From NCBI GenBank assembly GCA_014237975.1, contig JABACA010000005.1, forward strand, positions 2,473 through 66,472: 64,000 nucleotides of DNA. The letters are read 5' to 3'. The translations under genes and the position numbers were made by a program. This document shows positions 1-64,000 of this stretch, in pieces. The notes under the pieces were generated by a model. It was not told the origin of the DNA. It did no database searches and worked only from the letters and a program-made list of their open reading frames with translations. The DNA comes from Mariniblastus sp. GTDB lineage: Bacteria; Planctomycetota; Planctomycetia; Pirellulales; Pirellulaceae. Position 1 is the first letter of the stretch. Each line of letters opens with the position of its first letter.

Positions 1-200
1 ATCGGCCAGCAAGACGCAAGCTTGAGAGCCGGTTCAGGCTGGCAGTCGTCAGATTGAGATCGAGCAGATTAATGGCCTCATTTTGTCTTGAATACCAAAG
101 CAAGCCTGTTCGTAGGGCATTTTTTTCGTACAACAGTTTTTGATCCGATCGCGCTCCACGGGAAACGGCGGTTGGCGGATCCTTAAGGAAGCCATTGACC

Positions 201-2372
201 ATGACCGCTCCCTCCATTCAGTTGTGCCTGGCGTTGCATAATCACCAGCCCATCGGGAATTTTGAGGATGTGTTCGAAGCTGCTTACCAGGACAGCTACT
301 TGCCTTTTCTCGAGCTGTTTGAGCCGTACAAGCATCTTGATATTTCGTTACACACCAGTGGCCCGTTAGCGGTATGGCTGCAGGGCAGACATCCGGAGTA
401 CCTGTCCCGCCTCGCTGCCCTGGTTTCCCAGGGGCGGATAGAAATCATCGGCGGAGCTTTCTATGAGCCGATTCTGACCATGATTCCCAGCCGGGATCGC
501 CGTGGACAAATTAAATGCTATTCCCAATGGCTGGAACAGCACCTGGGCGGAGCGGTTCGCGGGCTGTGGGTGCCGGAGCGGGTTTGGGAATCCGAACTAA
601 CGACCGATCTGGCGGTCAACAATATCCAATATGCGATACTCGACGATTATCATTTTCGACGTTCCGGCCTGAATCCGGATCAACTTACGGGTTATTACAT
701 AACGGAAAACGAAGGCCATACGTTGCGAGTGTTTCCCGGTAGTGAAAAACTGCGGTACCTGATTCCGTTTCAGAATCCACAACGGACGATCGACTTCTGT
801 CGAGAAATGGCCCACCAACAGCCCGGCTGTGTTCTTGTTTTTGGTGATGATGGCGAGAAGTTTGGAACCTGGCCGGACACCAAAAAGCATGTCTACCAAG
901 ACGGCTGGCTGCGAGAATTCTTTGATGCGTTAACCGAAAACCGTGGTTGGTTAAAGACAACGACCCTGGCCAGCGCAGTTGGTTCTACGCCGCCGCGGGG
1001 AAAGATCTACCTGTCGGACGCCAGTTATCGTGAAATGACCGAATGGGCAATGCCCGTCGAGAAGCAGCTGGAGTACGACCAGCTGGCGGATGAAATGGCA
1101 TCGGATGATCGCTGGGCACGAGTGCAGCCCTTTCTCAGCGGCGGTTTCTGGCGCAATTTCAAAATCAAATACCCCGAGTCCAATGAAATGTATGCCCGTA
1201 TGATGTATGTCAGTCGGTTAATGGAGCGGGCAGAAACCATGTCAATCGAACCGTCCTTGCTGGACCGCGCCCGAGATTTTCTTTATCAGGGCCAGTGTAA
1301 TTGCAGCTACTGGCACGGGGCGTTTGGCGGGATTTACCTTCCGCATTTAAGAAACGCGGTTTACCAAAACCTGCTGGCAGCGGAATGTCTTGTTGAGCGA
1401 TCTCAACACGGCGGCCAGCCGTGGGTGGAAGCAACCAAGGAAGACTTCGATTTTGATGGTCGCGATGAAATAAGGCTGGCCAACGATCGCCTTGTCGCCT
1501 GGTTTTCACCTTGTCGCGGTGGCAGCATGTACGAACTCGACTTGAGAGATTTAAGTCATAACTTGTTGGCGACCATTCAGCGTCGGCCCGAATCCTACCA
1601 CCAGAAAGTACGCGCGGGACAAAACCGCGGCAGTGACGAGACGAGCAGTATTCACGATCGAGTAGTGTTCAAGCAGCAGGGCCTGCAACAGTGCCTCGGC
1701 TATGACCAGCGACTACGTAAAAACCTGATCGACCATTACTGGGATGATGAAGTCGACTTGGGCTCGGTGGCAGACGGCGTTGCCTGGGAACGGGGTGATT
1801 TTGCCGACGGCCCGTACGAGGCAGCCACTCTCGTCAGCCCCGAGTCGATCCAGGTGCAACTCAAACGATCTGGCAATGCGTGGGGCATACCGCTGACGTT
1901 AACCAAGAGCGTTATCTTAAAAAGCGGCGAGCCGGAACTGGGAATCAGCTATTTGATCGAGGGGATTCCAGCAGGCAGGAGTTTTCATTTTGGCGTCGAA
2001 TTCAATTTTGCAGGAATGCCGGCTGACCAGGAAGACCGTTTTTTCTCTGATGCAGACGGCCGGGTGCTGGGGCATTTGGGCAGTCGGCAGGATTTGCACG
2101 ATTCCGCTGAGCTTGAACTAAACGACCAGTGGTTGGGCCTGCGGGTCGCTTTTTCGATGGACCGGCCGGGCGGGATCTGGGCGTATCCCGTCCAAACCGT
2201 GAGCCAATCAGAGAGTGGTTTTGAGCTGATTCACCAATCGTCCGTGGTTCAGCCACACTGGCAGGTCCATGGCGACGGAGATGGTTCTTGGGCGACGACG
2301 ATGACACTTTCATTTGATGCGCATTCCAGTGATAATCAGAAACACGTTGAGCAGATGCTCGCCTTGAGTTAA
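201..2372 (+). CDS. Glycoside hydrolase family 57 protein (alpha-amylase / 4-alpha-glucanotransferase-like)
   Basis: ORF 195..2372. The N-terminus LCLALHNHQPIGNF...HTSGPL...GGAFYEPIL...WVPERVWE matches the GH57 catalytic-domain pattern. ATG at 201 is preceded by AAGGAAG (185-191). The track start at 195 is a TTG. Confidence 0.85.
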   Translation: MTAPSIQLCLALHNHQPIGNFEDVFEAAYQDSYLPFLELFEPYKHLDISLHTSGPLAVWLQGRHPEYLSRLAALVSQGRIEIIGGAFYEPILTMIPSRDRRGQIKCYSQWLEQHLGGAVRGLWVPERVWESELTTDLAVNNIQYAILDDYHFRRSGLNPDQLTGYYITENEGHTLRVFPGSEKLRYLIPFQNPQRTIDFCREMAHQQPGCVLVFGDDGEKFGTWPDTKKHVYQDGWLREFFDALTENRGWLKTTTLASAVGSTPPRGKIYLSDASYREMTEWAMPVEKQLEYDQLADEMASDDRWARVQPFLSGGFWRNFKIKYPESNEMYARMMYVSRLMERAETMSIEPSLLDRARDFLYQGQCNCSYWHGAFGGIYLPHLRNAVYQNLLAAECLVERSQHGGQPWVEATKEDFDFDGRDEIRLANDRLVAWFSPCRGGSMYELDLRDLSHNLLATIQRRPESYHQKVRAGQNRGSDETSSIHDRVVFKQQGLQQCLGYDQRLRKNLIDHYWDDEVDLGSVADGVAWERGDFADGPYEAATLVSPESIQVQLKRSGNAWGIPLTLTKSVILKSGEPELGISYLIEGIPAGRSFHFGVEFNFAGMPADQEDRFFSDADGRVLGHLGSRQDLHDSAELELNDQWLGLRVAFSMDRPGGIWAYPVQTVSQSESGFELIHQSSVVQPHWQVHGDGDGSWATTMTLSFDAHSSDNQKHVEQMLALS

Positions 2373-2485
2373 TCGTGTCGCAGCCTTGAATATGCCTGGT
2401 CGATAAACAGTGCCGTCGCCCAGGCGGCATCACGCCAAGCGGGTTTCGGCCAACACCCGGCCAAGATGGTGCGCTAAATAGATTC

Positions 2486-4030
2486 ATGAACGAAGAACGG
2501 GTAGAGGAGCCTGGAGCAATACCCAGTAAACCTCCCGGTGTCCTGCAAGAACTGTTTTCGGTGGATGTTCGGTCTCTGGCCGTGCTGCGGATCGGAATCG
2601 CACTCCTGGTGATGGTCGACTTGGCCCGACGCATTGAATGGACCCGCTTGTTTCACTCCGACTACGGAGTCCTGACAGCATCTCAGGCAAGTGAATTTCT
2701 GGGTCCCGGTTACTGGTCGCTCTACTGGTTAAACGGCAGCCCGTGGTTTGCCTCCACGCTGTTTGTCGTAACAGGATTGGCGGCGGCTGGGTTGTTGGTT
2801 GGATATCAGACGCGCTGGATGACGGCCGCCTGCCTGGTTCTGGTTTGGAGCCTGCAGATCTGCAACCCAATGATCCTGACGGCCGGGCACATCTTGATGA
2901 GGATGATGTTGTTTTGGATGTTGTTTCTGCCTGTGGCGACCGTTTGGTCAGTCGATGCTTCCAGGAGAAAGCGGCAGGTTGGTCCGCGACAAATATTGTC
3001 AATGGGTTCCGCTGCCATCCTGTTGCAAATTGCCTACATGTATTTTTTTTCGGGCCTGGCTAAATGGAACCCGTATTGGACTGGTGGTTCCGCGCTGCAA
3101 TACGCCATGAACTTCGAAATGTACGTCAAGCCAGCCGGCCAATGGCTGGCCCAATATCCAGATTGGTTGCAGTTCTTGACATTGCTGACGCTGGCCGCCG
3201 AGATATTGGGCCCGGTGCTAATGTTCATTCCCCGTTGCAGTGGCTGGTTTCGCGGTTTTTTCATGGGCTTTTTCTGGCTGCTTCATTTGAGCATCTGGCT
3301 GACCATGTCGATCGGCCTTTTTTCAATGGTTGCCATGCTCGCATGGGTTGTTTTTATACCTACTGAAATTTGGAATGTTTTGCTGGGCGAGAGGGCCGGT
3401 ACGCGCAGCGCGCCGCAGGTCATGGCAGTTCGTCGCGGCAAGTGGTTTTCCGGTGGGATTGCCACCGTCTTCCTGGTTTACATCACACTACAGAATATCC
3501 TGTTCCTGTTTCCGCAGAAATCCAATTTGACCGAAGCATCAACCAGCCAAACACAGGAGGCAGCGGATGCGGTTGAAATTTTTGGGCGGATCACGATGAC
3601 CATTCAGCAGTTCCGAATGTTCGATACACCGCCTCTGTACGATCCCTGGTACGAATACGGTGCCACCTTGATGGACGGGCGGCAAGTAGAGCTTTTTACT
3701 GGGCTATTCACTCCGCTCGGTCAACGGCCCGAGTCGGTTTACGACGCGATGCAGAACCAGTATTGGCGGCGCTTTCATTGGGGTTTAACGACCCACCCGT
3801 CGAACCCGCCTGATAAAATACAAGTCTATGAGCAGATTCGCCAGCGGTTGTTGTTAGAAATCGTGGAACGCTGGAACGACCGCAATCCGAACAATCCCGT
3901 TGTCACGGCCTGGCTGAAGTGCTACCTGGAGCCAATCGAGCTGGACCGCGTCGATTCAGAAGAGCCACCTGCAGCCACGCAGCCAATCCTCTGGGCCAGC
4001 TACCCTCGACCCTCTGGCGATTCCCCTTAA
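2486..4030 (+). CDS. HTTM-domain (vitamin K-dependent gamma-carboxylase-like) polytopic membrane protein
   Basis: ORF 2486..4030. The N-terminal ~300 aa form multiple TM helices, opening with FSVDVRSLAVLRIGIALLVMVDL as is typical of HTTM domains. The C-terminal ~170 aa are soluble. Family call is by eye only. Confidence 0.55.
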   Translation: MNEERVEEPGAIPSKPPGVLQELFSVDVRSLAVLRIGIALLVMVDLARRIEWTRLFHSDYGVLTASQASEFLGPGYWSLYWLNGSPWFASTLFVVTGLAAAGLLVGYQTRWMTAACLVLVWSLQICNPMILTAGHILMRMMLFWMLFLPVATVWSVDASRRKRQVGPRQILSMGSAAILLQIAYMYFFSGLAKWNPYWTGGSALQYAMNFEMYVKPAGQWLAQYPDWLQFLTLLTLAAEILGPVLMFIPRCSGWFRGFFMGFFWLLHLSIWLTMSIGLFSMVAMLAWVVFIPTEIWNVLLGERAGTRSAPQVMAVRRGKWFSGGIATVFLVYITLQNILFLFPQKSNLTEASTSQTQEAADAVEIFGRITMTIQQFRMFDTPPLYDPWYEYGATLMDGRQVELFTGLFTPLGQRPESVYDAMQNQYWRRFHWGLTTHPSNPPDKIQVYEQIRQRLLLEIVERWNDRNPNNPVVTAWLKCYLEPIELDRVDSEEPPAATQPILWASYPRPSGDSP

Positions 4031-4130
4031 CGTTTCCCGGGCACAGCGGTCAGGATCAACCGGCCGGGACGGCCTTCCTGTTTCAAAGCCTGGTGACGTG
4101 CGGCTCGATGTGGGGCCGCCCCTGCCAAGG

Positions 4131-5222
4131 CTATCGCAGAATTCGAACTTTGGAGGATTCGGACAGAATGGCGAACACTTCTTTGGCCTGTTGTTCACCC
4201 AGGGCCATGGATGACGCCGAACCTGGGGCAGCCGCATGCAAACCCATCCCATTGTCTAGCCCAATGTGATAGGGGCCGTATGAGACTGGAGTAATGGACT
4301 TGGACACAACCAGGAATTCACCCGGAACCAGATCGGTTTGCGAGTTGATCTGCACCTTGAACCGACCGGCATACAGCTCTTTCCAAAACAGCGTCATAGT
4401 GCCGGTGGTGGTGTCAATTTCAGCGTCGAAGGCCCCGTTGATCATTTTCAACTCGTTGCCAGGCTGTAAGGTATTGCGGTCCGGGATTTTGGCGCGGTTC
4501 ACAAAATAAATAAGATCAGCCGGTACTTGCCATCGCTTTGAAAGCGCCTCCAACGAATCGTTGGGCTGAATGATGTAAGGAAGCGATCTCAAGTGATGCC
4601 CAGTTGAGTAGATAACCTTGGCAGCCAGCGAGTCCAGCCATTCCAGCAGCTTTTGTCGATCCGGCTCGTCCATCGAGCTGGCGTTGCGATAAAAACCGCT
4701 CAATTGTCGTAGCGCCAGTCGATAATCTCCGTCATCAACCAGTTGCTCCACTTGCGTCCATGCCGCCATCAATTTTTTCGGGTCGTAACTACTGGTTCCT
4801 GCCACCGTGGCGATTTCTGATTCCCCTACCGGGCTGGCTGGAGACGCTGGCTTTGGCTTGATGTAGACCAGGTCGTCGATCTCGGGTGAGTCATCAGGCG
4901 TTTCCAGCAACTCCTGCAATTCGGCAATCTCTTGTTTTTTCGGCAACAGCCTGGGTGCAACCTGCACTTCCGGCAAAGGCACAGGTGCCAGATCGTCTTG
5001 TAGATGGCGCTTGGGAGAGTCGTGTGTGTCGTCTGCCAATAAATCGCCATCGAGAACTTTTTTGGGAATCGTCTCGAGATCGGCAGACATGGATGACTCG
5101 ACAGCCGTTTCCGTCTGGGCAGCCGGTGGCAGACCGGGGGCGGGCCTGGTGACGACCTGATAAACCCCGTAGGTAACTACCAGTAATATAATGGCAACCA
5201 TTGTGTTTTTTAATGAATCCAC
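4131..5222 (-). CDS. Membrane-anchored LysM peptidoglycan-binding protein with YkuD-like C-terminal domain
   Basis: ORF 4131..5222. It has an N-terminal anchor (VAIILLVVTYGVYQVV) and a Pro/Glu-rich spacer. The LysM motif is YIIQPNDSLEALSKRWQVPADLIYFVNR...LQPGNELKM. The C-terminal ~100 aa resemble an L,D-transpeptidase (YkuD) fold. Confidence 0.65.
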   Translation of the reverse strand: MDSLKNTMVAIILLVVTYGVYQVVTRPAPGLPPAAQTETAVESSMSADLETIPKKVLDGDLLADDTHDSPKRHLQDDLAPVPLPEVQVAPRLLPKKQEIAELQELLETPDDSPEIDDLVYIKPKPASPASPVGESEIATVAGTSSYDPKKLMAAWTQVEQLVDDGDYRLALRQLSGFYRNASSMDEPDRQKLLEWLDSLAAKVIYSTGHHLRSLPYIIQPNDSLEALSKRWQVPADLIYFVNRAKIPDRNTLQPGNELKMINGAFDAEIDTTTGTMTLFWKELYAGRFKVQINSQTDLVPGEFLVVSKSITPVSYGPYHIGLDNGMGLHAAAPGSASSMALGEQQAKEVFAILSESSKVRILR

Positions 5223-5320
5223 TTCAGTCCTCCTTGACTGACGGCCGCATAAAAGCGGAAACTCGGGTGACCTGGCACCCGTCCAGTTTTACGGCTTTTT
5301 TTATTCCCTGGCGCATTTCC

Positions 5321-5563
5321 ATGTCTGACGAACAGTTCGACGACGACGATTGTTCAATCCCTTGTCCCGCGTGTGGCGAAGAGATCTATGACGATGTACC
5401 CATGTGCCCCAAATGCGGTGAATATATCCTTGATTCGGAGCGTCGTTTTTGGAGTAATAAACCCAGCTGGCTTGTCCAACTGGCCGTCATTCTGGCAATC
5501 CTCGCAGCAATCGGTTTCGTTTTGCCCTGGTTGTCAACGTTGCTTCAGCTCATCGGAGGATAA
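5321..5563 (+). CDS. Small zinc-ribbon membrane protein
   Basis: Internal ATG at 5321 of ORF 5201..5563. CPACGEEIYDDVPMCPKCG gives a CxxC...CxxC ribbon, followed by one TM helix (LVQLAVILAILAAIGFVLPWL). The upstream part of the ORF overlaps the start of the LysM gene. Confidence 0.5.
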   Translation: MSDEQFDDDDCSIPCPACGEEIYDDVPMCPKCGEYILDSERRFWSNKPSWLVQLAVILAILAAIGFVLPWLSTLLQLIGG

Positions 5564-5702
5564 GCTGCTGTGGCATGGCGTCATCAACCGGACACTAAAA
5601 CAGCGCGGCGGATATTATGAAATCTGCTGACAGGGATCTAGGCCAATTGTTGGACCCGGCTGTGCGGTTGCGGCCGACAGGATGCTAGCAATAGGAGGAT
5701 GC

Positions 5703-7043
5703 TCATGGAGGCGGGCTGTTTTTCCCAGCCAACTTGCCTTGCCGCAAGGTTTGCCGGATCTCTTGCAGTCGTTGGGCCATTGGTCGCTCGTGGCCTCGGT
5801 CAAGGGGATGGTAATACTCGCGATCCACACCCAGGTAATCTTGGGCCGCCACTCCTTGTTCGGCGCCATGGGAGTACACGTACCCCTCACCATGCCCCAG
5901 CTGCTTTGCACCCGCATAATGCCCATCTTTCAAGTGCTTGGGAACGGGCAAAATGCGGCCCTCCTGGATGTCGCGACGGGCCGCATTGATCGCGAGGGTG
6001 GCCGCATTGGATTTGTCGGCACAAGCCAGATACGTCACGGTTTGAGCTAGCGTCAGCTGACACTCGGGCAGTCCAATCTGTTCGCAGGCCTGCGAACAGG
6101 CCACGGCCAACGGCAGCGCGGCCGGATCGGCGTTTCCAATATCTTCACTGGCCAGGATGATCAAGCGTCGACACAAAAAACGCACATCTTCCCCGCCCTC
6201 TAGCATCCTGGCCAACCAGTAAATTCCGGCATCCGGATCACTGCCGCGAATGCTCTTGATCAGGGCCGAGGTGCAGTCATAGTGCTCCTCCCCGGTAACA
6301 TCATATTGCATGGCGCGGTGAGCGATGGCTTCACGGATGACGTCGAGGGTCAAGCGCTTGGGTTGTGTCAACGAGACGCATGCCGATTCGAGAACGCTGA
6401 GCGCCTGGCGAGCGTCGCCGTCACATACCTCGGCCAAATGCTGCAGCCCATCTTCGTCAAGCTGGATGTTTTGGTCTCCCAACCCGCGCTCTCGATCATC
6501 GAGGGCCGTTTGGATCAGTTCGGCAATTTCCTTGCTCGACAGCGGCTCAAACTGAAAAATGGTGCTACGACTAACCAGGCTGCCGTTGACGGCAAAAAAA
6601 GGGTTGGAGGTGGTGGCACCAATCAAGGTGACAACCCCCTCTTCAACGTCCGCCAGTAAAGCGTCCTGTTGTGCCCGATTGAACCGATGTATTTCATCGA
6701 TAAACAGCACGGTGCCATGATCACCCGTTGCCAATCGATCGCGGGCTTTTTGCAGCACTTCGCGCAGGTCCTTAACACCATGCAAAATCGCGCTAAGCTG
6801 CTCGAAGTGACATTTTGTTTCATTGGCCAGAACCCGGGCCAGCGACGTTTTTCCGGTTCCCGGTGGGCCGAAAAAAATGACGGAGCCCAGGCGGTCATTG
6901 TCGATCAATCGCCTCAACAGTTTGTCCGGTCCGAGAATATGACCCTGACCAACGAACTCCTGCAGCGTACGAGGTCTCAAGCGGGCCGCCAGCGGTTTGG
7001 CACGGGACAGGTTTTCACGTTCGGTTTGTTCAAATAATGACAT
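5703..7043 (-). CDS. rarA: Replication-associated recombination protein A (AAA+ ATPase RarA/MgsA)
   Basis: ORF 5703..7043. LAARLRPRTLQEFVGQGHILG, Walker A GPPGTGKTSLA, Walker B LFIDEIHRFN and the MgsA C-terminal domain (YDCTSALIKSIRGSDPDAGIYWLARML) are all present. Confidence 0.9.
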   Translation of the reverse strand: MSLFEQTERENLSRAKPLAARLRPRTLQEFVGQGHILGPDKLLRRLIDNDRLGSVIFFGPPGTGKTSLARVLANETKCHFEQLSAILHGVKDLREVLQKARDRLATGDHGTVLFIDEIHRFNRAQQDALLADVEEGVVTLIGATTSNPFFAVNGSLVSRSTIFQFEPLSSKEIAELIQTALDDRERGLGDQNIQLDEDGLQHLAEVCDGDARQALSVLESACVSLTQPKRLTLDVIREAIAHRAMQYDVTGEEHYDCTSALIKSIRGSDPDAGIYWLARMLEGGEDVRFLCRRLIILASEDIGNADPAALPLAVACSQACEQIGLPECQLTLAQTVTYLACADKSNAATLAINAARRDIQEGRILPVPKHLKDGHYAGAKQLGHGEGYVYSHGAEQGVAAQDYLGVDREYYHPLDRGHERPMAQRLQEIRQTLRQGKLAGKNSPPP

Positions 7044-7153
7044 TCAAGACCTGCTGGTGTGACATGTGGATCGACACCGATTATACCCGATTCCCATGAC
7101 GGGCCGTTGACAGTACGGATCTCCGGAATCGGGCCCCATGCCCCCGGTGAGGG

Positions 7154-7753
7154 TTATTCGGCGATCATGAACGTAATCAACATCATGACCCAGACCACAT
7201 CCAGAAAGTGCCAGTACCCTGCACAGTGATCGACGGCCCAATGACGCTCGTGATCATATCGATTTCGAAAGGCCTGGGCGATAATATAACCTAGAAACCC
7301 GATTCCGCCGGCCACGTGCAGCACGTGAATCAGGGACAAGGTAAATGACATTCCGTAGATTTTCGTGGACCCGTCGGATTGCGTGAAGTGATGAGCCAGC
7401 AGCTCCTGCAGCCCGATCGCCTGGACAAAGATAAAGACAATTGCGGTGGCCCAACCCCACAACAGCCAGCGGCGGAACTCGGCCTGTCGCTCCCGGTGGA
7501 CCATCCAGCTGGCGCGTTGCAGGAATACGCTGACTAACAACAATAAAACAGTACTGGCCCAAAACGACCAGGGGATAGTCAGGGTTTCGTAGGATCGCTG
7601 GATCGGTTGAAACGACTGGACGCGAACCAGGTAGTACGTCAACAGGCTGGCGATGAAAAACACGCTCAGCGACGCGATGAATAGGTAGAAAACCAACTTG
7701 GCCTGATACAAATCACGGCGGGCTGGGACCAGGCTAATCGATTGTTTAAGCAT
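7154..7753 (-). CDS. Heme-copper oxidase subunit III family protein (second, short Cox3-like subunit)
   Basis: ORF 7154..7753. It has five predicted TM helices and the Cox3 C-terminal signature YWHFLDVVWVMMLITFM. It is the last gene of the cox block. Confidence 0.7.
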   Translation of the reverse strand: MLKQSISLVPARRDLYQAKLVFYLFIASLSVFFIASLLTYYLVRVQSFQPIQRSYETLTIPWSFWASTVLLLLVSVFLQRASWMVHRERQAEFRRWLLWGWATAIVFIFVQAIGLQELLAHHFTQSDGSTKIYGMSFTLSLIHVLHVAGGIGFLGYIIAQAFRNRYDHERHWAVDHCAGYWHFLDVVWVMMLITFMIAE

Positions 7754-7788
7754 GGTTAGTCGTACGCGCTATGCGAATCGTTACACAT

Positions 7789-8148
7789 CTAGGGAGACAT
7801 GTTAGGTGTATCCGGCTGCCGTGGATATTCGTCGACAGATTTCTTGTAATGGCTCTGGTCCATTAATGTCAAGCCAATGAACAGTATCACGAACAACGAC
7901 GAGGAAAGAAACACGAGCACATTGAACGGCTTATCCCAGTACATATGCATGAAAAACAACAGGACCAAGGCAGCTTTGAATGAGGCAATTGACATGGCGA
8001 TCCAAAAACCGAACGGGCCCATCAGCCCCATGTCCACCGTCGACATGAATAGCGTCAGGATGGTTAACAGGACCAGGACAACGAAAACGCCAATTAACAG
8101 CTTGGGTGCAGCGGGGTGTGCAAAACCGCTATCGTGATTATGTGACAT
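7789..8148 (-). CDS. Cytochrome c oxidase subunit IV (bacterial CoxIV family)
   Basis: ORF 7789..8148. It is a small 3-TM protein (LIGVFVVLVLLTILTLF, WIAMSIASFKAALVLLFFMH) lying between the two Cox3-type genes, which is the typical position. Confidence 0.65.
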   Translation of the reverse strand: MSHNHDSGFAHPAAPKLLIGVFVVLVLLTILTLFMSTVDMGLMGPFGFWIAMSIASFKAALVLLFFMHMYWDKPFNVLVFLSSSLFVILFIGLTLMDQSHYKKSVDEYPRQPDTPNMSP

Positions 8149-8199
8149 GATAAGTTTTCTTTACTTATGGTTGGATGTTCGTTTTACAACGGACGCTTT

Positions 8200-9282
8200 C
8201 TAGTCAATTAAATACAACAGTGGGAACAGGTAGATCCAGATCAAGTCGACCAGGTGCCAGTACAAGCCGACATAGTCGCAAGGTCCAAAATAGTCGCTCC
8301 TCCAATGCCCCAGTATTGATCGCCAGAGGATCCACGCAAGAAAAGCGATTCCGGCAATAATATGAATGGCATGCAGGCCCGTCATGCAGTAATAAATACT
8401 AAAGAAAATGCCGACATCCTGGTCAAACTCGTCGCTTTGCGGGCCTTGGTACGGCGCAATTTCGCTTTCTGCCCTCTGCTGCTCGACCGCACTTTCGTCG
8501 TGGTGGTCGACTGGCTTGTTCGTGTGTTCGTCGTCGGAGTGCGTTTCGTTTTCGTAGGCCATCAGGGCCGCCGCTTTTTCGGAGCGACCCCCGAGACCTC
8601 CGTCTGTAATTTCCATGTAGAAGTGCCCGGCCAGGGCCCCAATGAAATAGCCACCGATGGCAATCGCCATGCAGGCTGAGAAGAACGACGCATTGGGTTT
8701 TTCAATCATTCTCGCGATCGCCGCATAAACGGCAAAACCGACGACCAATAACAGCGGAATAATACTTAACCAGATCAGGTATTCGGAAACTCCCAAGGCG
8801 TGTGCCAACGTACCGGCAGGTGCTTCGTGGTGGCCGGGATGGTAGTCAAATGCACTGCGAACAAAGATTCCTTGATCCCATTTATGGGTGTACTCAATCG
8901 CTTTGACGCCCAGGAAAGCGGCCGCACATACCATCGTTCCCAAAACGTACCAGACGACATGGCCATTTTTTCCCAACTGGGAGTAGCGCACGGCCACCGC
9001 CATTGTGAGGCTGCTGAACAACAGGACCAGGGTGTTGGCGAACCCCAGGTACTTATCCAGAAAAACGTGTGCCTGGTCGAAGATCTCGGGATGGAGGACC
9101 CGGTACAATGTATAGGCGACAAACAAACCACTGAAAAACAGAACCTCCGTTACCAGGAATAACCAGATCCCCAGTTTCCCGGAGTCAAATTGTTGCTCCG
9201 CAGAGTCAAAGTGGTGTGCGATAAACTCACCATGATCATGATGGTCATCGTGTGCTTCGTTTTCGGTTTCTACTACGGCCAT
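8200..9282 (-). CDS. ctaE: Cytochrome c oxidase subunit III with internal 2-TM/acidic insertion
   Basis: ORF 8200..9342, trimmed to the ATG at 9282 (MAVVETENE...). It carries HHFDSAEQQ...GIWLFLVTEVLFFSGLF and the C-terminal YWHLVDLIWIYLF signature. Confidence 0.85.
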   Translation of the reverse strand: MAVVETENEAHDDHHDHGEFIAHHFDSAEQQFDSGKLGIWLFLVTEVLFFSGLFVAYTLYRVLHPEIFDQAHVFLDKYLGFANTLVLLFSSLTMAVAVRYSQLGKNGHVVWYVLGTMVCAAAFLGVKAIEYTHKWDQGIFVRSAFDYHPGHHEAPAGTLAHALGVSEYLIWLSIIPLLLVVGFAVYAAIARMIEKPNASFFSACMAIAIGGYFIGALAGHFYMEITDGGLGGRSEKAAALMAYENETHSDDEHTNKPVDHHDESAVEQQRAESEIAPYQGPQSDEFDQDVGIFFSIYYCMTGLHAIHIIAGIAFLAWILWRSILGHWRSDYFGPCDYVGLYWHLVDLIWIYLFPLLYLID

Positions 9283-9368
9283 GTGTGGCTCCGAGGCAAA
9301 TCGGCAATGTTGTTTTTGTTGTCTTAATCGAATGAACCACAATGTTCATTCAAAATGCTTCGTCGTTC

Positions 9369-11075
9369 CTAGTGCGTTTGAGGTTCGGGCTCCACCTTGG
9401 GGTGCTCGCTGGGCTCCATGAATTCACGAAGGACGTAAGTATCCAGTTCTTCGTCGTAAACCATGGATTCAAATTCATAGGGACCGCACAGGACTGGCTG
9501 GTGGATGAAGTTGTGGAAATCGGGCGGTGAACTGCTTTGCCACTCCAGGGAGGCTGCACCGAACGGGTTGCCAGCAACCTTGGGCCCTTTGAATACTGCA
9601 TAAACCAGGACTCCAAATGCCAACACGATGCCCAAACCCAGTACGAAGGCGCCTACTGTCGACCACTGGTGAAAAATGATGAATTCCGGATCGTACGAGG
9701 CGTAACGCCGCGGCATTCCCCGGGCACCCATGACGAACTGTGGAAAAAACGTCACATTAAAACCTAGGAACACCAAAAAGCAGCTGAGCCGCCCCAGGTT
9801 GTCGTTGTACATCCGGCCAAACATCTTGGGCCACCAGTGAAAGACGCCTCCCAATAATGCCGTCAAAGTTCCACCCACCATGACGAAATGAAAGTGAGCG
9901 ACGATAAAGTAGGTGTCGTGCAGGTGGATGTCCGTTGACAAGGCGCCCAGGAACAGGCCGGTCAGCCCGCCAATACCAAACAGGAAAATGAACGACAGTG
10001 CGTAGCACATGGGTGTCGTCAGGGCGATGGATCCCTTGTACATCGTTGCCAGCCAGTTAAACACCTTGACCGCTGACGGTATGGCAACGGTAAAGGTGAT
10101 CGCGCTGAAGATCAACGTGACCACGACCGATTGCCCGCTGGTAAACATGTGATGACCCCAGACCAGGAACCCCAGCACGGCGATGGCAACACTGGAAAAC
10201 GCGATAAAGGAATAACCAAAAACTTTCTTTCGACTGTAAACAGCAATCAGCTCACTGATCACACCCATTCCGGGCAAGATCATGATGTAAACGGCTGGGT
10301 GGGAATAGAACCAGAAAAAGTGCTGGAACAATACCGGATCACCCCCGTATTTGGGATCGAAAATCCCGATGTGCATGCTCTTTTCAGCAATCAGCAGGAG
10401 TAACGTGATACCCAGAACGGGCGTTGCCAAAATCTGGATGATGGCCGTTGAATACAAGCCCCACAGGAACAGTGGCATCTTGAACCAGCCCTGGCCTGGC
10501 GCCCGCATCGTATTGACCGTCACCAGGAAGTTAAGCCCGGTAAAGATCGAGCTGAATCCAAGCACAAACGCGCCGAATGTTGCGTAGATGACCCCGGTAT
10601 CGGTCTGGATCGAATACGGTGTGTAAAACGTCCAGCCGGTATCCAGCCCCCTACCCGAGAGGATGGCCCACAACAAAAACCCGGTCCCAATGACCCACAG
10701 ATAAAAACTGCACAGGTTCAAGCGGGGAAACGCTACATCCTTGGCCCCCAACATCATCGGCAGGACAAAGTTACCCAAAGCGGCCGGGATACTGGGGATG
10801 ATGAAGGCAAACACCATCACCGCACCGTGCAGCGTGAACATCTGGTTGTACATTTTGTCGGAGAGCAGCTCCGAGGTGTTGGTCCACAGGTTCGTTCGTA
10901 AAACCAGTGCAAAAACTCCGGCCAGCAACAGGGCGAACGTCACACCAATCAGGTACATGACGCCAATTCGCTTGTGATCCAGGGTGAAAGCCCATGAGCG
11001 AAACCCCTTGGAGCAGTTGAGGTAGTTATTCTCGGCGTGCCCAAAGAGTTTTTTTCGTTCTGCTGCAGTTGCCAT
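9369..11075 (-). CDS. ctaD: Cytochrome c oxidase subunit I
   Basis: ORF 9369..11075. [44 protein letters not shown] and HFHFVMVGG are canonical heme-copper oxidase subunit I motifs. Confidence 0.95.
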
Positions 11076-11114
11076 CTTGGTGACCTCGATTCAAAGCAAT
11101 GTCGCTTTGATTAT

Positions 11115-12470
11115 CTAATTAATTGTCTTTGTTTTCGGGTTTCTTGTCGGATTGATCGTCGGCCGTTTTGTCGTCGGCCGTTTTGTCGTCCGCCGCTTTG
11201 TCGTCCGCCGCTTTGTCGTCCGCCGCTTTGTCGTCGGCCGTTTTGTCGTCGGTTGCTTTGGTGTCGGTTGCTTTGTCGTCGGTTGCTTTGTCGTCGGTTG
11301 CTTTGTCGTCGGATCGTCGGCCGCCTTGCCGTCGGTTGCTTTGTCGTCGGTTGCTTTGTCGTCGGTTGCTTTGGCAGGATCGGCCGGGCTCGCTCCGTCA
11401 GCCGGCTCCGGTTCCACCACCGTATCTTCAGCGGGGAATTTCGCCGGGTCTTTCAGGTAGCGGATATAGTCGATCAGGTAACCGATCTCCTTGTCGTTCA
11501 ACTTGCCCTGGAACGAAGGCATCTTGGAAACCGTACCAGTCGTTCCATAGTTTTCCACCAATGTCTTGCTGGGCTCCAGGATCGACTCGCGAACATAGTT
11601 TTCATCGACCTTGACCGTTGTCCCATCGGATAGTCTTTCATCGGTACCCCAGATCGTGTTCAAAGCGGGCCCCGTTTTAACACTGCCGTCGATGCCGTGG
11701 CAGCCCGAGCAATTGATCTGAAACAGGCGTCTGCCATTGACCCAGCCAACGTGCTTTTCGTTTTCCCACTTGGTTGTGTTTTTTCGGTCTGCCTCGTCTT
11801 TGTGAACCGTACAAACCGTTCTCATGCGCGAGTGGCCTGTGCCGCAGTACTCAGCACAGGCAAGTCGGTAGGCGCCCACTTTGTTGGGAGCCAGATAGGC
11901 ATAGGTGTATCGGCCCGGAACAATATCCATTTTCTGTCGGAAAGCGGGAATAAACAGACCGTGCAACACGTCGTCTGACTGCATGATCAGTTTGACGGGC
12001 CGGTTGACAACAATATGCAACTCTTTGGAAACGTCCCCATCGGGATAGACGAATTTCCAGTTGAACTGGTTGGCCGTAACATAAATCTCCTCGGAGTCAT
12101 CCAAGGGTACCCGCATTTCAAAATAACCCTTTGCGCCGGCGTAAAAAATCCAGACCAGGATAATGCTCGGAATGACCGACCAGAAAATCTCGAGGGCCGT
12201 ATTGTGGGACGAGCTGGGCTCCGGATCGACGCCTTCGCGCCGTCGGTACTTGATCATGAAATAAACCATAAAGCCGATGATGAGCACAAAAAACACGGTC
12301 GAGATCCACAAAATCGCCATGTACAGGAAATCGTAATCCCTGGCAAACGTACTGGCCTGTTCGGGGAACCAGTAACTGCCCTGGTGAACCACAGAGGATT
12401 CGGGCATCGGGATGTCGTCTTGGATCGGCAGGTCGTTTTGGGCCAACATGGGAGCAACAAATAAATTCAT
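11115..12470 (-). CDS. ctaC: Cytochrome c oxidase subunit II fused to a mono-heme cytochrome c domain (caa3 type) with a repetitive K/T/P-rich C-terminal tail
   Basis: ORF 11115..12470. It has two N-terminal TM helices, the CuA site CAEYCGTGHSRM and the heme c site CSGCHG. The last ~70 aa are pentapeptide repeats (KATDD, TTKQP, TTKRR). Confidence 0.9.
   Translation of the reverse strand: MNLFVAPMLAQNDLPIQDDIPMPESSVVHQGSYWFPEQASTFARDYDFLYMAILWISTVFFVLIIGFMVYFMIKYRRREGVDPEPSSSHNTALEIFWSVIPSIILVWIFYAGAKGYFEMRVPLDDSEEIYVTANQFNWKFVYPDGDVSKELHIVVNRPVKLIMQSDDVLHGLFIPAFRQKMDIVPGRYTYAYLAPNKVGAYRLACAEYCGTGHSRMRTVCTVHKDEADRKNTTKWENEKHVGWVNGRRLFQINCSGCHGIDGSVKTGPALNTIWGTDERLSDGTTVKVDENYVRESILEPSKTLVENYGTTGTVSKMPSFQGKLNDKEIGYLIDYIRYLKDPAKFPAEDTVVEPEPADGASPADPAKATDDKATDDKATDGKAADDPTTKQPTTKQPTTKQPTPKQPTTKRPTTKRRTTKRRTTKRRTTKRPTTKRPTINPTRNPKTKTIN
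11156..11373. repeat. About 14 tandem copies of a 15-bp unit (TCGTCGGCCGTTTTG and variants), in frame within the coxII 3' end
   Basis: Read directly from the sequence. There are three unit variants (GGCCGTTTT, CGCCGCTTT, GGTTGCTTT) with one irregular junction near 11306-11330. Confidence 0.9.
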
Positions 12471-12486
12471 GGAATCAAAACCGGTA

Positions 12487-13377
12487 TCAAGGTGTTGATG
12501 GATGGGTTGTTATTTTTTCATGTACGTCCGGCACTTGAGCAGCAGGGCTGCCATTGCGCCGGAAGAACCAGTAAGGCACCAGTGCGATCAAAAGTGACAG
12601 CGCGGTAATCGCGCCGGCAATTCGCATGATGCCCATGATTTGCGTTGTATATTGCCCAGTCGATTCGTCGTACACGAAGCAACCGAGGGCGTAGCTGAGC
12701 TGGTTGATGGGCGAGCCAATTTTTCCCTCGGCCGCCTCGATCAAGGCCCGCTCGATGGTGACAGGTTTGTAGTCGAGCCCGTGAATGTAGCGAACAATTT
12801 TCCCCTTGGGAGAGATCAGAAAGAACACGGGTGGATGGGAATACAGTTTTTGATGCCTAATGTATTTGTACTTAAACCCACAGCTGTCAGTCATGAACTG
12901 GATCGTGTCCGGGTCGGCCACCAGGAAATGAAAGCCATCTTCGGAGCCGCGGCGGTTATACATCTTGGTGTAGACCTGCTTGGTTGCCTTTGCCCGAGAG
13001 GTCTGTTCCAGCGGATCAATACTGATCGAAACGACCTCGAAATCCTTGCCCACCGAAAAATCGAGCTGCCCCAGTGCCAAGGTCATGTTTTCCAGCTGCA
13101 CACTGCACAGCTTTGGGCAGTTGGAATAATTGAATGAGAGAATGACCGGCTTGTTGCCCTCAAAAAAGTCACCCAGCCGAACGTAACGATTGTGGTCGTC
13201 GTGGAACTGCGTGTCGAGTTCCAGCATGTCTCCCAGCCTGGAGACAACCTCAACCCCCTTGGTTGCTTCCGGCTCCCGGTTCAGTTGGCCGTAAACAGGC
13301 AATGCCATCATTCCCACGATGGCAATCGCAAACAACGAGCAGGCCGCATTTCGAATTGAACAAGCGTTCGGTTTCAT
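12487..13377 (-). CDS. SCO1/SenC family copper chaperone (thioredoxin fold) with C-terminal TM helix
   Basis: ORF 12487..13377. It has an N-terminal signal/anchor, the CPKLC (CxxxC) copper site, a thioredoxin-like core, and a position between the ACIII and cox genes. Confidence 0.85.
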   Translation of the reverse strand: MKPNACSIRNAACSLFAIAIVGMMALPVYGQLNREPEATKGVEVVSRLGDMLELDTQFHDDHNRYVRLGDFFEGNKPVILSFNYSNCPKLCSVQLENMTLALGQLDFSVGKDFEVVSISIDPLEQTSRAKATKQVYTKMYNRRGSEDGFHFLVADPDTIQFMTDSCGFKYKYIRHQKLYSHPPVFFLISPKGKIVRYIHGLDYKPVTIERALIEAAEGKIGSPINQLSYALGCFVYDESTGQYTTQIMGIMRIAGAITALSLLIALVPYWFFRRNGSPAAQVPDVHEKITTHPSTP

Positions 13378-13413
13378 CAGTTAATTTGAATCTCTATGGT
13401 TCAGGTGGTTGCG

Positions 13414-13776
13414 TTAATGGGGTTTGTCGGGCGAATCGGCCGGTTTATGACCGTACTCTGCAATCACTTTGTTCATCGAATCTTCGATGGAAATCGTGCC
13501 GGGCAGGTCTCCGGTCAGCATTGATTTCTGGTCTTTTATCAGTTTGTTGATCGGGGTGTTGGGGTAATCGGTGATTCGCTCACGAATGAAACTACCTTGC
13601 CACTTGTAGCAAAGGCCCTGTACGAAAGCGATCGTCAAAAACGTCACGATGGCCGAAATGACACCCACCAACAGAATAACCGGCGTGTTGAGGTCGTCAT
13701 AACCTGGTTTGTCACCATGCCCACTGTCGTGGACGGCATCGTCCTGGTGATCGTGATCGACTGTCTCAGTTGTCAT
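13414..13776 (-). CDS. Small single-TM protein with His/Asp-rich N-terminus (possible ACIII/oxidase accessory subunit)
   Basis: ORF 13414..13902, trimmed to the ATG at 13776 because the upstream part overlaps the actF 3' end. Sequence is MTTETVDHDHQDDAVHDSGHGDKPGYDD followed by TM helix VILLVGVISAIVTFLTIAFV. No family recognised. Confidence 0.45.
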   Translation of the reverse strand: MTTETVDHDHQDDAVHDSGHGDKPGYDDLNTPVILLVGVISAIVTFLTIAFVQGLCYKWQGSFIRERITDYPNTPINKLIKDQKSMLTGDLPGTISIEDSMNKVIAEYGHKPADSPDKPH

Positions 13777-13820
13777 GGGTTTAATCTCGAACGGTTTTCC
13801 AAGGGAAATAAAAATCGGGT

Positions 13821-15143
13821 TTAAGGATTGTGGTGGGCCAAGGCTTCGCCCAGCCTGGGGTCCTTTAGCGGTACCAGCGGACGGTCGCGAGCGATCAGGC
13901 AAAACAATGCAACAAATACGCCAGCCATTCCAATCGCACAGGGAATATCGATCAGCGGCTTAAAGTGCATCGCAAGCCCGGCTGCCGGACCGACGTGGTC
14001 GGAGATGATATCCGAATATTGCGGCATCACGATCCAGTAATGATCAACCCAGTGCATGACCAACAGATAGATCGCGGCGTAGACCAGGAAGTTCTTGCTG
14101 CGGCGTACCGTACGGGCCATCAGCGCGAGCAGTGGAATCAAAAGATGGCCAAATAGCAGCAGCAAGGAAAACCACTGCCAGCCTGTCATCACACCGTCGG
14201 GTGCCGGGTTGATTCGCCAGGCAAACCAGAACGTCTCCTCCGGAATGTTCGCGTACCAAATCAGCATGAACTGGCTGAACGCGATGTAGCCCCAGAAAAT
14301 GACAAACGAAAACATCAATTTTCCCAGGTCATGGTAATGCTCAACCGTTATCTCATCCGTGACTCGCCCGCTGCGTTGCAGCCACAGGCAAATCAGGGTG
14401 ATGGCGGCCAAGGCGCTTAACACGCCACCCGAAAAGAAATAAACGGGCCACATGGTGCTAAACCAGAATGGCGCCAGTGACATCTCAAAATCGATCGAAG
14501 AAAAGACGAGCGTGGCAGCAAACAAGATCATCATCCAGGTGCTGTGTTTTTGCATCTTGGCGGTGAGGTTCTTGTCGCCCGTCTTGTCCTGCTTGAGTGA
14601 GTTGCTCAAAAAGAACCAGGCCATGGCGCCCCAGATCGCGAAGTAAGTCACCATTCGTCCAGCGAAGAACCAGCGGTTCAGATAATACGACTTCAGTTCT
14701 TCGATCGGCGGCGGGTATTTGGATGCATCCAGAACCGCTTGCTTTTCAGCCGCATCGCCATGGATCGACCAGCCTGGCTGGTTCCATACGTATACTTCGT
14801 CCGAGCCAGCCATCAACGGTATCAGGATCGGCAGGTACAGGATGAACATGGGCAACGTGCACATCGCGATGATCTCGGCGATGCGACGCACGGTAACGCT
14901 CCAGCCAGCTCGGGTCAGGTGCATCACGATGACAAAAAACAGCCCCCCCAGGCAGAGTGACATCAAACAGCAGAAACCGGTCAGGTAAGCAAACGAAAAA
15001 CGTTGCATGTTGAAACCGGAAAAAAGCAAGGCACCCCCGATTCCGGCTGCCGCAACAATCAACGAAATGGGAATCAGCCGCAAATAATTGTCTTTGAGTG
15101 AGACAATCGGCGACGTGATTTTTGCTGGTTGTACTTCGTGCAT
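13821..15143 (-). CDS. actF: Alternative complex III subunit ActF-like polytopic membrane protein
   Basis: ORF 13821..15143. It has about 10 TM helices and no cofactor motif. It is assigned from its position after actD/E in the conserved act gene order. Confidence 0.65.
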   Translation of the reverse strand: MHEVQPAKITSPIVSLKDNYLRLIPISLIVAAAGIGGALLFSGFNMQRFSFAYLTGFCCLMSLCLGGLFFVIVMHLTRAGWSVTVRRIAEIIAMCTLPMFILYLPILIPLMAGSDEVYVWNQPGWSIHGDAAEKQAVLDASKYPPPIEELKSYYLNRWFFAGRMVTYFAIWGAMAWFFLSNSLKQDKTGDKNLTAKMQKHSTWMMILFAATLVFSSIDFEMSLAPFWFSTMWPVYFFSGGVLSALAAITLICLWLQRSGRVTDEITVEHYHDLGKLMFSFVIFWGYIAFSQFMLIWYANIPEETFWFAWRINPAPDGVMTGWQWFSLLLLFGHLLIPLLALMARTVRRSKNFLVYAAIYLLVMHWVDHYWIVMPQYSDIISDHVGPAAGLAMHFKPLIDIPCAIGMAGVFVALFCLIARDRPLVPLKDPRLGEALAHHNP

Positions 15144-15211
15144 GTTACTATCGCAAATTAACCGTTGTGAATTTGGTATGTCCTAATGTCTGTTCGTCTG
15201 TTGCCCATGCC

Positions 15212-16642
15212 TTATTCGGCAACGGCTTTTTCAACCGCCTTGGTCATCGTCGTTGGTTTGATGCCAGTGCCTTGTAAGGCGCGAACATAAGCTACGATCG
15301 CCCATCGATCTTCGACGGGGATCTGTGATTTGTAGGGCCCCATCGTGCCTCGTCCATTGGAAATGGTGTCGAAAATTCGGCCGACAGGGTTCTTTTTAGT
15401 TTCTGGATCATTCAGTGATTTTGCTGCGGTCCATTGGGCCTGTCCGGATGCAGCCAGCGCCATGGCCCGTGCGTTGACCAACCCGTCTCCGTTGCCAGCG
15501 TAGCCGTGGCAAACCGAACAATAAATATTGAAACGTCTCTGCCCGCGTTCCAGCAGAGCCTGATTCACATGCACGTTGGCCGGGAACTGGGTCACCCAGT
15601 CAGGCTCCGGTGCTGCTGCCGGATCGTCTTTGGCCGGTTCTGCCGGTTTGTCTTTGGCCGCTTCGTCCTGGTGTGAATCATCCTGGTGAGCCGCATCTTG
15701 CAGTCCGGTGTGAACTCCCGCCGTGGAGATGGTTGCAAATGATTCGGTGCCTGACTTGATGCCCCGGAAATACTCGCTATCCGTATACAGGTCTCCGCGG
15801 GCAATCGTTCCCGGGATCGGCTCTTGCATGGCCCGGCCGTCGACAAACAGGAAATTGGGGTGTTGTTCATCGCCCAGGTTGGGAGCCAGTGTCTGGGTCT
15901 TGTACTTTTCCTGCCAGTCCATGTCGGGAACGACATGCAATCGCGGTTTTCGGCTGGTCATGCCTTCCGCCCTGAAAATCAGGACGGGTGGAATCAACAG
16001 AATCAGTGCCGTCATCAGCCCTGCCAGTTGCAACCAACTGGGAAGTTGCTGATCCGTCAGGTCTTCATTGACCTCTTCAACGACCGAAGCGCCCCACTGG
16101 CTGAGCTGGGATTCGGTTTCCTCGCGTTTGAATTGAGGGTCTTTGGTCTCGATCAGCAGAAAAAATTTGTCGTTCGTGACCCGCTTGAATCGGGAAATGC
16201 GGTGCAGCGGGTTGGCCAGTCGGGGCAGCCGGTTGAGTGCCCACATTCCCAAAAAAGTCGCAATCGCGCTCGACAGAATCACGATTTCAAAGGTGACTGG
16301 AATATTGGCAGGCAGACTGAAAAACGGCTTGCCACTGATCATGAAGTTGTAGCCCGGGAACAGTGGCGACCAGTCACCGGCGTTGGCATAGTACTGCATC
16401 CCCAAGCCAACGGCACAGCCGGTCAGCCCAATGATCAACACGAAGAAGGGCAAGATGGTGCGGGGAATGCCAAGCGCAGGATCGATTCCATGCACCGGAA
16501 ACGGCGAATACGCATCGATTTTGTTATAGCCCGATTCACGCGCTTCATTACAGGCACGCACCAGCGAACCGGGGTCTTCGAACTGCGCCAACAGCCCTAC
16601 CAGTTTCTGGTCTGCCGTTTCTTGATTTTGTTTTTCGGTCAT
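15212..16642 (-). CDS. Alternative complex III ActD (DUF3341-type membrane subunit) fused to ActE (mono-heme cytochrome c)
   Basis: ORF 15212..16642. The N-terminus LLAQFEDPGSLVRACNEARESGYNKIDAYSPFPVHG plus 2 TM helices is ActD-like. An acidic His-rich linker follows. The C-terminus carries CSVCHG and a ...GTMGPY... cytochrome c domain, which is ActE-like. Confidence 0.8.
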   Translation of the reverse strand: MTEKQNQETADQKLVGLLAQFEDPGSLVRACNEARESGYNKIDAYSPFPVHGIDPALGIPRTILPFFVLIIGLTGCAVGLGMQYYANAGDWSPLFPGYNFMISGKPFFSLPANIPVTFEIVILSSAIATFLGMWALNRLPRLANPLHRISRFKRVTNDKFFLLIETKDPQFKREETESQLSQWGASVVEEVNEDLTDQQLPSWLQLAGLMTALILLIPPVLIFRAEGMTSRKPRLHVVPDMDWQEKYKTQTLAPNLGDEQHPNFLFVDGRAMQEPIPGTIARGDLYTDSEYFRGIKSGTESFATISTAGVHTGLQDAAHQDDSHQDEAAKDKPAEPAKDDPAAAPEPDWVTQFPANVHVNQALLERGQRRFNIYCSVCHGYAGNGDGLVNARAMALAASGQAQWTAAKSLNDPETKKNPVGRIFDTISNGRGTMGPYKSQIPVEDRWAIVAYVRALQGTGIKPTTMTKAVEKAVAE

Positions 16643-16690
16643 CTATATGGCTCACTGTGCAGGGTGCACGGGTCACAAAAATTCAGTTTG

Positions 16691-18085
16691 TTAGTGTTCG
16701 TCACTCTTAACAGGTATGACGTTTTTGACTTCGGAAATGGCGATGATCGGAAGGTATCGACAAAACAGCAGGAAGAGCGTCGTGAACAATCCAAAACTGC
16801 CAATCAACATCATGACATCAACCCCGGTGGGATGGAAATAATGCCAACTCGACGGCAAAAAATCGCGGCAAAGCGAGGTGACCGTAATCACAAAACGCTC
16901 AAACCACATTCCAATATTGACAAAGATGCAGATGACTACCATTGCAATCGTGTTGGTCCTGAAAAACTTGAACCAAAACAACTGTGGAATAAATACGTTG
17001 CAGGAAACCATGATCCAGTAGGCCCAGGAAAAATTACCGAAAGCGCGGTTGTAGAACGCAAAACGCTCGGGTGCGACGCCGGAATACCAGGAGATAAAGA
17101 ACTCGATGCCATAGGCCATGCCCACCATCAGGCCCGTGGCCATGATGATCTTGTTCATGTTTTCCAGGTGGCGAATCGTTATCAGCTGCTGTAGCCCGTA
17201 TATTTTTCGCGCCGGAACCAGCAAGGTGACCACCATGGCGAATCCGGAGAAGATAGCACCCGCCACAAAGTAAGGCGGGAAAATCGTGGTATGCCAACCG
17301 GGTACCTGCGAGACAGCAAAGTCAAAACTAACGATGGTGTGAACACTCAACACGAGCGGCGTTGCCAAGGCAGCCAGGATCACGTAGGCCGCTTCGTAGC
17401 GGTGCCAACCCCGGGCCGAGCCGGTCCAGCCGAGTGACAACAGGCTGTACACCATTTTCCGTATCTTGGTTTTGGCGCGGTCCCGGTACGTTGCAATGTC
17501 GGGCACCATGCCCATGTACCAGAATAGCAGTGAGACAGTGAAGTAAGTCCCGACAGCAAACACGTCCCATAACAACGGACTGCGGAAGTTGGGCCACATG
17601 GCCAGGTGCTCTGAGGGCACCGGGAACAGCCAGTAAAATACCCAGACCCGACCAATGTGAATGCCAGGAAACGTACCGGCACAAATCACCGCGAAAATAG
17701 TCATCGCTTCAGCGGCTCGGTTGATGCTGGTTCGCCAGTTTTGCCGGAACAGAAACAGGATCGCGGAAATCAGGGTGCCCGCATGACCAATTCCGACCCA
17801 AAAAACAAAGTTGACAATCGGCCAGCCCCAGTAAGCCGGGTTGTTATTACCCCAAACACCAACCCCTTTCATCAACAAGTGGCCAATACAGGCGCCCAGC
17901 ATCATCAACAATGATATGGCCAGGATCAGCACCAACCACCAAACCTTGGGCGCTTTGTCGGCCTCCCAGACAGAGCAGACTTTATCCGTTACGCCTGCAT
18001 AGTCCAAACCGCCAAGCACCAGAGGAGCGCGATGTTCTGGATCCTCGATCGTGTTATCCAAAATGGGTTCTACGGTTGTCGCCAT
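16691..18085 (-). CDS. actC: Alternative complex III subunit ActC (NrfD/PsrC-like quinol-interacting membrane subunit)
   Basis: ORF 16691..18085. It has about 10 TM helices and NrfD-like sequence ([26 protein letters not shown]). It lies directly after actB. Confidence 0.85.
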
Positions 18086-18137
18086 TTACTCGATTCTCGT
18101 ATGAGGTGTTTTTTGTCTTGGTTGCCGCGCCAATCCA

Positions 18138-21100
18138 TTACTTAGGCACGGTGTGTTTTTCGTTGTGGCCGCGAATTGAGTTGCGGTCATCCGTTTTAAC
18201 CAGGGCCGGGTTCACATTGCGAACACGCGCCAGGTAAGAGGTGCGGGGTATCACATTCAGCTCGTCAAGCAGCGCATAACGACGTGGGTTGTCATACGCC
18301 TTTCGAACATTGCTTTTGCGGTCGGCCAAATCGCCAAACTGGATCGCGTCGGTCGGGCAAGCATCCTGACAGGCCGCGCGAATTTCATTGGGGCCAATCG
18401 GCCGTTTTTCGTTTTTGGCAGTGATCTTGGCGTGCTGGATTCGCTGGACGCAGTAGGAGCATTTCTCCATGACACCACGGCTTCGAATCGTTACCTCCGG
18501 GTTCATCATCAGGTTTTGCATCGCCAGGTCAGCGTCGGACATCTTGTTGGCGCCCGGGTATTTGAGGAACGTTACCGCGTCGGTGTAGTTGAAGAAATTA
18601 AATCGCCGCACCTTGTAGGGGCAGTTGTTGCCGCAATACCGGGTGCCGATACAGCGGTTGTAAACCATGTCGTTCAAGCCCTCGGAACTGTGGACCGTGG
18701 CCGCCACGGGGCAAACCGTTTCACAGGGCGCATTCTCACAATGATGACAGGCCACCGGCTGGTGCACGATCATCTTGTCCTTCGCCTCGTCGTTGTAAAG
18801 ATTGTTGCCGTAGTACCGGTCGATTCGGATCCAGTGCATTTCACGGCCCCGCCACACCTCGGCTTTGCCGACCACGGGAACGTTGTTCTCGGCCTGACAG
18901 GCCGTTAAACACGAGTTACAACCGGAGCACTTGGTCAAATCGATCGTCATGCCCCAGCGGTGGCCCTGGTTGGGATCGTCGGGCCGAAATTCGTAGACGC
19001 GGCGGGCCCCCGGCGTGATATCAAAATTCTGATGGTGTAAGTGGAATGCTTCTGGCCAATGTGCATGCCCGTGACCATCGCCATGGTCGTCATGGCCTGC
19101 TGCATGATCCGCATCTTGAGGGTCGTCATCGACAGGTTGTAAAAACGAGACGTTGTTGATGACAGGCAAGGCGCCCGACACGACTGGCGGCTTGGCTCCA
19201 TGTGCGGCGTGTCCCTCTGCGTGATCATCAGAATGTTCAATGGGGTGTTCGGCCAGGAACGACTTGTAGCTCTCAAAAGAACCTTCCCGGATCATGGCGC
19301 TGCGACTGGACTCCGTTTTTGTCGTGTCCTCGAACATGCGGTTCTGAATCTCGTTGCGCCCCACCGAATCAATGTTCCAAGGATCTTGAACCAGAGCCAG
19401 CCGGTAGGCCGTCCCCGTCTCGGTGGGCTCCTGAACCGGCACGAAGTGCCAGCTCTTGGCTGTCCGCAATGGATTAACATCGACACCAACCGGTTCGACC
19501 CCCGTATTGCCATCGCCACCCACACGCCCAGCCGCAGTACGCCCGTAGCCAATCGCGACCCCTAGAGATCCGTCGGCTTGTCCAGGCTGAATCAGGACCT
19601 GCAGCCCAACCACCTCGTCGCCCACTTTGACGTTGGCGATCATTTGGGTTCGGATGCCACTCTTTTTCAATACGTCGTATGTTTTGGGGCTGACCAACAA
19701 CGCGTTGTCCCAGGTCAGCTTGGTCAGGAAGTCGGGCAGTTCCTGCAGCCAGGCATTGTTGGCAAACCGGCCGTCGTACACCGAGCTGCTAGGTGTGAAA
19801 ACCAGCTCCAGCGTTGATTCATCCCAGTCTTTTCGCCAGCCGTCCGTTGCGGCTGGCATCGAGACGCTGTCAGCCAATGTGACCGTCACCGGCTTGGCTG
19901 CCGAGTCTTTGATAAACCCGTCATGCACTGACAGGGCCCAATCTGTGTCTGACAGGCCGGAATTTTCTTTAACAATCGTCATCCCGTCGGTGGTCGGCAG
20001 TCCCATCCAGGTCGACAACAATTCAATTTCCGAGAGACTGTTGAACAGCGGCCGGATCATTGGCTGGGACAGGCAGACGGACCCATCGTAAGCGTAGCCA
20101 TCGCCCCAGGTTTCCAGCTGATGCGATGGATTGCCAATCCACTTGCAACAGCGGGCCGTTTCGTTGCGGTATTGACCCAGGTAAATCGTATTGCCAACCG
20201 CCTTAAGCTTGTCCTTGATATTCAATTCGTGTGGCGCCGTGTATGCCGGATTGCCGCCCACGATCACTACCGTCTTAAAGTCGCCGTTGGCAAAGTCCCG
20301 GATCGCTTGCTGGTGGTTATGTGTGTCCGACTCGGGCAGCTCGGTCCACAGGATCGTTTTGCCGTGGTTGCCGAGCTTGTCATTCAAAGCGTGAACTGCG
20401 GCGTGAACGGCAGCGGGCTGGCGCTCTCCGCAGATGATCATTCCCTCGCCTTTGTGATCCGACAGGTCCTGGGCCATGCAGGCGAGCATTTTTTCAAGAT
20501 AAGGAAGCTTGGTGTCGATCTTGCCGGAAGCCGCATCGATGGCCGCTGCCAATGAACCGACGAAGCCGGCCATGTCTGTACTGGTAACCGAAATGCGATG
20601 GTCGGCTGCCGAGCCGGTGTGTGTGAACTGGCTTTCGACCGCGTACAATCGACTCATCTTCTCTTCATCGGGATCGCGATTCTTGGCGAACCCGCCAACA
20701 TTGGCAATGCCGTTGGGGTCCATTTGCAGCGGGTCGGCGTCGATCGTCAAAATAATTTTTGCCTGATCGAACTGGTAATGGGGCCGCAAGGGCTTGCCGA
20801 ATGCCTGGCGGGATCCTGCCAACTGGTTGTCGCTGTTAATCGACGCGTAGACAAACCACTTGGCCCCCTTGGCCTCCAGCTGTTTTTTAATTTTCATCAA
20901 GCTGGGTGAGCTGATCTGTTCGGAAAGAAATGCGACCGAAGAAAGATCTTTGGCAGTCAACAATGGCTGGGCATATCCATACAGGGCCTCCCAGTTCTGT
21001 TCATTGTGAATGGCGTTTGGCTTCAGGTCCGTGTCGTCCCTCCGCATTGGCGTTCGCAAACGCTCGGGGTCATAGACCTCGAGAATACGAGCCTGGGTAT

Positions 21101-21479
21101 AGGCGGTTGAGGGACCGAGGGAATTGGGGTGCTCCGGGTTGCCATCGAGCTTGATCGGCCGGCCGTCGTAGCAAGTCGCCAGCAACGGCTGCGCAATACC
21201 ACCAAAATCAAGCGTAGTCGCAAATTTTTCGGGCACACCGGGGACCCGGTTTTGTGGGCGGAATGCGTACGGCGCGATCTTTTCATCCTTGTACCGACAG
21301 CCGGCCATCCCGCCCAGGGCGAGCGATGCGCCCATCAGCTGGAGCCAGCGCCGGCGGGAAAATCCATCGGGCAATTCGCTCGTGGCTGCTCCAAAATCAC
21401 GCTCGATCGCCTGTTGCAATTCGGGAGATTGGTCTATCTGGTCGATGTCGATATCGGATTTAAGTTTCGGTTTGTTCAT
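18138..21479 (-). CDS. actB: Alternative complex III subunit ActB (molybdopterin-oxidoreductase-like domain plus 4Fe-4S ferredoxin domain)
   Basis: ORF 18138..21479. It has a Tat signal (SRRRWLQLMGASLALGGMAGC) and a large MopB-like N-terminal domain. Cys clusters CSGCNSCLTAC, CHHCENAPCETVCP and CIGTRYCGNNCPYKVRRF lie in the C-terminal part. Confidence 0.9.
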   Translation of the reverse strand: MNKPKLKSDIDIDQIDQSPELQQAIERDFGAATSELPDGFSRRRWLQLMGASLALGGMAGCRYKDEKIAPYAFRPQNRVPGVPEKFATTLDFGGIAQPLLATCYDGRPIKLDGNPEHPNSLGPSTAYTQARILEVYDPERLRTPMRRDDTDLKPNAIHNEQNWEALYGYAQPLLTAKDLSSVAFLSEQISSPSLMKIKKQLEAKGAKWFVYASINSDNQLAGSRQAFGKPLRPHYQFDQAKIILTIDADPLQMDPNGIANVGGFAKNRDPDEEKMSRLYAVESQFTHTGSAADHRISVTSTDMAGFVGSLAAAIDAASGKIDTKLPYLEKMLACMAQDLSDHKGEGMIICGERQPAAVHAAVHALNDKLGNHGKTILWTELPESDTHNHQQAIRDFANGDFKTVVIVGGNPAYTAPHELNIKDKLKAVGNTIYLGQYRNETARCCKWIGNPSHQLETWGDGYAYDGSVCLSQPMIRPLFNSLSEIELLSTWMGLPTTDGMTIVKENSGLSDTDWALSVHDGFIKDSAAKPVTVTLADSVSMPAATDGWRKDWDESTLELVFTPSSSVYDGRFANNAWLQELPDFLTKLTWDNALLVSPKTYDVLKKSGIRTQMIANVKVGDEVVGLQVLIQPGQADGSLGVAIGYGRTAAGRVGGDGNTGVEPVGVDVNPLRTAKSWHFVPVQEPTETGTAYRLALVQDPWNIDSVGRNEIQNRMFEDTTKTESSRSAMIREGSFESYKSFLAEHPIEHSDDHAEGHAAHGAKPPVVSGALPVINNVSFLQPVDDDPQDADHAAGHDDHGDGHGHAHWPEAFHLHHQNFDITPGARRVYEFRPDDPNQGHRWGMTIDLTKCSGCNSCLTACQAENNVPVVGKAEVWRGREMHWIRIDRYYGNNLYNDEAKDKMIVHQPVACHHCENAPCETVCPVAATVHSSEGLNDMVYNRCIGTRYCGNNCPYKVRRFNFFNYTDAVTFLKYPGANKMSDADLAMQNLMMNPEVTIRSRGVMEKCSYCVQRIQHAKITAKNEKRPIGPNEIRAACQDACPTDAIQFGDLADRKSNVRKAYDNPRRYALLDELNVIPRTSYLARVRNVNPALVKTDDRNSIRGHNEKHTVPK

Positions 21480-21540
21480 TTTGTTCGAGCTTTGTTGGCT
21501 GCGATAATGGGCAAATTTTTCGAATCAATTATTTGAGTCA

Positions 21541-22218
21541 CTAACGGTGGCAAGTCGTGCAGTTCGTGGTGGGGTTAACCCCGAGCTTCTCAGCCCACGT
21601 CTCGCCGTACTTCGGGTCGTCACTCTTAAAATCCAGGCTGGTAACGAGTTGCGGGTCCCGTATGTGGGGCGACGGATCCCGGTGGCAGTCCAGGCACCAC
21701 TTCATGGACATCGGCTCTACCTGGGTAACCACTTCCATCTTGTCGATGCGACCGTGGCAGGAAACGCAGCTGACGCCACGATTTACATGGGCGGAGTGGT
21801 TGAAGTACACAAAATCGGGCAGGTCATGAACACGATCCCACAAGACCGGATCGTTTGTTTCGAGACTGGTGCGAACCGGCTTCAACAGCGGGCTGTCCGG
21901 GTGGACGACGCCCAGGATTGCGCCGGGCTTGGTCAAGTCCTTGCCATGACAGTTGCCGCAGGTGGCCGTGGGAGGAACGGCCGCATGGCTGGTTTTTTCA
22001 ACCGTGTTGTGACAATACCTACAGTCCATTTTCAGCCGACCCGCGTGAAGTTTGTGGCTGAAAGGGACCGGCTGAGTCGGTTGATGCCCCACGTTTACAA
22101 TGGCCGGATTGATGGCTGCAAACAGACAGGTCGCCAAATAGCCTGCGACCAAAAGCCCGCTGGCCAGCATCATCAACGTAAATTTGTTCACCCAGTTGGG
22201 AAAGTGAAACTCTTGCAT
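21541..22218 (-). CDS. actA: Alternative complex III subunit ActA (membrane-anchored penta-heme cytochrome c)
   Basis: ORF 21541..22218. It has an N-terminal TM helix and five CxxCH motifs (CRYCH, CGNCH, CVSCH, CLDCH, CTTCH). Confidence 0.85.
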   Translation of the reverse strand: MQEFHFPNWVNKFTLMMLASGLLVAGYLATCLFAAINPAIVNVGHQPTQPVPFSHKLHAGRLKMDCRYCHNTVEKTSHAAVPPTATCGNCHGKDLTKPGAILGVVHPDSPLLKPVRTSLETNDPVLWDRVHDLPDFVYFNHSAHVNRGVSCVSCHGRIDKMEVVTQVEPMSMKWCLDCHRDPSPHIRDPQLVTSLDFKSDDPKYGETWAEKLGVNPTTNCTTCHR

Positions 22219-22643
22219 TTCTTGTGCAACCCAAAAGAAGTCGAATCGACAGAATCGTGCGCTTCGCGGTGATTCGTGACGTTTTTACTCGTTACCAAAG
22301 GCGGTACCGAGAACACGTAGGATCAAGCGCAGAAACCCCGGTATTTGACTGCAGAATTTAAATCAAACCAACGCTTCAGTCGACGTGGTAATTCGTCGCA
22401 TACTTTTGGGGGGGTAAATTAGGTTTTAGGTCGGTTTTTGCGGGGCCAAATCATGGCGGTTCCTGCGCCCCGCCAAGCCCCAAACCGATTACATGGTGAC
22501 TCCCTCTTAAGCTGGCCGGAAGGTGGGTCAGCATGGTGGCGTTGGCCGGGTCTGCAGCGCGTCAGCCGGGCGACGGGTCCCTGGGTCGGTTTTCTGCGGG
22601 CCCAGCGGCCCAGTCTCACCCATCGCTCAGCTGAGCGGGTAGG

Positions 22644-23171
22644 TCAGGGCGCGTTCTTTTTGAGTTTTCGCTGCAGGGTCCGTCTGGGGATATCCAGCCG
22701 CCGGGCCGCTTCAGAAATGTTGCCCCCGCAATCAGCCAAGACTCGCTGAATATGCTCCCACTCGGCAGAGGCCAGCGAGGGGGGCGGGAATTCGGGTGGT
22801 TCCTGATCGACAGCCGTCGTCCCAAAGGCGCTGAGCACCTGGTCCGCATCGGCTGGTTTGGTAACGTAATTTAGCGCTCCCAACTTAACGGCTTCAACCG
22901 CATTGGTGATACTTCCATAGCCCGTCAGCATAATCACTTGGGTTGAGGGAGAGAGGTCCTTGATCTCCTTGAGCAGTTCCATTCCGCCCCGGCCCGGCAT
23001 CTTGAGATCCAGCACGGCCATGTCCGGCCTCTTGGTCCTGACAAGTTCGATTGCACCATCGAAATCACAGGCCGTGTAAACGGTTAATCCACGGTTGTTA
23101 AATGCTTTTTCCAGTCGCAATCGCAATACATCATCATCGTCTACGATCAGGATAGTTTTTGAATCATTCAT
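22644..23171 (-). CDS. regA: RegA/ActR/PrrA-type response regulator (REC + Fis-type HTH)
   Basis: ORF 22644..23237, trimmed to the ATG at 23171 (MNDSKTILIVDDDDVLRLRLEKAF). It has a receiver domain with the phospho-acceptor in MAVLDLKMPG. The C-terminal HTH is GNISEAARRLDIPRRTLQRKLKK. Confidence 0.85.
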   Translation of the reverse strand: MNDSKTILIVDDDDVLRLRLEKAFNNRGLTVYTACDFDGAIELVRTKRPDMAVLDLKMPGRGGMELLKEIKDLSPSTQVIMLTGYGSITNAVEAVKLGALNYVTKPADADQVLSAFGTTAVDQEPPEFPPPSLASAEWEHIQRVLADCGGNISEAARRLDIPRRTLQRKLKKNAP

Positions 23172-23277
23172 GGTGGGTTTGACAGCGCCAGGATTCGCTC
23201 GTTGGCTTGCACAAGAACAACAAGCCGGCATTTCCATTAGAGTCGAAAAATTCCAAACGGTCAGGTGTGATCCTCCA

Positions 23278-24630
23278 TCATTCCTTTTTTTGCATCGTAA
23301 ATTGTTCCAATCGATTCACGGGTTCCTCGGGGAGCCGAACGACGACGCTTGTGCCTTCGCCTGGAGCGGAGTCGATTTGAATGTCACCGCCGAGTCGGCC
23401 GATCACGTTTTCGGCAAGGAACAGCCCCAGCCCCATCCCCTTGCCTGGCTGCTTGGTGGTAAAGAACGGCTCGCTCACCCGGTTGAGCACTTCACGAGTC
23501 ATGCCTGGCCCGGTGTCCGTAATATTCCACTGCCAATTCCGACGCATCCGGATGATGTTGATATTGACCAGTTCGGGGCCCGCATCCAGGGCGTTTTGGA
23601 CCAAGCCGCGCAGAGCTTGGCAAAGTTCATCCAGCGGGACACGGATTTTGTCGTTGGCCAGCGATTCATTGAGATCGACAGCCACTTTGCGATGATCCGG
23701 CAATTCAAACAGGACCGCGTTGACCAGCTGTTGCATGGTGACGGTTTCGTATTCGATTCCGGCAGGCTGCCCGGCTCGGCTGGACATTCGATTCAAAATC
23801 TTGCGACATCGTTCCAGTTGGCTGCGGATCAGTTGGACGTCTTCCACGACATCATCGGCACCCTCAAAATCTGGCGGGTGCTCGTGAAAGGCCTTCTCCA
23901 CATCCCCGGCCACGACGGCAATTGTGGAAAGGGGTGTAGAAAGCTCGTGGGCTGCGCCAGCGGCCAGCGTACCGAGTGCCTCGAGCTTTTCGTTGCGGGA
24001 TTGCATTTCCTGGACCCGTTCCAGGTCCAGTTGCTGTTGCCGCAATTCGGCCGTCAAACGGGTCATGAAGTAGACTATAACACTGCCACAGGTGGAAAAT
24101 GCCACTAGCAGGCCGAGTTGCGACAGGGAAAGCTGGCCACTCTCCCGAAAGGGCAGCATCCACGCGTTAAAATCCAGTTCCTTGATCTGGTGATGGTCAA
24201 ACATCAACCAGGCGAAACAAACCAGCGCCAACAGGTTAAGTCCCCATGCCCAATGACGGTTTAGGACAACAGCCGAGAGGCTTAAGTTGACGAAAAAAAA
24301 CAGGAAAAACGGATTGTTGGGTCCGCCCGAGGCAAACAGCAGTGCGGTCAGGGAAATCATGTCCATGACCATCGTCAGGCCCAGGATTAAGTCCCAAGGC
24401 AGCCTCTTCCGTTCCTGGCTCGTCGACCACCACGTAAACCAGAATAATAACATCAGGTTCGAGGCGGCCGTTAAACCGATCACGGTCCACAGTGCCCACA
24501 GCATGTCGATTTGAATACCGAACAGAAAAATGACTGCGATGACCGTCAGCATCTGGCCAACCACGGCGACCCACCGCAACTTGATAAGCCAGGAAGCGTT
24601 TACGATAAAACGATTTGATTCTCGCGGCAT
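23278..24630 (-). CDS. regB: RegB/PrrB/ActS-type redox-sensing histidine kinase
   Basis: ORF 23278..24630. It has six N-terminal TM helices. The quinone-site heptapeptide GGPNNPF (GGxxNPF) is encoded at 24307-24327. Also present are the H-box AAGAAHELSTPL, a Cys in LERCRKIL, and the HATPase G-boxes DTGPGM and GKGMGLGLF. Confidence 0.8.
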   Translation of the reverse strand: MPRESNRFIVNASWLIKLRWVAVVGQMLTVIAVIFLFGIQIDMLWALWTVIGLTAASNLMLLFWFTWWSTSQERKRLPWDLILGLTMVMDMISLTALLFASGGPNNPFFLFFFVNLSLSAVVLNRHWAWGLNLLALVCFAWLMFDHHQIKELDFNAWMLPFRESGQLSLSQLGLLVAFSTCGSVIVYFMTRLTAELRQQQLDLERVQEMQSRNEKLEALGTLAAGAAHELSTPLSTIAVVAGDVEKAFHEHPPDFEGADDVVEDVQLIRSQLERCRKILNRMSSRAGQPAGIEYETVTMQQLVNAVLFELPDHRKVAVDLNESLANDKIRVPLDELCQALRGLVQNALDAGPELVNINIIRMRRNWQWNITDTGPGMTREVLNRVSEPFFTTKQPGKGMGLGLFLAENVIGRLGGDIQIDSAPGEGTSVVVRLPEEPVNRLEQFTMQKKE

Positions 24631-24733
24631 GATCTACAGCACTTTGGGCATGATGAAAAACGTCTCTTACCGTTATACTTGAAATTGGCCCGCACCGGGA
24701 AACGCCAAACCGGATTCCCTGCGAAAGTACTGC

Positions 24734-25297
24734 ATGCAAAAGACGCCCCAGGACACCACGAGCTCGATGATGAGTGAAACATCGCAAACCGAACAGGCTG
24801 CCGAACTGAATCCGGAATCTACGGCTTATCAAAATGCGCCCAAACTGAGCCATCGGGCACTGACGGCAACTTTGGTCGCCATGTGTGTTATACCGGTCTT
24901 GCTTATCACCGCCATGTTCATCTATTTGCCCGGTGTTTACGAAGGAGACCTCAAGGCTTCGGTTTCAGCGATTGGATTGCCGCCGGCCACCTTTTACCGG
25001 GAGGACTATGATCAACGCCCACCGGTTCCGCCCGGCGAGCTGGTGATTCGCAATGACAGTGACCAGGACTGGACACACCTCAACATTCAGATCAACCGGT
25101 ACTATCAAATTTATGAACGCCAGCCGATCCCGGCCGGCCAGGAACGAAGTTTCAGGCTGGATCGGTTTGTAACCCGTACCGGTGCAACATTCGACCTGCG
25201 GTATAACCCACTTAAATACGTACGCATTTATGCCCGCCGTCAAACAAAAGACAGGGCAACCTACTCAACGGAATTTGACTGGGAGAGCATCAAGTAA
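24734..25297 (+). CDS. Hypothetical single-TM protein
   Basis: ORF 24734..25297. It has one TM helix (ALTATLVAMCVIPVLLITAMFIYL) and an extracytoplasmic ~110-aa domain. It is divergent from regB. No family recognised. Confidence 0.4.
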   Translation: MQKTPQDTTSSMMSETSQTEQAAELNPESTAYQNAPKLSHRALTATLVAMCVIPVLLITAMFIYLPGVYEGDLKASVSAIGLPPATFYREDYDQRPPVPPGELVIRNDSDQDWTHLNIQINRYYQIYERQPIPAGQERSFRLDRFVTRTGATFDLRYNPLKYVRIYARRQTKDRATYSTEFDWESIK

Positions 25298-25420
25298 TTC
25301 GGCCCGACAGAAAGTTTGTTTTTCTGTTGGCATCGATTTGTCTTGGCCGCGCAAACGTCAAGCGGCTTCGAGACGGAATCCATTGCAAAAGAAATTTGTA
25401 GCAAAGGCGAGGGGCCTGGC

Positions 25421-26146
25421 ATGTCCGACAACGTTTTGATTACAGGGGTAAGCTCGGGAATCGGCAAAGGCCTGGCAATCGAGTACCTCGCAGGCGGCAC
25501 TGCGGTTTGGGGCGTCAGCCGAAGAGCGCCGGACCTTTCATTGCTGGATCATCCAAACTTTCATTTCAGACAATTGGACTTGGCTTGCGCATCCGAGGTG
25601 GGGCCCTGCCTGAACGAGCTGCTGGACGGATGCCAACGGCTTGACACGGTCATATTGAATGCTGGCGCGATTGGCCGGATGGCCGACATGGCGGAGATTT
25701 CGTTGCAGGAAATGCGACAGCTGATGGATATTAACGTATGGGCCAATAAATCAGTATTGGATGCGCTGTTCGAAATGCGGCTGCCGATCGGTCGCGTGAT
25801 TGGTATTTCTTCGGGAGCTGCTGTCACTGGCAAGCGGGGCTGGAACGGCTATGCGATTTCCAAGGCGGCCCTGAATATGTTGATCCAACTGTATGCCCGG
25901 GAACAGCCCCAGACCTGGTTTGCATCCGTTGCCCCAGGGTTGGTCGAGACGTCGATGCAGGAGTATCTGTGTAACCACCCACCGGACGCCCGCTTCGGTT
26001 CGCTCGACGATCTCAGGAGCAAGCGGGGGACGGATCAAATGCCGACTCCGGCAATGGCAGGGACAACACTAAAACGGCTATTTGATACAATCGAATCCAG
26101 GATTGAATCGGGCGGCTTTATCGATATTCGTCAAATCCAAGATTGA
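25421..26146 (+). CDS. Short-chain dehydrogenase/reductase (SDR) family oxidoreductase
   Basis: ORF 25316..26146, trimmed to the ATG at 25421. It has the TGVSSGIGKG Rossmann motif, NAG, and the catalytic S...YAISKAAL (YxxxK). Confidence 0.8.
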   Translation: MSDNVLITGVSSGIGKGLAIEYLAGGTAVWGVSRRAPDLSLLDHPNFHFRQLDLACASEVGPCLNELLDGCQRLDTVILNAGAIGRMADMAEISLQEMRQLMDINVWANKSVLDALFEMRLPIGRVIGISSGAAVTGKRGWNGYAISKAALNMLIQLYAREQPQTWFASVAPGLVETSMQEYLCNHPPDARFGSLDDLRSKRGTDQMPTPAMAGTTLKRLFDTIESRIESGGFIDIRQIQD

Positions 26147-26206
26147 TACAGGGCCGACGTTGGTCAACAATGGTTAGCAGTTGTTTCAGGCGAAACGAGG
26201 ACTTGT

Positions 26207-27127
26207 TTGTGTCCGATAATAACGGTGCTGCTTGTGGTTAAAATACTTGTCATTGATGACAACCCGGTTGATCGCCATCTGATTGGCGGCTTGCTTGGCC
26301 AACAGGCCGACATGGAAATCCAGTTCGCCAACGATGGGGCAATAGCGCTGGCCATGCTGCCGGAATCCACGCCGGACCTGATCGTAACCGATTTACAGAT
26401 GCCCGTTGTCGATGGCTTGGAGTTGGTAAAAGCGGTCAAGCGAGATTACAGCAACTTGCCGGTTGTCCTAATCACTTCGTACGGCAGTGAGAAAACGGCA
26501 ATCGAAGCGTTGAAGCATGGGGCGGCAAGTTATTCGCCAAAGTCAGTCCTTGAAAAAGACCTGGTTCGAACGGTCCGCCAGGTTCTGGAACTGTCACAGC
26601 ATTTGGCGGCTTCTGCCGTTGTCAAGAACCAGCCCGTTCCGACCAACTTGGCCTTCGTGCTTGAGAATGACCTGGGGTTGATTGGCCCGCTGATCGAGCA
26701 TCTCCAGCATTCCATGCCTGAATGGTCTAATCGTGATCGTCTGCAGATTGGGATGGCGATCGATGAAGCTGTGGTCAACGCGATGCACCACGGCAACCTC
26801 GAAGTTTCTTCTCACCTGCGTGACGGTGATGATGCTGAATACTATCGACAGATTCGGGAGCGTCGGCAACAGACACCTTACTGTGACCGCAAGGTGCACG
26901 TGCAGGCGGAGTTTTCCGACCAGCACGTCTGCATACAAATTTCAGATGAAGGGCGAGGGTTTGATCCGGCGGGCATCCCGGATCCAACGGACGAAGAGAA
27001 TGTCCAGAAAGTGGGCGGCCGCGGGTTGTTCCTGATACGTTCCTTTATGAACCAGGTAGTTCATAATCAGGCGGGCAACCAGATCACCTTTACCAAGATT
27101 CGGCCCGCCCGGGAATCCGACGGCTAG
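26207..27127 (+). CDS. Response-regulator receiver fused to a SpoIIAB/RsbW-like HATPase (serine kinase / anti-sigma type) domain
   Basis: ORF 26207..27127 with a TTG start 6 nt after GAGGA. The REC domain is ILVIDDNPVDRHL...DLIVTDLQMPVVDG...SYSPK. The C-terminal ATPase domain is AVVNAMHHGN...ISDEGRGFDP...GGRGLFLIRSFM. Confidence 0.75.
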   Translation: MCPIITVLLVVKILVIDDNPVDRHLIGGLLGQQADMEIQFANDGAIALAMLPESTPDLIVTDLQMPVVDGLELVKAVKRDYSNLPVVLITSYGSEKTAIEALKHGAASYSPKSVLEKDLVRTVRQVLELSQHLAASAVVKNQPVPTNLAFVLENDLGLIGPLIEHLQHSMPEWSNRDRLQIGMAIDEAVVNAMHHGNLEVSSHLRDGDDAEYYRQIRERRQQTPYCDRKVHVQAEFSDQHVCIQISDEGRGFDPAGIPDPTDEENVQKVGGRGLFLIRSFMNQVVHNQAGNQITFTKIRPARESDG

Positions 27128-27425
27128 GCGATGTGGGGCTGGCGGCAACAAGAGACTCGTGTGGCAAGTCTTGTGCTCACGGGTCAATCGCCCTTTTTTC
27201 CGATGGGAATCGATTCTGTTGGCGACAGGTCGATTCACAAACGCCCGCTTACGCGCCAGACCCTACCGGGACGACTTTTGGCACCCGCACGAGGCTCCCG
27301 CATTCGGTTGCGAGAACGTTCGATTACCGGCCTTTTTGATTATTGAGCCGGTAGCTATATTGGCCACATCCAACAGAATTCCTCAGACTGGTTCTTCACG
27401 GTCAGCCCTGACCGCCTGGTTAACT

Positions 27426-27929
27426 ATGAAGTACAAGATATCAATTTTTCTCGCACTTCTCGGCTCGTGGTTGGCATGGTCGGGCCATTTCAAATTTTGG
27501 GAAGAGGGATTCCATCACTATTTCCTGCTGGTGCTCGGTCTGCTTTCCTGCCTGTTTTGTGTCTGGCTGGCCATGCGCATGAAAATCGTGGACGAGGAAG
27601 GTGCACCCGTGCAGCTTGGGCTGCGCCCCTTTATCAGCTATTTCCCCTGGCTGATCAAGGAAATCGTGGTTTCCAACATTGAAGTAACCAAGATCATTCT
27701 GTCACCCAGAATGAAACTGCGAAGAACCATGGTCGAAGTAACGGCCCATCAGCAAACCGAGCTGGGCAAGGTGATCCTGGCCAATTCCATCACGGCCACG
27801 CCGGGAACGATCTCGGTCCACATGGAGCAGGATAAAATCCAGGTACACGCCCTTTCGTTCGAAGGCGCCGAAGAGGATCTGTCGGGAGACATGGACCGGC
27901 GTGTTTGCAAGCTGGAAACGAGGAAGTAA
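27426..27929 (+). CDS. mrpE: Mrp/Mnh cation:proton antiporter subunit E
   Basis: ORF 27159..27929, trimmed to the ATG at 27426 (MKYKISIFLALLGSWLAW). The MnhE-like motif is LIKEIVVSNIEVTKIILSP...ANSITATPGT. Confidence 0.75.
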   Translation: MKYKISIFLALLGSWLAWSGHFKFWEEGFHHYFLLVLGLLSCLFCVWLAMRMKIVDEEGAPVQLGLRPFISYFPWLIKEIVVSNIEVTKIILSPRMKLRRTMVEVTAHQQTELGKVILANSITATPGTISVHMEQDKIQVHALSFEGAEEDLSGDMDRRVCKLETRK

Positions 27930-28207
27930 TGTTCGTAGTCGCTTCACTTTCTATCCTGATCACGATGGCGTTGGCACTGATTCGAGCCATGCTGGGGCCG
28001 ACCGTTTTTGACCGGGTATTGGCGCTCAACATGTTTGGAACCAAGACGGTCCTGTTTATTTGTGTCTATTGCTTTGCCTCTGGCCGCACTGACTTTCTGG
28101 ACCTGGCGTTGCTCTACAGCTTAATGAATTTTATCGGCATGGTGGCGCTACTGCGGTTTTCTCAGTTCGGTTCGTTTGGCGGCAAAGGCCAGGAGTTGAG
28201 CCAATGA
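27929..28207 (+). CDS. mrpF: Mrp/Mnh antiporter subunit F
   Basis: ATG at 27929 overlaps the mrpE stop (TAATG). It is a 3-TM protein with LIRAMLGPTVFDRVLALNMFGTK, typical of MnhF. Confidence 0.75.
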   Translation: MFVVASLSILITMALALIRAMLGPTVFDRVLALNMFGTKTVLFICVYCFASGRTDFLDLALLYSLMNFIGMVALLRFSQFGSFGGKGQELSQ

Positions 28208-28554
28208 GCATCGCAATCGATATTGCCAGCTGGGCGTTTCTGGTTTTGGGTTCGTTTTTCTCGATCGTGGGCGGCATAGGGATCGTGCGATTGCCGGAGT
28301 TTTTCTCGCGATTACACGCGGGTGGTGTGACGGACACCTTGGGGGCAGCCTTTATCGTGGTCGGTTTGTTGTTCCAGGCAGGTCTAAGTCTGATTGCGAT
28401 CAAGCTATTGATGATCCTGTTTTTCCTGTTGGTCACCAGCCCGACCTCCTGCCATGCATTAGCCAAGTCGGCCCTTTCGCAGGGGCTTGAACCCGTACTC
28501 GACAGTCGCGAGTCGGAATTGGTCGAGCCATTGTCTGAAGATCGGGCGGAGTGA
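28204..28554 (+). CDS. mrpG: Mrp/Mnh antiporter subunit G
   Basis: ATGA overlap with the mrpF stop. It carries FSIVGGIGIVRLPEFFSRLHAGGVTDTLG, the MnhG signature. Confidence 0.8.
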   Translation: MSIAIDIASWAFLVLGSFFSIVGGIGIVRLPEFFSRLHAGGVTDTLGAAFIVVGLLFQAGLSLIAIKLLMILFFLLVTSPTSCHALAKSALSQGLEPVLDSRESELVEPLSEDRAE

Positions 28555-28563
28555 GAGTGTTTC

Positions 28564-29148
28564 ATGGACATGCTGGAGCTAGTTGATATTTTTGTTCTCG
28601 CCCTGCTGGCCGCTACTGCCGTGGCCGTTGCCAGGGTCCGGAACCTGTGGGCCGCCGTCATGTTTACCGGGATTTACAGTTTTCTCGGCGCAGCCTGGAT
28701 GTTGATTCTCGACGCGCCAGACGTGGCGTTTACCGAGGCGGCCGTCGGCGCCGGAATTTCCACGGTCTTGATGCTCGGCACGTTGGCTCTGACCAGCCGC
28801 GAAGAAAAGCCGAGCAAGAAATCTCCCGTCTTGCCGCTGATCGTGGTTGTCGTCACAGGTTCGACCCTGATTTACGGGACGCTCGACATGCCGCGAGTGG
28901 GAGATCCTTCAGCGCCCGTTCATACGCGGATGAATCCCAGCTACATTGAAAAATCAGAGCACGACATGCACGGAGAAATGCCGAATGTCGTGACGTCGGT
29001 GTTGGCCAGTTACCGGGGTTACGACACGCTCGGTGAAACCACCGTGATTTTCACGGCCGGGATTGCCGTCTTGCTGATTCTTCGCAAGCCAGGCAAACGA
29101 AAAACAGAATTGCCCAACAGTGCTGAGCAGAAAGGGAGTCATGGATAA
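28564..29148 (+). CDS. DUF4040 / MrpA-C-terminal-like (MbhD/MbhE-like) Mrp membrane subunit
   Basis: ORF 28564..29148. It has TM helices with AVMFTGIYSFLGAAWMLILDAPDVAFTEAAVGAGIS and NVVTSVLASYRGYDTLGETTVIF. Confidence 0.7.
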   Translation: MDMLELVDIFVLALLAATAVAVARVRNLWAAVMFTGIYSFLGAAWMLILDAPDVAFTEAAVGAGISTVLMLGTLALTSREEKPSKKSPVLPLIVVVVTGSTLIYGTLDMPRVGDPSAPVHTRMNPSYIEKSEHDMHGEMPNVVTSVLASYRGYDTLGETTVIFTAGIAVLLILRKPGKRKTELPNSAEQKGSHG

Positions 29149-29584
29149 TTTCCCCATTATCCGGGTGATCACCAAACTGCTGATGCCTTATATCCTGTTG
29201 TTTGCATTCTATGTTCAATTTCATGGTGATTTTGGACCGGGCGGCGGTTTTCAGGCAGGCGTTATCCTGGCGGCTGGCCTGATCTTATACGGCTTGGTAT
29301 TCGGTTTGCCAGCATTGCAGAAAGTAGCACCACCCCGCGTGATTGAGTGGCTCATCGCACTCGGTGTATTGGTCTACGCCGGAACGGGAATCGCAACGAT
29401 GTTGTTGGGCGGCAAGTTCCTCGACTATGAAGCTCTGAAACACCATGTCTTGCCGGGTTGGTTGCCCGAGGGACAGCACCTGGGGATTTTTCTGGTTGAA
29501 CTGGGTGTTGGCATTACGGTGACGTCTGTCATGACCGTGATCTTTTATTGCTTTGCAGGCAGGGAGCCCGTTGATGGACATTAA
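29141..29584 (+). CDS. mrpB: Mrp/Mnh antiporter subunit B
   Basis: ORF 29120..29584, trimmed to the ATG at 29141 (8-nt overlap with the upstream gene). It carries FHGDFGPGGGFQAGVILAAG, the MnhB signature. Confidence 0.75.
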   Translation: MDNFPIIRVITKLLMPYILLFAFYVQFHGDFGPGGGFQAGVILAAGLILYGLVFGLPALQKVAPPRVIEWLIALGVLVYAGTGIATMLLGGKFLDYEALKHHVLPGWLPEGQHLGIFLVELGVGITVTSVMTVIFYCFAGREPVDGH

Positions 29585-29945
29585 CAGTTTGGCCGGACTT
29601 TTTAATTACTGGATTGTGATTGTTTTGATGATGACCGGTTTTTACATCGTGATTGCCCGGGGCAACCTGATCAAAACGGTGATCGGTCTTAATATTTTCC
29701 AGATTTCCGTTTTCCTGTTGTATATCACGATGGGGCGAGTGGACCAAGGAACCGCACCCATCATTCAGGAGGCGGCTCAGGCCGACCAGGCTTATTCCAA
29801 CCCCTTGTCGAGCGTGCTGATACTGACCGCGATTGTGGTGGGTGTTGCGACCACCGCTTTGGCTTTGGCGTTAATCGTGCGGATCCGGGAAGATTATGGA
29901 TCGATCGAAGAAGATGAAATATTGATACTGGATCGGGAATCGTGA
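29574..29945 (+). CDS. mrpC: Mrp/Mnh antiporter subunit C (NuoK-like)
   Basis: ORF 29553..29945, trimmed to the ATG at 29574. It is a 3-TM protein with RGNLIKTVIGLNIFQISVFLLYI and LTAIVVGVATTALALALIVRI. Confidence 0.8.
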   Translation: MDINSLAGLFNYWIVIVLMMTGFYIVIARGNLIKTVIGLNIFQISVFLLYITMGRVDQGTAPIIQEAAQADQAYSNPLSSVLILTAIVVGVATTALALALIVRIREDYGSIEEDEILILDRES

Positions 29946-31423
29946 TCGAACAACACCTACCGGTTCTAATCGTTGTTGTGCCGCTGATCGCAGCGCCGTT
30001 GTGTGTTTTCCTGTTCAATCGCACACTCGTCTATCTGTTTGCGCTGGCCACTTGCTGGGCCACCTTTGGGATGTCCCTCTTCCTGTTGGCAAAGGTCCTG
30101 GAATCGGGGCCATTCTCCTACGAGCTGGGAAATTGGCCCGTCCCCTACGGAATCGAGTATGTCGTCGACTACTTCAGCGCGTTTGTAATGTCGTTTGTAT
30201 CGGGAATCGGTGCCGTCGTCCTGACCTATGCGCCTAAAAGCCTGAACGATGAAATTGATCCCTCCCGGCACTACCTGGTTCATCCCATGTATCTGCTCTG
30301 CCTGACGGGAATGCTGGGGATTTGCATTACGGGCGACCTGTTCAACGTGTTTGTTTTCCTGGAGATTTCGTCGCTATCCTCCTACGCCCTGATCAGCCTG
30401 GGGCGGAGCCGCCGCGCACCGTTGGCCGCATTTCAATACCTGGTGATGGGGACCATCGGCGCTACGTTTCTGTTGATAGGTATCGGTCTGCTCTACCAGT
30501 TGACCGGGACTCTGAATATGGTTGATATGGCCCAACAGCTGGCCGACGACCATGGTTCACGAACAATGCTGGTGGCCTTTGCGTTTGTGACGGTCGGCTT
30601 GTGTATCAAGATGGCCGTGTTCCCACTGCATACCTGGCTGCCCAACGCTTATACCTATGCTCCCTCGGTCGTCACGGCCTTCATCGCGGCGACAGCGACC
30701 AAGGTCTCCGTTTATGCGTTTGTCAGGATTGTCTACGACATTTTCACGCCCCAGTTTGCCTTTGACGTACATGGTCTGGATCTGTTCCTGACGGTGTTTT
30801 CCCTGATCGGTATCTTTGTAGCTTCGGCCGCCGCGATTTACCAAGGGAACCTCAAACGGCTATTGGCATACTCGAGCATTGCCCAGGTAGGTTACATGCT
30901 GTTGGGCGTCAGCATGAACAACCAGGACGGTTTAACCGGCGGCATTGTTCACATGTTCAACCATGCCATTATCAAGGGCGGTCTGTTCCTGGTGGTTGGC
31001 TGTTTTGCGCTCCGGTTGCACTCGGTTCGACTGGAAGATTTGAGGGGTGCCGCCAAGACGATGCCGCTGACGGCGTTCGCCTGGGTACTGGGCGGATTGG
31101 GCTTGATTGGCGTTCCGCTGACGGCCGGGTTTATCAGCAAATGGCTGTTGTTGACGGCCGCTCTGGACAACGGTTTCTACCTGGTTGCCGGACTGATGTT
31201 GATCAGCTCGCTGTTGGCGGTGGTTTACGTTTGGCGAGTGGTGGAGATTCTATATTTCTCTGAGCCTGCCGATGCGGTTGAGTCGGCCCGCGAAGCGCCC
31301 TGGTCGATGTTGATACCGACGTATTTGTTGATCGTCGGTATTTTGGTCTTCGGGATCTGGACGTCCTATTCCGTCGGCGTGGCCAGCCAAGCGGCCAGCG
31401 CCTTGCTGGGAGGCGCGCCATGA
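29942..31423 (+). CDS. mrpD: Mrp subunit D-type proton-conducting membrane transporter (NuoM/N-like), copy 1
   Basis: ORF 29942..31423 with a GTG start overlapping the mrpC stop. About 14 TM helices. It carries FVFLEISSLSSYALI, PLHTWLPNAYTYAP, LAYSSIAQVGYML and HMFNHAIIKGGLFL. Confidence 0.85.
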   Translation: MIEQHLPVLIVVVPLIAAPLCVFLFNRTLVYLFALATCWATFGMSLFLLAKVLESGPFSYELGNWPVPYGIEYVVDYFSAFVMSFVSGIGAVVLTYAPKSLNDEIDPSRHYLVHPMYLLCLTGMLGICITGDLFNVFVFLEISSLSSYALISLGRSRRAPLAAFQYLVMGTIGATFLLIGIGLLYQLTGTLNMVDMAQQLADDHGSRTMLVAFAFVTVGLCIKMAVFPLHTWLPNAYTYAPSVVTAFIAATATKVSVYAFVRIVYDIFTPQFAFDVHGLDLFLTVFSLIGIFVASAAAIYQGNLKRLLAYSSIAQVGYMLLGVSMNNQDGLTGGIVHMFNHAIIKGGLFLVVGCFALRLHSVRLEDLRGAAKTMPLTAFAWVLGGLGLIGVPLTAGFISKWLLLTAALDNGFYLVAGLMLISSLLAVVYVWRVVEILYFSEPADAVESAREAPWSMLIPTYLLIVGILVFGIWTSYSVGVASQAASALLGGAP

Positions 31424-32904
31424 CCTTGACTCCTGCTCTGTTGATCGTCGTTTCGCTGGCCTTGCCGTTCTTGGTATTGGTGTTGATCGGGCTGTTTGGC
31501 AAGCTGCCCAACCTGCGCGACGGATTGACCCTGGTTTTGTCTTCGGTCCTGTTCTACGTAGTTTGTTGTTTGGCCGATCACGTGTTCCAGGGAGGTCGGC
31601 CGGAACTGGTGTTGGGCAACCTGCTGCCAGGGTTTTCTATCGGGTTCAAGGTCGAACCGCTGGGCATGGTGTTCGCGCTGGTTGCGTCGGGATTGTGGAT
31701 CGCAACCACCGTTTACGCCATTGGTTATATGCGAGCCCACCACGAAAAACACCAAACTCGGTTTTTTGCCTGTTTCGCGATTGCCATTTTTGCCGCGCTG
31801 GCGGCGGCGTTTTCCGCCAACCTGTTTACGCTGTTCGTGGCGTACGAGTTAATGACCATTTCGACTTATCCGCTGGTGACCCATCATGGAACGGAAAAAG
31901 CGAAACTGGGCGGACGAACCTACCTGGGGATTCTGCTATTTACATCGATCGCATTTTTCATGTTGGCCATTGGGTGGACGTGGAGCGTCGCTCACACGCT
32001 GGAGTTTCAGCCGGGCGGGATTTTACAGGGCTCGTACGAATCGGGCGGTATTCAGCAGTGGCAGTTGATGTTGCTGTTGGCGCTGTTCGCCTTTGGGATT
32101 GGCAAAGCGGCACTGATGCCGTTCCACCGCTGGTTGCCCGCCGCGATGGTTGCCCCCACCCCGGTCAGCGCGCTGTTGCATGCCGTGGCCGTGGTCAAGG
32201 TGGGTGTATTTTCGATTCTCAAAGTAGCCGTTTACGTGTTCGGTATGGACCTGATACGCGAAACCAGCATCGGCGAGTGGCTGGCTTATGCTGCCGGTGC
32301 GACGATTCTGTTGGCATCACTGGTGGCCATGACCAAGGACAACCTGAAAGCCCGGCTGGCCTATTCGACGGTTAGCCAGTTGGCCTACATCACACTGGGG
32401 GCCGCCCTGGCGACACCTGCCAGCGTGGTGGGAGGCGGAATGCATATCGTGATGCACGCGGTTGGCAAAATCACCCTGTTCTTTTGTGCGGGTGCCATCT
32501 ATGTCGCAACTCACAAGACCGACATCAGTGACATGCGTGGCCTGGGCCGAGCCATGCCGCTGACGATGGGTGCTTTTTTCATTGCCTCGATCAGCATCAT
32601 TGGCTTGCCACCTGGTGGCGGGGTCTGGAGCAAATGGTTCCTGGCGCTCGGTACGGTCGAGACACACCATCTGTTTTTACTGGCCGTGCTGATGATCAGT
32701 TCCCTGTTGAACATTGCCTATCTGATCCCGATCCCGATCCGAGGTTTCATGAAACCGGTGACGGGCGATCCACCAACCTTCAAAGAGGCTCCGATGATGT
32801 GTGTGGTACCGCTTTGTTGTACGGCGGTTGGCACGATCGTCCTGTTCTTTCTCGCCAACGGGTTATACGAGGTGTTGTTGCCCATCACGGAGGTAGCCAA
32901 GTAA
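31420..32904 (+). CDS. mrpD: Mrp subunit D-type proton-conducting membrane transporter, copy 2
   Basis: ORF 31420..32904 with an ATGA overlap to copy 1. It carries FVAYELMTISTYPLV, PFHRWLPAAMVAPTPVSALLHA, LAYSTVSQLAYI and HAVGKITLFFCAG. Confidence 0.85.
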   Translation: MTLTPALLIVVSLALPFLVLVLIGLFGKLPNLRDGLTLVLSSVLFYVVCCLADHVFQGGRPELVLGNLLPGFSIGFKVEPLGMVFALVASGLWIATTVYAIGYMRAHHEKHQTRFFACFAIAIFAALAAAFSANLFTLFVAYELMTISTYPLVTHHGTEKAKLGGRTYLGILLFTSIAFFMLAIGWTWSVAHTLEFQPGGILQGSYESGGIQQWQLMLLLALFAFGIGKAALMPFHRWLPAAMVAPTPVSALLHAVAVVKVGVFSILKVAVYVFGMDLIRETSIGEWLAYAAGATILLASLVAMTKDNLKARLAYSTVSQLAYITLGAALATPASVVGGGMHIVMHAVGKITLFFCAGAIYVATHKTDISDMRGLGRAMPLTMGAFFIASISIIGLPPGGGVWSKWFLALGTVETHHLFLLAVLMISSLLNIAYLIPIPIRGFMKPVTGDPPTFKEAPMMCVVPLCCTAVGTIVLFFLANGLYEVLLPITEVAK

Positions 32905-32907
32905 GCG

Positions 32908-33183
32908 ATGAACGAACAAGAAAAAGTTGAAACGAGTGAAGCTCCGCAGGGTTGGTTCTATCAGCCCGCCAACATTCGCTTGCTGATCATTGGACTGGTC
33001 GTTGCCTGCCTGGCCGCGGTCGGGGCACAATTTTTGTACACCGACGACCATCCTCATTTTGACGTAGAGAAATGGTACGGCTTCCAGGCGGGGTTTGGTT
33101 TCGCCGCATTTGTAGTGGTGGTCATGCTGGGAAAAATACTGCGGATATTCGTTGCCCGGCCGGAGGACTACTATGATTCATAG
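32908..33183 (+). CDS. Small 2-TM protein embedded in the Mrp cluster
   Basis: ORF 32908..33183. It starts 4 nt after copy 2 and overlaps the next gene by 11 nt. Its two hydrophobic helices are IRLLIIGLVVACLAAVGAQF and FGFAAFVVVVMLGKIL. No family recognised. Confidence 0.5.
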   Translation: MNEQEKVETSEAPQGWFYQPANIRLLIIGLVVACLAAVGAQFLYTDDHPHFDVEKWYGFQAGFGFAAFVVVVMLGKILRIFVARPEDYYDS

Positions 33184-34876
33184 CTTGCCTCCCGGCACGA
33201 TCATGATCGTGGGCGGTTTGCTGATACCGCTCATTTGGCGCAATGCGCAATCGGCAATGGCCTTGATCCTGACGATTGGCAGCCTGGCGATGTTCCTGCT
33301 AACTCCCAGTGGCGAATATGGCCAGATCGAGTTGTTTGGCCAGTCGTTGGTGCTGGTGCGAATTGATTCCCTGAGCCGCATCTTTGGCATCATTTTTCAT
33401 ATTGCCGCGATCGTGTCGGCCATCTACGCGTTGCATCTCAAAGACGCCAAGCAGCATGTTGCCGGGATGGTTTACGCCGGTGGAGCGATTGGTGCCTGTT
33501 GTGCAGGTGACTTGATTACGTTGTTCTTTTTCTGGGAACTGACCGCCATTTCCTCCGTGTTTCTCGTCTGGGCGAGTAACACCGAACGATCCTATCGATC
33601 CGGCATCAGGTATTTGCTCATTCAGGTTGGATCGGGCGTCCTGTTGTTGTCGGGTGCCATTGTCCGCTATGTCGAAACGGGTTCGATCCGTTTTGATTTA
33701 TTGGTCGAGCCCGGTGCCAGCATGAGCATCGGCACGCTGTTGATATTCCTCGCCTTTGGCATCAAGTGCGCCTTTCCCCTGTTGCATAACTGGTTACAGG
33801 ACGCCTATCCGGAAGCGACCGTCACCGGCGCCGTCTTTCTGAGTGCCTTTACGACCAAACTGGCGATCTACTCGTTGGCGCGGGGGTTTGCCGGCACCGA
33901 GTCACTGATCTGGATCGGCTGCGCGATGACCCTGTTCCCGATCCTGTTTGCCGTCATTGAAAACGACCTGCGGCGAGTGCTGGCCTATAGCTTGAATAAC
34001 CAGCTGGGGTTCATGGTCGTCGGCATTGGCATTGGAACGGAGCTGGCCATCAACGGGGCAGCGGCCCATGCATTTTGCCACATCCTGTATAAGGCACTGT
34101 TGTTCATGTCGATGGGCGCGGTGTTGTATCGCGTAGGTACCGTCAAGGCAACCGAGCTGGGCGGGTTGTACAAGTCGATGCCCTGGACGACCGTGTTCTG
34201 CATGATTGGTGCCGGTTCGATTGCCGGCTTCCCGTTGCTCAGTGGCTTTATCAGTAAATCGATGATTATTACGGCTGCCGCGGAAGAACACATGCTGTTG
34301 GTCTGGATCGTGTTGCTAATTGCGTCGGCCGGCGTGATGGAGCATTCGGGCATCAAGATCCCCTTCTTTGCTTTCTTCTCGCACGACTCGGGCAAACGTC
34401 CCAAGGAAGCGCCCTGGAATATGTTGTTGGCGATGGGAATCGCGGCCGCGTTCTGTGTAGGCCTGGGCATTGGATACCCCTGGCTGTACAAACTATTGCC
34501 CTGGCAGGCAGGCTATGAACCATACACATGGCCGCATGTCGTGACCCAGCTCCAGTTGCTGCTATTTGCTGCGCTGGCGTTTGTGGTGTTGATGTTAAGC
34601 GGCCTGTATCCTGCCGAATTGCGAAAAATCAACCTCGACACGGATTGGATTTATCGCCGGCTGCTGCCCAGAATGGTTGGCCGGATCGGGCAATGGATTC
34701 GTCAGGTCGATGCGCTTGTACGCCAGACGGTGATGCGAGGTTTGAAAGCGCTGCTCGAGTATCTGGGTGACCGATTTAGCGAGCGAGGCATTTTGGGTGG
34801 CACCTGGACGACGGGCGTGATGGCGGTCTGGGCGACCATTTTGTTATGCCTGTGCCTGCTGCTCAATTACCTCTAA
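33173..34876 (+). CDS. Mrp subunit A/D-type proton-conducting membrane transporter (NuoL/M-like), copy 3
   Basis: ORF 33152..34876, trimmed to the ATG at 33173. It carries FFFWELTAISSVFLVW, PLLHNWLQDAYPEATVTGAVFLSAF, LAYSLNNQLGFMV and HAFCHILYKALLFM, with extra C-terminal helices. Confidence 0.8.
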   Translation: MIHSLPPGTIMIVGGLLIPLIWRNAQSAMALILTIGSLAMFLLTPSGEYGQIELFGQSLVLVRIDSLSRIFGIIFHIAAIVSAIYALHLKDAKQHVAGMVYAGGAIGACCAGDLITLFFFWELTAISSVFLVWASNTERSYRSGIRYLLIQVGSGVLLLSGAIVRYVETGSIRFDLLVEPGASMSIGTLLIFLAFGIKCAFPLLHNWLQDAYPEATVTGAVFLSAFTTKLAIYSLARGFAGTESLIWIGCAMTLFPILFAVIENDLRRVLAYSLNNQLGFMVVGIGIGTELAINGAAAHAFCHILYKALLFMSMGAVLYRVGTVKATELGGLYKSMPWTTVFCMIGAGSIAGFPLLSGFISKSMIITAAAEEHMLLVWIVLLIASAGVMEHSGIKIPFFAFFSHDSGKRPKEAPWNMLLAMGIAAAFCVGLGIGYPWLYKLLPWQAGYEPYTWPHVVTQLQLLLFAALAFVVLMLSGLYPAELRKINLDTDWIYRRLLPRMVGRIGQWIRQVDALVRQTVMRGLKALLEYLGDRFSERGILGGTWTTGVMAVWATILLCLCLLLNYL

Positions 34877-35018
34877 AGCCGGGAAAAGCGCCCCAATACC
34901 ATTTCACTCGTTGCCCAGGCAGTGCCTCTAATTTGCGAGCAAGCCATTTATGGTTAACCTGTTAAAGGACGACCGTTTTCGTAACCGTTACTAGACGCTT
35001 CCTGTCCAGAAATCGCGG

Positions 35019-36599
35019 ATGACCGAATCACCGTTTGATTATCAACCGATTGCCCATGCGACATGGGCGTACCTTTCGTCACTGCTGATGTTGGCTTTGT
35101 TTTTCAAGTTCAACCGCTTCTGGAGTGTGCGCAATTTCGACCTGGTGTTGATCATCCTGTTGGCACCGGGAATTCTGCTGATCGATTACGGTCTCAAACT
35201 GGAAAAGAGCTTGCCATTCAATCTGGTCACCGCCTCGGAAACACAGCCTGCCCAGGGAGTTGATTCAGAGCCAGCCGCGTCGCAGCCGAGCGGCAAAACA
35301 CCTGGCCCATCTCGGGAACCGGGCTCACAGGCACTGCCGAAACCAGAGGATGCAGAAGATGGTCCGGCGGCGGTTCCTGGGGACCCAGCGAAAATTATAC
35401 AGGACGCCAAGCGGGCCAAGCAGCTTGAACGAGGGCAATGGAGCCAGCGATACGGTTACATCTGGCTGTTTTCTGTCGGCGCGTTAATCATGCTGCGGAT
35501 GCTGTTGGACCCGATACTGGTTCGCCGCCCCGTCTTGCTGCCCAATCTTAGCATCGGCGCATTGATATTTCTTGGTTGCAGCCTGCTGACATTTTTGGTG
35601 GTCAATATTATTACCGTGGGGGTGAGTGAAGATGATATGTCGGGCGCCCGCAGCGCGGTCAAGATGCTACAACGCGAAACGGCCGAACAAAGCGAAACGG
35701 CCCAGTTGCAACGACACGGCCCCGGATTTCCACTGTTCCACCTGTTTCCCGTCATCCCAACCTTTGATACGGGCGAACAACTTTTGAAAACGGATGCGGA
35801 TCGACCCCAAAACGACCCCAAATACCGAGCGGCCGCCAAGTCATTGGCGATTGCTGGCCAAACCGCGCTGATTCTCGGCTTGATCTTGATTGGGTTTTAC
35901 CATTTCAATAATTTCGCAATCGGTGTCGGCATGGCAACCATTTACCTGATGTTGCCCTACACGACACTGTTCACGGGAGCCGTATTACACGTGTTGCCGG
36001 GCGCCTTGCTAATTTGGGCTATTGTCTGTTTTCGCAAACCATGGATGGCAGGCATTTTCATTGGCTTGGCGACTGGCGTTTCCTATTACCCGCTATTTTT
36101 GTTGCCGCTGTGGATCAGTTTTTATTGGGAAAACGGCGTTAAGAGGTTTGTGGCGGGAGTCGTTATCGCCTTGTCCGTCTGCATCGGCGGTTTGTTGATG
36201 ACCTCCTCGGACCTGTCCCATTTTGGCAGCCAATTACAGGCGACGTTTGGATTCTGGCTGCCGATGATGGATGGCCTGGAAGGCATTTGGGGGCTGGGCT
36301 GGAGCCGCTCCTATCGCCTGCCGATTCTGGTAGCGTTTTTCCTGTTCTGTGTTTCGTTTGTGTTCTGGCCGATCCGGAAAAACCTGGGAACCTTGATCGC
36401 CTACACTTGCGCGATCATGATTGGGGTTCAGTTCTGGCACGGCTTTGGCGGCGGATTGTTCATGGCTTGGTATTTGCCAACCGCCTTGATGATCATATTC
36501 CGACCCGCCATGGAAGGTCGCGTCGCCAGCGTCGAATTGCGGAACTACCGCAAAGCCAAGGCATTGGAAACTCCGGAAGATTTGCTGCCAGCACCTTGA
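35019..36599 (+). CDS. Polytopic membrane protein of unknown function
   Basis: ORF 35019..36599. It has about 12 predicted TM helices. A ~90-aa Pro/Glu/Ala/Ser-rich loop follows TM2 (TQPAQGVDSEPAASQPSGKTPGPSREPGSQALPKPEDAEDGPAAVPGDP). No family recognised with confidence. Confidence 0.55.
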   Translation: MTESPFDYQPIAHATWAYLSSLLMLALFFKFNRFWSVRNFDLVLIILLAPGILLIDYGLKLEKSLPFNLVTASETQPAQGVDSEPAASQPSGKTPGPSREPGSQALPKPEDAEDGPAAVPGDPAKIIQDAKRAKQLERGQWSQRYGYIWLFSVGALIMLRMLLDPILVRRPVLLPNLSIGALIFLGCSLLTFLVVNIITVGVSEDDMSGARSAVKMLQRETAEQSETAQLQRHGPGFPLFHLFPVIPTFDTGEQLLKTDADRPQNDPKYRAAAKSLAIAGQTALILGLILIGFYHFNNFAIGVGMATIYLMLPYTTLFTGAVLHVLPGALLIWAIVCFRKPWMAGIFIGLATGVSYYPLFLLPLWISFYWENGVKRFVAGVVIALSVCIGGLLMTSSDLSHFGSQLQATFGFWLPMMDGLEGIWGLGWSRSYRLPILVAFFLFCVSFVFWPIRKNLGTLIAYTCAIMIGVQFWHGFGGGLFMAWYLPTALMIIFRPAMEGRVASVELRNYRKAKALETPEDLLPAP

Positions 36600-36736
36600 T
36601 TTGGCCGCCCTGGACAGGCCGAACTGCCCACCGTTGCGGCTGTACCAATTTTGACGATTTTGGCAGGCTTTCAGACTTGATCTGGGTCGAGTTTCACTCG
36701 GGGGACGCGCACTAATCGTCATAACAGGCCAACCAC

Positions 36737-36762
36737 TGGTTCGATGGTCGAAACATGGTCGA
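36737..36762. repeat. Three short direct repeats TGGT(T)CGA, with the last two phased 11 bp apart, 47-72 bp upstream of the DNase I-like gene
   Basis: Read directly from the sequence: TGGTTCGA (36737), TGGTCGA (36745), TGGTCGA (36756). A regulatory role is speculative. Confidence 0.3.
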
Positions 36763-36808
36763 TCAAGACGGTGGTTGTTTGTTGTTTGTCCCGTGCCGTA
36801 CTGGTTCC

Positions 36809-37870
36809 ATGAAACGATTTTTAAAAACATTTATGTTGGCCCTGCTGTTGGTTGCCGGAGCTTGGGCCCTGTACCATCGCGAACAAATTAATAGTATTTC
36901 GGATGCTATTTCGCTGGCTCGTCAGCATTTCTTTGAAGATGCAGGGTTCGAGTCAACGCTGGATGAGCAGCCACCATCGGCCCCAGCCGATGAACAGGCC
37001 CTGCTGCCGCGGTCCGCCATTCCGTTTCGACAGGTATCGATCAATAACGACTCCCAAACGGAAACGGTCGACCTGAAAACCATCCGCATTGCAAGCTTCA
37101 AAATTCATGGCAAAGGCAAACTGAGTGACCGCAAGCGCATTCAGCATTTGGCTGAAATCATAAGACAGTTTGACGTGGTTGCGATTCAGGATGACGATCA
37201 ACTCGACATGACCAGTCGCATCGTCAATTATTTGAACGAAAACGGACTAGGTGAATATCGTTTTGTTGATCGTCGCGACCGGAACCGGACGTTTGCAATC
37301 GTGTTTAATCAGCGCTCGGTGACCCTTGACCATTCTCGCTGGTATTCGGTCAATGATCCCAGCCGGTTACTGACCCACGAACCGCTGGTTGCCTGGTTTC
37401 GTGCTAAAAACACATCTCCCGACCAGGCCTTTACCTTTACGCTGGCCAACCTGGAACTGGACGCGGAGAAAGCGGAGCAGGAGTTGGGGCATTTGTCAGA
37501 CCTGTTTCTAGCGATCCGTGAAGACGGCCGGGGCGAAGACGATGTCCTGATTGCAGGCAACTTCAAATGTGGCGACGAAGTGCTGGTGGAAATCAAGGGT
37601 GCTGACGCGCTGAATTGGGTCGTAGCGGGCAAGCCGACCAACACGGAAAGTACCGCGCAGATGGACAACATCATTTTCAACCGTCAAGCAACGGTTGAAT
37701 ACACCGGAAAGAGTGGGGTTTACGATTTCATGGGCCGCCTCAACACAACCCTTGCCAGCGCTTTGACGATCTCCAAACACATGCCGGTCTGGGGCGAATT
37801 TTCCATCAAGGAAGGCCAGTCGTCGGGCCGCATCTCGTCCACATCGGAAAGCCCTTACCGGATCGAGTGA
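36809..37870 (+). CDS. Secreted or membrane-anchored DNase I-like (endonuclease/exonuclease/phosphatase fold) protein with substituted catalytic residues
   Basis: ORF 36755..37870, trimmed to the ATG at 36809 (MKRFLKTFMLALLLVAGAWALY signal/anchor). The body aligns by eye along its length with DNase I: IRIASFKI..., FDVVAIQDD, HEPLVAWF, DVLIAGNFKCG, MDNIIF, ISKHMPVW. Confidence 0.65.
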   Translation: MKRFLKTFMLALLLVAGAWALYHREQINSISDAISLARQHFFEDAGFESTLDEQPPSAPADEQALLPRSAIPFRQVSINNDSQTETVDLKTIRIASFKIHGKGKLSDRKRIQHLAEIIRQFDVVAIQDDDQLDMTSRIVNYLNENGLGEYRFVDRRDRNRTFAIVFNQRSVTLDHSRWYSVNDPSRLLTHEPLVAWFRAKNTSPDQAFTFTLANLELDAEKAEQELGHLSDLFLAIREDGRGEDDVLIAGNFKCGDEVLVEIKGADALNWVVAGKPTNTESTAQMDNIIFNRQATVEYTGKSGVYDFMGRLNTTLASALTISKHMPVWGEFSIKEGQSSGRISSTSESPYRIE

Positions 37871-38159
37871 ACAAAAGGTTTCACGTTTCCAGAGGCAGCC
37901 GACACATTGCCTTCACAACCGGGGCTGGGCCGAGTGGCCGGGCTGCGCCATGGTTAACATCTACGACCGGCTGTCGACAGCCCCCGGGCAACCGTGACCG
38001 AAGTGTCTCGAATCCAAGTTGCCAGCGCAACAAACGGGCCGAGTTTCCGGGAACAGAAGTATTTAAGATATTTTTTTCTCGTTTCTGGTGGAACATTCCG
38101 TAACATTACACATGGCTTGTCCTCCTTGAGGGCGACTCAACGGGGTTCCTCGTTCCTGA

Positions 38160-39347
38160 TTGGGCGACGATTTGAATATTTCATGCAATCAATGCGGAGG
38201 GCGGTTTTCGATTGCCGCCGATCAACTTGGCACGCGGGGCGAGTGTCCGCATTGCCGGGCAGCGATTGTATTGCCGAGGGAAAACAGGGGCATTCAGCGC
38301 CAAAGAGAACCGATCAAACCGCCCGGTCGCTGGATAGAAAACACGCTGATCGGTAGCGGGGCGATTGCCGTTAACCTGTTGGCACTGGTCCTGCTCACCA
38401 CAGTCCCGTGGACCAAGTTCAGCGAGGCTCCCGCCGCCCAGGGGGAACGGGTTCTGATCGGCCAGTTGCCACGGCAAATCCTGGTGGATGATCCCGACCG
38501 TCAATTCGAGCAAATTCAATCCGACCATCCCTTGCACGACAATCTGAGCGAAGCGATGGACAGTGAACGGATCGTGCCATCGTCGGTCAGCCGGGTCGCT
38601 GAAAATCAGGGTGACGCCCCTTTTTTTTCTCCAAGCTCAGGCGGCAGCGTCTCCTTCGAGGTGGAGTTCCCGCTCGACACGAATGTTCTGGAGGCCAGCG
38701 ATGAAGACTTTGGAAATCTCCTGGCGCGACTCAAAAAAGACGGCTTGGATATCGTCATTACGTTTGACAGTACCGGCAGCATGCAGGGTGAGATTGACCA
38801 GGTAAAAGACCAAATTGAACGGATCGGGGGCGTCCTGTTCAAGTTGATACCGAAAACGAGAATTTCTATCTGTACGTACCGCGATCAAGGTGATGCGTAC
38901 GTCGTCAAAGGGCTGCCGCTGACGGACAATCTCGCCGAGATAGTCCTGTATCTCAGTGACATCCAGGCAGCCGGCGGAGGGGATGAGCCCGAGGCGGTCG
39001 ACGACGGTCTTCAGTGGTCGATTGAAAAGAACGATTTTCGGCGACGCGCAAGAAAAGTCATCCTGCTGTTTGGCGACGCTCCACCGCGAGCGTCCCGAGT
39101 CGTCCGCTGTCAAAAAATGGTATCCGATTTCCGCAACGCGGGCGGGGTTGTTAGCACCGTGACTTGCCGCAAACCGGATCGAATGGACGAATTTGTTTCT
39201 ATTGCGCAGCTTGGCCGCGGGGAGTCATTCTTAACACAGGATGAACAGCAAATCATGAGCCAGCTGATCGTATTGGTATTTGGCAGCCAGCACCGAGCCA
39301 AAGTACTGGAAGCTTTTGACTTGTTGCAGCCCGGATTGGGTCAATAG
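38160..39347 (+). CDS. Zinc-ribbon / TM / von Willebrand factor A (vWA) domain protein
   Basis: ORF 38160..39347 with a TTG start (an alternative TTG lies at 38172). It has the ribbon CNQCGG...CPHC and the TM helix LIGSGAIAVNLLALVLLTTV. The vWA domain has a MIDAS-like DSTGS in DIVITFDSTGSMQGEI and ...AAGGGDEPEAV.... Confidence 0.65.
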   Translation: MGDDLNISCNQCGGRFSIAADQLGTRGECPHCRAAIVLPRENRGIQRQREPIKPPGRWIENTLIGSGAIAVNLLALVLLTTVPWTKFSEAPAAQGERVLIGQLPRQILVDDPDRQFEQIQSDHPLHDNLSEAMDSERIVPSSVSRVAENQGDAPFFSPSSGGSVSFEVEFPLDTNVLEASDEDFGNLLARLKKDGLDIVITFDSTGSMQGEIDQVKDQIERIGGVLFKLIPKTRISICTYRDQGDAYVVKGLPLTDNLAEIVLYLSDIQAAGGGDEPEAVDDGLQWSIEKNDFRRRARKVILLFGDAPPRASRVVRCQKMVSDFRNAGGVVSTVTCRKPDRMDEFVSIAQLGRGESFLTQDEQQIMSQLIVLVFGSQHRAKVLEAFDLLQPGLGQ

Positions 39348-39512
39348 GAAGCGGCCCATTTCAGCGCCTTTGTTGATTCCATCCGGAAATTTGGGTTTCC
39401 TAAAACGCCAAACGTTGAATAAGGCAGTCGCAATCGTTGGATCGATAAGTATATTGGTAGGATTCAATTTCACGAACATTCACATTCCTCGACCCGGTTC
39501 GTTTTCAGCACG

Positions 39513-40424
39513 ATGAGTAACTCCTACCAACTGACCCATCTGAAACAGCTTGAAGCTGAGTCCATTCATATCATACGCGAGGTGGTAGCCGAATTTAGCA
39601 ACCCGGTCATGCTGTATTCGATCGGGAAAGACTCGTCGGTCATGGTGCATTTGGCACTCAAGGCGTTTTACCCAGCCAAGCCACCGTTTTCCCTGATGCA
39701 TGTTGACACCCTGTGGAAATTTCGCGACATGTACAAGTTTCGCGAAGAATACGCCAAGAAAGAATTGGGACTGGAAGTCATTACGTATGTCAACGAAGCG
39801 GGTGCCGCGCTGGGGCTGGATCCATTGGTCGCCAGCGGGAAACATACCACGGTGATGAAAACCGAAGGGCTGAAACAAGCGCTGGACAAGTACCAGTTTG
39901 ACGCCGCCTTTGGTGGTGCACGGCGGGACGAGGAAAAATCAAGAGCCAAAGAACGAGTTTACTCGTTTCGAGACCGCAATCACCGGTGGGACCCCAAAAA
40001 CCAACGGCCCGAGCTTTGGAACCTGTACAACTCGCGGGTCAACAAGGGTGAGAGCATCCGGGTGTTTCCGTTGTCCAATTGGACAGAACTCGATGTATGG
40101 CAATATATCCATCTGGAGCAGATCCCGATTGTTCCCCTTTATTTTGCGGCCAAGCGACCGGTAGTCATGCGAGACGGAGTCATGATCATGGTGGACGACG
40201 ACCGCCTTGCCTTGGAACCGAACGAGCAGCCGGAAGAAAAAATGGTGCGTTTTCGAACGCTTGGTTGTTACCCGCTGACCGGGGCGGTTGAATCAGAAGC
40301 AACTACGCTGCCGGAAATTATCCAAGAAATGTTGTTGGCGACGACCTCTGAGCGCCAAGGCCGAGTCATTGATAACGATGACGAGGGTACCATGCAGCAA
40401 AAGAAAGAAGAAGGTTATTTTTAG
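39513..40424 (+). CDS. cysD: Sulfate adenylyltransferase subunit 2
   Basis: ORF 39513..40424. [48 protein letters not shown] and ELWNLYN together make a canonical CysD. Confidence 0.95.
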
Positions 40425-40507
40425 AGATTCAAGAATCGAACGGAATTACCAAGTTTTTTGTTTTACCGCAGCTTCGCTGCGAGCCTCCTTGTTAAAAGAA
40501 AGCAAAC

Positions 40508-42424
40508 GTGTCGCATCAATCCGAGCTCATTGCATCAGACATCGACGCTTACCTGGCGCAGCACGAACAAAAAGAGCTGTTGAGGTTTTTGACTTGCGGC
40601 AGTGTCGATGATGGCAAAAGCACCCTGATTGGCCGGCTGCTTTACGATTCAAAGATGATCTACGAGGATCAGTTGGCCAAGATTGAAAAGGATTCCGTCG
40701 CCCACGGCACGACCGGCGGTTCGTTCGACCCTGCTCTGTTGACCGACGGACTCAAGGAAGAACGAGAGCAGGGAATCACGATCGATGTTGCTTACCGTTA
40801 TTTTTCTACGGCCAAGCGGAAGTTTATTATTGCCGACACGCCCGGCCATGTTCAGTACACGCGCAATATGGCCACCGGCGCCTCCACGGCCGACCTGGCC
40901 GTTATTCTCATCGATGCCCGCAAGGGAGTCTTGGAACAGACCAAGCGGCACAGCTTTATCGCGTCACTGTTGGGTATCAAGCACGTTCTGGTCGCGATCA
41001 ACAAAATGGACCTGGTCGATTTTGATGAACAGGTTTTCGAGCAAATCCAGAAAGACTATCGGGAATTTGCTTCCCGCCTGGATAGCACCGACCTGCATTT
41101 CATACCGATTTCTGCGCTCGATGGGGATAACGTTGTTAACCTGAGTGAACGCTCGCCCTGGTACCAGGGCAGTACGCTGATGAATTTTCTGGAAAGCGTG
41201 TACATCGGTTCGGATCGCAACTTGGAAGATTTTCGGTTTCCCGTTCAATATGTCCTGCGCCCCAATCTCGATTTCCGCGGCTTTTCCGGAACGGTTTCCT
41301 CCGGGATCATTCGCAAGGGCGACGAGGTCATGGCCCTGCCTTCCAGGAAAACAAGCCACGTCAAAGACATTGTGACGTTTGATGGCAGCCGCGACGAAGC
41401 ATTTGCACCGTTGAGTGTCACGCTGACATTGGAGGATGAAATTGATGTGAGCCGTGGCGACATGCTGGTCCGACCCGGCAACGTACCGAAAAGTGAGCAA
41501 AAATTTGATGCGATGATCGTCTGGATGGCCGAACAGCCGATGATTCCCGGGAATCAATACCTGTTTAAGCATACGACCAAAACCGTACCGGGTTCGTTTA
41601 CAACATTGCGTTACTGCGTGGACGTCAACACGATGCATCGGCAGCCATCCCCGGCCTTGGAGTTGAATCAGATCGGCAGGGTGAACGTCTCGTTGAACCA
41701 GCCTATCGCGTTTGACCGGTATCGCAGAAACAAATCAACCGGGGCGTTCATCGTGATCGATCGAATCACGAATGTGACGGTGGCAGCGGGCATGATTCTC
41801 GATCGTCGGACCAGTGAAGACGAGGCAGGCCACTGGGACGAAGAACCCCACAGCGAATCATTAACGCAGGAAATCAGTAATGTTTCTCCGGAGGAACGTG
41901 CGGCCAGGTATGGCCAGACACCAGTGACCCTGTTGCTCACAGGTTTGCCTGGCGCAGGAAAATCGTCGACCGCTTATGGCCTGGAGCGAAAGCTGTTTGA
42001 CCTGGGCCGAAGTGCTTTTGTGGTGGATGGACAGAATATGCGGCTTGGCATCAGCCGAGACCTCGGTTTCAGCGCGGTCGATCGTTCCGAAAACCTGCGG
42101 CGGGCTGCCGAATTAGGGAAACTGATGAACCGCAACGGTTTGGTTTGCATACTGGCTTTGGTCGCGCCCAGCGAGGAGGCGCGCGAGAAAGCGGCGCAGG
42201 TTGTCGGCACGGACCATTTCCTGGTCGTTCACCTGACGGCGCCGGCAGAAGTTTGTGCGGCCAGGAATCAAGACGTTCGGGATGGTGAAACAACCGAGCG
42301 GGCAGCGCTGGATTACCAAGAACCCGTCAAGGCAGACCTGACACTGGATACCGAGAAACTCGATACGGTCGCGTGTGTCGATGAAATCACAAAACTACTG
42401 GAATCAAAGCAGTATATTGAATAG
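40508..42424 (+). CDS. cysN: Bifunctional sulfate adenylyltransferase subunit 1 / adenylylsulfate kinase (CysN-CysC fusion)
   Basis: ORF 40508..42424 with a GTG start. The GTPase motifs are [20 protein letters not shown] and NKMD. The C-terminal APS kinase has P-loop [10 protein letters not shown] and ...[16 protein letters not shown]. Confidence 0.95.
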
Positions 42425-42446
42425 CCGCTTTCCTGCAGAGCCAACA

Positions 42447-43454
42447 ATGGAGATTGCCAACTGCCCACCGTTTAGGCCTTTTCGCTTGGGGCGGCATGCG
42501 CATTTGCAAACCATTGCAGCGGTGTTTTTGCGCGGCAAGCCGGACCAGGAGTTGGCAACACGGCAAATGGTTCGTCTGTCAGATGGTGATCGCCTGGTGA
42601 TTCATGACAACCGGCCGATGACGTGGCATCCGGGAGACCGGATCGCCATTTTTTTGCACGGTCTGTGTGGAAGTCATGCGTCCCCTTACGTGGCTCGAGC
42701 GGCCCGCAAACTAAGAGCTACCGGAGTCCGTACCGTCCGGGTTGATTTCAGGGGATTTGGTGACAGCGCACTGATTTCGCAGCATCATCTTTATGCGGGG
42801 TGCAGCCAGGATTTACGGGACGTGGTTCAACACGTTCGCCAGTTGAGCCCCACATCACAAATCAGCCTGATCGGTTTTTCCATCGGCGCGTCGATCATGC
42901 TCAAGACACTGGGCGAGTGGTCTTCAGCCTATCCCAAATGTGTCGATTCGGCCGTGGCCGTTTCGCCTCCCATCGATTTGGTGCACAGCTGTGCCAATCT
43001 GCAAAACAATGGTAATCGAATTTACGATCACTATTTCGTTAGCCATCTAAAGGCCAACCTGGCTATGCGACGCCGTAAGGTTGCCAGGCTGGTCGACAAT
43101 AATATTAACCCGCTGCCCAATCGACTGGTACACTTTGACGACCAATTCACCGGTCCGGTCTGGGGATTTCGCGGCGCACGCGACTACTATGAAAAATGCA
43201 GCTCCGGCCCACTGTTGACCCAGGTTCAGGTGCCGACGATTATACTGGCGTCCAAAGATGATCCGGTGGTTCCCTTTCAGATGTTTTCCAATTGGCCGAT
43301 GTCGTCCAAAATCAATTTAGTCACAACTCGCCGGGGGGGCCATCTCGGGTTTCTTGGCCTTCATCGGTCCGATCCGGATCGACACTGGATGGATTGGCGC
43401 ATTTGCCGGTGGATTGAAGCAGTCAACAACAAAACAGGGCATCTGTCTGGCTAG
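42447..43454 (+). CDS. Alpha/beta hydrolase (YheT/ABHD1-3-like)
   Basis: ORF 42375..43454, trimmed to the ATG at 42447 because the upstream part overlaps the cysNC end. It carries HGLCGSH, the nucleophile elbow GFSIGA, DDPVVPF and GGHLGF. Confidence 0.75.
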   Translation: MEIANCPPFRPFRLGRHAHLQTIAAVFLRGKPDQELATRQMVRLSDGDRLVIHDNRPMTWHPGDRIAIFLHGLCGSHASPYVARAARKLRATGVRTVRVDFRGFGDSALISQHHLYAGCSQDLRDVVQHVRQLSPTSQISLIGFSIGASIMLKTLGEWSSAYPKCVDSAVAVSPPIDLVHSCANLQNNGNRIYDHYFVSHLKANLAMRRRKVARLVDNNINPLPNRLVHFDDQFTGPVWGFRGARDYYEKCSSGPLLTQVQVPTIILASKDDPVVPFQMFSNWPMSSKINLVTTRRGGHLGFLGLHRSDPDRHWMDWRICRWIEAVNNKTGHLSG

Positions 43455-43664
43455 AAAGACCGTCTTCTGGCATCTTACGGTCCCATTCTGGCGACCGACA
43501 AATGGGTCGTCGGCAGCCGATTGTGCCCCCAACGCCGGATGAAGGGCCCCTTTCAGCCGTTTTTGTAACCCAGTGGCTGTTCGGTCCGTGCATGAACTTC
43601 TTGTCACCCGTAGGGCCAGCTGACAAAATAGAACCAAATTCTTTCCTAATGAGATGATCCTCGT

Positions 43665-44939
43665 ATGAGCCCCTATTTACGCTACAGCCCGCATTGGCTT
43701 GTTACTCTTGTGATTTCTGTTTGTGCCATCCCGTCAAAAAGCCAGGCTGACGACTGGGCCCGTTTCCGGGGACCGAACGGCACGGGGCAGTCCGCTGTAA
43801 CCGGACTGCCACTCAAGTGGACAGAGAGTGATTATCGCTGGAAAAAGAAACTGGCCGGTTCTGGCTCAAGTGCGCCCGTCATCTGGGGTAACCGGCTGTT
43901 TGTAACCAGTTGTAATACTGAAACGGCAGAAATTTTTGTTCAATGCCTGGATGCAACAAGCGGAAAACAGCTCTGGGAAACCCGTTTCCAATCCAAGCCT
44001 TATCGGATTCACCGCCGCAACAGCTATGCATCGAGTACACCCGTCGTCGATGGGGACCACGTGTACGTGACCTATGCCAGCCCGCAACATACGTACCTGG
44101 TGGCACTGGACCATCAAGGCAAGGAAGTCTGGCGACGTGACTTTGGGCGCTGGGTTTCCATGCACGGGTTTGGAGCATCCCCGATGATCCATCGAGACAA
44201 GGTCGTGCTGATCAATTCCCAGCAGGCCGATAAATTGCCAGCCGATGCCGAGCCGGGCAGCAGTCGAGCGATCGCGGTTGACCGTCTTACCGGAAAAGAT
44301 GTGTGGGCTACCAAGCTGGGGACAACGACTGCCAACTACTCGGTACCCTGTGTTTTCTCGCTAGACGGTCGAGACCAGTTAATCGCCTGCAGCTCGGCCG
44401 AGGGTTTTTTCAGCCTGGACCCGGACAGCGGGGAGTTCAATTGGAAAATGCCGGCATTTCGCATGCGGACCGTTGCATCACCCGTTCTGGAGGGAAACCT
44501 GATACTGGGCAGTACAGGCTCCGGGGGTGGCGGCAATTATCTGGTGGCGGCGCAGATCGGCGACCAGGGCGCAAAGAAATTATACGAGGTAAATCAGGCG
44601 GCCAATTATGTCCCCAGCCCGATTGTATGTAACGGGTTGGTGTTTCTGTTTTCAGACAAAGGGATCGCCTCCTGCGTGGAAGCCAACTCGGGCGAAGTGA
44701 TGTGGAAAAAACGGATTGCCAAAGGTTTTTCCGGCTCGCCTGTTGCAACGGCCACCCATATCTACGTGATGGACGAAGCGGGTGACGTCGTCGTCCTGGC
44801 AGCGTCGCGCGATTTCGAGGAACCGGCGGTTAACCCTTTGGGCGAGGATTCCCGTTCGACTCCTGCCATCGCCAACGGTTGCCTGTTTTTTCGAACAGAC
44901 ACCCAGTTGTTCTGTTTGGAAAGTACGGCAACGGATTGA
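43665..44939 (+). CDS. Secreted PQQ-like beta-propeller repeat protein
   Basis: ORF 43665..44939. It has a signal peptide (LVTLVISVCAIPSKSQADDW). Repeated W/G-rich blades (GKQLWE, GKEVWR, GKDVWA, GEFNWK, GEVMWK) are typical of PQQ/BamB-like propellers. Confidence 0.75.
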   Translation: MSPYLRYSPHWLVTLVISVCAIPSKSQADDWARFRGPNGTGQSAVTGLPLKWTESDYRWKKKLAGSGSSAPVIWGNRLFVTSCNTETAEIFVQCLDATSGKQLWETRFQSKPYRIHRRNSYASSTPVVDGDHVYVTYASPQHTYLVALDHQGKEVWRRDFGRWVSMHGFGASPMIHRDKVVLINSQQADKLPADAEPGSSRAIAVDRLTGKDVWATKLGTTTANYSVPCVFSLDGRDQLIACSSAEGFFSLDPDSGEFNWKMPAFRMRTVASPVLEGNLILGSTGSGGGGNYLVAAQIGDQGAKKLYEVNQAANYVPSPIVCNGLVFLFSDKGIASCVEANSGEVMWKKRIAKGFSGSPVATATHIYVMDEAGDVVVLAASRDFEEPAVNPLGEDSRSTPAIANGCLFFRTDTQLFCLESTATD

Positions 44940-44945
44940 CTATTG

Positions 44946-47900
44946 ATGACACAGAGTGACTCCTCGAACCGCTTACCGCGATGGTCTTTTTGGGTTGATG
45001 TTGGCGGCACCTTTACCGACTGTCTGGCCGAATCGCCTGACGGCAGCCAATTCTCTACAAAGGTCCTTAGCTCGGCCGTGACCAAAGGCGTTCTGCCGGA
45101 GCCAGCGCAGCGCAATCAGTTTTGCGATGTTGGCCAAAGCAGCAAATCGCCCGGTTTTTGGAATGGCGCGACGGTCCGTTTCCTGAATGACTCCGGTGAA
45201 TCTTTTTGCCAAGCGACCGTCGTCGATTTCCAGGACGGTCAATTTAAATGCGATGCCCTGAAAGCATTGCCAACAGGGACGAAATACGAGTTGCAACCGG
45301 CCATCAGTGCGCCTTTGTTGGCAATGCACAGTATTATTAATTTACCCATTCAGCAAGCGTTGCCAGATTGCGATTTGCATCTGGGGACGACCCGTGGCAC
45401 CAACGCCTTACTGACTCGCACGGGCGCCAGGACCGCACTGGTTACCACGACCGGTTTCGGAGACTTGCTGGCCATCGGCGATCAGACCCGGCCGCATCTG
45501 TTCCAACTGGAGATCACAAAGCCGGACCCGCTGTTTGAAAAGTCCATCGAAATTGACGAACGGGTCCTGGCTGACGGAACAGTGGAGCGGTCACCGGATT
45601 TGTCGGTGGTGCGTCAACAAATGTGGGAGCTGCGAGAATCCGGAATTCAGTCCATCGCTATCTGCTTCATGAACAGCTACCAGTGGCCGAATCATGAACG
45701 GCAGGTCGCCCAGGTTGCCGAGGAAGTCGGTTTCGAATCCGTTCGGGTGAGCAGCCAGCTTGCTCCCTCGATCAAGATCATACCGCGGGGAGAAACATGT
45801 GTTTTGGATGCGTATTTAAATCCTGTGATCGGCAATTATCTGGACGGAATCCAAAGCCGTCTAACGCGACAAAGTCGTTTGCGATTGATGACGTCCGCTG
45901 GCGGGCTCGTTTCACGGGAGCGTTTTTCTGGCAAAGACAGTGTCCTGTCCGGACCCGCAGGCGGTGTGGTGGGGGCAGCCCGCGTGGCAGAACAGCTGGG
46001 ATTTGGCCGGGCCATCGGTTTTGACATGGGCGGTACCAGCACCGATGTCTCGCGGTATGACGGTTGCTTCGAACACGAATTTGAATCTCGCAAGGCAGGC
46101 GTTCGAATTGTCTCGCCCATCCTGGCCCTCGAGACGGTGGCTGCCGGTGGCGGTTCCATTTGCTGGTTTGATGGAAAAAGGATGTTGGTGGGCCCGGCCA
46201 GCGCCTCGGCCGATCCGGGTCCCGCTTGCTATGGCGGCGGCGGGCCATTGACGATTACCGATATCAATCTGTTTCTTGGCAGGATTGCCGCCCGGGAGTT
46301 TCCCATACCCCTGGACCAGGATGCGGTCCATCAACGGCTTGGGGAAATTCACCAAACGATTCAACAGGCTGGCTTTGATTTGACTCTGCAGCAAATGGCG
46401 GAAGGCTTTCTGGATATTGCCAACAATAACATGGCATCCGCCATTCGAAGCATTTCCGTTTCTCAGGGATACGATCCGGCCGATTATCTCCTGGTTTCAT
46501 TTGGTGGTGCCGGGTCCCAGCACTGTTGTGCGGTGGCCGACAAACTGAACATCACTCGCATCCTAGACCATCCACAATCCAGCATTCTCAGCGCTGTTGG
46601 GATCCAGCTGGCCGACCAATCCGGGTTTGCCAACCAATCCGTGCTGAGGCCATTGGCCGAAATGAAACCGCAATTACGCCAGTCGATATTCAGTCAATTG
46701 CGCGAATCGGTGATTCGAAAACTGGAGGGCGATGGCAATTCGCAGGATTCGGTCCTCTGCAAAAACCAGCTTGACCTAAGGTACGTCGGGACAGATCCCT
46801 GCTTGACCATCACCGAACCGGCGGATGGCGATTTTGAGTCTTGTTTCGAGTCGACTCACACCAGGTTGTACGGCTACACCCAGTCCAAGCCGATCGAAGT
46901 GGTGGCGGCGCGGGTCGAAGGTGTTGTCCGGGGTCGCCCGCTGCAGCAGCTGGCGCCGTTGCCTGGCAACGAGCCCGCCTGTCGGCCTGTAACAACCAGC
47001 CAGGTGATCCAGTTTGCCGACATTTTACCTGGAGATCGAATTCAGGGGCCCGCCATGATTGTCGACCAGTTCAAAACCACTATTGTCGACCCGCACTGGC
47101 TGGCAGTCGCCCAAGCCAACGGTAGTTTGCTGTTGGCAAGAGCCGCCAGCACGGACCCGTCGACGGACCGCCAGCAACCGGAAACGGCTGCGCAGCCCAG
47201 CCCGATCCAGCTGGAGATCTTTAACAGTCATTTTTCTGCCATCGCCAAACAGATGGGTATTGCACTGCAGAAAACATCGACCAGTGTCAATGTCAAGGAA
47301 CGTCTCGATTTTAGTTGTGCCGTGTTTACCCGCGATGGAGATTTAGTCGTCAATGCCCCACACATCCCGGTTCACCTCGGCGCGATGAGCGAAACGGTTC
47401 GTTCAACCATACGGCTAAACCCATCCGTCCAACCCGGTGATGTCTTCTTGACCAACGATCCCTATCAAGGTGGCTCTCACCTACCCGACGTGACGACCGT
47501 GACGCCCGTTTTTGAACCCTCGACGAAGGACCTGGTTTTCTGGGTTGCCAGTCGTTCCCACCATGCCGAAATTGGCGGCAAAGCACCGGGCTCCATGCCA
47601 GCCGATGCGAGTTGCCTGGGCGAAGAAGGTGTGCTGATCCAGAATTTCAAGCTCATTAGTGCCGGCCGCGAGCAGTTCGGTGCATTGCGAAAATGGTTGA
47701 CCCGTCCACCCTACCCTTCCCGTTCCCCGGAGGACAACCTGGGTGACATCGCCGCCCAGGTCGCCGCGAATCGTCGCGGACAAAATGACTTGTTGCAACT
47801 CGTGGCCCAGTATTCACGCGGCCAAGTTGAGCAATACATGCAATTCATGCAGCAAGCAGCGGAGGCGAAGGTTCGCTTGGCATTGAAAAAACGCTTCCAG

Positions 47901-48743
47901 CCGGGAACCTACCGGTTTCATGATTCGATGGACAATGGCGCTACCATTCAGGTTGAAATACTGATTGAAGACGACCGCCTGGTGATTGATTTTGAGGGTA
48001 CCGACCCGGTTTGCAATGACAACCTGAACGCCAATCGCGCCATTGTTTCGGCGGCCGTCATGTACGTCATGCGCTGCCTGATTGACGAAGACATTCCTCT
48101 CAACCAGGGGGTCATGAATCCCGTTTCAATCAAGTTGCCGGTCTGTTTTCTGAATCCAACACCCGCCGAAGATCCTCTGCAAAGCCCGGCGGTAGTGGGT
48201 GGTAATGTTGAAACGTCACAACGGGTAGTAGACGTGATGCTGGCAGCGCTGGGGATGGCAGCCGCCAGCCAGGGAACGATGAACAACTGGTTAATGGGAG
48301 ATCGTTCATTTGGCTATTACGAAACGGTCTGCGGAGGATCCGGGGCCACCGCCCAGGCCGATGGCGTTGACGGTGTCCACACCCACATGACCAATACCCG
48401 ATTAACGGATCCCGAAATTCTGGAGCAACGGTACCCGGCCATTCTCCGGCAGTTTTCAATTCGCAAAAACAGCGGCGGCAGCGGGCGGCGGCGGGGAGGT
48501 TCTGGAATTCATCGCGAGATCGAATTCCAGCGACGTTTAACCATCTCCCTGTTAACCAGTCGCCGCAACACCAAGCCGTTTGGAATGGCTGGTGGTGGTC
48601 CCGGTCAATCCGGTGTGAACCAGGTCAAAACGGTCGACGGGAAGGTCCAGCTGCTGCCCAGCCAATGTGAAATCGAGGTGTCACCCGGCGATCGGTTGAT
48701 TCTGTTGACACCAGGTGGAGGCGGCTACGGTTCCGTCGACTGA
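44946..48743 (+). CDS. Fused hydantoinase/oxoprolinase family protein (HyuA-like + HyuB-like; 5-oxoprolinase-type)
   Basis: ORF 44943..48743; the ATG at 44946 follows the track's TTG. The N-terminus has VDVGGTFTDC and GTTRGTNALLTR. The middle has GFDMGGTSTDVS. The C-terminal half has NVKERLDFSCAVF, NDPYQGGSHLPD and TRLTDPEILE. Confidence 0.9.
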   Translation: MTQSDSSNRLPRWSFWVDVGGTFTDCLAESPDGSQFSTKVLSSAVTKGVLPEPAQRNQFCDVGQSSKSPGFWNGATVRFLNDSGESFCQATVVDFQDGQFKCDALKALPTGTKYELQPAISAPLLAMHSIINLPIQQALPDCDLHLGTTRGTNALLTRTGARTALVTTTGFGDLLAIGDQTRPHLFQLEITKPDPLFEKSIEIDERVLADGTVERSPDLSVVRQQMWELRESGIQSIAICFMNSYQWPNHERQVAQVAEEVGFESVRVSSQLAPSIKIIPRGETCVLDAYLNPVIGNYLDGIQSRLTRQSRLRLMTSAGGLVSRERFSGKDSVLSGPAGGVVGAARVAEQLGFGRAIGFDMGGTSTDVSRYDGCFEHEFESRKAGVRIVSPILALETVAAGGGSICWFDGKRMLVGPASASADPGPACYGGGGPLTITDINLFLGRIAAREFPIPLDQDAVHQRLGEIHQTIQQAGFDLTLQQMAEGFLDIANNNMASAIRSISVSQGYDPADYLLVSFGGAGSQHCCAVADKLNITRILDHPQSSILSAVGIQLADQSGFANQSVLRPLAEMKPQLRQSIFSQLRESVIRKLEGDGNSQDSVLCKNQLDLRYVGTDPCLTITEPADGDFESCFESTHTRLYGYTQSKPIEVVAARVEGVVRGRPLQQLAPLPGNEPACRPVTTSQVIQFADILPGDRIQGPAMIVDQFKTTIVDPHWLAVAQANGSLLLARAASTDPSTDRQQPETAAQPSPIQLEIFNSHFSAIAKQMGIALQKTSTSVNVKERLDFSCAVFTRDGDLVVNAPHIPVHLGAMSETVRSTIRLNPSVQPGDVFLTNDPYQGGSHLPDVTTVTPVFEPSTKDLVFWVASRSHHAEIGGKAPGSMPADASCLGEEGVLIQNFKLISAGREQFGALRKWLTRPPYPSRSPEDNLGDIAAQVAANRRGQNDLLQLVAQYSRGQVEQYMQFMQQAAEAKVRLALKKRFQPGTYRFHDSMDNGATIQVEILIEDDRLVIDFEGTDPVCNDNLNANRAIVSAAVMYVMRCLIDEDIPLNQGVMNPVSIKLPVCFLNPTPAEDPLQSPAVVGGNVETSQRVVDVMLAALGMAAASQGTMNNWLMGDRSFGYYETVCGGSGATAQADGVDGVHTHMTNTRLTDPEILEQRYPAILRQFSIRKNSGGSGRRRGGSGIHREIEFQRRLTISLLTSRRNTKPFGMAGGGPGQSGVNQVKTVDGKVQLLPSQCEIEVSPGDRLILLTPGGGGYGSVD

Positions 48744-48744
48744 G

Positions 48745-49770
48745 CTAACCGTTTGCCATGTTCTGGAACTGGCCAATCTCGGGGTGGATAACTCGAGCGT
48801 CGACCCGTTTAAGGCTCTTTTGTAGCAGCGACAGCATTTCCGGATCATGATAAGTGCCAACAATCGCGCCGCCGCTGCCACAATATTTGGCACTGGCGCC
48901 CACGGAACGGGCCAGCTCTACCAGGCGAACATGCTCCGGGTGAAGGCTGCACAACTGACGACGTAAGTCAAAATTCTGGTTGATTAAATTGGCAAGAAGT
49001 GGCTGGTCGTTTTCCAACAAGGCGGTGCGGCCCTGTTCTGCATAGTCCGCAAATTGACCCATGGCATCAATCACGACCGATTCACGGTCCTCGAACCGTC
49101 GTTTGAGATCGTTGTGGAAAACCTCTGTCGGTTCACTCGCACTGGGACAAAACGCAACGTAGATATTAGGTAACAAGGTTGGGTCGAGACGTTCGTATTT
49201 TCCAAATGACAAGCCCCGTTCGGTCTGGATTTGCGATTCTGCGAAATCCATGTAAATCAGTCCTTCATAGGCCTGGATAACCCGATCCTGCAGCCCGGCC
49301 GGTATTCCCAAATCAGCTTCTACACTCAGCGTCAGCGATGCGAGCAGGTGGGGTGCAATCGAGATGCCGTACCAGTCGGCCAAGCCTCGCAGTGCGGCCG
49401 TGATAATCGCGCTGGAACCGGCTAGCCCCACCTGCCGCGGAATGTTGCTGTGGTATTGAATGCGAAAGTTGTCAGCCTGAACGCCGGAGTCAGCCACGCA
49501 AAATTCAAAAAAACGTTTGATGGATGCTTTCAGCAACCGGACACCACCGTAGTAGCCCTCGTTCTGTACTCGGCCGGCAAGCTGCTCGATACTTTCAAAT
49601 TCCAATCCCTCGTTGGCCCCTGGCTGTATCGTGAGCCGGTTAGCCGAATACATGTCTACCTGGGCTGCAAAATCGCCCACGATCAAGGATATCGTTTTGC
49701 CATGATATCCATCGGAGGGGTTTCCAAGCAAACCTGCCCGCGCGTAGCCTCGTCGACTAATGTGTTTCAC
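48745..49770 (-). CDS. GHMP-family sugar kinase resembling plant-type glucuronokinase
   Basis: ORF 48745..49770. It carries ARAGLLGNPSDGYHGKTISL, NEGYYGGVRLL, the GHMP motif NIPRQVGLAGSSAII, GIPAGLQDRVIQAYEGLIYMDF and SAKYCGSGGAIVG. I recall these motifs as matching the glucuronokinase (GlcAK) family. The start overlaps the upstream gene's stop by 14 nt. Confidence 0.65.
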   Translation of the reverse strand: MKHISRRGYARAGLLGNPSDGYHGKTISLIVGDFAAQVDMYSANRLTIQPGANEGLEFESIEQLAGRVQNEGYYGGVRLLKASIKRFFEFCVADSGVQADNFRIQYHSNIPRQVGLAGSSAIITAALRGLADWYGISIAPHLLASLTLSVEADLGIPAGLQDRVIQAYEGLIYMDFAESQIQTERGLSFGKYERLDPTLLPNIYVAFCPSASEPTEVFHNDLKRRFEDRESVVIDAMGQFADYAEQGRTALLENDQPLLANLINQNFDLRRQLCSLHPEHVRLVELARSVGASAKYCGSGGAIVGTYHDPEMLSLLQKSLKRVDARVIHPEIGQFQNMANG

Positions 49771-50656
49771 GTGTTGATCCCGTTTCCCGACAAACTTTGT
49801 TCACAACATCCCGTAATTGCGGATCGGCCAAAGCATGGTGAATGAAGGACTCAGTGTAGGATTCCAGATTGCCAATGTCAAAACGCCGTTCTGCCGTACC
49901 CAGCTTTACGCCAAATGCTCTTGAGCCAGATTGGATCATTTGCCGGATTGCATCGGTCAACTGGATTTCATTGCCCTTTCCGCGAGGCGTTTCGCGGAGC
50001 GCGCTAAAGATTTTTGGGCTAAAGACATAGCGAGCGGTAACCGCCAGATTACTGGGCGCTTCCTGAAGGCTGGGTTTCTCGACCAAATCGGCCAGCTCAA
50101 ATACGGAATCGTCCGACAACGGCTTGGCAATTCCAAAACGATCAACTTTTTCGGGAGACACGGTTTCAAACGCGATGACGATATCGGCTTGCCGCTCGTC
50201 AAACAATCGAATCATCCGTTGAAGCACATTATCGGATCCTTGCGAATCAATCACACAGTCACCCAGGGCAACCACCACCGGCTCGTCTTGGGCCAGTAAC
50301 TCCCCCACGGCGACGGCATGCCCGAGGCCCAGCTGTTCCGTTTGAATGGCCGTCTCCAGCTTCATTGCCGCGGCAGCCGACTGAGACCAGAGGCGTTGGG
50401 CCAGCTCCGGCTTTCCCGTTTCCTGAAGATGACGTTCCAGGTCAGGACCTTGCTTGAAATAATCTGCTATTCCTGATTTTGCCGGCGAGCTAATAAGAAT
50501 CGTCCTGCGGATGCCGGCTTGCCATAATTCCTCAATCACATACTGCAGAGTCGGCTTGCCAGCCAAGGGGAGAAGCTCCTTGGGAATTGCCTGGGTGATG
50601 GGCAACAAGCGTGTTCCCAGCCCCGCTACAGGCACGATTGCCGTTTTAATTGCCAT
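49757..50656 (-). CDS. galU: GalU-type UTP--sugar-1-phosphate uridylyltransferase
   Basis: ORF 49757..50656. It carries AIVPVAGLGTRLLPITQAIPKELLPL, GLGHAV and ...EKP..., the nucleotidyltransferase fold of the GalU family. Sugar specificity cannot be decided from the sequence. Confidence 0.8.
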   Translation of the reverse strand: MAIKTAIVPVAGLGTRLLPITQAIPKELLPLAGKPTLQYVIEELWQAGIRRTILISSPAKSGIADYFKQGPDLERHLQETGKPELAQRLWSQSAAAAMKLETAIQTEQLGLGHAVAVGELLAQDEPVVVALGDCVIDSQGSDNVLQRMIRLFDERQADIVIAFETVSPEKVDRFGIAKPLSDDSVFELADLVEKPSLQEAPSNLAVTARYVFSPKIFSALRETPRGKGNEIQLTDAIRQMIQSGSRAFGVKLGTAERRFDIGNLESYTESFIHHALADPQLRDVVNKVCRETGSTRETH

Positions 50657-50706
50657 TTGAAAACTGCAGGTTCAGCTTGTGGTTGCAAAGGTAATATTCT
50701 AGATCA

Positions 50707-50759
50707 AAATGCCCGCGAAAGAAGTAGCGGGTAACAATGGTTACGCCCAGCGGGCATTT
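50707..50759 (-). terminator. Inverted repeat AAATGCCCGC...GCGGGCATTT (10-bp arms, 33-nt spacer with nested short stems) overlapping the stop of the upstream gene
   Basis: Read directly from the sequence. On the minus strand the 3' arm is followed by TTTGATC. The terminator/attenuator role between the exosortase paralog and galU is speculative. Confidence 0.3.
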
Positions 50760-52377
50760 AATGGCCAAGTGCTGATTCCAACCGGTCCACGTTTGATTTC
50801 AGTTGATCGATCAGCTGAAGATCGGGTTGGTCGAAAAACTGAACGAACACCTTGAAGTAAACACGATGAGGCAAAAACATTTCAGGCAATGAGGGTGAAC
50901 CCCAGGCGGGAAAATGTCCGAGCAGGTCAGTCGTGGGCCGCTGGCTGGCGGCAAGTTCTTTGATGAACAATAGCCCTTTTTCTCCACTCTCTTTTGCCAT
51001 TTCGATTACTTGCAAATCGTTATCGACCGAGACATCCACGACGTTCCAATGGTGCCGCTTTTGTTGGGCAGCCGGATCTGCCCAGCGACCTTCCAGTTCC
51101 GACGCGGAAACGAGGCACTGGACGCCGTCAAAATAGTAGTACCAGCGGTACTCGAGAGCCCCCGTCGAACTGGTTGTGTTACGTTGTATTGATTGATATC
51201 GAACCAGATCGGACAAAGGCTCGACGGTGAAATCGTCGGCCTCTATCAAGGTGGAAAGTTGACCGGAAACCGGTTTTTCAATTGCCAGAAAACGGGCGTA
51301 TCCTATGCCGCCGAACAGAGCTGACAGCAGGGCAACAGCCACCAACAGGCTGGCGGGCACCGTGGTTTGCCGAGAGTGACGGCGAGCCGATTTCTCAATC
51401 ACCCGGCTGGCCAGGCAGCGGTTCCAGAATTTCCCAGCTTTACCGACCAGGTCAGACGACGACTCCAGGCTCTCTTGTGTCACAGGCCCGAACCAAAATG
51501 CCAGAAATTGGTCCGTTGAAATAATCAACAAGACGGTCGCGACGACGATCAACACCTCGATCAACGAGGTTGATTCTACTGTTACATCAACGAACATCAA
51601 TTGAAACAACACGCCCAGAGTGACCAGCAAAACAGTTTGGCCAAACACGGCCCAAAAACCAACCGAAATCAATAACAAGAACGCATGAAACAAACGCCGT
51701 GCATAAAGTCCAACCAAGGTCAGCCCGACGGCGACAAGGAATGGAACACCCAGCATTGACCGGACGGAAAAATCCAATGGCAAGATTCGCAATTCGTCAT
51801 TGAATCGAAAAGGAATTTCTTCGTCGGCAATTAGTATCCCGGGCACACGCAATATTGGCTCACTGCAATAAAGACCCAGTTGACTCAACCAGTCATTGAT
51901 CGCCATGTCAATTGAAAACAGTGGAAGCAGTAATGCCAGCAGCGGCAAAACGACACCGCCATACACCCGTTTACCAGCGGTGGTGCGAATGGAACTTTCG
52001 ATCGCAAACAGCATCAAGACAAGTGCGGCAGCCAGCAGCCAAGGATCGGCAAAAACAAATAGCAACGTATTGCAAATTAAAGCGCCGGCCAGGCAGGCTG
52101 CCCCGGGCGCGCCAAAATGAAACAGTGTTTCTTTTCTAAAATTTTGAAACAAGCGGGCGAACAGGATTGCCCCGCTACAGGCAATCACGTACCCAATCGT
52201 TTCATAACCTGCCCGGGGATAAATCACACACCAGTAAACAGAAGCAAAGACTGTCTGGGCCAATGCGGCAACCACAATCAGCACCAACGGAATTCGATGG
52301 TGATTCGATTCGGTATTTGGTTGGTCAGACATCAATGCGATTTGGATGGAGTCGTGGAACGATGGGGGCAGGGTCAA
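50758..52377 (-). CDS. Exosortase-EpsI-like paralog lacking the conserved Cys/Arg/His residues (putative pseudo-exosortase)
   Basis: ORF 50758..52377. It has the same architecture as the upstream exosortase: a polytopic N-terminal region, a linker, a TM helix and a periplasmic domain. Collinear matches are DPW..LPL..INDWLSQL, WAVF and LLIISTDQFLAFWFG versus LLLLSTDQVLFFLFG. The CSG position reads DFSVRS (51757-51774). Confidence 0.55.
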   Translation of the reverse strand: MTLPPSFHDSIQIALMSDQPNTESNHHRIPLVLIVVAALAQTVFASVYWCVIYPRAGYETIGYVIACSGAILFARLFQNFRKETLFHFGAPGAACLAGALICNTLLFVFADPWLLAAALVLMLFAIESSIRTTAGKRVYGGVVLPLLALLLPLFSIDMAINDWLSQLGLYCSEPILRVPGILIADEEIPFRFNDELRILPLDFSVRSMLGVPFLVAVGLTLVGLYARRLFHAFLLLISVGFWAVFGQTVLLVTLGVLFQLMFVDVTVESTSLIEVLIVVATVLLIISTDQFLAFWFGPVTQESLESSSDLVGKAGKFWNRCLASRVIEKSARRHSRQTTVPASLLVAVALLSALFGGIGYARFLAIEKPVSGQLSTLIEADDFTVEPLSDLVRYQSIQRNTTSSTGALEYRWYYYFDGVQCLVSASELEGRWADPAAQQKRHHWNVVDVSVDNDLQVIEMAKESGEKGLLFIKELAASQRPTTDLLGHFPAWGSPSLPEMFLPHRVYFKVFVQFFDQPDLQLIDQLKSNVDRLESALGH

Positions 52378-52391
52378 GCGACCCAGCCGGG

Positions 52392-54200
52392 CTAAGGTTT
52401 CGTCGCTTCGTCTTTCAGTTTCTGGGGCGTTGTCTCGCGCAGCGGCTTCCCCGCTCTCTTGGCAAGAAATTCTTCGCGCAATTGTTCGCGAACAACCAGA
52501 AAATGGCTTCTGATTTCGTCCATTGCCTGCTGGGTGAATTCACCGTATTGGGAAACAAAGGCTTGCGTTTGGTAGGTTTCACTTTGGAATAGACTGCCGC
52601 GTATGCGATGGGTCAGACGGTTTTGTGCGCGGATAAAGAAAGAGTTTAGCGTACCCCAGTTGCGAGGCGCCCACATCGGGTCTCCAAACGCGTCGAACAG
52701 ACTAAAGAGGAGGAACCCGTACTCCCCCGTGTCTTTCTGGAAATGGGCTTCGATGTAAGGCCACTGAACGGTATCTCCGTCGACTTCGATCGTGCTATAT
52801 AGCAACTTTCGTTTGGTAAGCTTCCAGCCCGTATTTCGATAGCAAGTCGTCAGTTCGTGCCATCCAGGAAATGTCTGGTCCATCGAGATCGTTGAGCGAA
52901 GACGCCGAGCCGGGGTTTCATAAATCCAGGTATCGGACCGCAGGCCCAAGTCACTTCCCCGCGAGCGGTTTTGTGCCCGATAGTCAATCTGTGTCCACTT
53001 CAAATCTTCCCCGCCGGGCCCCACCGTTGACATGTTCAAAGGCAAGTCCGCCTGAGAAAAAGGCTTGGTGACATCCGTGGAAAAGAACTGAACACTGAAT
53101 TTAGGACGAGAGTAGGATCGAACCACATCGACGAACTGGAATGCGCCGGCCAACAATATCAAAATGGCTGCCGACCATATCGCGTACAGCCCGATTTTGG
53201 AGATGGGCCGACGCCAGTTTTTTCGCTTGCTGTTAGCCTGCTCCTCGTTCCGCGGTTCCACGAGGTTGCTCCACATCGAGCTGAGCAGACGGGACACTCG
53301 CCCCGTTTTTTGTTCCGGGTTGTTTCCCGAACCAAACAGGAAAAACAAAACCTGGTCGGTGCTGAGCAACAGCAAAATGCCGAGCGTCAAGGTTCCATAT
53401 CCAAGTAATTCGTGCGGAAAACCAACCGACAGGTCAACATTCCACCAGTAATCTGCAACCGGAATCATGATGATTCGAATCGAATTCATGAAAACGGCCC
53501 AGACCACCGCGGCTGCGATCAAAACCAGGCTGCGAAACAGGGGCCGACGCTCCCAGATCACAAAAACAATTGCCACAAACAGCAACGTGAAAAACGATTG
53601 GACTCCACTGCAGGCGTTTTCGATGTTGTACAGTCGGCTGCCGGGAATCTCGATGAGGGTTCCCGACAGATGGTGGTTCATTCCAAAAATATCCAGCGTA
53701 CTGCTGGTCACCGACGCACTGAGGCGCTGCAACCAGTTGATGAGCGTATAGTCGCCACCATTGGGAATGATCAAAGCTACGTAAAGCGGAAGCGATGCGA
53801 TGGACATGCCGCGTCCCGTTTCCGAATCGACCGTCCGGGCCAACAAGCTGGACACTAACAACATCACGCTCAGCGCAGAAAACCACGGCGATAAAAACAC
53901 ATATCCCGCCAAGCAGCAAACGATCCCCATGACAAACAAGCAAACGCTCCACGAGCTTCTGTAATATTTGAGCTGCTTGTCGCGCGGCCATCGATTGTAG
54001 GCAATCAGGCAGGTGGCCAGCACTGCAAATGGCGCAAATTGATAATGGGGCCGACTCCACAGCTCGCGGGCATACAGCACGATCATGGGCAGCTGTGCCA
54101 ATATGGCGATGCCATAAGGTAGCCAAACCTTGTCGAAGTAGCCTGCGCCGAAGGATCCGCGAGGTTTCCTGTCGGCAGTTGGAACAGATGCAGAGGACAT
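52392..54200 (-). CDS. Exosortase (EpsH family) fused to a C-terminal EpsI-like periplasmic domain
   Basis: ORF 52392..54200. It has about 8 TM helices. The catalytic-type motif is NIENACSGVQSF (Cys codon 53610-53612), followed by the Arg in FMNSIRIIMIP and the His in GFPHELLGYG. After an additional TM helix there is a ~250-aa domain with the EpsI-like FPGWHELTTCYRNTGW. Confidence 0.75.
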   Translation of the reverse strand: MSSASVPTADRKPRGSFGAGYFDKVWLPYGIAILAQLPMIVLYARELWSRPHYQFAPFAVLATCLIAYNRWPRDKQLKYYRSSWSVCLFVMGIVCCLAGYVFLSPWFSALSVMLLVSSLLARTVDSETGRGMSIASLPLYVALIIPNGGDYTLINWLQRLSASVTSSTLDIFGMNHHLSGTLIEIPGSRLYNIENACSGVQSFFTLLFVAIVFVIWERRPLFRSLVLIAAAVVWAVFMNSIRIIMIPVADYWWNVDLSVGFPHELLGYGTLTLGILLLLSTDQVLFFLFGSGNNPEQKTGRVSRLLSSMWSNLVEPRNEEQANSKRKNWRRPISKIGLYAIWSAAILILLAGAFQFVDVVRSYSRPKFSVQFFSTDVTKPFSQADLPLNMSTVGPGGEDLKWTQIDYRAQNRSRGSDLGLRSDTWIYETPARRLRSTISMDQTFPGWHELTTCYRNTGWKLTKRKLLYSTIEVDGDTVQWPYIEAHFQKDTGEYGFLLFSLFDAFGDPMWAPRNWGTLNSFFIRAQNRLTHRIRGSLFQSETYQTQAFVSQYGEFTQQAMDEIRSHFLVVREQLREEFLAKRAGKPLRETTPQKLKDEATKP

Positions 54201-54664
54201 TTGGGATAGGTTGGGTTGAACGCGTCTTACTGGGTTGGCACCCCTTGGAAGCGGTTGTCGTGAGACGTGCCAATATTTTTATTTTGACGACAATGGGGAG
54301 TCCGTTGACAGACGACCGTCTTGCCACCACCACCCCAAGTTACGAGCTGCAAATCTTGATATCATTCCTATTATGCCCACATTTGGGGCAATGTGAAACC
54401 AGAATTAAAACGAGCGAAAGTAATAACGTTCGTTTGCCGAAGCTTGGCAGCGGCAGGTATCGTTTTAGGGAATATTCCGATTGTAGACCATTTGATTGTA
54501 GAGCACTCGGTACAAGAGTTCACCGAAAACCGATTGGGAGCACCGGCAAGCATCCGAATGATTGCCAAATACGTGACGGTAAAACAGGTGTTCTACACGG
54601 TCCAGGCAGATGATGTGCGACCTGGCTGTCGAAAAAATTACCCGTTAACCAGGGACACTTAGAG

Positions 54665-55654
54665 TCAAACGCAGGGAGTCTGGATACTTATTTCCGCCGA
54701 CCACGGCAGCTGATCGCGGTACCAGCGAACACACTGCTCCAGACCTTCATCCAGCCCTGTCGCGGGCTGCCAATTTAACTGCCGATTGGCTTTGGAAATA
54801 TCGGCCCACGTGGAATCGATATCGGCTTTGTGAAACGGCTTGTTTTCTATCCGAGCTGTCTTGCCCAACAGCGATTCAAGTTTTTCAATGATGGTAATGA
54901 GACTGATCGGTTGGTTCCCGCCCCCCAGGTTAAAGATTTCATAGCCGACCGGTTTCAAGGCCGCGATGGTGCCTCGCGCGATGTCGTCGACAAAGGTAAA
55001 GTCTCGGGACTGGGTCCCGTCGCCGAACAGTTCGATCGGCTGTTCCTGGTCGATCCATTTGATGAAACGGAAAATAGACATGTCCGGTCGACCGGCGGGC
55101 CCGTAGACAGTGAAATACCGGCAAATCGAGACATCAATCCCATACAAAAAGTGATGAGAATAGGCCATCAGCTCCGCCGATTTTTTGGATGCCGCATAAG
55201 ACGATATGGGCGTATTAACCGGCAAGTCTTCGGTGAAGGGCATTGACTGTCCCGCGTACAACGAGGATGTGGATGCCAACATGTACTTACCCACGTCATG
55301 CTTGCGCATGGCTTCTAGCAGGTTCAAACTGCCAAGGGCATTGGTCGTCATGTAAACCAACGGGTTTTCCATGCTGTAGCGGACTCCTGCCCGGGCAGCC
55401 AGATTGACGACCGTGTCGAAATCAAACTCCTCGAATAAATCCCCAATGGCATCACAATTTTCGAGATCGATTCCGCGAAAATCGAATCCGGACTGTTTTT
55501 CGAGCTGCTGTAATCGGTGCCGCTTGAGGGAAACGTCATAATAATTATTCATGTTGTCGATGCCAACAACATGCTGCCCCTGGTCGGTTAACAATGCGGC
55601 GACACGCGAGCCAATAAATCCCGCGGATCCGGTAACCAAGATCGACTTTGTCAT
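54665..55654 (-). CDS. NAD-dependent epimerase, UDP-glucuronate 4-epimerase-like
   Basis: ORF 54665..55654. It carries ILVTGSAGFIGS, GIDNMNNYYDVSLKRHRL, AARAGVRYSMENP, the catalytic YAASKKSAE and YFTVYGPAGRPDMSIFRF. These patterns are typical of the GAE/Cap1J group of extended SDRs. Confidence 0.7.
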   Translation of the reverse strand: MTKSILVTGSAGFIGSRVAALLTDQGQHVVGIDNMNNYYDVSLKRHRLQQLEKQSGFDFRGIDLENCDAIGDLFEEFDFDTVVNLAARAGVRYSMENPLVYMTTNALGSLNLLEAMRKHDVGKYMLASTSSLYAGQSMPFTEDLPVNTPISSYAASKKSAELMAYSHHFLYGIDVSICRYFTVYGPAGRPDMSIFRFIKWIDQEQPIELFGDGTQSRDFTFVDDIARGTIAALKPVGYEIFNLGGGNQPISLITIIEKLESLLGKTARIENKPFHKADIDSTWADISKANRQLNWQPATGLDEGLEQCVRWYRDQLPWSAEISIQTPCV

Positions 55655-55772
55655 TTAGATGTTGCCAATAAAAAAATGGTTTGATTAAGGGGCGGCTTTG
55701 CCGCGATCCAAAACGGCCGTCCATTGAAACGGGCCGCGATGATACTTGCCACCTCAGCTACCTGCTGCGGGT

Positions 55773-56534
55773 CTATTGTCTCACGGGTCGTTGCCAATAT
55801 TGCGGCAATTTTGACAGAGGCTTGGAAAATCTCAGCCCCAAGGGTGGTTTCATTCCGTTCTCAATCCAGGCTTGGCGATCACTTCGGTTAGCGGCGAGCC
55901 GGTTCCGCAGGGTCGCGTTGCTCTTGCCACCCAGTCGCATTTTTACCAGGATTTCCGGCACGTAACCAACCTTGATGTTGTTTTTGACCATCAGCCGCAC
56001 CATGCATTCGTAGTCCGCCGCCGAACCAAAGCTACTAAGATAACTGCCCAGTTTCTCGTAAACCGTTTTCCTGACATAGACGGTCGGGTGGGGCGGCATC
56101 CAGCCTCGCTGAAACTTCCTGCGCTCGTAGTCGCCTCCTTTCCAATAACGAACGACACGGCGGGTGTCACTGGCATGGACGTAGACCAGGTCGGCGTAGA
56201 CGGCGTCCCAATCGCCGGACAGGAATTGGTCACCGATTCGATTCAGTGCCTGGGGGTCTGCCAAAACATCATCGGCGTGAAGGAACCCCACGACATCTCC
56301 CGTAGCGGCCCGGATCCCCTTGTTCATGGCGTCATAACAGCCTTCGTCAGGCTCACGGATCCACTTTGAAATTCGCGATTCGTTGCTACGAACAACCTGT
56401 TCAGTGCCATCACTGGACATTCCATCGACAACAATGTGCTCAACGGCACACCCTTGTTGCGCACCAACGCTGTCGATTGCATCCTGAATCGTATTGCGAG
56501 CATTATAAACGGCGGTGATAACAGAAATTTTCAC
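55773..56534 (-). CDS. Glycosyltransferase family 2
   Basis: ORF 55773..56534. MKISVITAVYNARNTIQDAIDSVGAQ, VVDGMSSDGT and the DxD-type GFLHADD are present. Confidence 0.8.
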   Translation of the reverse strand: MKISVITAVYNARNTIQDAIDSVGAQQGCAVEHIVVDGMSSDGTEQVVRSNESRISKWIREPDEGCYDAMNKGIRAATGDVVGFLHADDVLADPQALNRIGDQFLSGDWDAVYADLVYVHASDTRRVVRYWKGGDYERRKFQRGWMPPHPTVYVRKTVYEKLGSYLSSFGSAADYECMVRLMVKNNIKVGYVPEILVKMRLGGKSNATLRNRLAANRSDRQAWIENGMKPPLGLRFSKPLSKLPQYWQRPVRQ

Positions 56535-56668
56535 GGTTTAATCGGGGGCGACATTCAAGGCAGCCGAGAGGATTTTCAACGATCATGGTTTCCTGCCTAA
56601 AAGACCAAATCATCACTTCGCTGCGTGTGACAGGGTTGCTTCAAGACGGTTGCAACCGCAACCGCCGT

Positions 56669-57664
56669 TTAACCAAATCGTTTTTTGAACCAGTCAAGCG
56701 TGATTTCCAAACCGCGCTCAAACTGGGTGTTTGGCTGATAATCAAGGTACTGTTCTGCCAGTGAAATATCAGCCAACGAGTGCTTCACGTCACCTTCACG
56801 AGGGTCCTGATAAACGGCGTCTACCGTTGCGCCCGTCAGCGTTTTGATCGCCTGAAACAACTGGTTAACAGTCACCCGTTCACCGACCGCGACATTATAT
56901 GCCCTGCGACTGGCTCCGGGAGTGGTTGTAAACATGCCTCGCACATTTGCCTGCACGGCGTTCGAAACGAAAGTAAAATCACGGGACTGTTCTCCGTCAC
57001 CGTTGATGAACGGCGGCTGGTTTTTAAGAAGTGCGTCCATGAACAACGGAATAACGGCGGCGTAAGGGCCGTCAGGTTTTTGACGAGGGCCATAGACATT
57101 GAAATACCTCAACCCGACCGTTTCGAGCCCGTAACACCGCCCGAACGTACCGGCGTACACTTCGTTGGTGTATTTGGTGGCCGCATAGGGCGAGAGTGGA
57201 TCGCCAATTTGGGACTCGACTTTTGGCATCTCGGGACTGTCTCCATATACCGATGAACTACTGGCGTAAACGAACCGCTTTACGCCCGCATCTTTGGCGG
57301 CCGTCATCAGATTCAGAAAACCAGTCACGTTAGCCGCATTGGTGGCTAGTGGCGTTTCGATTGACCGGGGAACCGAACCGAGCGCTGCCTGATGGGATAC
57401 ATAGTCGATATTGGCGCAGGCGGTTTGGCAGTCGGATTCATTGGTAATATCAAGTTCTAAAAACTGGACGTTGGGGAGCTCAATGAAATCGGCAATGTTT
57501 TCCAGTTTTCCTTCACACAGGTTGTCCATAATGCGCACTTCGCCAGCACCATGGTGGACCAAGTACTCGACAATGTTTGAGCCGATAAAGCCGGCCCCAC
57601 CCGTAATCAAAAAAGAGCAGTTGGAAATATCTGTACGGTGGAAATTATCGTTATAAAGAGGCAT
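56669..57664 (-). CDS. NAD-dependent UDP-HexNAc(A) 4-epimerase (WbpP/TviC-like)
   Basis: ORF 56669..57664. It carries FLITGGAGFIGSN, HQAALGSVPRSIETP, YASSSSVYGD, YAATKYTNE, RYFNVYGPRQ.PDGPYAAVIP and GDGEQSRDFTFV. Confidence 0.75.
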   Translation of the reverse strand: MPLYNDNFHRTDISNCSFLITGGAGFIGSNIVEYLVHHGAGEVRIMDNLCEGKLENIADFIELPNVQFLELDITNESDCQTACANIDYVSHQAALGSVPRSIETPLATNAANVTGFLNLMTAAKDAGVKRFVYASSSSVYGDSPEMPKVESQIGDPLSPYAATKYTNEVYAGTFGRCYGLETVGLRYFNVYGPRQKPDGPYAAVIPLFMDALLKNQPPFINGDGEQSRDFTFVSNAVQANVRGMFTTTPGASRRAYNVAVGERVTVNQLFQAIKTLTGATVDAVYQDPREGDVKHSLADISLAEQYLDYQPNTQFERGLEITLDWFKKRFG

Positions 57665-57727
57665 GAATATTTGTGAATACCAGTTTCAGGTTGAGGGATT
57701 TGAGCCAAGCTCAACGACAGAAAACTC

Positions 57728-59059
57728 TCAAGCTTTCCAAATCTTATGGCGACCATCTTTGACTTCTTTGGTTGCATTGCGCGTGTCGACAACCAGTTCG
57801 CAATGAGACACCAGAAAATCATAATCAAAAACGCTGTGATCGGTGGCAATTAATGCACAATCCAGACCCGCCAGATAGTCAGCCGTCATTTCGCTGCTGT
57901 CCATCTCGGGCACGTCAAAGCTCCGCATTCTTGGCAGGTGCGGGATGTGAGGATCGCAATAACTCAGCTCGGCGCCGCGCTCGGCCAACAACTCCAGCAG
58001 TTTAAAAGAAGGACTTTCCCGAGGGTCATCTACGTTTTTCTTGTAAGCCATCCCCAGGATGCCAATGCGACTGCCTTTGACAGGCTTGCCTTGGGAATTA
58101 AGGGCTTCGGCAACTTTGTGGACAACGTACAAAGGCATGCTCGTATTAATCTCGCCCGCCAGCTCGATAAATTTGGTCGGGATTTCATGTTTGCGGGCAA
58201 CCCAACTCAAATAAAACGGATCAATCGGGATGCAGTGTCCGCCCAAGCCGGGCCCCGGATAAAACGCCTGGAACCCAAACGGCTTTGTTTTAGCAGCGTC
58301 GATGACCTTCCAAACATCAATCCCGATTTTATCGAACAAGATTTTCAGTTCATTGGCCATCGCAATATTGACACTGCGATAGGTGTTTTCCAGGATCTTA
58401 CAAGCCTCGGCGATTTCACACGAATCGACCGGCACGGTCTTGGTTACGGCCTTGGAGTACATTGCATCGGCAATGTCACGGCTCGGTTCGTCATAACCCC
58501 CAACCACCTTGGGAATGGTCGCGGCCACAAAGTTCTGGTTGCCGGGATCTTCCCTTTCCGGGCTGTAGGCAACAAACAGCTCTTTGCCTATGGCAAGCCC
58601 CGACTTTTCCAAGGCAGGCACCACGACATCTCGGGTGGTACCCGGATAGGTAGTGCTTTCCAATACGATCAACTGACCGGGCCGAGCAACCTGTGCAATG
58701 GCATTGGTAGTTTGAACCACATAATTCAGATCCGGGTCACGGCTTTCGGTCAGGGGCGTTGGAACACAGATCAGGATAGCATCTGGTTCACTCAGTCGCT
58801 GCATGTCGCAGGTTGCTTCAAACTTGTCTTGGTCGACCCACTGCTGCACCATCTGGTTACTGATATGGGCAATGTAGCTTTGGCCAGCATTGAGCGCATC
58901 GACCTTGCTCGGGTCCACATCGAAACCCAGGCACTTGAAACCAGCTCTGAAAAACGCGTCGATCAATGGCAGGCCGACGTAGCCCAGGCCAATCACACCG
59001 ATCAGGGCCGTTTGAGTTTCTATTTTGCTTCGAAGACTTTCAGCGGACGACGACATCAA
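57728..59059 (-). CDS. Nucleotide-sugar 6-dehydrogenase (UDP-GlcNAc/UDP-ManNAc dehydrogenase type; TviB/WbpO/WecC-like)
   Basis: ORF 57728..59059. It carries IGVIGLGYVGLPL, ILICVPTPL, SPEREDPGN, KILENTYRSVNIA and the catalytic FYPGPGLGGHCIPIDP. Confidence 0.85.
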   Translation of the reverse strand: MMSSSAESLRSKIETQTALIGVIGLGYVGLPLIDAFFRAGFKCLGFDVDPSKVDALNAGQSYIAHISNQMVQQWVDQDKFEATCDMQRLSEPDAILICVPTPLTESRDPDLNYVVQTTNAIAQVARPGQLIVLESTTYPGTTRDVVVPALEKSGLAIGKELFVAYSPEREDPGNQNFVAATIPKVVGGYDEPSRDIADAMYSKAVTKTVPVDSCEIAEACKILENTYRSVNIAMANELKILFDKIGIDVWKVIDAAKTKPFGFQAFYPGPGLGGHCIPIDPFYLSWVARKHEIPTKFIELAGEINTSMPLYVVHKVAEALNSQGKPVKGSRIGILGMAYKKNVDDPRESPSFKLLELLAERGAELSYCDPHIPHLPRMRSFDVPEMDSSEMTADYLAGLDCALIATDHSVFDYDFLVSHCELVVDTRNATKEVKDGRHKIWKA

Positions 59060-60225
59060 TTTCTCGATTGGGTACAGGTAAGTTTGCTAACCGTTTCTTG
59101 CAGGATGTTTCGATACAGGATCATTTGTTTTTCAATATCGGGATAGGCATCCAGCTGCTGCTGTCCAAGCTGGCTGAGCGACAAGCACTGATCCGCATGA
59201 TTGGCCGTATCCAGGATTTTGGTTGCTGCATCAAGGGGGCTGGCCGGATCAAAATAGACGGCGGCCTCACCACATACTTCACGTGCAAAATCCAGGTCGC
59301 AGGCAACGATTGGAGTACGGGTCGCCATCGCTTCCAGGTATGTGGCTGAAAAAGTCTCCAAAATGGACGGAACAAAACAAACATGCGCGCCACGGTAGAC
59401 AGCCAAACCCTCGGCAACCGGGACATTTCCCAAGTTGACAATTCGGTTTTCTACACCCAGGCGCTTGGCCAGGGAGTCTACCTTGTGGGCGATCGGGTTT
59501 AAGGCATCGATTGTAATAACGATTTCGAAATTTGGCTCATCTAAATCTTCAATTACCTTACAAATTGACGGTATCCAAAGGTGGCGCTTGTGAGAATAGG
59601 GTGCCGCAAAATAGACAATTCTCAATTTCTGTCCCACTTCGCGGAGGTCGGTCGACTCATTGGATTGGTACCACGGCGCCAGCGCGTTGGGAACGATGTG
59701 AATATTGCCAACCGGAATCCCCGCCCGCGCTGACAATCCTCGCTGCGCTGTCTCGGTTTGCACGATGAAAGTCCGGGCCGTATGAAACCAGCGAAGTTTG
59801 TATCGGGATGCAAGATAGAGACCCAGTCGGTTTCGCCAAGGAGAAACGGAACGATAGGCCTCTCGGGTGCTGTGGGTAACCCAGCCATCGGCCACTCCCA
59901 TTAACTCGGGGACGGGCTGTTTCAGGTAGGACGGCCCGCAAAAGGTGAACACCAAATCGGGCGAGGCGGCGCCAATGGCCTTGACCACTTGTCGGCGCAC
60001 CGCGGGCTTGCGAGCTGGTGATTCAATAAACACCCGTTTCGGGTAAGTCACCAAGATGTTGCGTTGGTCCAGTTCCTGTTGCACTCGTTGCGAGATAAAC
60101 AGTCGCCAATCAAACTCATCCAACGCAGTCGACATGTTCTCAATGAACGAGACAGCGCGCTGTAGCACACCACCCTGTTTCAGGGTGGTCATGTTCAAGG
60201 CGATGACGGGTTTGTTGGGATTCAA
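59056..60225 (-). CDS. Glycosyltransferase family 4 (GT-B, GT1-type)
   Basis: ORF 59056..60225. The C-terminal half has the GT-B retaining pattern (VCFVPSILETFSATYLEAMATRTPIVACD). There is a 4-nt overlap with the downstream dehydrogenase start. Confidence 0.7.
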   Translation of the reverse strand: MNPNKPVIALNMTTLKQGGVLQRAVSFIENMSTALDEFDWRLFISQRVQQELDQRNILVTYPKRVFIESPARKPAVRRQVVKAIGAASPDLVFTFCGPSYLKQPVPELMGVADGWVTHSTREAYRSVSPWRNRLGLYLASRYKLRWFHTARTFIVQTETAQRGLSARAGIPVGNIHIVPNALAPWYQSNESTDLREVGQKLRIVYFAAPYSHKRHLWIPSICKVIEDLDEPNFEIVITIDALNPIAHKVDSLAKRLGVENRIVNLGNVPVAEGLAVYRGAHVCFVPSILETFSATYLEAMATRTPIVACDLDFAREVCGEAAVYFDPASPLDAATKILDTANHADQCLSLSQLGQQQLDAYPDIEKQMILYRNILQETVSKLTCTQSRN

Positions 60226-60251
60226 TTTACAGAAAGTTTGTTTCTAAGGTC

Positions 60252-61079
60252 TCAAGACGACGGGTTTACCCAACTGTTATCGGGTTCGTAACCCAAGGCC
60301 AGCAACGTCTCTCCTTCAAATTCAGCAAAAACACGGCGGGCTTCTTGGTTAAACAGGTTGTGCCAGTCTCCCACAATGCCTTTTCGCTCAAACTGGTGGT
60401 TATCCGACTGTCCCGGTGTGCGCAGTGTGCCAGACCGTCGCTTGGTTCGATTGGCAAACGAGTTTTTTTCAATGGCAGCTTCCAGGTGTTCGCGCGGCAC
60501 GGAGCGTCCTAGGAATTCGGTCAGCAGTCCCAGTTGTTTTACGGGGTCGGTCTTGAAATCTTCGTATTTGGCGTAGCACGCATTTCGGGCAGCAAGCCAT
60601 CGAGTGACAAACTCGCCAAAGCCAAACCGGGGGTGATCCGGTGATGTCAACTGGACTTTTAGGAAGGCGAGAAAATCGTCCTGGGCATCTCGTGCGGGGT
60701 CGTGGCAATACCCGCCGATCGTCAACGGCCGGTGGTCGCGAAATTTTTGGTCGTAATGGACTTTCTTGTGGTAGAACGAAACCATCGCGTCACGCGGGTC
60801 GCGAAAAACGACAATCGCGCGACGGATCATCCGGTGGGGGAGTTTATGGCACTGCACGATCGTGTCGCTGGATAGCAGTCGATCATAAGCGTACTGTGGA
60901 ATGTCCATCGAGTCCTGTAGTAAGTGGCGAATCCATGTGCCGCCACAGCGCGGGTATTCCACCAGGTGGGTGATCCGCAGTTGCCTCCCGAACAGACCGT
61001 TGATGACGCCATTGGTGACCTGGTAATAGCGGTTGGACACCGAAGTGGCCGTCAGTCGTTTCCAGACGTTGTGTTTCAT
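60252..61079 (-). CDS. PAPS-dependent sulfotransferase
   Basis: ORF 60252..61079. The 5'-PSB loop is EYPRCGGTWIRHLL, the 3'-PB region is VVFRDPRDAMVSFYH, and the C-terminal motif is RKGIVGDWHNLF. There is a 4-nt overlap with the upstream GT4 stop. Confidence 0.8.
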   Translation of the reverse strand: MKHNVWKRLTATSVSNRYYQVTNGVINGLFGRQLRITHLVEYPRCGGTWIRHLLQDSMDIPQYAYDRLLSSDTIVQCHKLPHRMIRRAIVVFRDPRDAMVSFYHKKVHYDQKFRDHRPLTIGGYCHDPARDAQDDFLAFLKVQLTSPDHPRFGFGEFVTRWLAARNACYAKYEDFKTDPVKQLGLLTEFLGRSVPREHLEAAIEKNSFANRTKRRSGTLRTPGQSDNHQFERKGIVGDWHNLFNQEARRVFAEFEGETLLALGYEPDNSWVNPSS

Positions 61080-62230
61080 GGCTTTAACACCTGCCGATGC
61101 AGTGCCCCGCTGTAGCCTTGCACAGCATCCAGATAGGCCTTTTCAAGCTGGCCGATTGTTTGTTCCAAATCGAACTTCAGGCATGCCTCCCGAAAAGCGA
61201 CCTCGGCCATCTGCTCAGCTTGTGGACGGTTGGCCATGACCGTGCGGATCGCATTGGCCAAGGCGTCCACATCATGGACCGGCACCACCGTGCCGGATTT
61301 TCCATTTTCAATGACTTCGGCTACCGGCTTGATGTCAGCGGCGATAATCGGGACTTCGCACAGTGCGGCTTCAATGACCGCGTTAGGCAGTCCCTCTGAC
61401 TCGGAGGGAAACGCGAACAGGTCAGCAGCCCGCACGAGCGGAATGACGTCTTCCCGTGTTCCAAGAAACTGTACGTGATTGCCTAAACCGAGCTGACCCG
61501 TTTTTTGCATCAATGATTCGCGGCAAGGTCCATCGCCCACGATGAGCACTTGAAAATCGTTTCCGGCGCGATCGATTTTTGCACAGGCTTCGAGTAGATC
61601 GACGTGCCGCTTGGTTTCAATCAATCGCCCCACGGTGATGATGACAAAATCGTTTCCACCCAGACCCAGCTGTTGCCGTTGCTGATCGCGACCGGTCGCT
61701 GCGCCAACAGCAGCCAGGTCATGCCCGTTGTATATCAGGCGCAAACGGTGTTCGTCGACGTTCATTGCCCGCCAGAAATCTACGACGCCCTCGCTGTTGC
61801 ACACAATCGGATAGCAGTACCGACCCAACCCATATTTCATCATCGAACCCTGCAAGGGAAGCAATAACTGAACCCCTCCACACGAATACATCATGGGGAT
61901 TTTTGAACGGAACAGGAGCCGGCTGGCAACGGCATAGTATCCTACCGAGGGCAAAAACATGTGTATCAGATCGGCACCGGAATGTTTCAGTTTGCGGGCC
62001 ACCTTAAGCAGGTAAATCGGGTTGAAAGACTTGGGTGCATTGAGGCAAACCGTACTAATCCCCGCCTCGTCCAGCAGTGGCCGGAGATTTTTTTTGGCCT
62101 CGTGAAGGTACCAGACTTCCGGCGCAAATCTTGTTTTGTCAATCGACTTGCAATACTGCACCAGGTTCCGCTCTGTGCCGCCATGGCCGAGCGTGGTAAC
62201 GAAACAGATGATTCGAAGTTTTTTAGACAC
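61076..62230 (-). CDS. Glycosyltransferase family 4 (GT-B, GT1-type)
   Basis: ORF 61076..62230. It carries RIICFVTTLGHGGTERN, and the C-terminus has ADLFAFPSESEGLPNAVIEAALCEVPIIAAD (E-x7-E-like). Confidence 0.8.
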   Translation of the reverse strand: MSKKLRIICFVTTLGHGGTERNLVQYCKSIDKTRFAPEVWYLHEAKKNLRPLLDEAGISTVCLNAPKSFNPIYLLKVARKLKHSGADLIHMFLPSVGYYAVASRLLFRSKIPMMYSCGGVQLLLPLQGSMMKYGLGRYCYPIVCNSEGVVDFWRAMNVDEHRLRLIYNGHDLAAVGAATGRDQQRQQLGLGGNDFVIITVGRLIETKRHVDLLEACAKIDRAGNDFQVLIVGDGPCRESLMQKTGQLGLGNHVQFLGTREDVIPLVRAADLFAFPSESEGLPNAVIEAALCEVPIIAADIKPVAEVIENGKSGTVVPVHDVDALANAIRTVMANRPQAEQMAEVAFREACLKFDLEQTIGQLEKAYLDAVQGYSGALHRQVLKP

Positions 62231-62303
62231 TAATGAATGGGTGAAAATACAGGTGTTGGCAACACGTTCAGAAAACGGGCGATCCTCTTGTTCTTATAGA
62301 TTC

Positions 62304-63827
62304 TCAATACCGAACCTTGGGTGCTTCGCTGTTGGGCCGTCCCACCAGCTTGATGCCCAGGATGAATGCAAAAAAGGCGGTGTATATCACGGGATAGCCA
62401 ACGTGCCGTATGAGCAGGCTGGTAATTCCATATCGTCCACAAATCGAGGACACGGCAATCAGGGCGATGAATGCCACTTTCCACAACAGGTTCCTGGAGG
62501 ACCGCGCCTTTTCCGTTACGTATCGATAGAACACGCCCAGGATCAAGAAAAAGATACTGGCCCCCCAGAACCCCACCTCCAGGTAAATATCTCCAAACAC
62601 AGACGATCCACAGCCGGAAACCCGACCAGTCGAACCCTGGATCAGGAAGGTAAAGAGGTGGGACGAACTCGTGTCTGGAGACTGTATGACCCCGAACAGT
62701 TTTCGTCCAAACGGCACCAAGCCAGCCAAGTCGTTGGTTTTCAGTTGCCCCCAATAATAGTCGTGCCGCTCCGGAGCCCAGTCGACAGCCACAAATGCAC
62801 ACAATCCGCTGCCACCAAATGTCTTGGCTGACAATTCGAATGATTTGTCCCAGTGCTCCCTGCCCGCATCATAGAAACCGAAGATCGATCGGTCGTCAGC
62901 CGTGCGGGCAATTTGGGAAACTCCGAACAGCATAAACAGGCCAACCATTGCGAGCAGTCCGGTCTGCAGCTTGATCGGTTTAATAAACTCAGAAACGGCG
63001 GCAACGAACGTTACGATGATCACCAGAAAAAGTGAACGGTCGCCGTGCAGCAGCAAGGCAAATGCGCCCAACAAAACGAGTACCATGTCCAACGCCAACA
63101 GCTTGCGTGTGTTGCTGCGGATGGACGCGCGGGAAAGCACCATGACGGTCACCGAGGCAATGATTAACCCTTGGAAAATCAAAAACACAACATTGGGCAG
63201 AAACCCAAAGGATGAACCACGGTAATTACCCCCCAGGAAAGCCGAACCGATCAGGGTGACAAACAGCGCCAGCAGCAACAAGGAACTACGGGTCATGACT
63301 TTTCCCAGCAGTTGCCAGGCCGCCAGGGTTGCTGGTCGATATTCATTGGACACGGGAACACGACTTCGAATCAAACAGAAGCCGCACTGAAATGCCGCCA
63401 GGCTGGCAGCACACATGGCCAGGGTTTTACAGACCACATCCGGACAGTCGGCTTGCCGCCAATACCAAATCTCATCACCCAGTTCGTAAACACCGGTCAA
63501 CCAGATCGTGATATACAGGAAGTGGACCACGACGTATGACGCGGTGAAGGCCGTTTCCGGAGTAAGCCAGTTGATCGGTCTTGGCTCGCTGAGTTTGCGC
63601 AAGAATACAGTCGCCGAAATCAACGCCACGATCACCAGGATGGCAGCACAATATGAACGGGAAATGGTGTTGGACTCGGGTGCGTTGATGACCAGAAATG
63701 CGCAAACCAGGAAGAAGCAAAAATAGGCAACGGCGAACATCGGGTTCAACCGGTTTGACTTGCGAACCTGTCTTCGTATTAGATCGCTTGGGCCGACAAA
63801 CAATGGTGGATTCCTGTTAGGCTGCAT
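62304..63827 (-). CDS. Wzy-like polysaccharide polymerase / O-antigen-ligase-like polytopic membrane protein
   Basis: ORF 62304..63851. I prefer the start at the ATG at 63827, which overlaps the upstream gene's stop (ATGCAGCCTAA). It has about 12 TM helices and one larger loop, in a glycan locus. The assignment rests on topology and context only. Confidence 0.5.
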   Translation of the reverse strand: MQPNRNPPLFVGPSDLIRRQVRKSNRLNPMFAVAYFCFFLVCAFLVINAPESNTISRSYCAAILVIVALISATVFLRKLSEPRPINWLTPETAFTASYVVVHFLYITIWLTGVYELGDEIWYWRQADCPDVVCKTLAMCAASLAAFQCGFCLIRSRVPVSNEYRPATLAAWQLLGKVMTRSSLLLLALFVTLIGSAFLGGNYRGSSFGFLPNVVFLIFQGLIIASVTVMVLSRASIRSNTRKLLALDMVLVLLGAFALLLHGDRSLFLVIIVTFVAAVSEFIKPIKLQTGLLAMVGLFMLFGVSQIARTADDRSIFGFYDAGREHWDKSFELSAKTFGGSGLCAFVAVDWAPERHDYYWGQLKTNDLAGLVPFGRKLFGVIQSPDTSSSHLFTFLIQGSTGRVSGCGSSVFGDIYLEVGFWGASIFFLILGVFYRYVTEKARSSRNLLWKVAFIALIAVSSICGRYGITSLLIRHVGYPVIYTAFFAFILGIKLVGRPNSEAPKVRY

Positions 63828-64000
63828 AGTGATTGTCCCACCAGGCAACAAATGTCAGTAAACTGAAAATATTGGTTGCTGTGCGGTTTTGTCGAAACGG
63901 ATTATTTTTGTAGGTTTCGAACTCCCGGAACTGCCGTTCGACAGCGGCATGGTCCAGTATCTGGTTCTTGATCGGTTCGGAATCAAGCAATCGTCTTCTT
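63817..64000 (-). CDS. 3' end of a gene truncated by the window edge (C-terminus resembles asparagine synthase-type amidotransferases common in EPS/exosortase loci)
   Basis: An open minus-strand frame runs from the window edge to the TAA at 63817-63819. It translates as ...LLDSEPIKNQILDHAAVERQFREFETYKNNPFRQNRTATNIFSLLTFVAWWDNHYAA*. It is not in the ORF track because its start lies outside the window. The function is a weak by-eye guess. Confidence 0.4.
   Translation of the reverse strand, partial: RRRLLDSEPIKNQILDHAAVERQFREFETYKNNPFRQNRTATNIFSLLTFVAWWDNHYAA

What the first reader, a model, noticed from the sequence alone, without database searches (positions are those of the whole stretch)
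48745..50656. Glucuronokinase-like GHMP kinase translationally coupled to a GalU-type uridylyltransferase: a predicted bacterial GlcA salvage route to UDP-GlcA
Seen in sequence: the GHMP kinase (48745..49770) has N-terminal ARAGLLGNPSDGYHGKTISL, NEGYYGGVRLL, NIPRQVGLAGSSAII, GLQDRVIQAYEGLIYMDF and SGGAIVG blocks. From memory these match plant glucuronokinase rather than galacto-, mevalonate- or homoserine kinases. Its start codon lies 14 nt inside the end of a GalU-type nucleotidyltransferase (49757..50656). A UDP-glucuronate 4-epimerase-like gene sits 4 kb upstream in the same strand block (54665..55654). Established knowledge: in plants GlcA is converted to GlcA-1-P by GlcAK and then to UDP-GlcA by a UDP-sugar pyrophosphorylase of a different family. 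Bacteria normally make UDP-GlcA with UDP-glucose dehydrogenase, and I see no clearly Ugd-type gene in this locus. Inference: the pair could form a kinase/uridylyltransferase salvage module that supplies UDP-GlcA (and then UDP-GalA) to the adjacent polysaccharide machinery. In that case the GalU-type enzyme would accept GlcA-1-P.
Basis: partly seen in the sequence, partly recalled or inferred. Interest (0 to 1): 0.6.

Follow-up and report, generated by a model that had tools for sequence, protein, structure and literature searches.

The report
Bacterial glucuronate-to-UDP-glucuronate salvage gene pair
Two overlapping genes of a marine planctomycete encode a kinase of the plant/fish glucuronic-acid-kinase family and a GalU-like enzyme; together they probably recycle free glucuronic acid into UDP-glucuronic acid for a neighbouring exopolysaccharide locus, a route known in plants and fish that I found no biochemical test of in bacteria.

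Summary
A 341-aa GHMP kinase (48745-49770, minus) starts 14 nt inside the end of a 299-aa GalU-type gene (49757-50656).

The kinase belongs to the glucuronokinase family. It is 41-44% identical over its full length to plant and fish glucuronokinases.

Evidence for functional coupling of the two genes:
- In 80 genomes from many phyla, a GalU-type gene lies next to the kinase in 60.
- Some bacteria fuse the two into one protein.
- In a sample of 201 Planctomycetota, GalU-type genes occur almost only where the kinase occurs.

Evidence for a link to uronic-acid nucleotide sugars:
- In this lineage the module sits beside an exosortase U locus that holds a UDP-glucuronate 4-epimerase-like gene.
- In a Phycisphaerae genome it sits between ugd-like and epimerase genes.

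- A Ugd-type gene exists elsewhere in the genome, so salvage is an extra route, not the only one.
- In other relatives the pair stands alone.

No enzyme activity has been tested. Whether the GalU-type enzyme accepts GlcA-1-P is inferred.

This scan has already reported the same pair on other DNA (98 notes in at least 82 genomes), and follow-ups reached the same reading. It is a new variant of a known pathway and of moderate interest.

The parts
48745..49770 (-). Glucuronokinase-family GHMP kinase, 341 aa, GTG start (P0001)
   Evidence: Pfam GHMP_kinases_N and _C. No NCBIfam equivalog model is reached. It is 41-44% identical over its full length to plant glucuronokinase and 42% to fish glucuronokinase. 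It sits inside the GlcAK clade in the tree. It shares 53 columns that are nearly invariant in both the bacterial and the eukaryotic members, among them the family-specific R112, R163, H219 and R270. dN/dS against the Mariniblastus MAG is 0.07.
49757..50656 (-). Divergent GalU-type sugar-1-phosphate uridylyltransferase, 299 aa (P0002); proposed GlcA-1-P (and probably Glc-1-P) uridylyltransferase
   Evidence: PF00483, 113 bits. TIGR01099 galU scores 249.3 bits, below the cut-off of 326.8. Best PDB relatives are YngB and H. pylori GalU. The catalytic and uridine/phosphate-binding residues are kept, and the glucose-contact Asp is replaced by Cys. It is the only GalU-type gene in the genome. It is 39% identical to the N-terminal domain of the bacterial fusion P0127. 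dN/dS is 0.08.
49757..49770 (-). 14-nt overlap between the end of the GalU-type gene and the start of the kinase (translational coupling)
   Evidence: Read directly from the sequence. The same 14-nt overlap is found in the Mariniblastus MAG. Relatives also show small gaps or overlaps, from a 2-nt gap to a 17-nt overlap.
54665..55654 (-). UDP-glucuronate 4-epimerase-like SDR, the likely consumer of UDP-GlcA
   Evidence: PDB hits: 5u4q (249 bits), the 6zl6/6zla set (211 bits) and MoeE5 (143 bits). The Arg aligned with BcUGAepi Arg185 is kept (PMC12338863). A 67%-identical orthologue lies directly upstream of the fused GalU-GlcAK gene in L137.
52392..54200 (-). Exosortase U (context: exopolysaccharide / protein-sorting locus)
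   Evidence: PF09721 and NF033780. A 40%-identical orthologue sits in the fusion-bearing loci. An exosortase also lies directly upstream of the pair in L049.
50758..52377 (-). 539-aa ORF between the exosortase and the pair; no family hit here
Evidence: No Pfam or NCBIfam hit.
57728..59059 (-). Nucleotide-sugar 6-dehydrogenase of the UDP-HexNAc type, not Ugd
   Evidence: TIGR03026 409.7 bits. The best specific models are UDP-ManNAc dehydrogenase (254 and 236 bits) and TviB (191 bits), against Ugd models at 158 and 128 bits. A TviC-like epimerase follows at 56669-57664.
39513..42424 (+). CysD and CysN/CysC (PAPS synthesis), a conserved neighbour of the module in this lineage
   Evidence: PAPS_reduct, and GTP_EFTU plus APS_kinase. 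The same genes flank the pair or the fusion in L136-L139.

Best explanation
The two genes form a salvage module. The kinase phosphorylates free D-glucuronic acid at C1 with ATP, giving alpha-D-GlcA-1-phosphate. The co-translated GalU-type enzyme then joins this to UTP, giving UDP-GlcA and pyrophosphate.

In this genome the UDP-GlcA is probably passed to the UDP-GlcA 4-epimerase-like enzyme 4 kb upstream and to the glycosyltransferases of the exosortase U / sulfotransferase locus. A de novo route (UDP-Glc to UDP-GlcA by a Ugd-type enzyme on another contig) exists as well.

P0002 is the only GalU-type gene in the genome, and the one eukaryote-type UDPGP gene carries an in-frame stop. P0002 therefore probably also makes UDP-Glc, which would make it a dual-substrate enzyme doing the job of the plant UDP-sugar pyrophosphorylase.

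Shown here: gene structure, family membership of the kinase, intact catalytic residues, purifying selection, and coupling by adjacency, fusion and co-occurrence. Inferred: both substrate specificities and the destination of the product.
For: Kinase family:
- 41-44% identity over the full length to plant glucuronokinase, and 42% to a cyprinid 'glucuronokinase with putative uridyl pyrophosphorylase'. I take the cyprinid protein to be the orthologue of the characterised zebrafish enzyme; it shares that name and carp family, but its identity to DrGKUP was not measured. The zebrafish and Arabidopsis enzymes are specific for GlcA (PMC3938481, PMC2823444).
- The next-best families are far off: HddA-like structures at E 2e-13, and mevalonate kinase at 43 bits.
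- In the tree, P0001 lies within one compact GlcAK family, while the genome's own GalK and IspE sit on branches of 3.9 and 5.8.
- 53 columns are nearly invariant across 26 bacterial and 8 eukaryotic members. R112, R163, H219 and R270 are absent from GalK.

Coupling of the two genes:
- 14-nt overlap.
- A GalU-type gene is adjacent on the same strand in 60 of 80 species genomes spanning Planctomycetota, Verrucomicrobiota, Acidobacteriota, Chloroflexota, Fibrobacteria, proteobacteria and CPR. Six of the other 20 loci are cut by a contig end.
- Single-ORF GalU-GlcAK fusions exist in bacteria.
- Eukaryotes fuse the kinase to a different NTP-transferase subfamily, and relatives of that subfamily lie next to GlcAK-like kinases in two Planctomycetota.
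- In 201 Planctomycetota, 24 have a GalU-type gene and 22 of these have the kinase. All 17 genomes with a strong kinase orthologue have a GalU-type gene.
- The common pyrophosphorylase of the phylum is PF01704, found in 172 of 201.
- All five kinase-bearing genomes without adjacency have a GalU-type gene elsewhere.

Link to uronic-acid nucleotide sugars:
- A UGAepi-like epimerase lies in the same strand block.
- An orthologous epimerase lies directly upstream of the fusion in one genome, and the same gene order (an SDR epimerase of the same size and Pfam families) is seen in two more.
- A Phycisphaerae MAG has Ugd-like, GlcAK, GalU and epimerase in one operon.

Other:
- Both genes are under purifying selection (dN/dS 0.07-0.08).
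- No UxaC for glucuronate catabolism was found (genome 94.8% complete).
Against: - No activity has been measured for any bacterial member in the literature I could search.
- The pyrophosphorylase domain of the zebrafish fusion showed no UDP-GlcA-forming activity in vitro (PMC3938481). The second step therefore has no positive control in the fused or operon-linked nucleotidyltransferases discussed here; in plants it is done by USP of another family.
- Eukaryotic UGPases tested with GlcA-1-P used it poorly, below 10% of Glc-1-P for the two enzymes quoted (PMC12203929). I did not establish whether E. coli GalU was among the six enzymes tested.
- P0002 keeps nearly all glucose-contact residues. 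Its one change (Asp to Cys after the Mg-binding Asp) is at a position that is Val in the active Klebsiella enzyme (and in E. coli GalU), so it is not diagnostic.
- In most genomes checked, the kinase-linked GalU is the only GalU-type gene. It could therefore simply be the UDP-Glc enzyme.
- A Ugd-type gene exists, so the cell does not need salvage.
- 14 of 80 kinases have no GalU within 3.5 kb.
- No source of free GlcA was identified; no MIOX was found, though that search rang in no control genome either, so it is weak evidence.
Confidence: 0.63

Rival explanations
1. The GalU-type enzyme is an ordinary Glc-1-P-specific UDP-glucose pyrophosphorylase that feeds Ugd. The operon groups two separate entries into UDP-GlcA supply, and GlcA-1-P from the kinase is uridylylated by another enzyme, for example the PF01704 UDPGP-family protein, which belongs to the same Pfam family as plant USP.
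For: - P0002 is the only GalU-type gene in the genome, and the kinase-linked copy is the sole GalU in four of five other genomes checked.
- In the Phycisphaerae operon the GalU passes the GalU equivalog cut-off and sits beside a Ugd-like gene.
- All catalytic and most glucose-contact residues are kept.
- PF01704 proteins are nearly universal in the phylum.
Against: - In Planctomycetota, GalU-type genes are almost confined to genomes with the kinase (22 of 24). About 170 genomes manage without GalU, which is odd for a housekeeping UDP-Glc role.
- Fusion into one polypeptide and stop/start overlap point to consecutive steps.
- In this genome the PF01704 gene has an in-frame stop.
- P0002 scores below the GalU equivalog cut-off.
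Confidence: 0.17
2. The bacterial kinase clade uses a sugar other than GlcA (for example GalA, another uronate or a neutral hexose), and the pair makes a different UDP-sugar.
For: - Identity to characterised enzymes is only 41-44%, and GHMP sugar kinases can shift specificity.
- A more distant GHMP kinase clade (28-31% identical) is also paired with GalU-type genes. So a kinase+GalU pairing is not in itself specific for GlcA.
- The locus predicts 4-epimerised uronic acids.
Against: - 53 columns are shared as near-invariant with the eukaryotic GlcA-specific enzymes. They include four basic or His residues that the distant clade and GalK lack.
- Arabidopsis GlcAK rejects GalA, Glc, Gal, Xyl and Ara (PMC2823444).
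- The kinase co-occurs in operons with Ugd-like and UGAepi-like genes, both of which act on UDP-GlcA.
Confidence: 0.12
3. The pair has a catabolic or signalling role, or the adjacency has no functional meaning.
For: No sugar-nucleotide product has been shown. 14 of 80 loci lack adjacency. In G043 and G137 the neighbours are housekeeping genes.
Against: - Adjacency in 60 of 80 genomes across many phyla, plus independent fusions.
- Gangl et al. state that no pathway other than UDP-GlcA formation is known to use GlcA-1-P (PMC3938481).
- Both genes are under strong purifying selection.
Confidence: 0.04

Closest known systems
Arabidopsis glucuronokinase GlcAK1 (At3g01640, EC 2.7.1.43) acting with UDP-sugar pyrophosphorylase USP: the myo-inositol oxygenase / salvage route to UDP-GlcA (PMC2823444)
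   Same: The kinase is of the same family: 41-44% identical to a plant glucuronokinase, with all motifs and 53 shared near-invariant columns. The proposed two steps are the same, GlcA to GlcA-1-P to UDP-GlcA.
   Different: The second enzyme is a ~300-aa GalU-type PF00483 protein, not the ~600-aa PF01704 USP. The genes are translationally coupled in an operon. No MIOX was found. Bacterial homologues were noted in 2009 ('a few bacteria'), but I found no characterisation of them.
Zebrafish DrGKUP, a bifunctional glucuronokinase / putative UDP-GlcA pyrophosphorylase (PMC3938481)
   Same: A glucuronokinase domain joined to a short bacterial-type nucleotidyltransferase. This is the same pairing logic as the operon here and as the bacterial fusions P0124-P0129.
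   Different: The eukaryotic N-terminal domain belongs to another NTP-transferase subfamily. It is 25% identical to P0002 (E 8e-7) and is closer to the 249-aa neighbours of GlcAK-like kinases in L029 and L030 (E 1e-15 to 1e-16). Its pyrophosphorylase activity could not be shown in vitro. That paper stated that the prokaryotic homologues of the pyrophosphorylase domain are stand-alone proteins, without a kinase.
Bacterial GalU / YngB UDP-glucose pyrophosphorylases (TIGR01099; PDB 7b1r, 3juk, 2e3d)
   Same: Same fold and length. E-values of 1e-46 to 1e-54 to solved GalUs. Residues equivalent to E. coli A16, G17, R21, K31, E32, Q109, G114, D137, G179, E201 and K202 are all kept.
   Different: P0002 scores below the equivalog cut-off (249 against 326.8 bits). 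The glucose-contact Asp (YngB Asp134) is Cys here and Ser in 85% of the kinase-linked set. The clade has its own insertions and conserved residues. Its distribution in Planctomycetota follows the kinase.
Other sugar-1-kinase plus nucleotidyltransferase salvage pairs: AmgK/MurU (MurNAc), Bacteroides Fkp (fucose), HddA/HddC (heptose) (from my own knowledge)
   Same: An anomeric kinase followed by a nucleotidyltransferase, often adjacent or fused, bypasses de novo synthesis of the nucleotide sugar.
   Different: Different sugars, and in part different kinase families. None of them makes UDP-GlcA.

Membership tests
Glucuronokinase (EC 2.7.1.43; plant GlcAK / zebrafish GK clade of GHMP kinases) | GHMP kinase architecture (N- and C-terminal domains, P-loop-like GLxGSSA motif) | tested here: met
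   PF00288 at 48.1 bits and PF08544 at 22.1 bits. The PRQVGLAGSSAI motif is present.
Glucuronokinase (EC 2.7.1.43; plant GlcAK / zebrafish GK clade of GHMP kinases) | Full-length similarity to characterised glucuronokinases that exceeds similarity to any other GHMP subfamily | tested here: met
   41-44% identity to a plant glucuronokinase and 42% to a cyprinid GKUP, with E about 1e-69 to 1e-75. The best other family is HddA-like, at E 2e-13 in PDB and 41 bits in NCBIfam.
Glucuronokinase (EC 2.7.1.43; plant GlcAK / zebrafish GK clade of GHMP kinases) | Phylogenetic placement inside the clade that holds the characterised enzymes' close orthologues | tested here: met
   Quick ML tree of 46 rows. 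P0001 falls in the bacterial GlcAK group, sister to the bacterial fusions (SH-aLRT 98). Eukaryotic GlcAKs are nested in the same compact family, and GalK and IspE sit on very long branches. Caveats: short search, no bootstraps, unreliable rooting, and the Arabidopsis and zebrafish sequences themselves were not available.
Glucuronokinase (EC 2.7.1.43; plant GlcAK / zebrafish GK clade of GHMP kinases) | Family-specific conserved residues shared with the eukaryotic enzymes | tested here: met
   53 columns are at least 95% conserved in bacteria and at least 90% in eukaryotes, with the same residue. R112, R163, H219 and R270 are absent in GalK and in the distant GalU-linked kinase clade. Their role in binding the carboxylate is my inference; I found no close solved relative in the PDB search (best hit HddA-like, E 2e-13).
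Glucuronokinase (EC 2.7.1.43; plant GlcAK / zebrafish GK clade of GHMP kinases) | ATP-dependent formation of GlcA-1-P with specificity for D-GlcA | not testable with these tools
   Needs an enzyme assay.
GalU, UTP-glucose-1-phosphate uridylyltransferase (TIGR01099) | Score at or above the curated equivalog cut-off | tested here: not met
   249.3 bits against a cut-off of 326.8.
GalU, UTP-glucose-1-phosphate uridylyltransferase (TIGR01099) | Catalytic, uridine-binding and phosphate-binding residues of solved GalUs | tested here: met
   The equivalents of E. coli/Klebsiella A16, G17, R21, K31, E32, Q109, G114, D137, G179, E201 and K202 are all present (residue list from PMC11796359 and PMC7961091).
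GalU, UTP-glucose-1-phosphate uridylyltransferase (TIGR01099) | Glucose-contact Asp after the Mg-binding Asp (YngB Asp134, P. aeruginosa D131) | tested here: not met
   Cys134 in P0002, Ser in 85% of kinase-linked GalU-types and Thr in the kinase-first set. The position is Val in the active Klebsiella enzyme (PMC11796359) and in E. coli GalU, so this does not exclude GalU activity.
GalU, UTP-glucose-1-phosphate uridylyltransferase (TIGR01099) | Formation of UDP-Glc from Glc-1-P plus UTP; use or rejection of GlcA-1-P | not testable with these tools
   Needs an enzyme assay.
Plant-type UDP-sugar pyrophosphorylase USP (PF01704 UDPGP family) | UDPGP fold of about 470-620 aa | tested here: not met
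   P0002 is PF00483, 299 aa. The genome's only PF01704 gene is elsewhere and carries an in-frame TAA.
Eukaryotic GKUP 'UP' nucleotidyltransferase domain | Close similarity to the N-terminal domain of fish/cnidarian GKUP | tested here: not met
   25% identity, E 8e-7. By contrast P0002 is 39% identical, E 2e-64, to the N-terminal domain of the bacterial fusion.
UDP-glucuronate 4-epimerase (for ORF 54665-55654) | Closest solved relatives are UDP-GlcA 4-epimerases, and the carboxylate-binding Arg is present | tested here: met
   The 6zl6/6zla set scores 211 bits and MoeE5 143 bits, against about 116 bits for E. coli GalE structures and up to 139 bits for the best chain named UDP-glucose 4-epimerase. 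Arg in '...YGPAGRPDM' aligns with BcUGAepi Arg185 (PMC12338863). The assignment of 6zl6/6zla to B. cereus UGAepi and of MoeE5's activity is from my memory. The top hit, 5u4q, is deposited under a dehydratase name.

The most novel reading that the evidence does not exclude
The kinase-linked GalU-type proteins are a bacterial counterpart of plant USP. On this reading they are dual-substrate UDP-sugar pyrophosphorylases that take both Glc-1-P and GlcA-1-P. Nature has coupled them to glucuronokinase at least twice independently: a GalU-type partner in bacteria (operon and fusion) and a UP-type partner in eukaryotes and a few Planctomycetota.

In this organism the enzyme would be the sole working UDP-hexose pyrophosphorylase. 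The module would recycle glucuronate into a sulfated, uronic-acid-rich exosortase-linked polymer.

A bacterial enzyme of this kind would also be the missing positive control for the unproven pyrophosphorylase half of the animal GKUP proteins.
Probability: 0.3. Interest if true: 0.6.

Novelty: new variant of a known kind. Interest (0 to 1): 0.45.

Why it matters
UDP-GlcA is the donor for uronic-acid polysaccharides and the precursor of UDP-GalA, UDP-Xyl and UDP-Ara4N. In bacteria it is generally attributed to Ugd alone.

A kinase/pyrophosphorylase bypass present in at least 583 species genomes would have several consequences:
- Many environmental bacteria could build envelope or exopolymer sugars directly from scavenged glucuronate, for example from algal or animal glycans.
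- It would affect metabolic models and the interpretation of ugd mutants.
- It would supply compact, soluble bacterial enzymes, including natural fusions, for one-pot synthesis of UDP-GlcA. The one-pot hyaluronan cascade listed (PMC6888640) mentions glucuronokinase; that such cascades use the plant enzyme is from my memory.
- It would allow a test of the unresolved second half of the animal GKUP enzymes.

Tried and rejected
- NCBIfam and PDB sequence searches of the kinase gave only weak hits to mevalonate, heptose and galactose kinases. These families were rejected as homes for it.
- I looked for a solved glucuronokinase structure and found no close relative in the PDB search.
- I tried to find which GalU residues face the C6 hydroxyl of glucose, to judge whether P0002 has room or charge for a carboxylate. 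The two structural papers were not held and the P. aeruginosa paper gave no match. The comparison of group-specific residues showed clade-specific changes but nothing decisive.
- The sigma-70 promoter and terminator scan around the pair found no more than shuffled sequence gives.
- A 10-bp inverted repeat downstream of the preceding ORF folds modestly (z -2.2) and is not kept in the Mariniblastus MAG. It was dropped.
- MIOX and UxaC were not found in the genome. The MIOX search rang in no control genome, so it is weak evidence.
- I first thought the polysaccharide neighbourhood was coincidental, because G043 and G137 have the pair among housekeeping genes. The fusion-bearing loci and the Phycisphaerae operon changed that view.
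- I did not run a complex prediction, because I do not claim that the two proteins bind.
Full report
**Observation.** The minus strand carries a 299-aa ORF (49757-50656, ATG) and a 341-aa ORF (48745-49770, GTG).
- The GTG at 49770 lies 14 nt before the last base of the TAG that ends the upstream ORF.
- GTG 49770 is the first start codon of its open frame. The next in-frame candidate, a TTG, lies inside the conserved N-terminal ARAGLLGNPSD block, so it is the only start that keeps that block.
- Pfam gives GHMP_kinases_N/C for the kinase and NTP_transferase for its partner.

**The kinase.** No curated NCBIfam equivalog comes near its cut-off; the best are mevalonate kinase at 43 bits and HddA at 41 bits. 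The closest solved structures are HddA-like heptose kinases at E 2e-13.
- The large protein collection holds more than 8000 relatives. The closest is from a Mariniblastus MAG (79% identical), and many are named 'glucuronokinase' by JGI.
- A search among longer proteins found plant glucuronokinase (Ambrosia, a tandem form, 41-44% identical over the whole length) and fish, cnidarian, tunicate and choanoflagellate 'glucuronokinase with putative uridyl pyrophosphorylase' (41-45%, E about 1e-69).
- The Arabidopsis enzyme is specific for D-GlcA and rejects Glc, Gal, Xyl, Ara and GalA (PMC2823444). The zebrafish kinase domain is likewise GlcA-specific (PMC3938481).
- In a quick maximum-likelihood tree of 46 kinases, P0001 lies in a bacterial group that is sister to the bacterial fusion proteins (SH-aLRT 98). 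The eukaryotic glucuronokinases fall within the same compact family. The genome's own galactokinase and IspE sit on branches of 3.9 and 5.8 substitutions per site.
- Fifty-three alignment columns are nearly invariant in both the 26 bacterial and the 8 eukaryotic members. R112, R163, H219 and R270 are family-specific. I suggest, as inference only, that some of these bind the carboxylate.
- Membership of the glucuronokinase family is therefore well supported. Specificity for GlcA is inferred.

**The partner.** P0002 is clearly GalU-like (E 1e-46 to 1e-54 to solved GalUs) but scores 249 bits against the GalU equivalog cut-off of 326.8.
- Mapped on E. coli GalU, all residues listed for catalysis and for binding uridine and phosphate are kept (PMC11796359, PMC7961091).
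- The Asp that contacts glucose in YngB (Asp134) is Cys in P0002, Ser in 85% of kinase-linked relatives and Thr in the kinase-first set.
- That position is Val in the active Klebsiella enzyme and in E. coli GalU, so the change is suggestive at most.
- I could not establish which residues face C6 of the sugar.

**Are the two genes functionally coupled?** Four independent lines say yes.
1. *Adjacency.* A pattern scan of one genome per species found at least 583 genomes with the kinase. Among the best 80 loci, a GalU-type gene lies next to it on the same strand in 60 (51 GalU-first, 9 kinase-first), 6 loci are cut by a contig end and 14 have none within 3.5 kb. The loci come from Planctomycetota, Verrucomicrobiota, Acidobacteriota, Chloroflexota, Fibrobacteria, delta- and gamma-proteobacteria and a CPR bacterium.
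2. *Fusion.* Bacterial proteins of 603-633 aa join a GalU-type domain (39% identical to P0002) to the kinase (52-54% identical). Three of them (P0125, P0127, P0128) were confirmed as single open frames. The eukaryotic fusions use a different nucleotidyltransferase subfamily (25% identity, E 8e-7 to P0002). Stand-alone relatives of that subfamily lie next to GlcAK-like kinases in two Planctomycetota. The kinase has thus been joined to a nucleotidyltransferase at least twice.
3. *Co-occurrence.* In an even sample of 201 Planctomycetota, 24 genomes have a GalU-type gene and 22 of them have the kinase. All 17 genomes with a strong kinase orthologue have a GalU-type gene, adjacent or not. The usual pyrophosphorylase of the phylum is instead the eukaryote-type PF01704 protein (172 of 201). 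The genomes are related, so these counts overstate independence, but they span at least 14 families.
4. *Selection.* Against the Mariniblastus MAG, dN/dS is 0.07 for the kinase and 0.08 for the partner.

**Link to uronic-acid nucleotide sugars.** The ORF at 54665-55654 matches 5u4q best (249 bits, deposited under a dehydratase name) and then the 6zl6/6zla set (211 bits), which I take from memory to be B. cereus UDP-GlcA 4-epimerase. It matches these far better than E. coli GalE structures (about 116 bits) and keeps the Arg aligned with Arg185, which holds the carboxylate of UDP-GalA (PMC12338863).
- In other Planctomycetia (G043, G137) the pair stands alone among housekeeping genes. The module is therefore portable.
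- In the window's own lineage the neighbourhood is old. The Mariniblastus MAG keeps the full gene order.
- The three fusion-bearing genomes (kinase about 52% identical) place the fused gene directly after an SDR epimerase and an exosortase, with CysNC and CysD convergent, as in the window. In L137 that epimerase is 67% and the exosortase 40% identical to the window's; in L138 and L139 the same order is seen by size and Pfam families.
- Independently, a Phycisphaerae MAG has Ugd-like, GlcAK, GalU and epimerase on one strand. Three further loci have kinase, GalU and epimerase.
- This is the best available evidence that the bacterial kinases deal with glucuronate.

**Corrections and open points.**
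- The dehydrogenase in the window (57728-59059) is of the UDP-HexNAc type and pairs with a TviC-like epimerase.
- The genome does have a Ugd-type gene next to gyrA on another contig (TuaD model 479 bits). Salvage would add to, not replace, the de novo route.
- P0002 is the only GalU-type gene of this 94.8%-complete genome, and the single PF01704 gene has an in-frame TAA. I could not check that stop against reads.
- If the stop is real, P0002 must also make UDP-Glc, which predicts a dual-substrate enzyme. The same facts feed the main rival reading, that P0002 is simply the UDP-Glc enzyme.
- No UxaC and no MIOX were found. The source of free glucuronate is unknown.

**Literature and earlier notes.**
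- Bacterial homologues of the kinase were mentioned in 2009 ('a few bacteria', PMC2823444).
- The zebrafish paper stated that the prokaryotic homologues of the pyrophosphorylase domain are stand-alone proteins, without a kinase. It could not show activity for the fused domain (PMC3938481).
- I found no biochemical study of a bacterial glucuronokinase or of a GalU-type GlcA-1-P uridylyltransferase.
- This scan has flagged the same pair repeatedly on other DNA (98 notes in at least 82 genomes), and follow-ups reached the same reading. I re-derived the main points independently here.

**Verdict.** This is a bacterial variant of the plant/fish GlcA salvage route that uses a GalU-type second enzyme. 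Confidence in the full two-step mechanism is about 0.63, and interest is moderate.

Noticed in passing
G000 contig C364, L009:1303-2697 (outside the window): The genome's only eukaryote-type UDPGP (PF01704) gene has a single in-frame TAA in a conserved stretch (...LANSGCL*EMRDRGIEYV...). Every one of the roughly 150 copies listed for the other Planctomycetota sampled is open. It could be a real nonsense mutation or an assembly error.
   Followed up: partly
L036:1462-2469, L037:1420-2457, L038:1459-2451, L039:233-1222 (Planctomycetota genomes G120, G139, G046, G175): A second, distant GHMP kinase clade, 28-31% identical to P0001. It lacks the GlcAK-specific R112, R163, H219 and R270 and groups towards galactokinase. 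It is also directly adjacent to GalU-type genes (39-43% identical to P0002). This is probably a sugar-1-kinase/GalU module for another sugar.
   Followed up: partly
L029:1201-3182 and L030:695-2397: GlcAK-like kinases (33-35% identical) lie next to 249-aa nucleotidyltransferases. These match the N-terminal 'UP' domain of animal GKUP fusions (27-28% identity, E 1e-15 to 1e-16) better than P0002 does. They are a possible prokaryotic counterpart of the eukaryotic fusion.
   Followed up: partly
L115:2168-6723 (Phycisphaerae MAG): One-strand cluster of Ugd-like (TuaD model 469 bits), glucuronokinase, GalU (358 bits, above the equivalog cut-off, overlapping the kinase by 13 nt) and a UGAepi-like epimerase. 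It is a compact UDP-GlcA/UDP-GalA supply operon that combines de novo and salvage entries.
   Followed up: partly
L138:1-436 and L139:1-588: The fusion-bearing loci begin with a heparinase II/III-like gene, upstream of UDP-GlcNAc 2-epimerase, a dehydrogenase, an exosortase, an epimerase and the fused GalU-GlcAK gene.
   Followed up: no
window 48743-48745: The stop codons of the convergent 1266-aa oxoprolinase-like gene (ends 48743) and of the kinase (ends 48745) are separated by a single base. This leaves no room for a terminator between them. In the Mariniblastus MAG the two genes are called as overlapping.
   Followed up: no
window 50707-50759 (minus strand): A perfect 10-bp inverted repeat (AAATGCCCGC ... 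GCGGGCATTT, followed by TTT) begins 1 nt after the stop of the 539-aa ORF. The fold has a z-score of -2.2, and the arms are not kept in the Mariniblastus MAG.
   Followed up: yes
window 49757-50656 (P0002) and L136:9115-10014: P0002 and its Mariniblastus orthologue share substitutions at positions that are almost invariant in other kinase-linked and canonical GalUs: Lys to Gln22, Arg to Ile104 and Tyr to Phe174. The orthologue also has Ala for the otherwise invariant Pro25. The lineage is unusually divergent but still under purifying selection.
   Followed up: partly

Follow-up and report, generated by a model that had tools for sequence, protein, structure and literature searches.

An exosortase U and an adjacent Cys-less paralog in Mariniblastus sp. 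suggest an enzyme/pseudo-enzyme pair with complementary motif loss

Exosortases are widespread and their mechanism is poorly understood; to our knowledge, neither the acceptor nor the oligomeric state of these enzymes is known to date. Among intramembrane proteases, the rhomboid superfamily includes pseudo-protease partners, the iRhoms and Derlins, with roles in client binding, trafficking, and regulation. These resemble the proteins described here in that a polytopic membrane protease scaffold has lost its catalytic residues and is kept for non-catalytic roles, but they are eukaryotic and of unrelated fold, and iRhoms are neither encoded in an operon nor obligately paired with an active paralog of their own. 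The fungal V-ATPase ring is a complementary-loss heteromer, and the trypanosome AdoMetDC prozyme (PMC5201418) is a dead paralog that serves as an activator. The two correspond to our pair in the duplication of an enzyme, in the loss of catalysis from one copy, and, as we propose for our pair, in an obligate hetero-oligomer reached by complementary degeneration. Both of these systems comprise soluble or unrelated proteins whose complex has been demonstrated, whereas the present complex is deduced from sequence patterns only.

Exosortases have a suspected catalytic Cys/Arg/His triad and are associated with exopolysaccharide (EPS), according to a preprint that leaves undecided whether their reaction is cleavage or transpeptidation (Haft 2023, 10.1101/2023.06.07.544157). 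In the XrtA/EpsH system with EpsI (Haft 2006, PMC1569441), the exosortase gene likewise belongs to an EPS locus, and the enzyme has an accessory membrane or periplasmic partner; however, EpsI is no exosortase homolog, whereas in our pair the enzyme is accompanied by a dead copy of itself. Solo exosortase U (XrtU; NF033780 plus the TIGR02602/PF09721 core) shares its layout with genes A and B of this study and with further dead copies (8-TM core, linker helix, extra TM helix, and periplasmic domain), and gene B and the other dead copies are descendants of XrtU. In solo XrtU the triad and a cytoplasmic FGPV…FWN…AG motif reside in one polypeptide, whereas here they are split between two paralogs.

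Exosortase U and its genomic neighborhood

The window analyzed is a 64-kb stretch of Mariniblastus sp. DNA (contig JABACA010000005.1), in which the initial annotation had placed two adjacent minus-strand ORFs, here gene A and gene B; we recovered both with the same boundaries (Table 1). It had read the 602-aa product of gene A as an exosortase with Cys, Arg, and His, and the protein did pass the profiles of both the EpsH core and XrtU, with 139.4 bits against NF033780 XrtU_C in the NCBIfam search (cutoff 40), 120 bits against TIGR02602 (cutoff 105.55), 118 bits against PF09721 (cutoff 25.7), and 52 bits against TIGR04178 (cutoff 23). Cys197, Arg242, and His263, verified by translation, were unchanged in an alignment of 25 XrtU homologs and in 81/81 active locus sequences, and Cys453 co-varied with Cys197. 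Gene A is a bona fide XrtU.

Table 1. Positions of the paralogs, their motifs, and neighboring genes in the window
Feature	Positions	Strand	Basis or remark
Upstream genes: epimerase, GT2, epimerase, UDP-glucose/GDP-mannose dehydrogenase, GT4, sulfotransferase, GT4	54665..62230	minus	Pfam scan
Gene A, exosortase U (XrtU) with intact catalytic triad, 602 aa	52392..54200	minus	NCBIfam and Pfam profiles
Gene A, exosortase membrane core (EpsH) of 8 helices, aa 32-283	53352..54107	minus	PF09721 match; AF2 core helices correspond
Gene A, catalytic Cys197 codon (NACSG)	53610..53612	minus	Translation check; XrtU alignment
Gene A, Arg242 codon (NSIRI)	53475..53477	minus	Translation check; XrtU alignment
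Gene A, His263 codon (GFPHE)	53412..53414	minus	Translation check; XrtU alignment
Gene A, cytoplasmic FGPV…FWN…AG motif in degenerate form, FGSGNNPEQKTGRVSRLLSSMWSNLVE	53256..53336	minus	Compared at the raw-sequence level with solo XrtUs and dead copies
Gene A, periplasmic C-terminal domain specific to XrtU, aa 401-580	52461..53000	minus	NF033780 match
Gene A, FPGWHELTTCY, inside the C-terminal domain	52839..52871	minus	Cys453 codon 52842..52844; checked by translation
A-B intergenic spacer without terminator-like site	52333..52391	minus	59 nt with ATG start; 14 nt with TTG 52377
Gene B, full-length XrtU paralog, predicted catalytically dead (pseudo-exosortase)	50758..52377	minus	hhalign; 539 aa from TTG, 524 aa from ATG 52332
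Gene B, PLDFS, opposite the catalytic NACSG of XrtU	51766..51780	minus	hhalign; translation check
Gene B, STDQ motif (S280-Q283), common to XrtU	51508..51519	minus	Unchanged in both families
Gene B, kept cytoplasmic motif, FGPVTQESLESSSDLVGKAGKFWNRCLAS	51406..51492	minus	Short helix between core and extra TM helix
Gene B, periplasmic domain at the C terminus, a divergent homolog of XrtU_C	50761..51255	minus	hhalign columns reach the C terminus
Downstream nucleotidyl-transferase (GalU-like) and GHMP-kinase genes	48745..50656	minus	Pfam scan; synteny

Gene A had also been labeled an exosortase-EpsI fusion, a label that found no support: PF11984 (EpsI, DUF3485) was matched neither by the full proteins A and B at E<=1 nor by their isolated C-terminal domains at E<=10. 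Of the exosortases fused to EpsI, the NCBIfam models of XrtD, XrtW, and XrtT aligned through their N-terminal halves to the N-terminal core of gene A only, and no EpsI structure was among the Foldseek PDB matches of the AF2 models. WHELTTCY, formerly taken as EpsI-like, is part of the C-terminal domain specific to XrtU (NF033780), in which no EpsI domain was detectable; an EpsI identity for this domain was accordingly rejected at the sequence level. The AF2 models of A and B, of moderate confidence (pLDDT 71-73), both contained a beta-rich C-terminal domain and a long terminal helix. Foldseek returned no significant PDB match for either model, weak resemblances of the C-terminal domain to START, SciW, and PsbP-like folds (E 0.02-0.5) were not interpretable, and a PDB sequence search with the XrtU profile yielded only chance ClC matches (E ~0.1).

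Judging from their Pfam content, the genes upstream of A probably serve a sulfated exopolysaccharide, and the GalU-like and GHMP-kinase genes downstream of B were syntenic with those of four paired loci (L081, L083, L086, and L087; see below). Such a location in an EPS locus is as expected for exosortases. Promoter and terminator scans gave counts not above those in shuffled sequence, the gap between A and B held no terminator-like site, and the two genes are probably co-transcribed inside the EPS locus. The 14-nt gap given by the initial annotation holds if gene B starts at TTG 52377; since database homologs of gene B and its orthologs at loci L001 and L002 begin at an ATG equivalent to Met16 (52332), a 59-nt gap is more likely. 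An ORF scan of the 64-kb window revealed no PEP-CTERM-like ORF, as had been reported before, and canonical VPEP-TM-RRR tails were present at 7 related XrtU loci, several of them immediately upstream of XrtU.

The Cys-less paralog encoded by gene B

Gene B produced no Pfam or NCBIfam exosortase match at E<=1, nor did it match XrtU_C (NF033780). Because the curated profiles were silent, its homology to XrtU had to be established by profile comparison with hhalign, in which the gene B family aligned to the XrtU family with a probability of 99.7% (E 5.8e-27) over 484 columns covering the membrane core as well as the C-terminal domain. The proposed homology of A and B was already significant by BLASTP (E 4e-7, 23% identity over 330 aa), and the gene B profile found XrtUs directly, with E values down to 1e-29, both among the loci and when 1.8 billion representatives were searched exhaustively. 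On this profile evidence, gene B is a descendant of the exosortase family that lies outside the family's curated models.

The missing profile match and the low pairwise identity would also fit a pseudogene in decay, or a wrongly called ORF whose similarity to gene A is a chance resemblance of hydrophobic membrane proteins, but we consider either exceedingly improbable. The hhalign alignment included the soluble domain, orthologs with intact ORFs were found at 89%, 66%, and 50% identity, 130 columns of the alignment were invariant, and synteny was kept in distant contigs. The dN/dS of gene B was 0.145, compared with 0.072 for gene A, and its dN was ~2.3-fold faster (both dN/dS values are approximate, since dS of 1.4-1.6 was near saturation). 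Gene B is under purifying selection, and together with the intact orthologs the dN/dS effectively refuted the pseudogene reading.

Replacement of the catalytic residues in gene B, as first proposed from its sequence, was borne out by hhalign, which set Asp202 of the motif PLDFS opposite Cys197 of XrtU and, in the gene B family, a variable Leu/Phe/Tyr opposite Arg242 and Thr/Ala/Ser opposite His263. The 539-aa protein held no alternative triad, as no other Cys/Arg/His set remained conserved in the family once distant members joined the alignment. Cys95 and Cys171 were rejected as a hidden active site, being kept only among close homologs. An ACSG string in gene B had rightly been placed outside the catalytic register, although it comprises residues 66-69 rather than 65-68; its Cys is a Gly in most gene B orthologs, and it is thus not a hidden active site. 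In the periplasmic domain, gene B reads LEGRWADPAAQQ in place of FPGWHELTTCY, and the Cys is gone.

Paired loci and the distribution of the cytoplasmic motif

Among the 71 XrtU loci of other Pirellulaceae genomes that had enough downstream DNA to be counted, 12 had XrtU followed directly, on the same strand, by a Cys-less paralog, and no locus had such a paralog upstream; three further pairs were found in metagenome contigs. The downstream paralogs formed three sequence groups, and the triad was replaced in every group, as in gene B. In a neighbor-joining tree the dead copies all had long branches that left close to the root, a placement that probably reflects long-branch attraction, and within each group the branching order of the dead copies mirrored, by eye, that of their partners. 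BLAST scores favor separate origins of groups 2 and 3. The core of the initial reading, an active exosortase with a retained and functional pseudo-enzyme partner, was thus kept and generalized, apart from its EpsI-fusion label. Our literature search on XrtU, exosortase pseudoenzymes, and inactive exosortase paralogs found no description of such pairs, nor any paper about XrtU itself.

The cytoplasmic FGPV…FWN…AG motif, a helix at residues 294-307 of the gene B model (ATG numbering), was present (WN+) in 67/67 solo XrtUs and 24/24 Cys-less copies and degenerate or deleted (WN-) in 14/14 partnered active XrtUs, an association that represents only about 4-6 independent evolutionary events and not 100 independent sequences. 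F222 and F289/P291 followed the same pattern, which was repeated in the independently found pairs L081, L083, and L087. Each copy thus lacks a conserved feature that the other has kept, which suggests an enzyme/pseudo-enzyme pair working together, and this complementary loss is the new element of the finding. For the roles first proposed for the dead copy (substrate receptor, scaffold, or regulator), the retention by gene B of a cytoplasmic motif lost from gene A sets a concrete constraint.

The distribution of the motif points to subfunctionalization into an obligate two-subunit sorting enzyme. Gene B would be a tandem copy of the entire exosortase U that then lost the triad and the periplasmic FPGWHELTTCY while keeping the cytoplasmic juxtamembrane motif; gene A would have kept the catalytic and periplasmic features and lost the cytoplasmic motif. 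Most economically, an ancestral, presumably self-associating XrtU would have become an obligate A/B hetero-complex, in which gene A may be the subunit cleaving or transferring PEP-CTERM-type substrates, and gene B may provide a non-catalytic function connected with the cytoplasmic helix, for instance assembly or partner docking, its dead pocket possibly binding substrate or acceptor. Adjacency, apparent parallel descent, and complementary motif loss suggest a physical complex with a division of labor, and that gene B is a pseudo-exosortase kept as a subunit of such a hetero-complex is the reading to which we give slightly better than even chances. We are more tentative, at somewhat short of even, about its extension, namely that XrtU normally self-associates and that several Pirellulaceae lineages, probably by separate duplications, converted it into an obligate catalytic/non-catalytic heteromer, with the triad and the Cys453 motif in one subunit and the FGPV…FWN helix in the other.

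Two other functions of gene B were weighed against the obligate complex. Its family has invariant residues of its own (Asp202, Ser204, and Glu268, conserved down to 22% identity in P0161), and these could point to a new activity and not to a passive partner: gene B may have been neofunctionalized for another activity or for ligand binding (e.g., via these residues), independently of A and sharing its operon only for EPS or surface biogenesis. Its faster dN and strongly remodeled C-terminal domain fit this possibility, as does one Cys-less XrtU-like protein (P0174) that is not beside an active copy. However, the other two dead groups have quite different residues at these positions (DSLIGI and GNG), hence no common new active site, and an independent function leaves the strict adjacency, the apparent parallel descent, and the WN loss of the partner without explanation, so that we regard it as unlikely. 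The gene ahead of P0174 is BY-kinase-like and encodes no exosortase.

Alternatively, gene B could be a regulator or decoy that binds PEP-CTERM substrates or A without cleavage and thereby gates or inhibits sorting, a role that many pseudo-proteases have. Gene B has retained the entire substrate-facing architecture (8-TM core, STDQ, and periplasmic domain) in the absence of catalysis and is apparently co-transcribed with gene A. Yet FPGWHELTTCY, the periplasmic motif most likely to handle substrate, is absent from gene B, and a pure inhibitor would leave unexplained the repeated loss, from the active partner, of a motif that is otherwise conserved universally and that the dead copy keeps; we judge this role improbable to a similar degree.

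If the obligate complex is real, gene B would be the first described pseudo-enzyme subunit in the exosortase/archaeosortase superfamily and would separate genetically a non-catalytic exosortase function that nobody has assayed, with the cytoplasmic FGPV…FWN…AG helix and the periplasmic Cys453 motif as candidate separable functional modules. A natural split into catalytic and non-catalytic subunits would imply an enzyme that works in oligomeric form.

The motif rule failed in more distant XrtU-like subfamilies. P0191, P0153, and P0195 lack WN and have no adjacent dead copy, and at L089 the active copy keeps WN. As a predictor of a dead neighbor among distant XrtU-like representatives, the combination of Cys+ with WN- was therefore discarded, being right for P0151 and wrong for the former three. 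P0191, P0153, and P0195 are members of a TPR-associated subfamily. Dead paralogs of the groups other than that of gene B exceeded the XrtU_C cutoff (54-76 bits), and since the model scores such Cys-less paralogs above its cutoff, they would probably be annotated as "exosortase U". The gene B family itself is named hypothetical where a source gives a name (P0006).

Identity of the two adjacent genes

Both neighboring minus-strand open reading frames (ORFs) of the initial annotation, here called gene A and gene B, were present. A was matched by two models of the exosortase core, TIGR02602 and PF09721 (aa 32 to 283), and by NF033780, which models the C-terminal domain specific for exosortase U (XrtU; 139 bits at a cutoff of 40, aa 401 to 580), consistent with its earlier designation as an exosortase. 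C197, R242, and H263 were invariant among 25 aligned XrtU homologs. Haft (bioRxiv 10.1101/2023.06.07.544157) suspects that Cys, Arg, and His form the catalytic triad in both exosortases and archaeosortases. Judged by sequence, A is an unremarkable exosortase U with an intact triad. The additional label "EpsI fusion" was not supported: PF11984 (EpsI) matched neither full-length A or B nor their isolated C-terminal domains, the latter even at E≤10, and alignments to models of the EpsI-fused exosortases XrtD, XrtW, and XrtT were confined to the N-terminal core of A. EpsI, the classical exosortase partner, is unrelated and was not detected in this pair. Only two Cys columns, C197 and C453, were conserved in a majority of the active XrtUs. 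Among 154 family members, both were present in 121 and neither in 18, while 6 were mixed and 9 were gapped at position 453. C453, which belongs to the periplasmic motif FPGWHELTTCY, may cooperate with the catalytic C197, for instance by way of a disulfide, thiol relay, or shared pocket.

B matched no Pfam or NCBIfam model, and a word-indexed search returned only 7 close homologs. Its homology to XrtU, and hence to A as initially claimed, was established by BLASTP of A versus B (E = 4e-7), by hhalign of the XrtU family versus the B family (probability 99.7%, E = 5.8e-27, 484 columns, beginning at the first TM helix and reaching the C-terminal helix), and by a B-family HMM, which picked up XrtUs directly in the fetched loci (E down to 1e-29) and gave 72 matches, all XrtU-like, when 1.8 billion cluster representatives were searched exhaustively. 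AF2 models (pLDDT of 73.0 for A and 70.9 for B) predicted a common layout of 8 core helices, a short helix, an extra TM helix, a beta-rich domain, and a long terminal helix; neither sequence nor fold comparison retrieved a similar solved structure for A or B.

The proposed loss of the catalytic residues in B was borne out in the family alignment, where the triad positions were occupied by Asp202 (PLDFS), a variable Leu/Phe/Tyr, and Thr/Ala/Ser. No substitute Cys or His was conserved in the B family once the database proteins P0129 (36% identity) and P0161 (22%) were added. The ACSG string of B is off register, as had been noted, but occupies residues 66 to 69 rather than 65 to 68, and reads AGSG in most orthologs. 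That B is a pseudogene is highly improbable, given intact ORFs in orthologs at 89%, 66%, and 50% identity, 130 invariant columns, and a dN/dS between the window and locus L001 of 0.145 (A, 0.072), values that are approximate because dS (1.4 to 1.6) nears saturation. By sequence, B is a full-length, catalytically dead XrtU paralog under selection. Since this XrtU descendant lacks both defining marks of the family, the curated profile match and the triad, we refer to it as a pseudo-exosortase and not as an exosortase. Across the B family, even in P0161 at 22% identity, Asp202, Ser204, and Glu268 did not vary. All three fall in the stretch that aligns with the lost active site, where they could make up either a binding site or a new catalytic site. 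Their invariance prompted the alternative that B has an independent new function, which we consider unlikely.

The equivalent of Met16 (the ATG in the table) is the start in database homologs of B and in its L001 and L002 orthologs, so that B more likely comprises 524 aa and lies 59 nt from A; the 14-nt gap reported initially applies only to the TTG start. No terminator-like site was found in this gap, and B is possibly co-transcribed with A. According to the Pfam types of the neighbors, the pair is embedded in a polysaccharide locus, with two GT4 glycosyltransferases, a sulfotransferase, a UDP-glucose/GDP-mannose dehydrogenase, two epimerases, and a GT2 upstream, and a GalU-like nucleotidyl-transferase and a GHMP kinase downstream. 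A GT4-sulfotransferase pairing likewise precedes the exosortase pair of metagenome contig L081, which suggests that the polymer tied to the XrtU locus is sulfated. The EPS gene run has at its upstream end a 515-aa ORF that gave no Pfam match at E≤1e-5. The nearest homologs found for the pair were in MAGs of Mariniblastus and other Pirellulaceae.

Coordinates of features in the window and in related loci (L numbers)
Sequence	Feature	Position	Strand	Remarks
Window	Gene A	52392..54200	-	602 aa
Window	Gene B	50758..52377	-	539 aa from TTG start; alternative ATG at 52332
Window	Cys453 codon of A	52842-52844
Window	PLDFS segment of B	51766-51780		Asp202, Ser204
Window	Sulfotransferase (PF00685)	60252-61079	-	Among glycosyltransferases upstream of XrtU
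Window	515-aa ORF	62304-63851	-
L007	PEP-CTERM-tailed ORF	2-352
L044	PEP-CTERM-tailed ORF	5589-7121
L045	PEP-CTERM-tailed ORF	8767-9549
L046	PEP-CTERM-tailed ORF	480-1181
L062	PEP-CTERM-tailed ORF	7235-8227
L047	PEP-CTERM-tailed ORF	18019-21189	-
L050	PEP-CTERM-tailed ORF	19424-20008	-
L081	Exosortase pair	2216-3871 and 4001-5722
L084	Exosortase, TPR protein, small ORF, second exosortase	976-2646, 2651-4153, 5207-end
L088	Putative BY-kinase or ParA-type ATPase C-terminus	1-426		Assigned by eye
L088	P0174	763-2550		Cys-less, XrtU-like
L089	Exosortase (P0142)	3501-5213
L089	TPR protein	5210-6793
L089	Second exosortase	6790-8481

Recurrence of active and dead copies

The A/B pair is a real feature. 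When each species was represented by a single genome, the scan yielded 80 XrtU loci. Almost all were labeled Pirellulaceae, Mariniblastus, or other Planctomycetota (one record, Hyphomicrobiales). Downstream partners were counted in the 71 loci whose downstream DNA spanned 1.8 kb or more: an XrtU-like ORF without the Cys and Arg lay directly downstream on the same strand in 12, and a Cys-less copy upstream of XrtU in none. The dead copies comprised group 1 (window, L001, and L002; motif PLDFS), group 2 (L013, L029, L035, L042, and L065; motif DSLIGI, Arg replaced by Tyr, His mostly kept), and group 3 (L049, L055, L058, L069, and L074; motif GNG). By eye, the branching of the dead copies within each group of a neighbor-joining tree paralleled that of the active partners, which points to stable co-inheritance. 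BLAST scores of groups 2 and 3 were ~250 bits versus solo XrtUs (those without an adjacent dead copy) and ~130 bits versus each other, which makes separate duplications probable; group 1 scored ~90 bits to group 2 and ~90 bits to the actives.

Metagenome contigs yielded additional pairs: L081 (downstream copy P0152, Cys replaced by Ser), L083 (active P0151, then dead P0189), and L087 (an active copy followed by P0161 and then by the nucleotidyl-transferase and GHMP-kinase genes that the window also has). Dead copies do not always lie directly behind an active one, as indicated by the context of P0174: no exosortase was present upstream on its contig of just 3.1 kb (L088), where it is preceded by the C-terminus of what by eye looks like a BY-kinase or ParA-type ATPase (…VIVDTPPLLVVTDP…).

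The dead copies of groups 2 and 3 scored 54 to 76 bits on NF033780, above the cutoff of 40, as did the Cys-less P0136, P0144, P0174, and P0189 from other contigs (54 to 76 bits). Since this is an equivalog-domain model for "exosortase U," automated annotation would probably give such paralogs the name of the active enzyme. P0006, the sole B-family member with a source name, is named hypothetical.

Complementary motif loss in partnered copies

Across the pairs we compared 90 columns, each at least 95% conserved in 67 solo XrtUs. Dead copies had lost the catalytic residues and the periplasmic motif FPGWHELTTCY, while F222, F289/P291, and W310/N311 were lost in active partners and kept in dead copies. 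The features lost by A and B are complementary. In raw sequences of solo XrtUs, the consensus directly after the last core helix was FGPV[D/E], ~20 residues, and [F/I/V]WN..[L/I/V][A/S]G. This cytoplasmic motif was kept in the raw sequences of dead copies of groups 1, 2, and 3 (B reads FGPVTQESLESSSDLVGKAGKFWNRCLAS), degenerate in group 1 actives (A reads FGSGNNPEQKTGRVSRLLSSMWSNLVE), and entirely gone in group 2 and group 3 actives. On this sequence-level evidence, complementary degeneration of partnered copies is the chief new finding.

W310/N311 (WN) were tallied in 154 XrtU-family sequences, leaving out 3 Cys-containing sequences without Arg or His. WN was present in 24 Cys-less sequences and absent from 0; among sequences with intact Cys/Arg/His, it was present in 105 and absent from 22. 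Exactly the partnered actives from the loci accounted for 14 of these 22, counting L003 (group 1; its contig stops just past XrtU), and distant database representatives for the remaining 8. All solo XrtUs from the loci (67/67) had WN. A protein with the Cys and without WN should thus have a dead neighbor. This prediction held for P0151 (L083) and for the L081 and L087 pairs and failed for P0191, P0153, and P0195, which are distant, TPR-associated XrtU-like proteins; in L089 (Xrt-TPR-Xrt, distant subfamily), the active copy had WN. These cases indicate that the rule holds inside XrtU proper and not for all XrtU-like proteins. About 4 to 6 independent evolutionary events, a small number, underlie the WN pattern.

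The L081 pair looks like an intermediate. P0152 has Ser in place of the Cys (NASRGV) and Gln in place of Cys453, but retains Arg, His, and the greater part of the periplasmic motif; it is nearer to typical XrtUs than its active upstream partner, which lacks WN. L084 and L089, from a more distant XrtU-like subfamily, are paired exosortase loci of another kind. The first copy in L089 has no Cys at the aligned position, and the second has Cys/Arg/His and WN.

Putative roles, parallels, and substrates

We lean toward a reading in which A and B form a heteromer through complementary loss. Solo XrtU would be a homo-oligomer, with a minimum of one active site and one cytoplasmic FGPV…FWN helix needed per complex; the RRxxF loop (F222), near this helix, may join the same cytoplasmic module. 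Once the gene was duplicated in tandem, losses of complementary features would have tied the copies to each other in an obligate A/B complex. A would perform the chemistry on PEP-CTERM-type substrates, and B would contribute what depends on the helix, for example assembly, or docking to an EPS-machinery partner in the cytoplasm or inner membrane, and perhaps also a noncatalytic binding pocket. That B is a decoy or regulator is a doubtful alternative. The interest of the pair, which we put at moderate to high, lies in testable predictions on exosortase oligomerization and on two noncatalytic modules.

The closest analogies all lie outside the exosortase family. Inactive rhomboids are a comparison case, to which the pair may be likened, as it may to complementary-loss heteromers. 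It also resembles, by analogy, dead-paralog activators such as the AdoMetDC prozyme (PMC5201418). A full-text literature search found no paper naming XrtU and none linking exosortases to pseudo-enzymes or inactive paralogs, in line with the initial remark that such a pair seemed undescribed.

As reported initially, no ORF with a PEP-CTERM tail occurred within the 64-kb window, and none was seen in the paired loci. Canonical tails (VPEP/IPEP, a hydrophobic TM helix, and RRR) were found near XrtU in 7 related loci, where the ORFs bearing them are candidate XrtU substrates. In L007, L045, and L046, this ORF lies no more than a few hundred bases upstream of XrtU.
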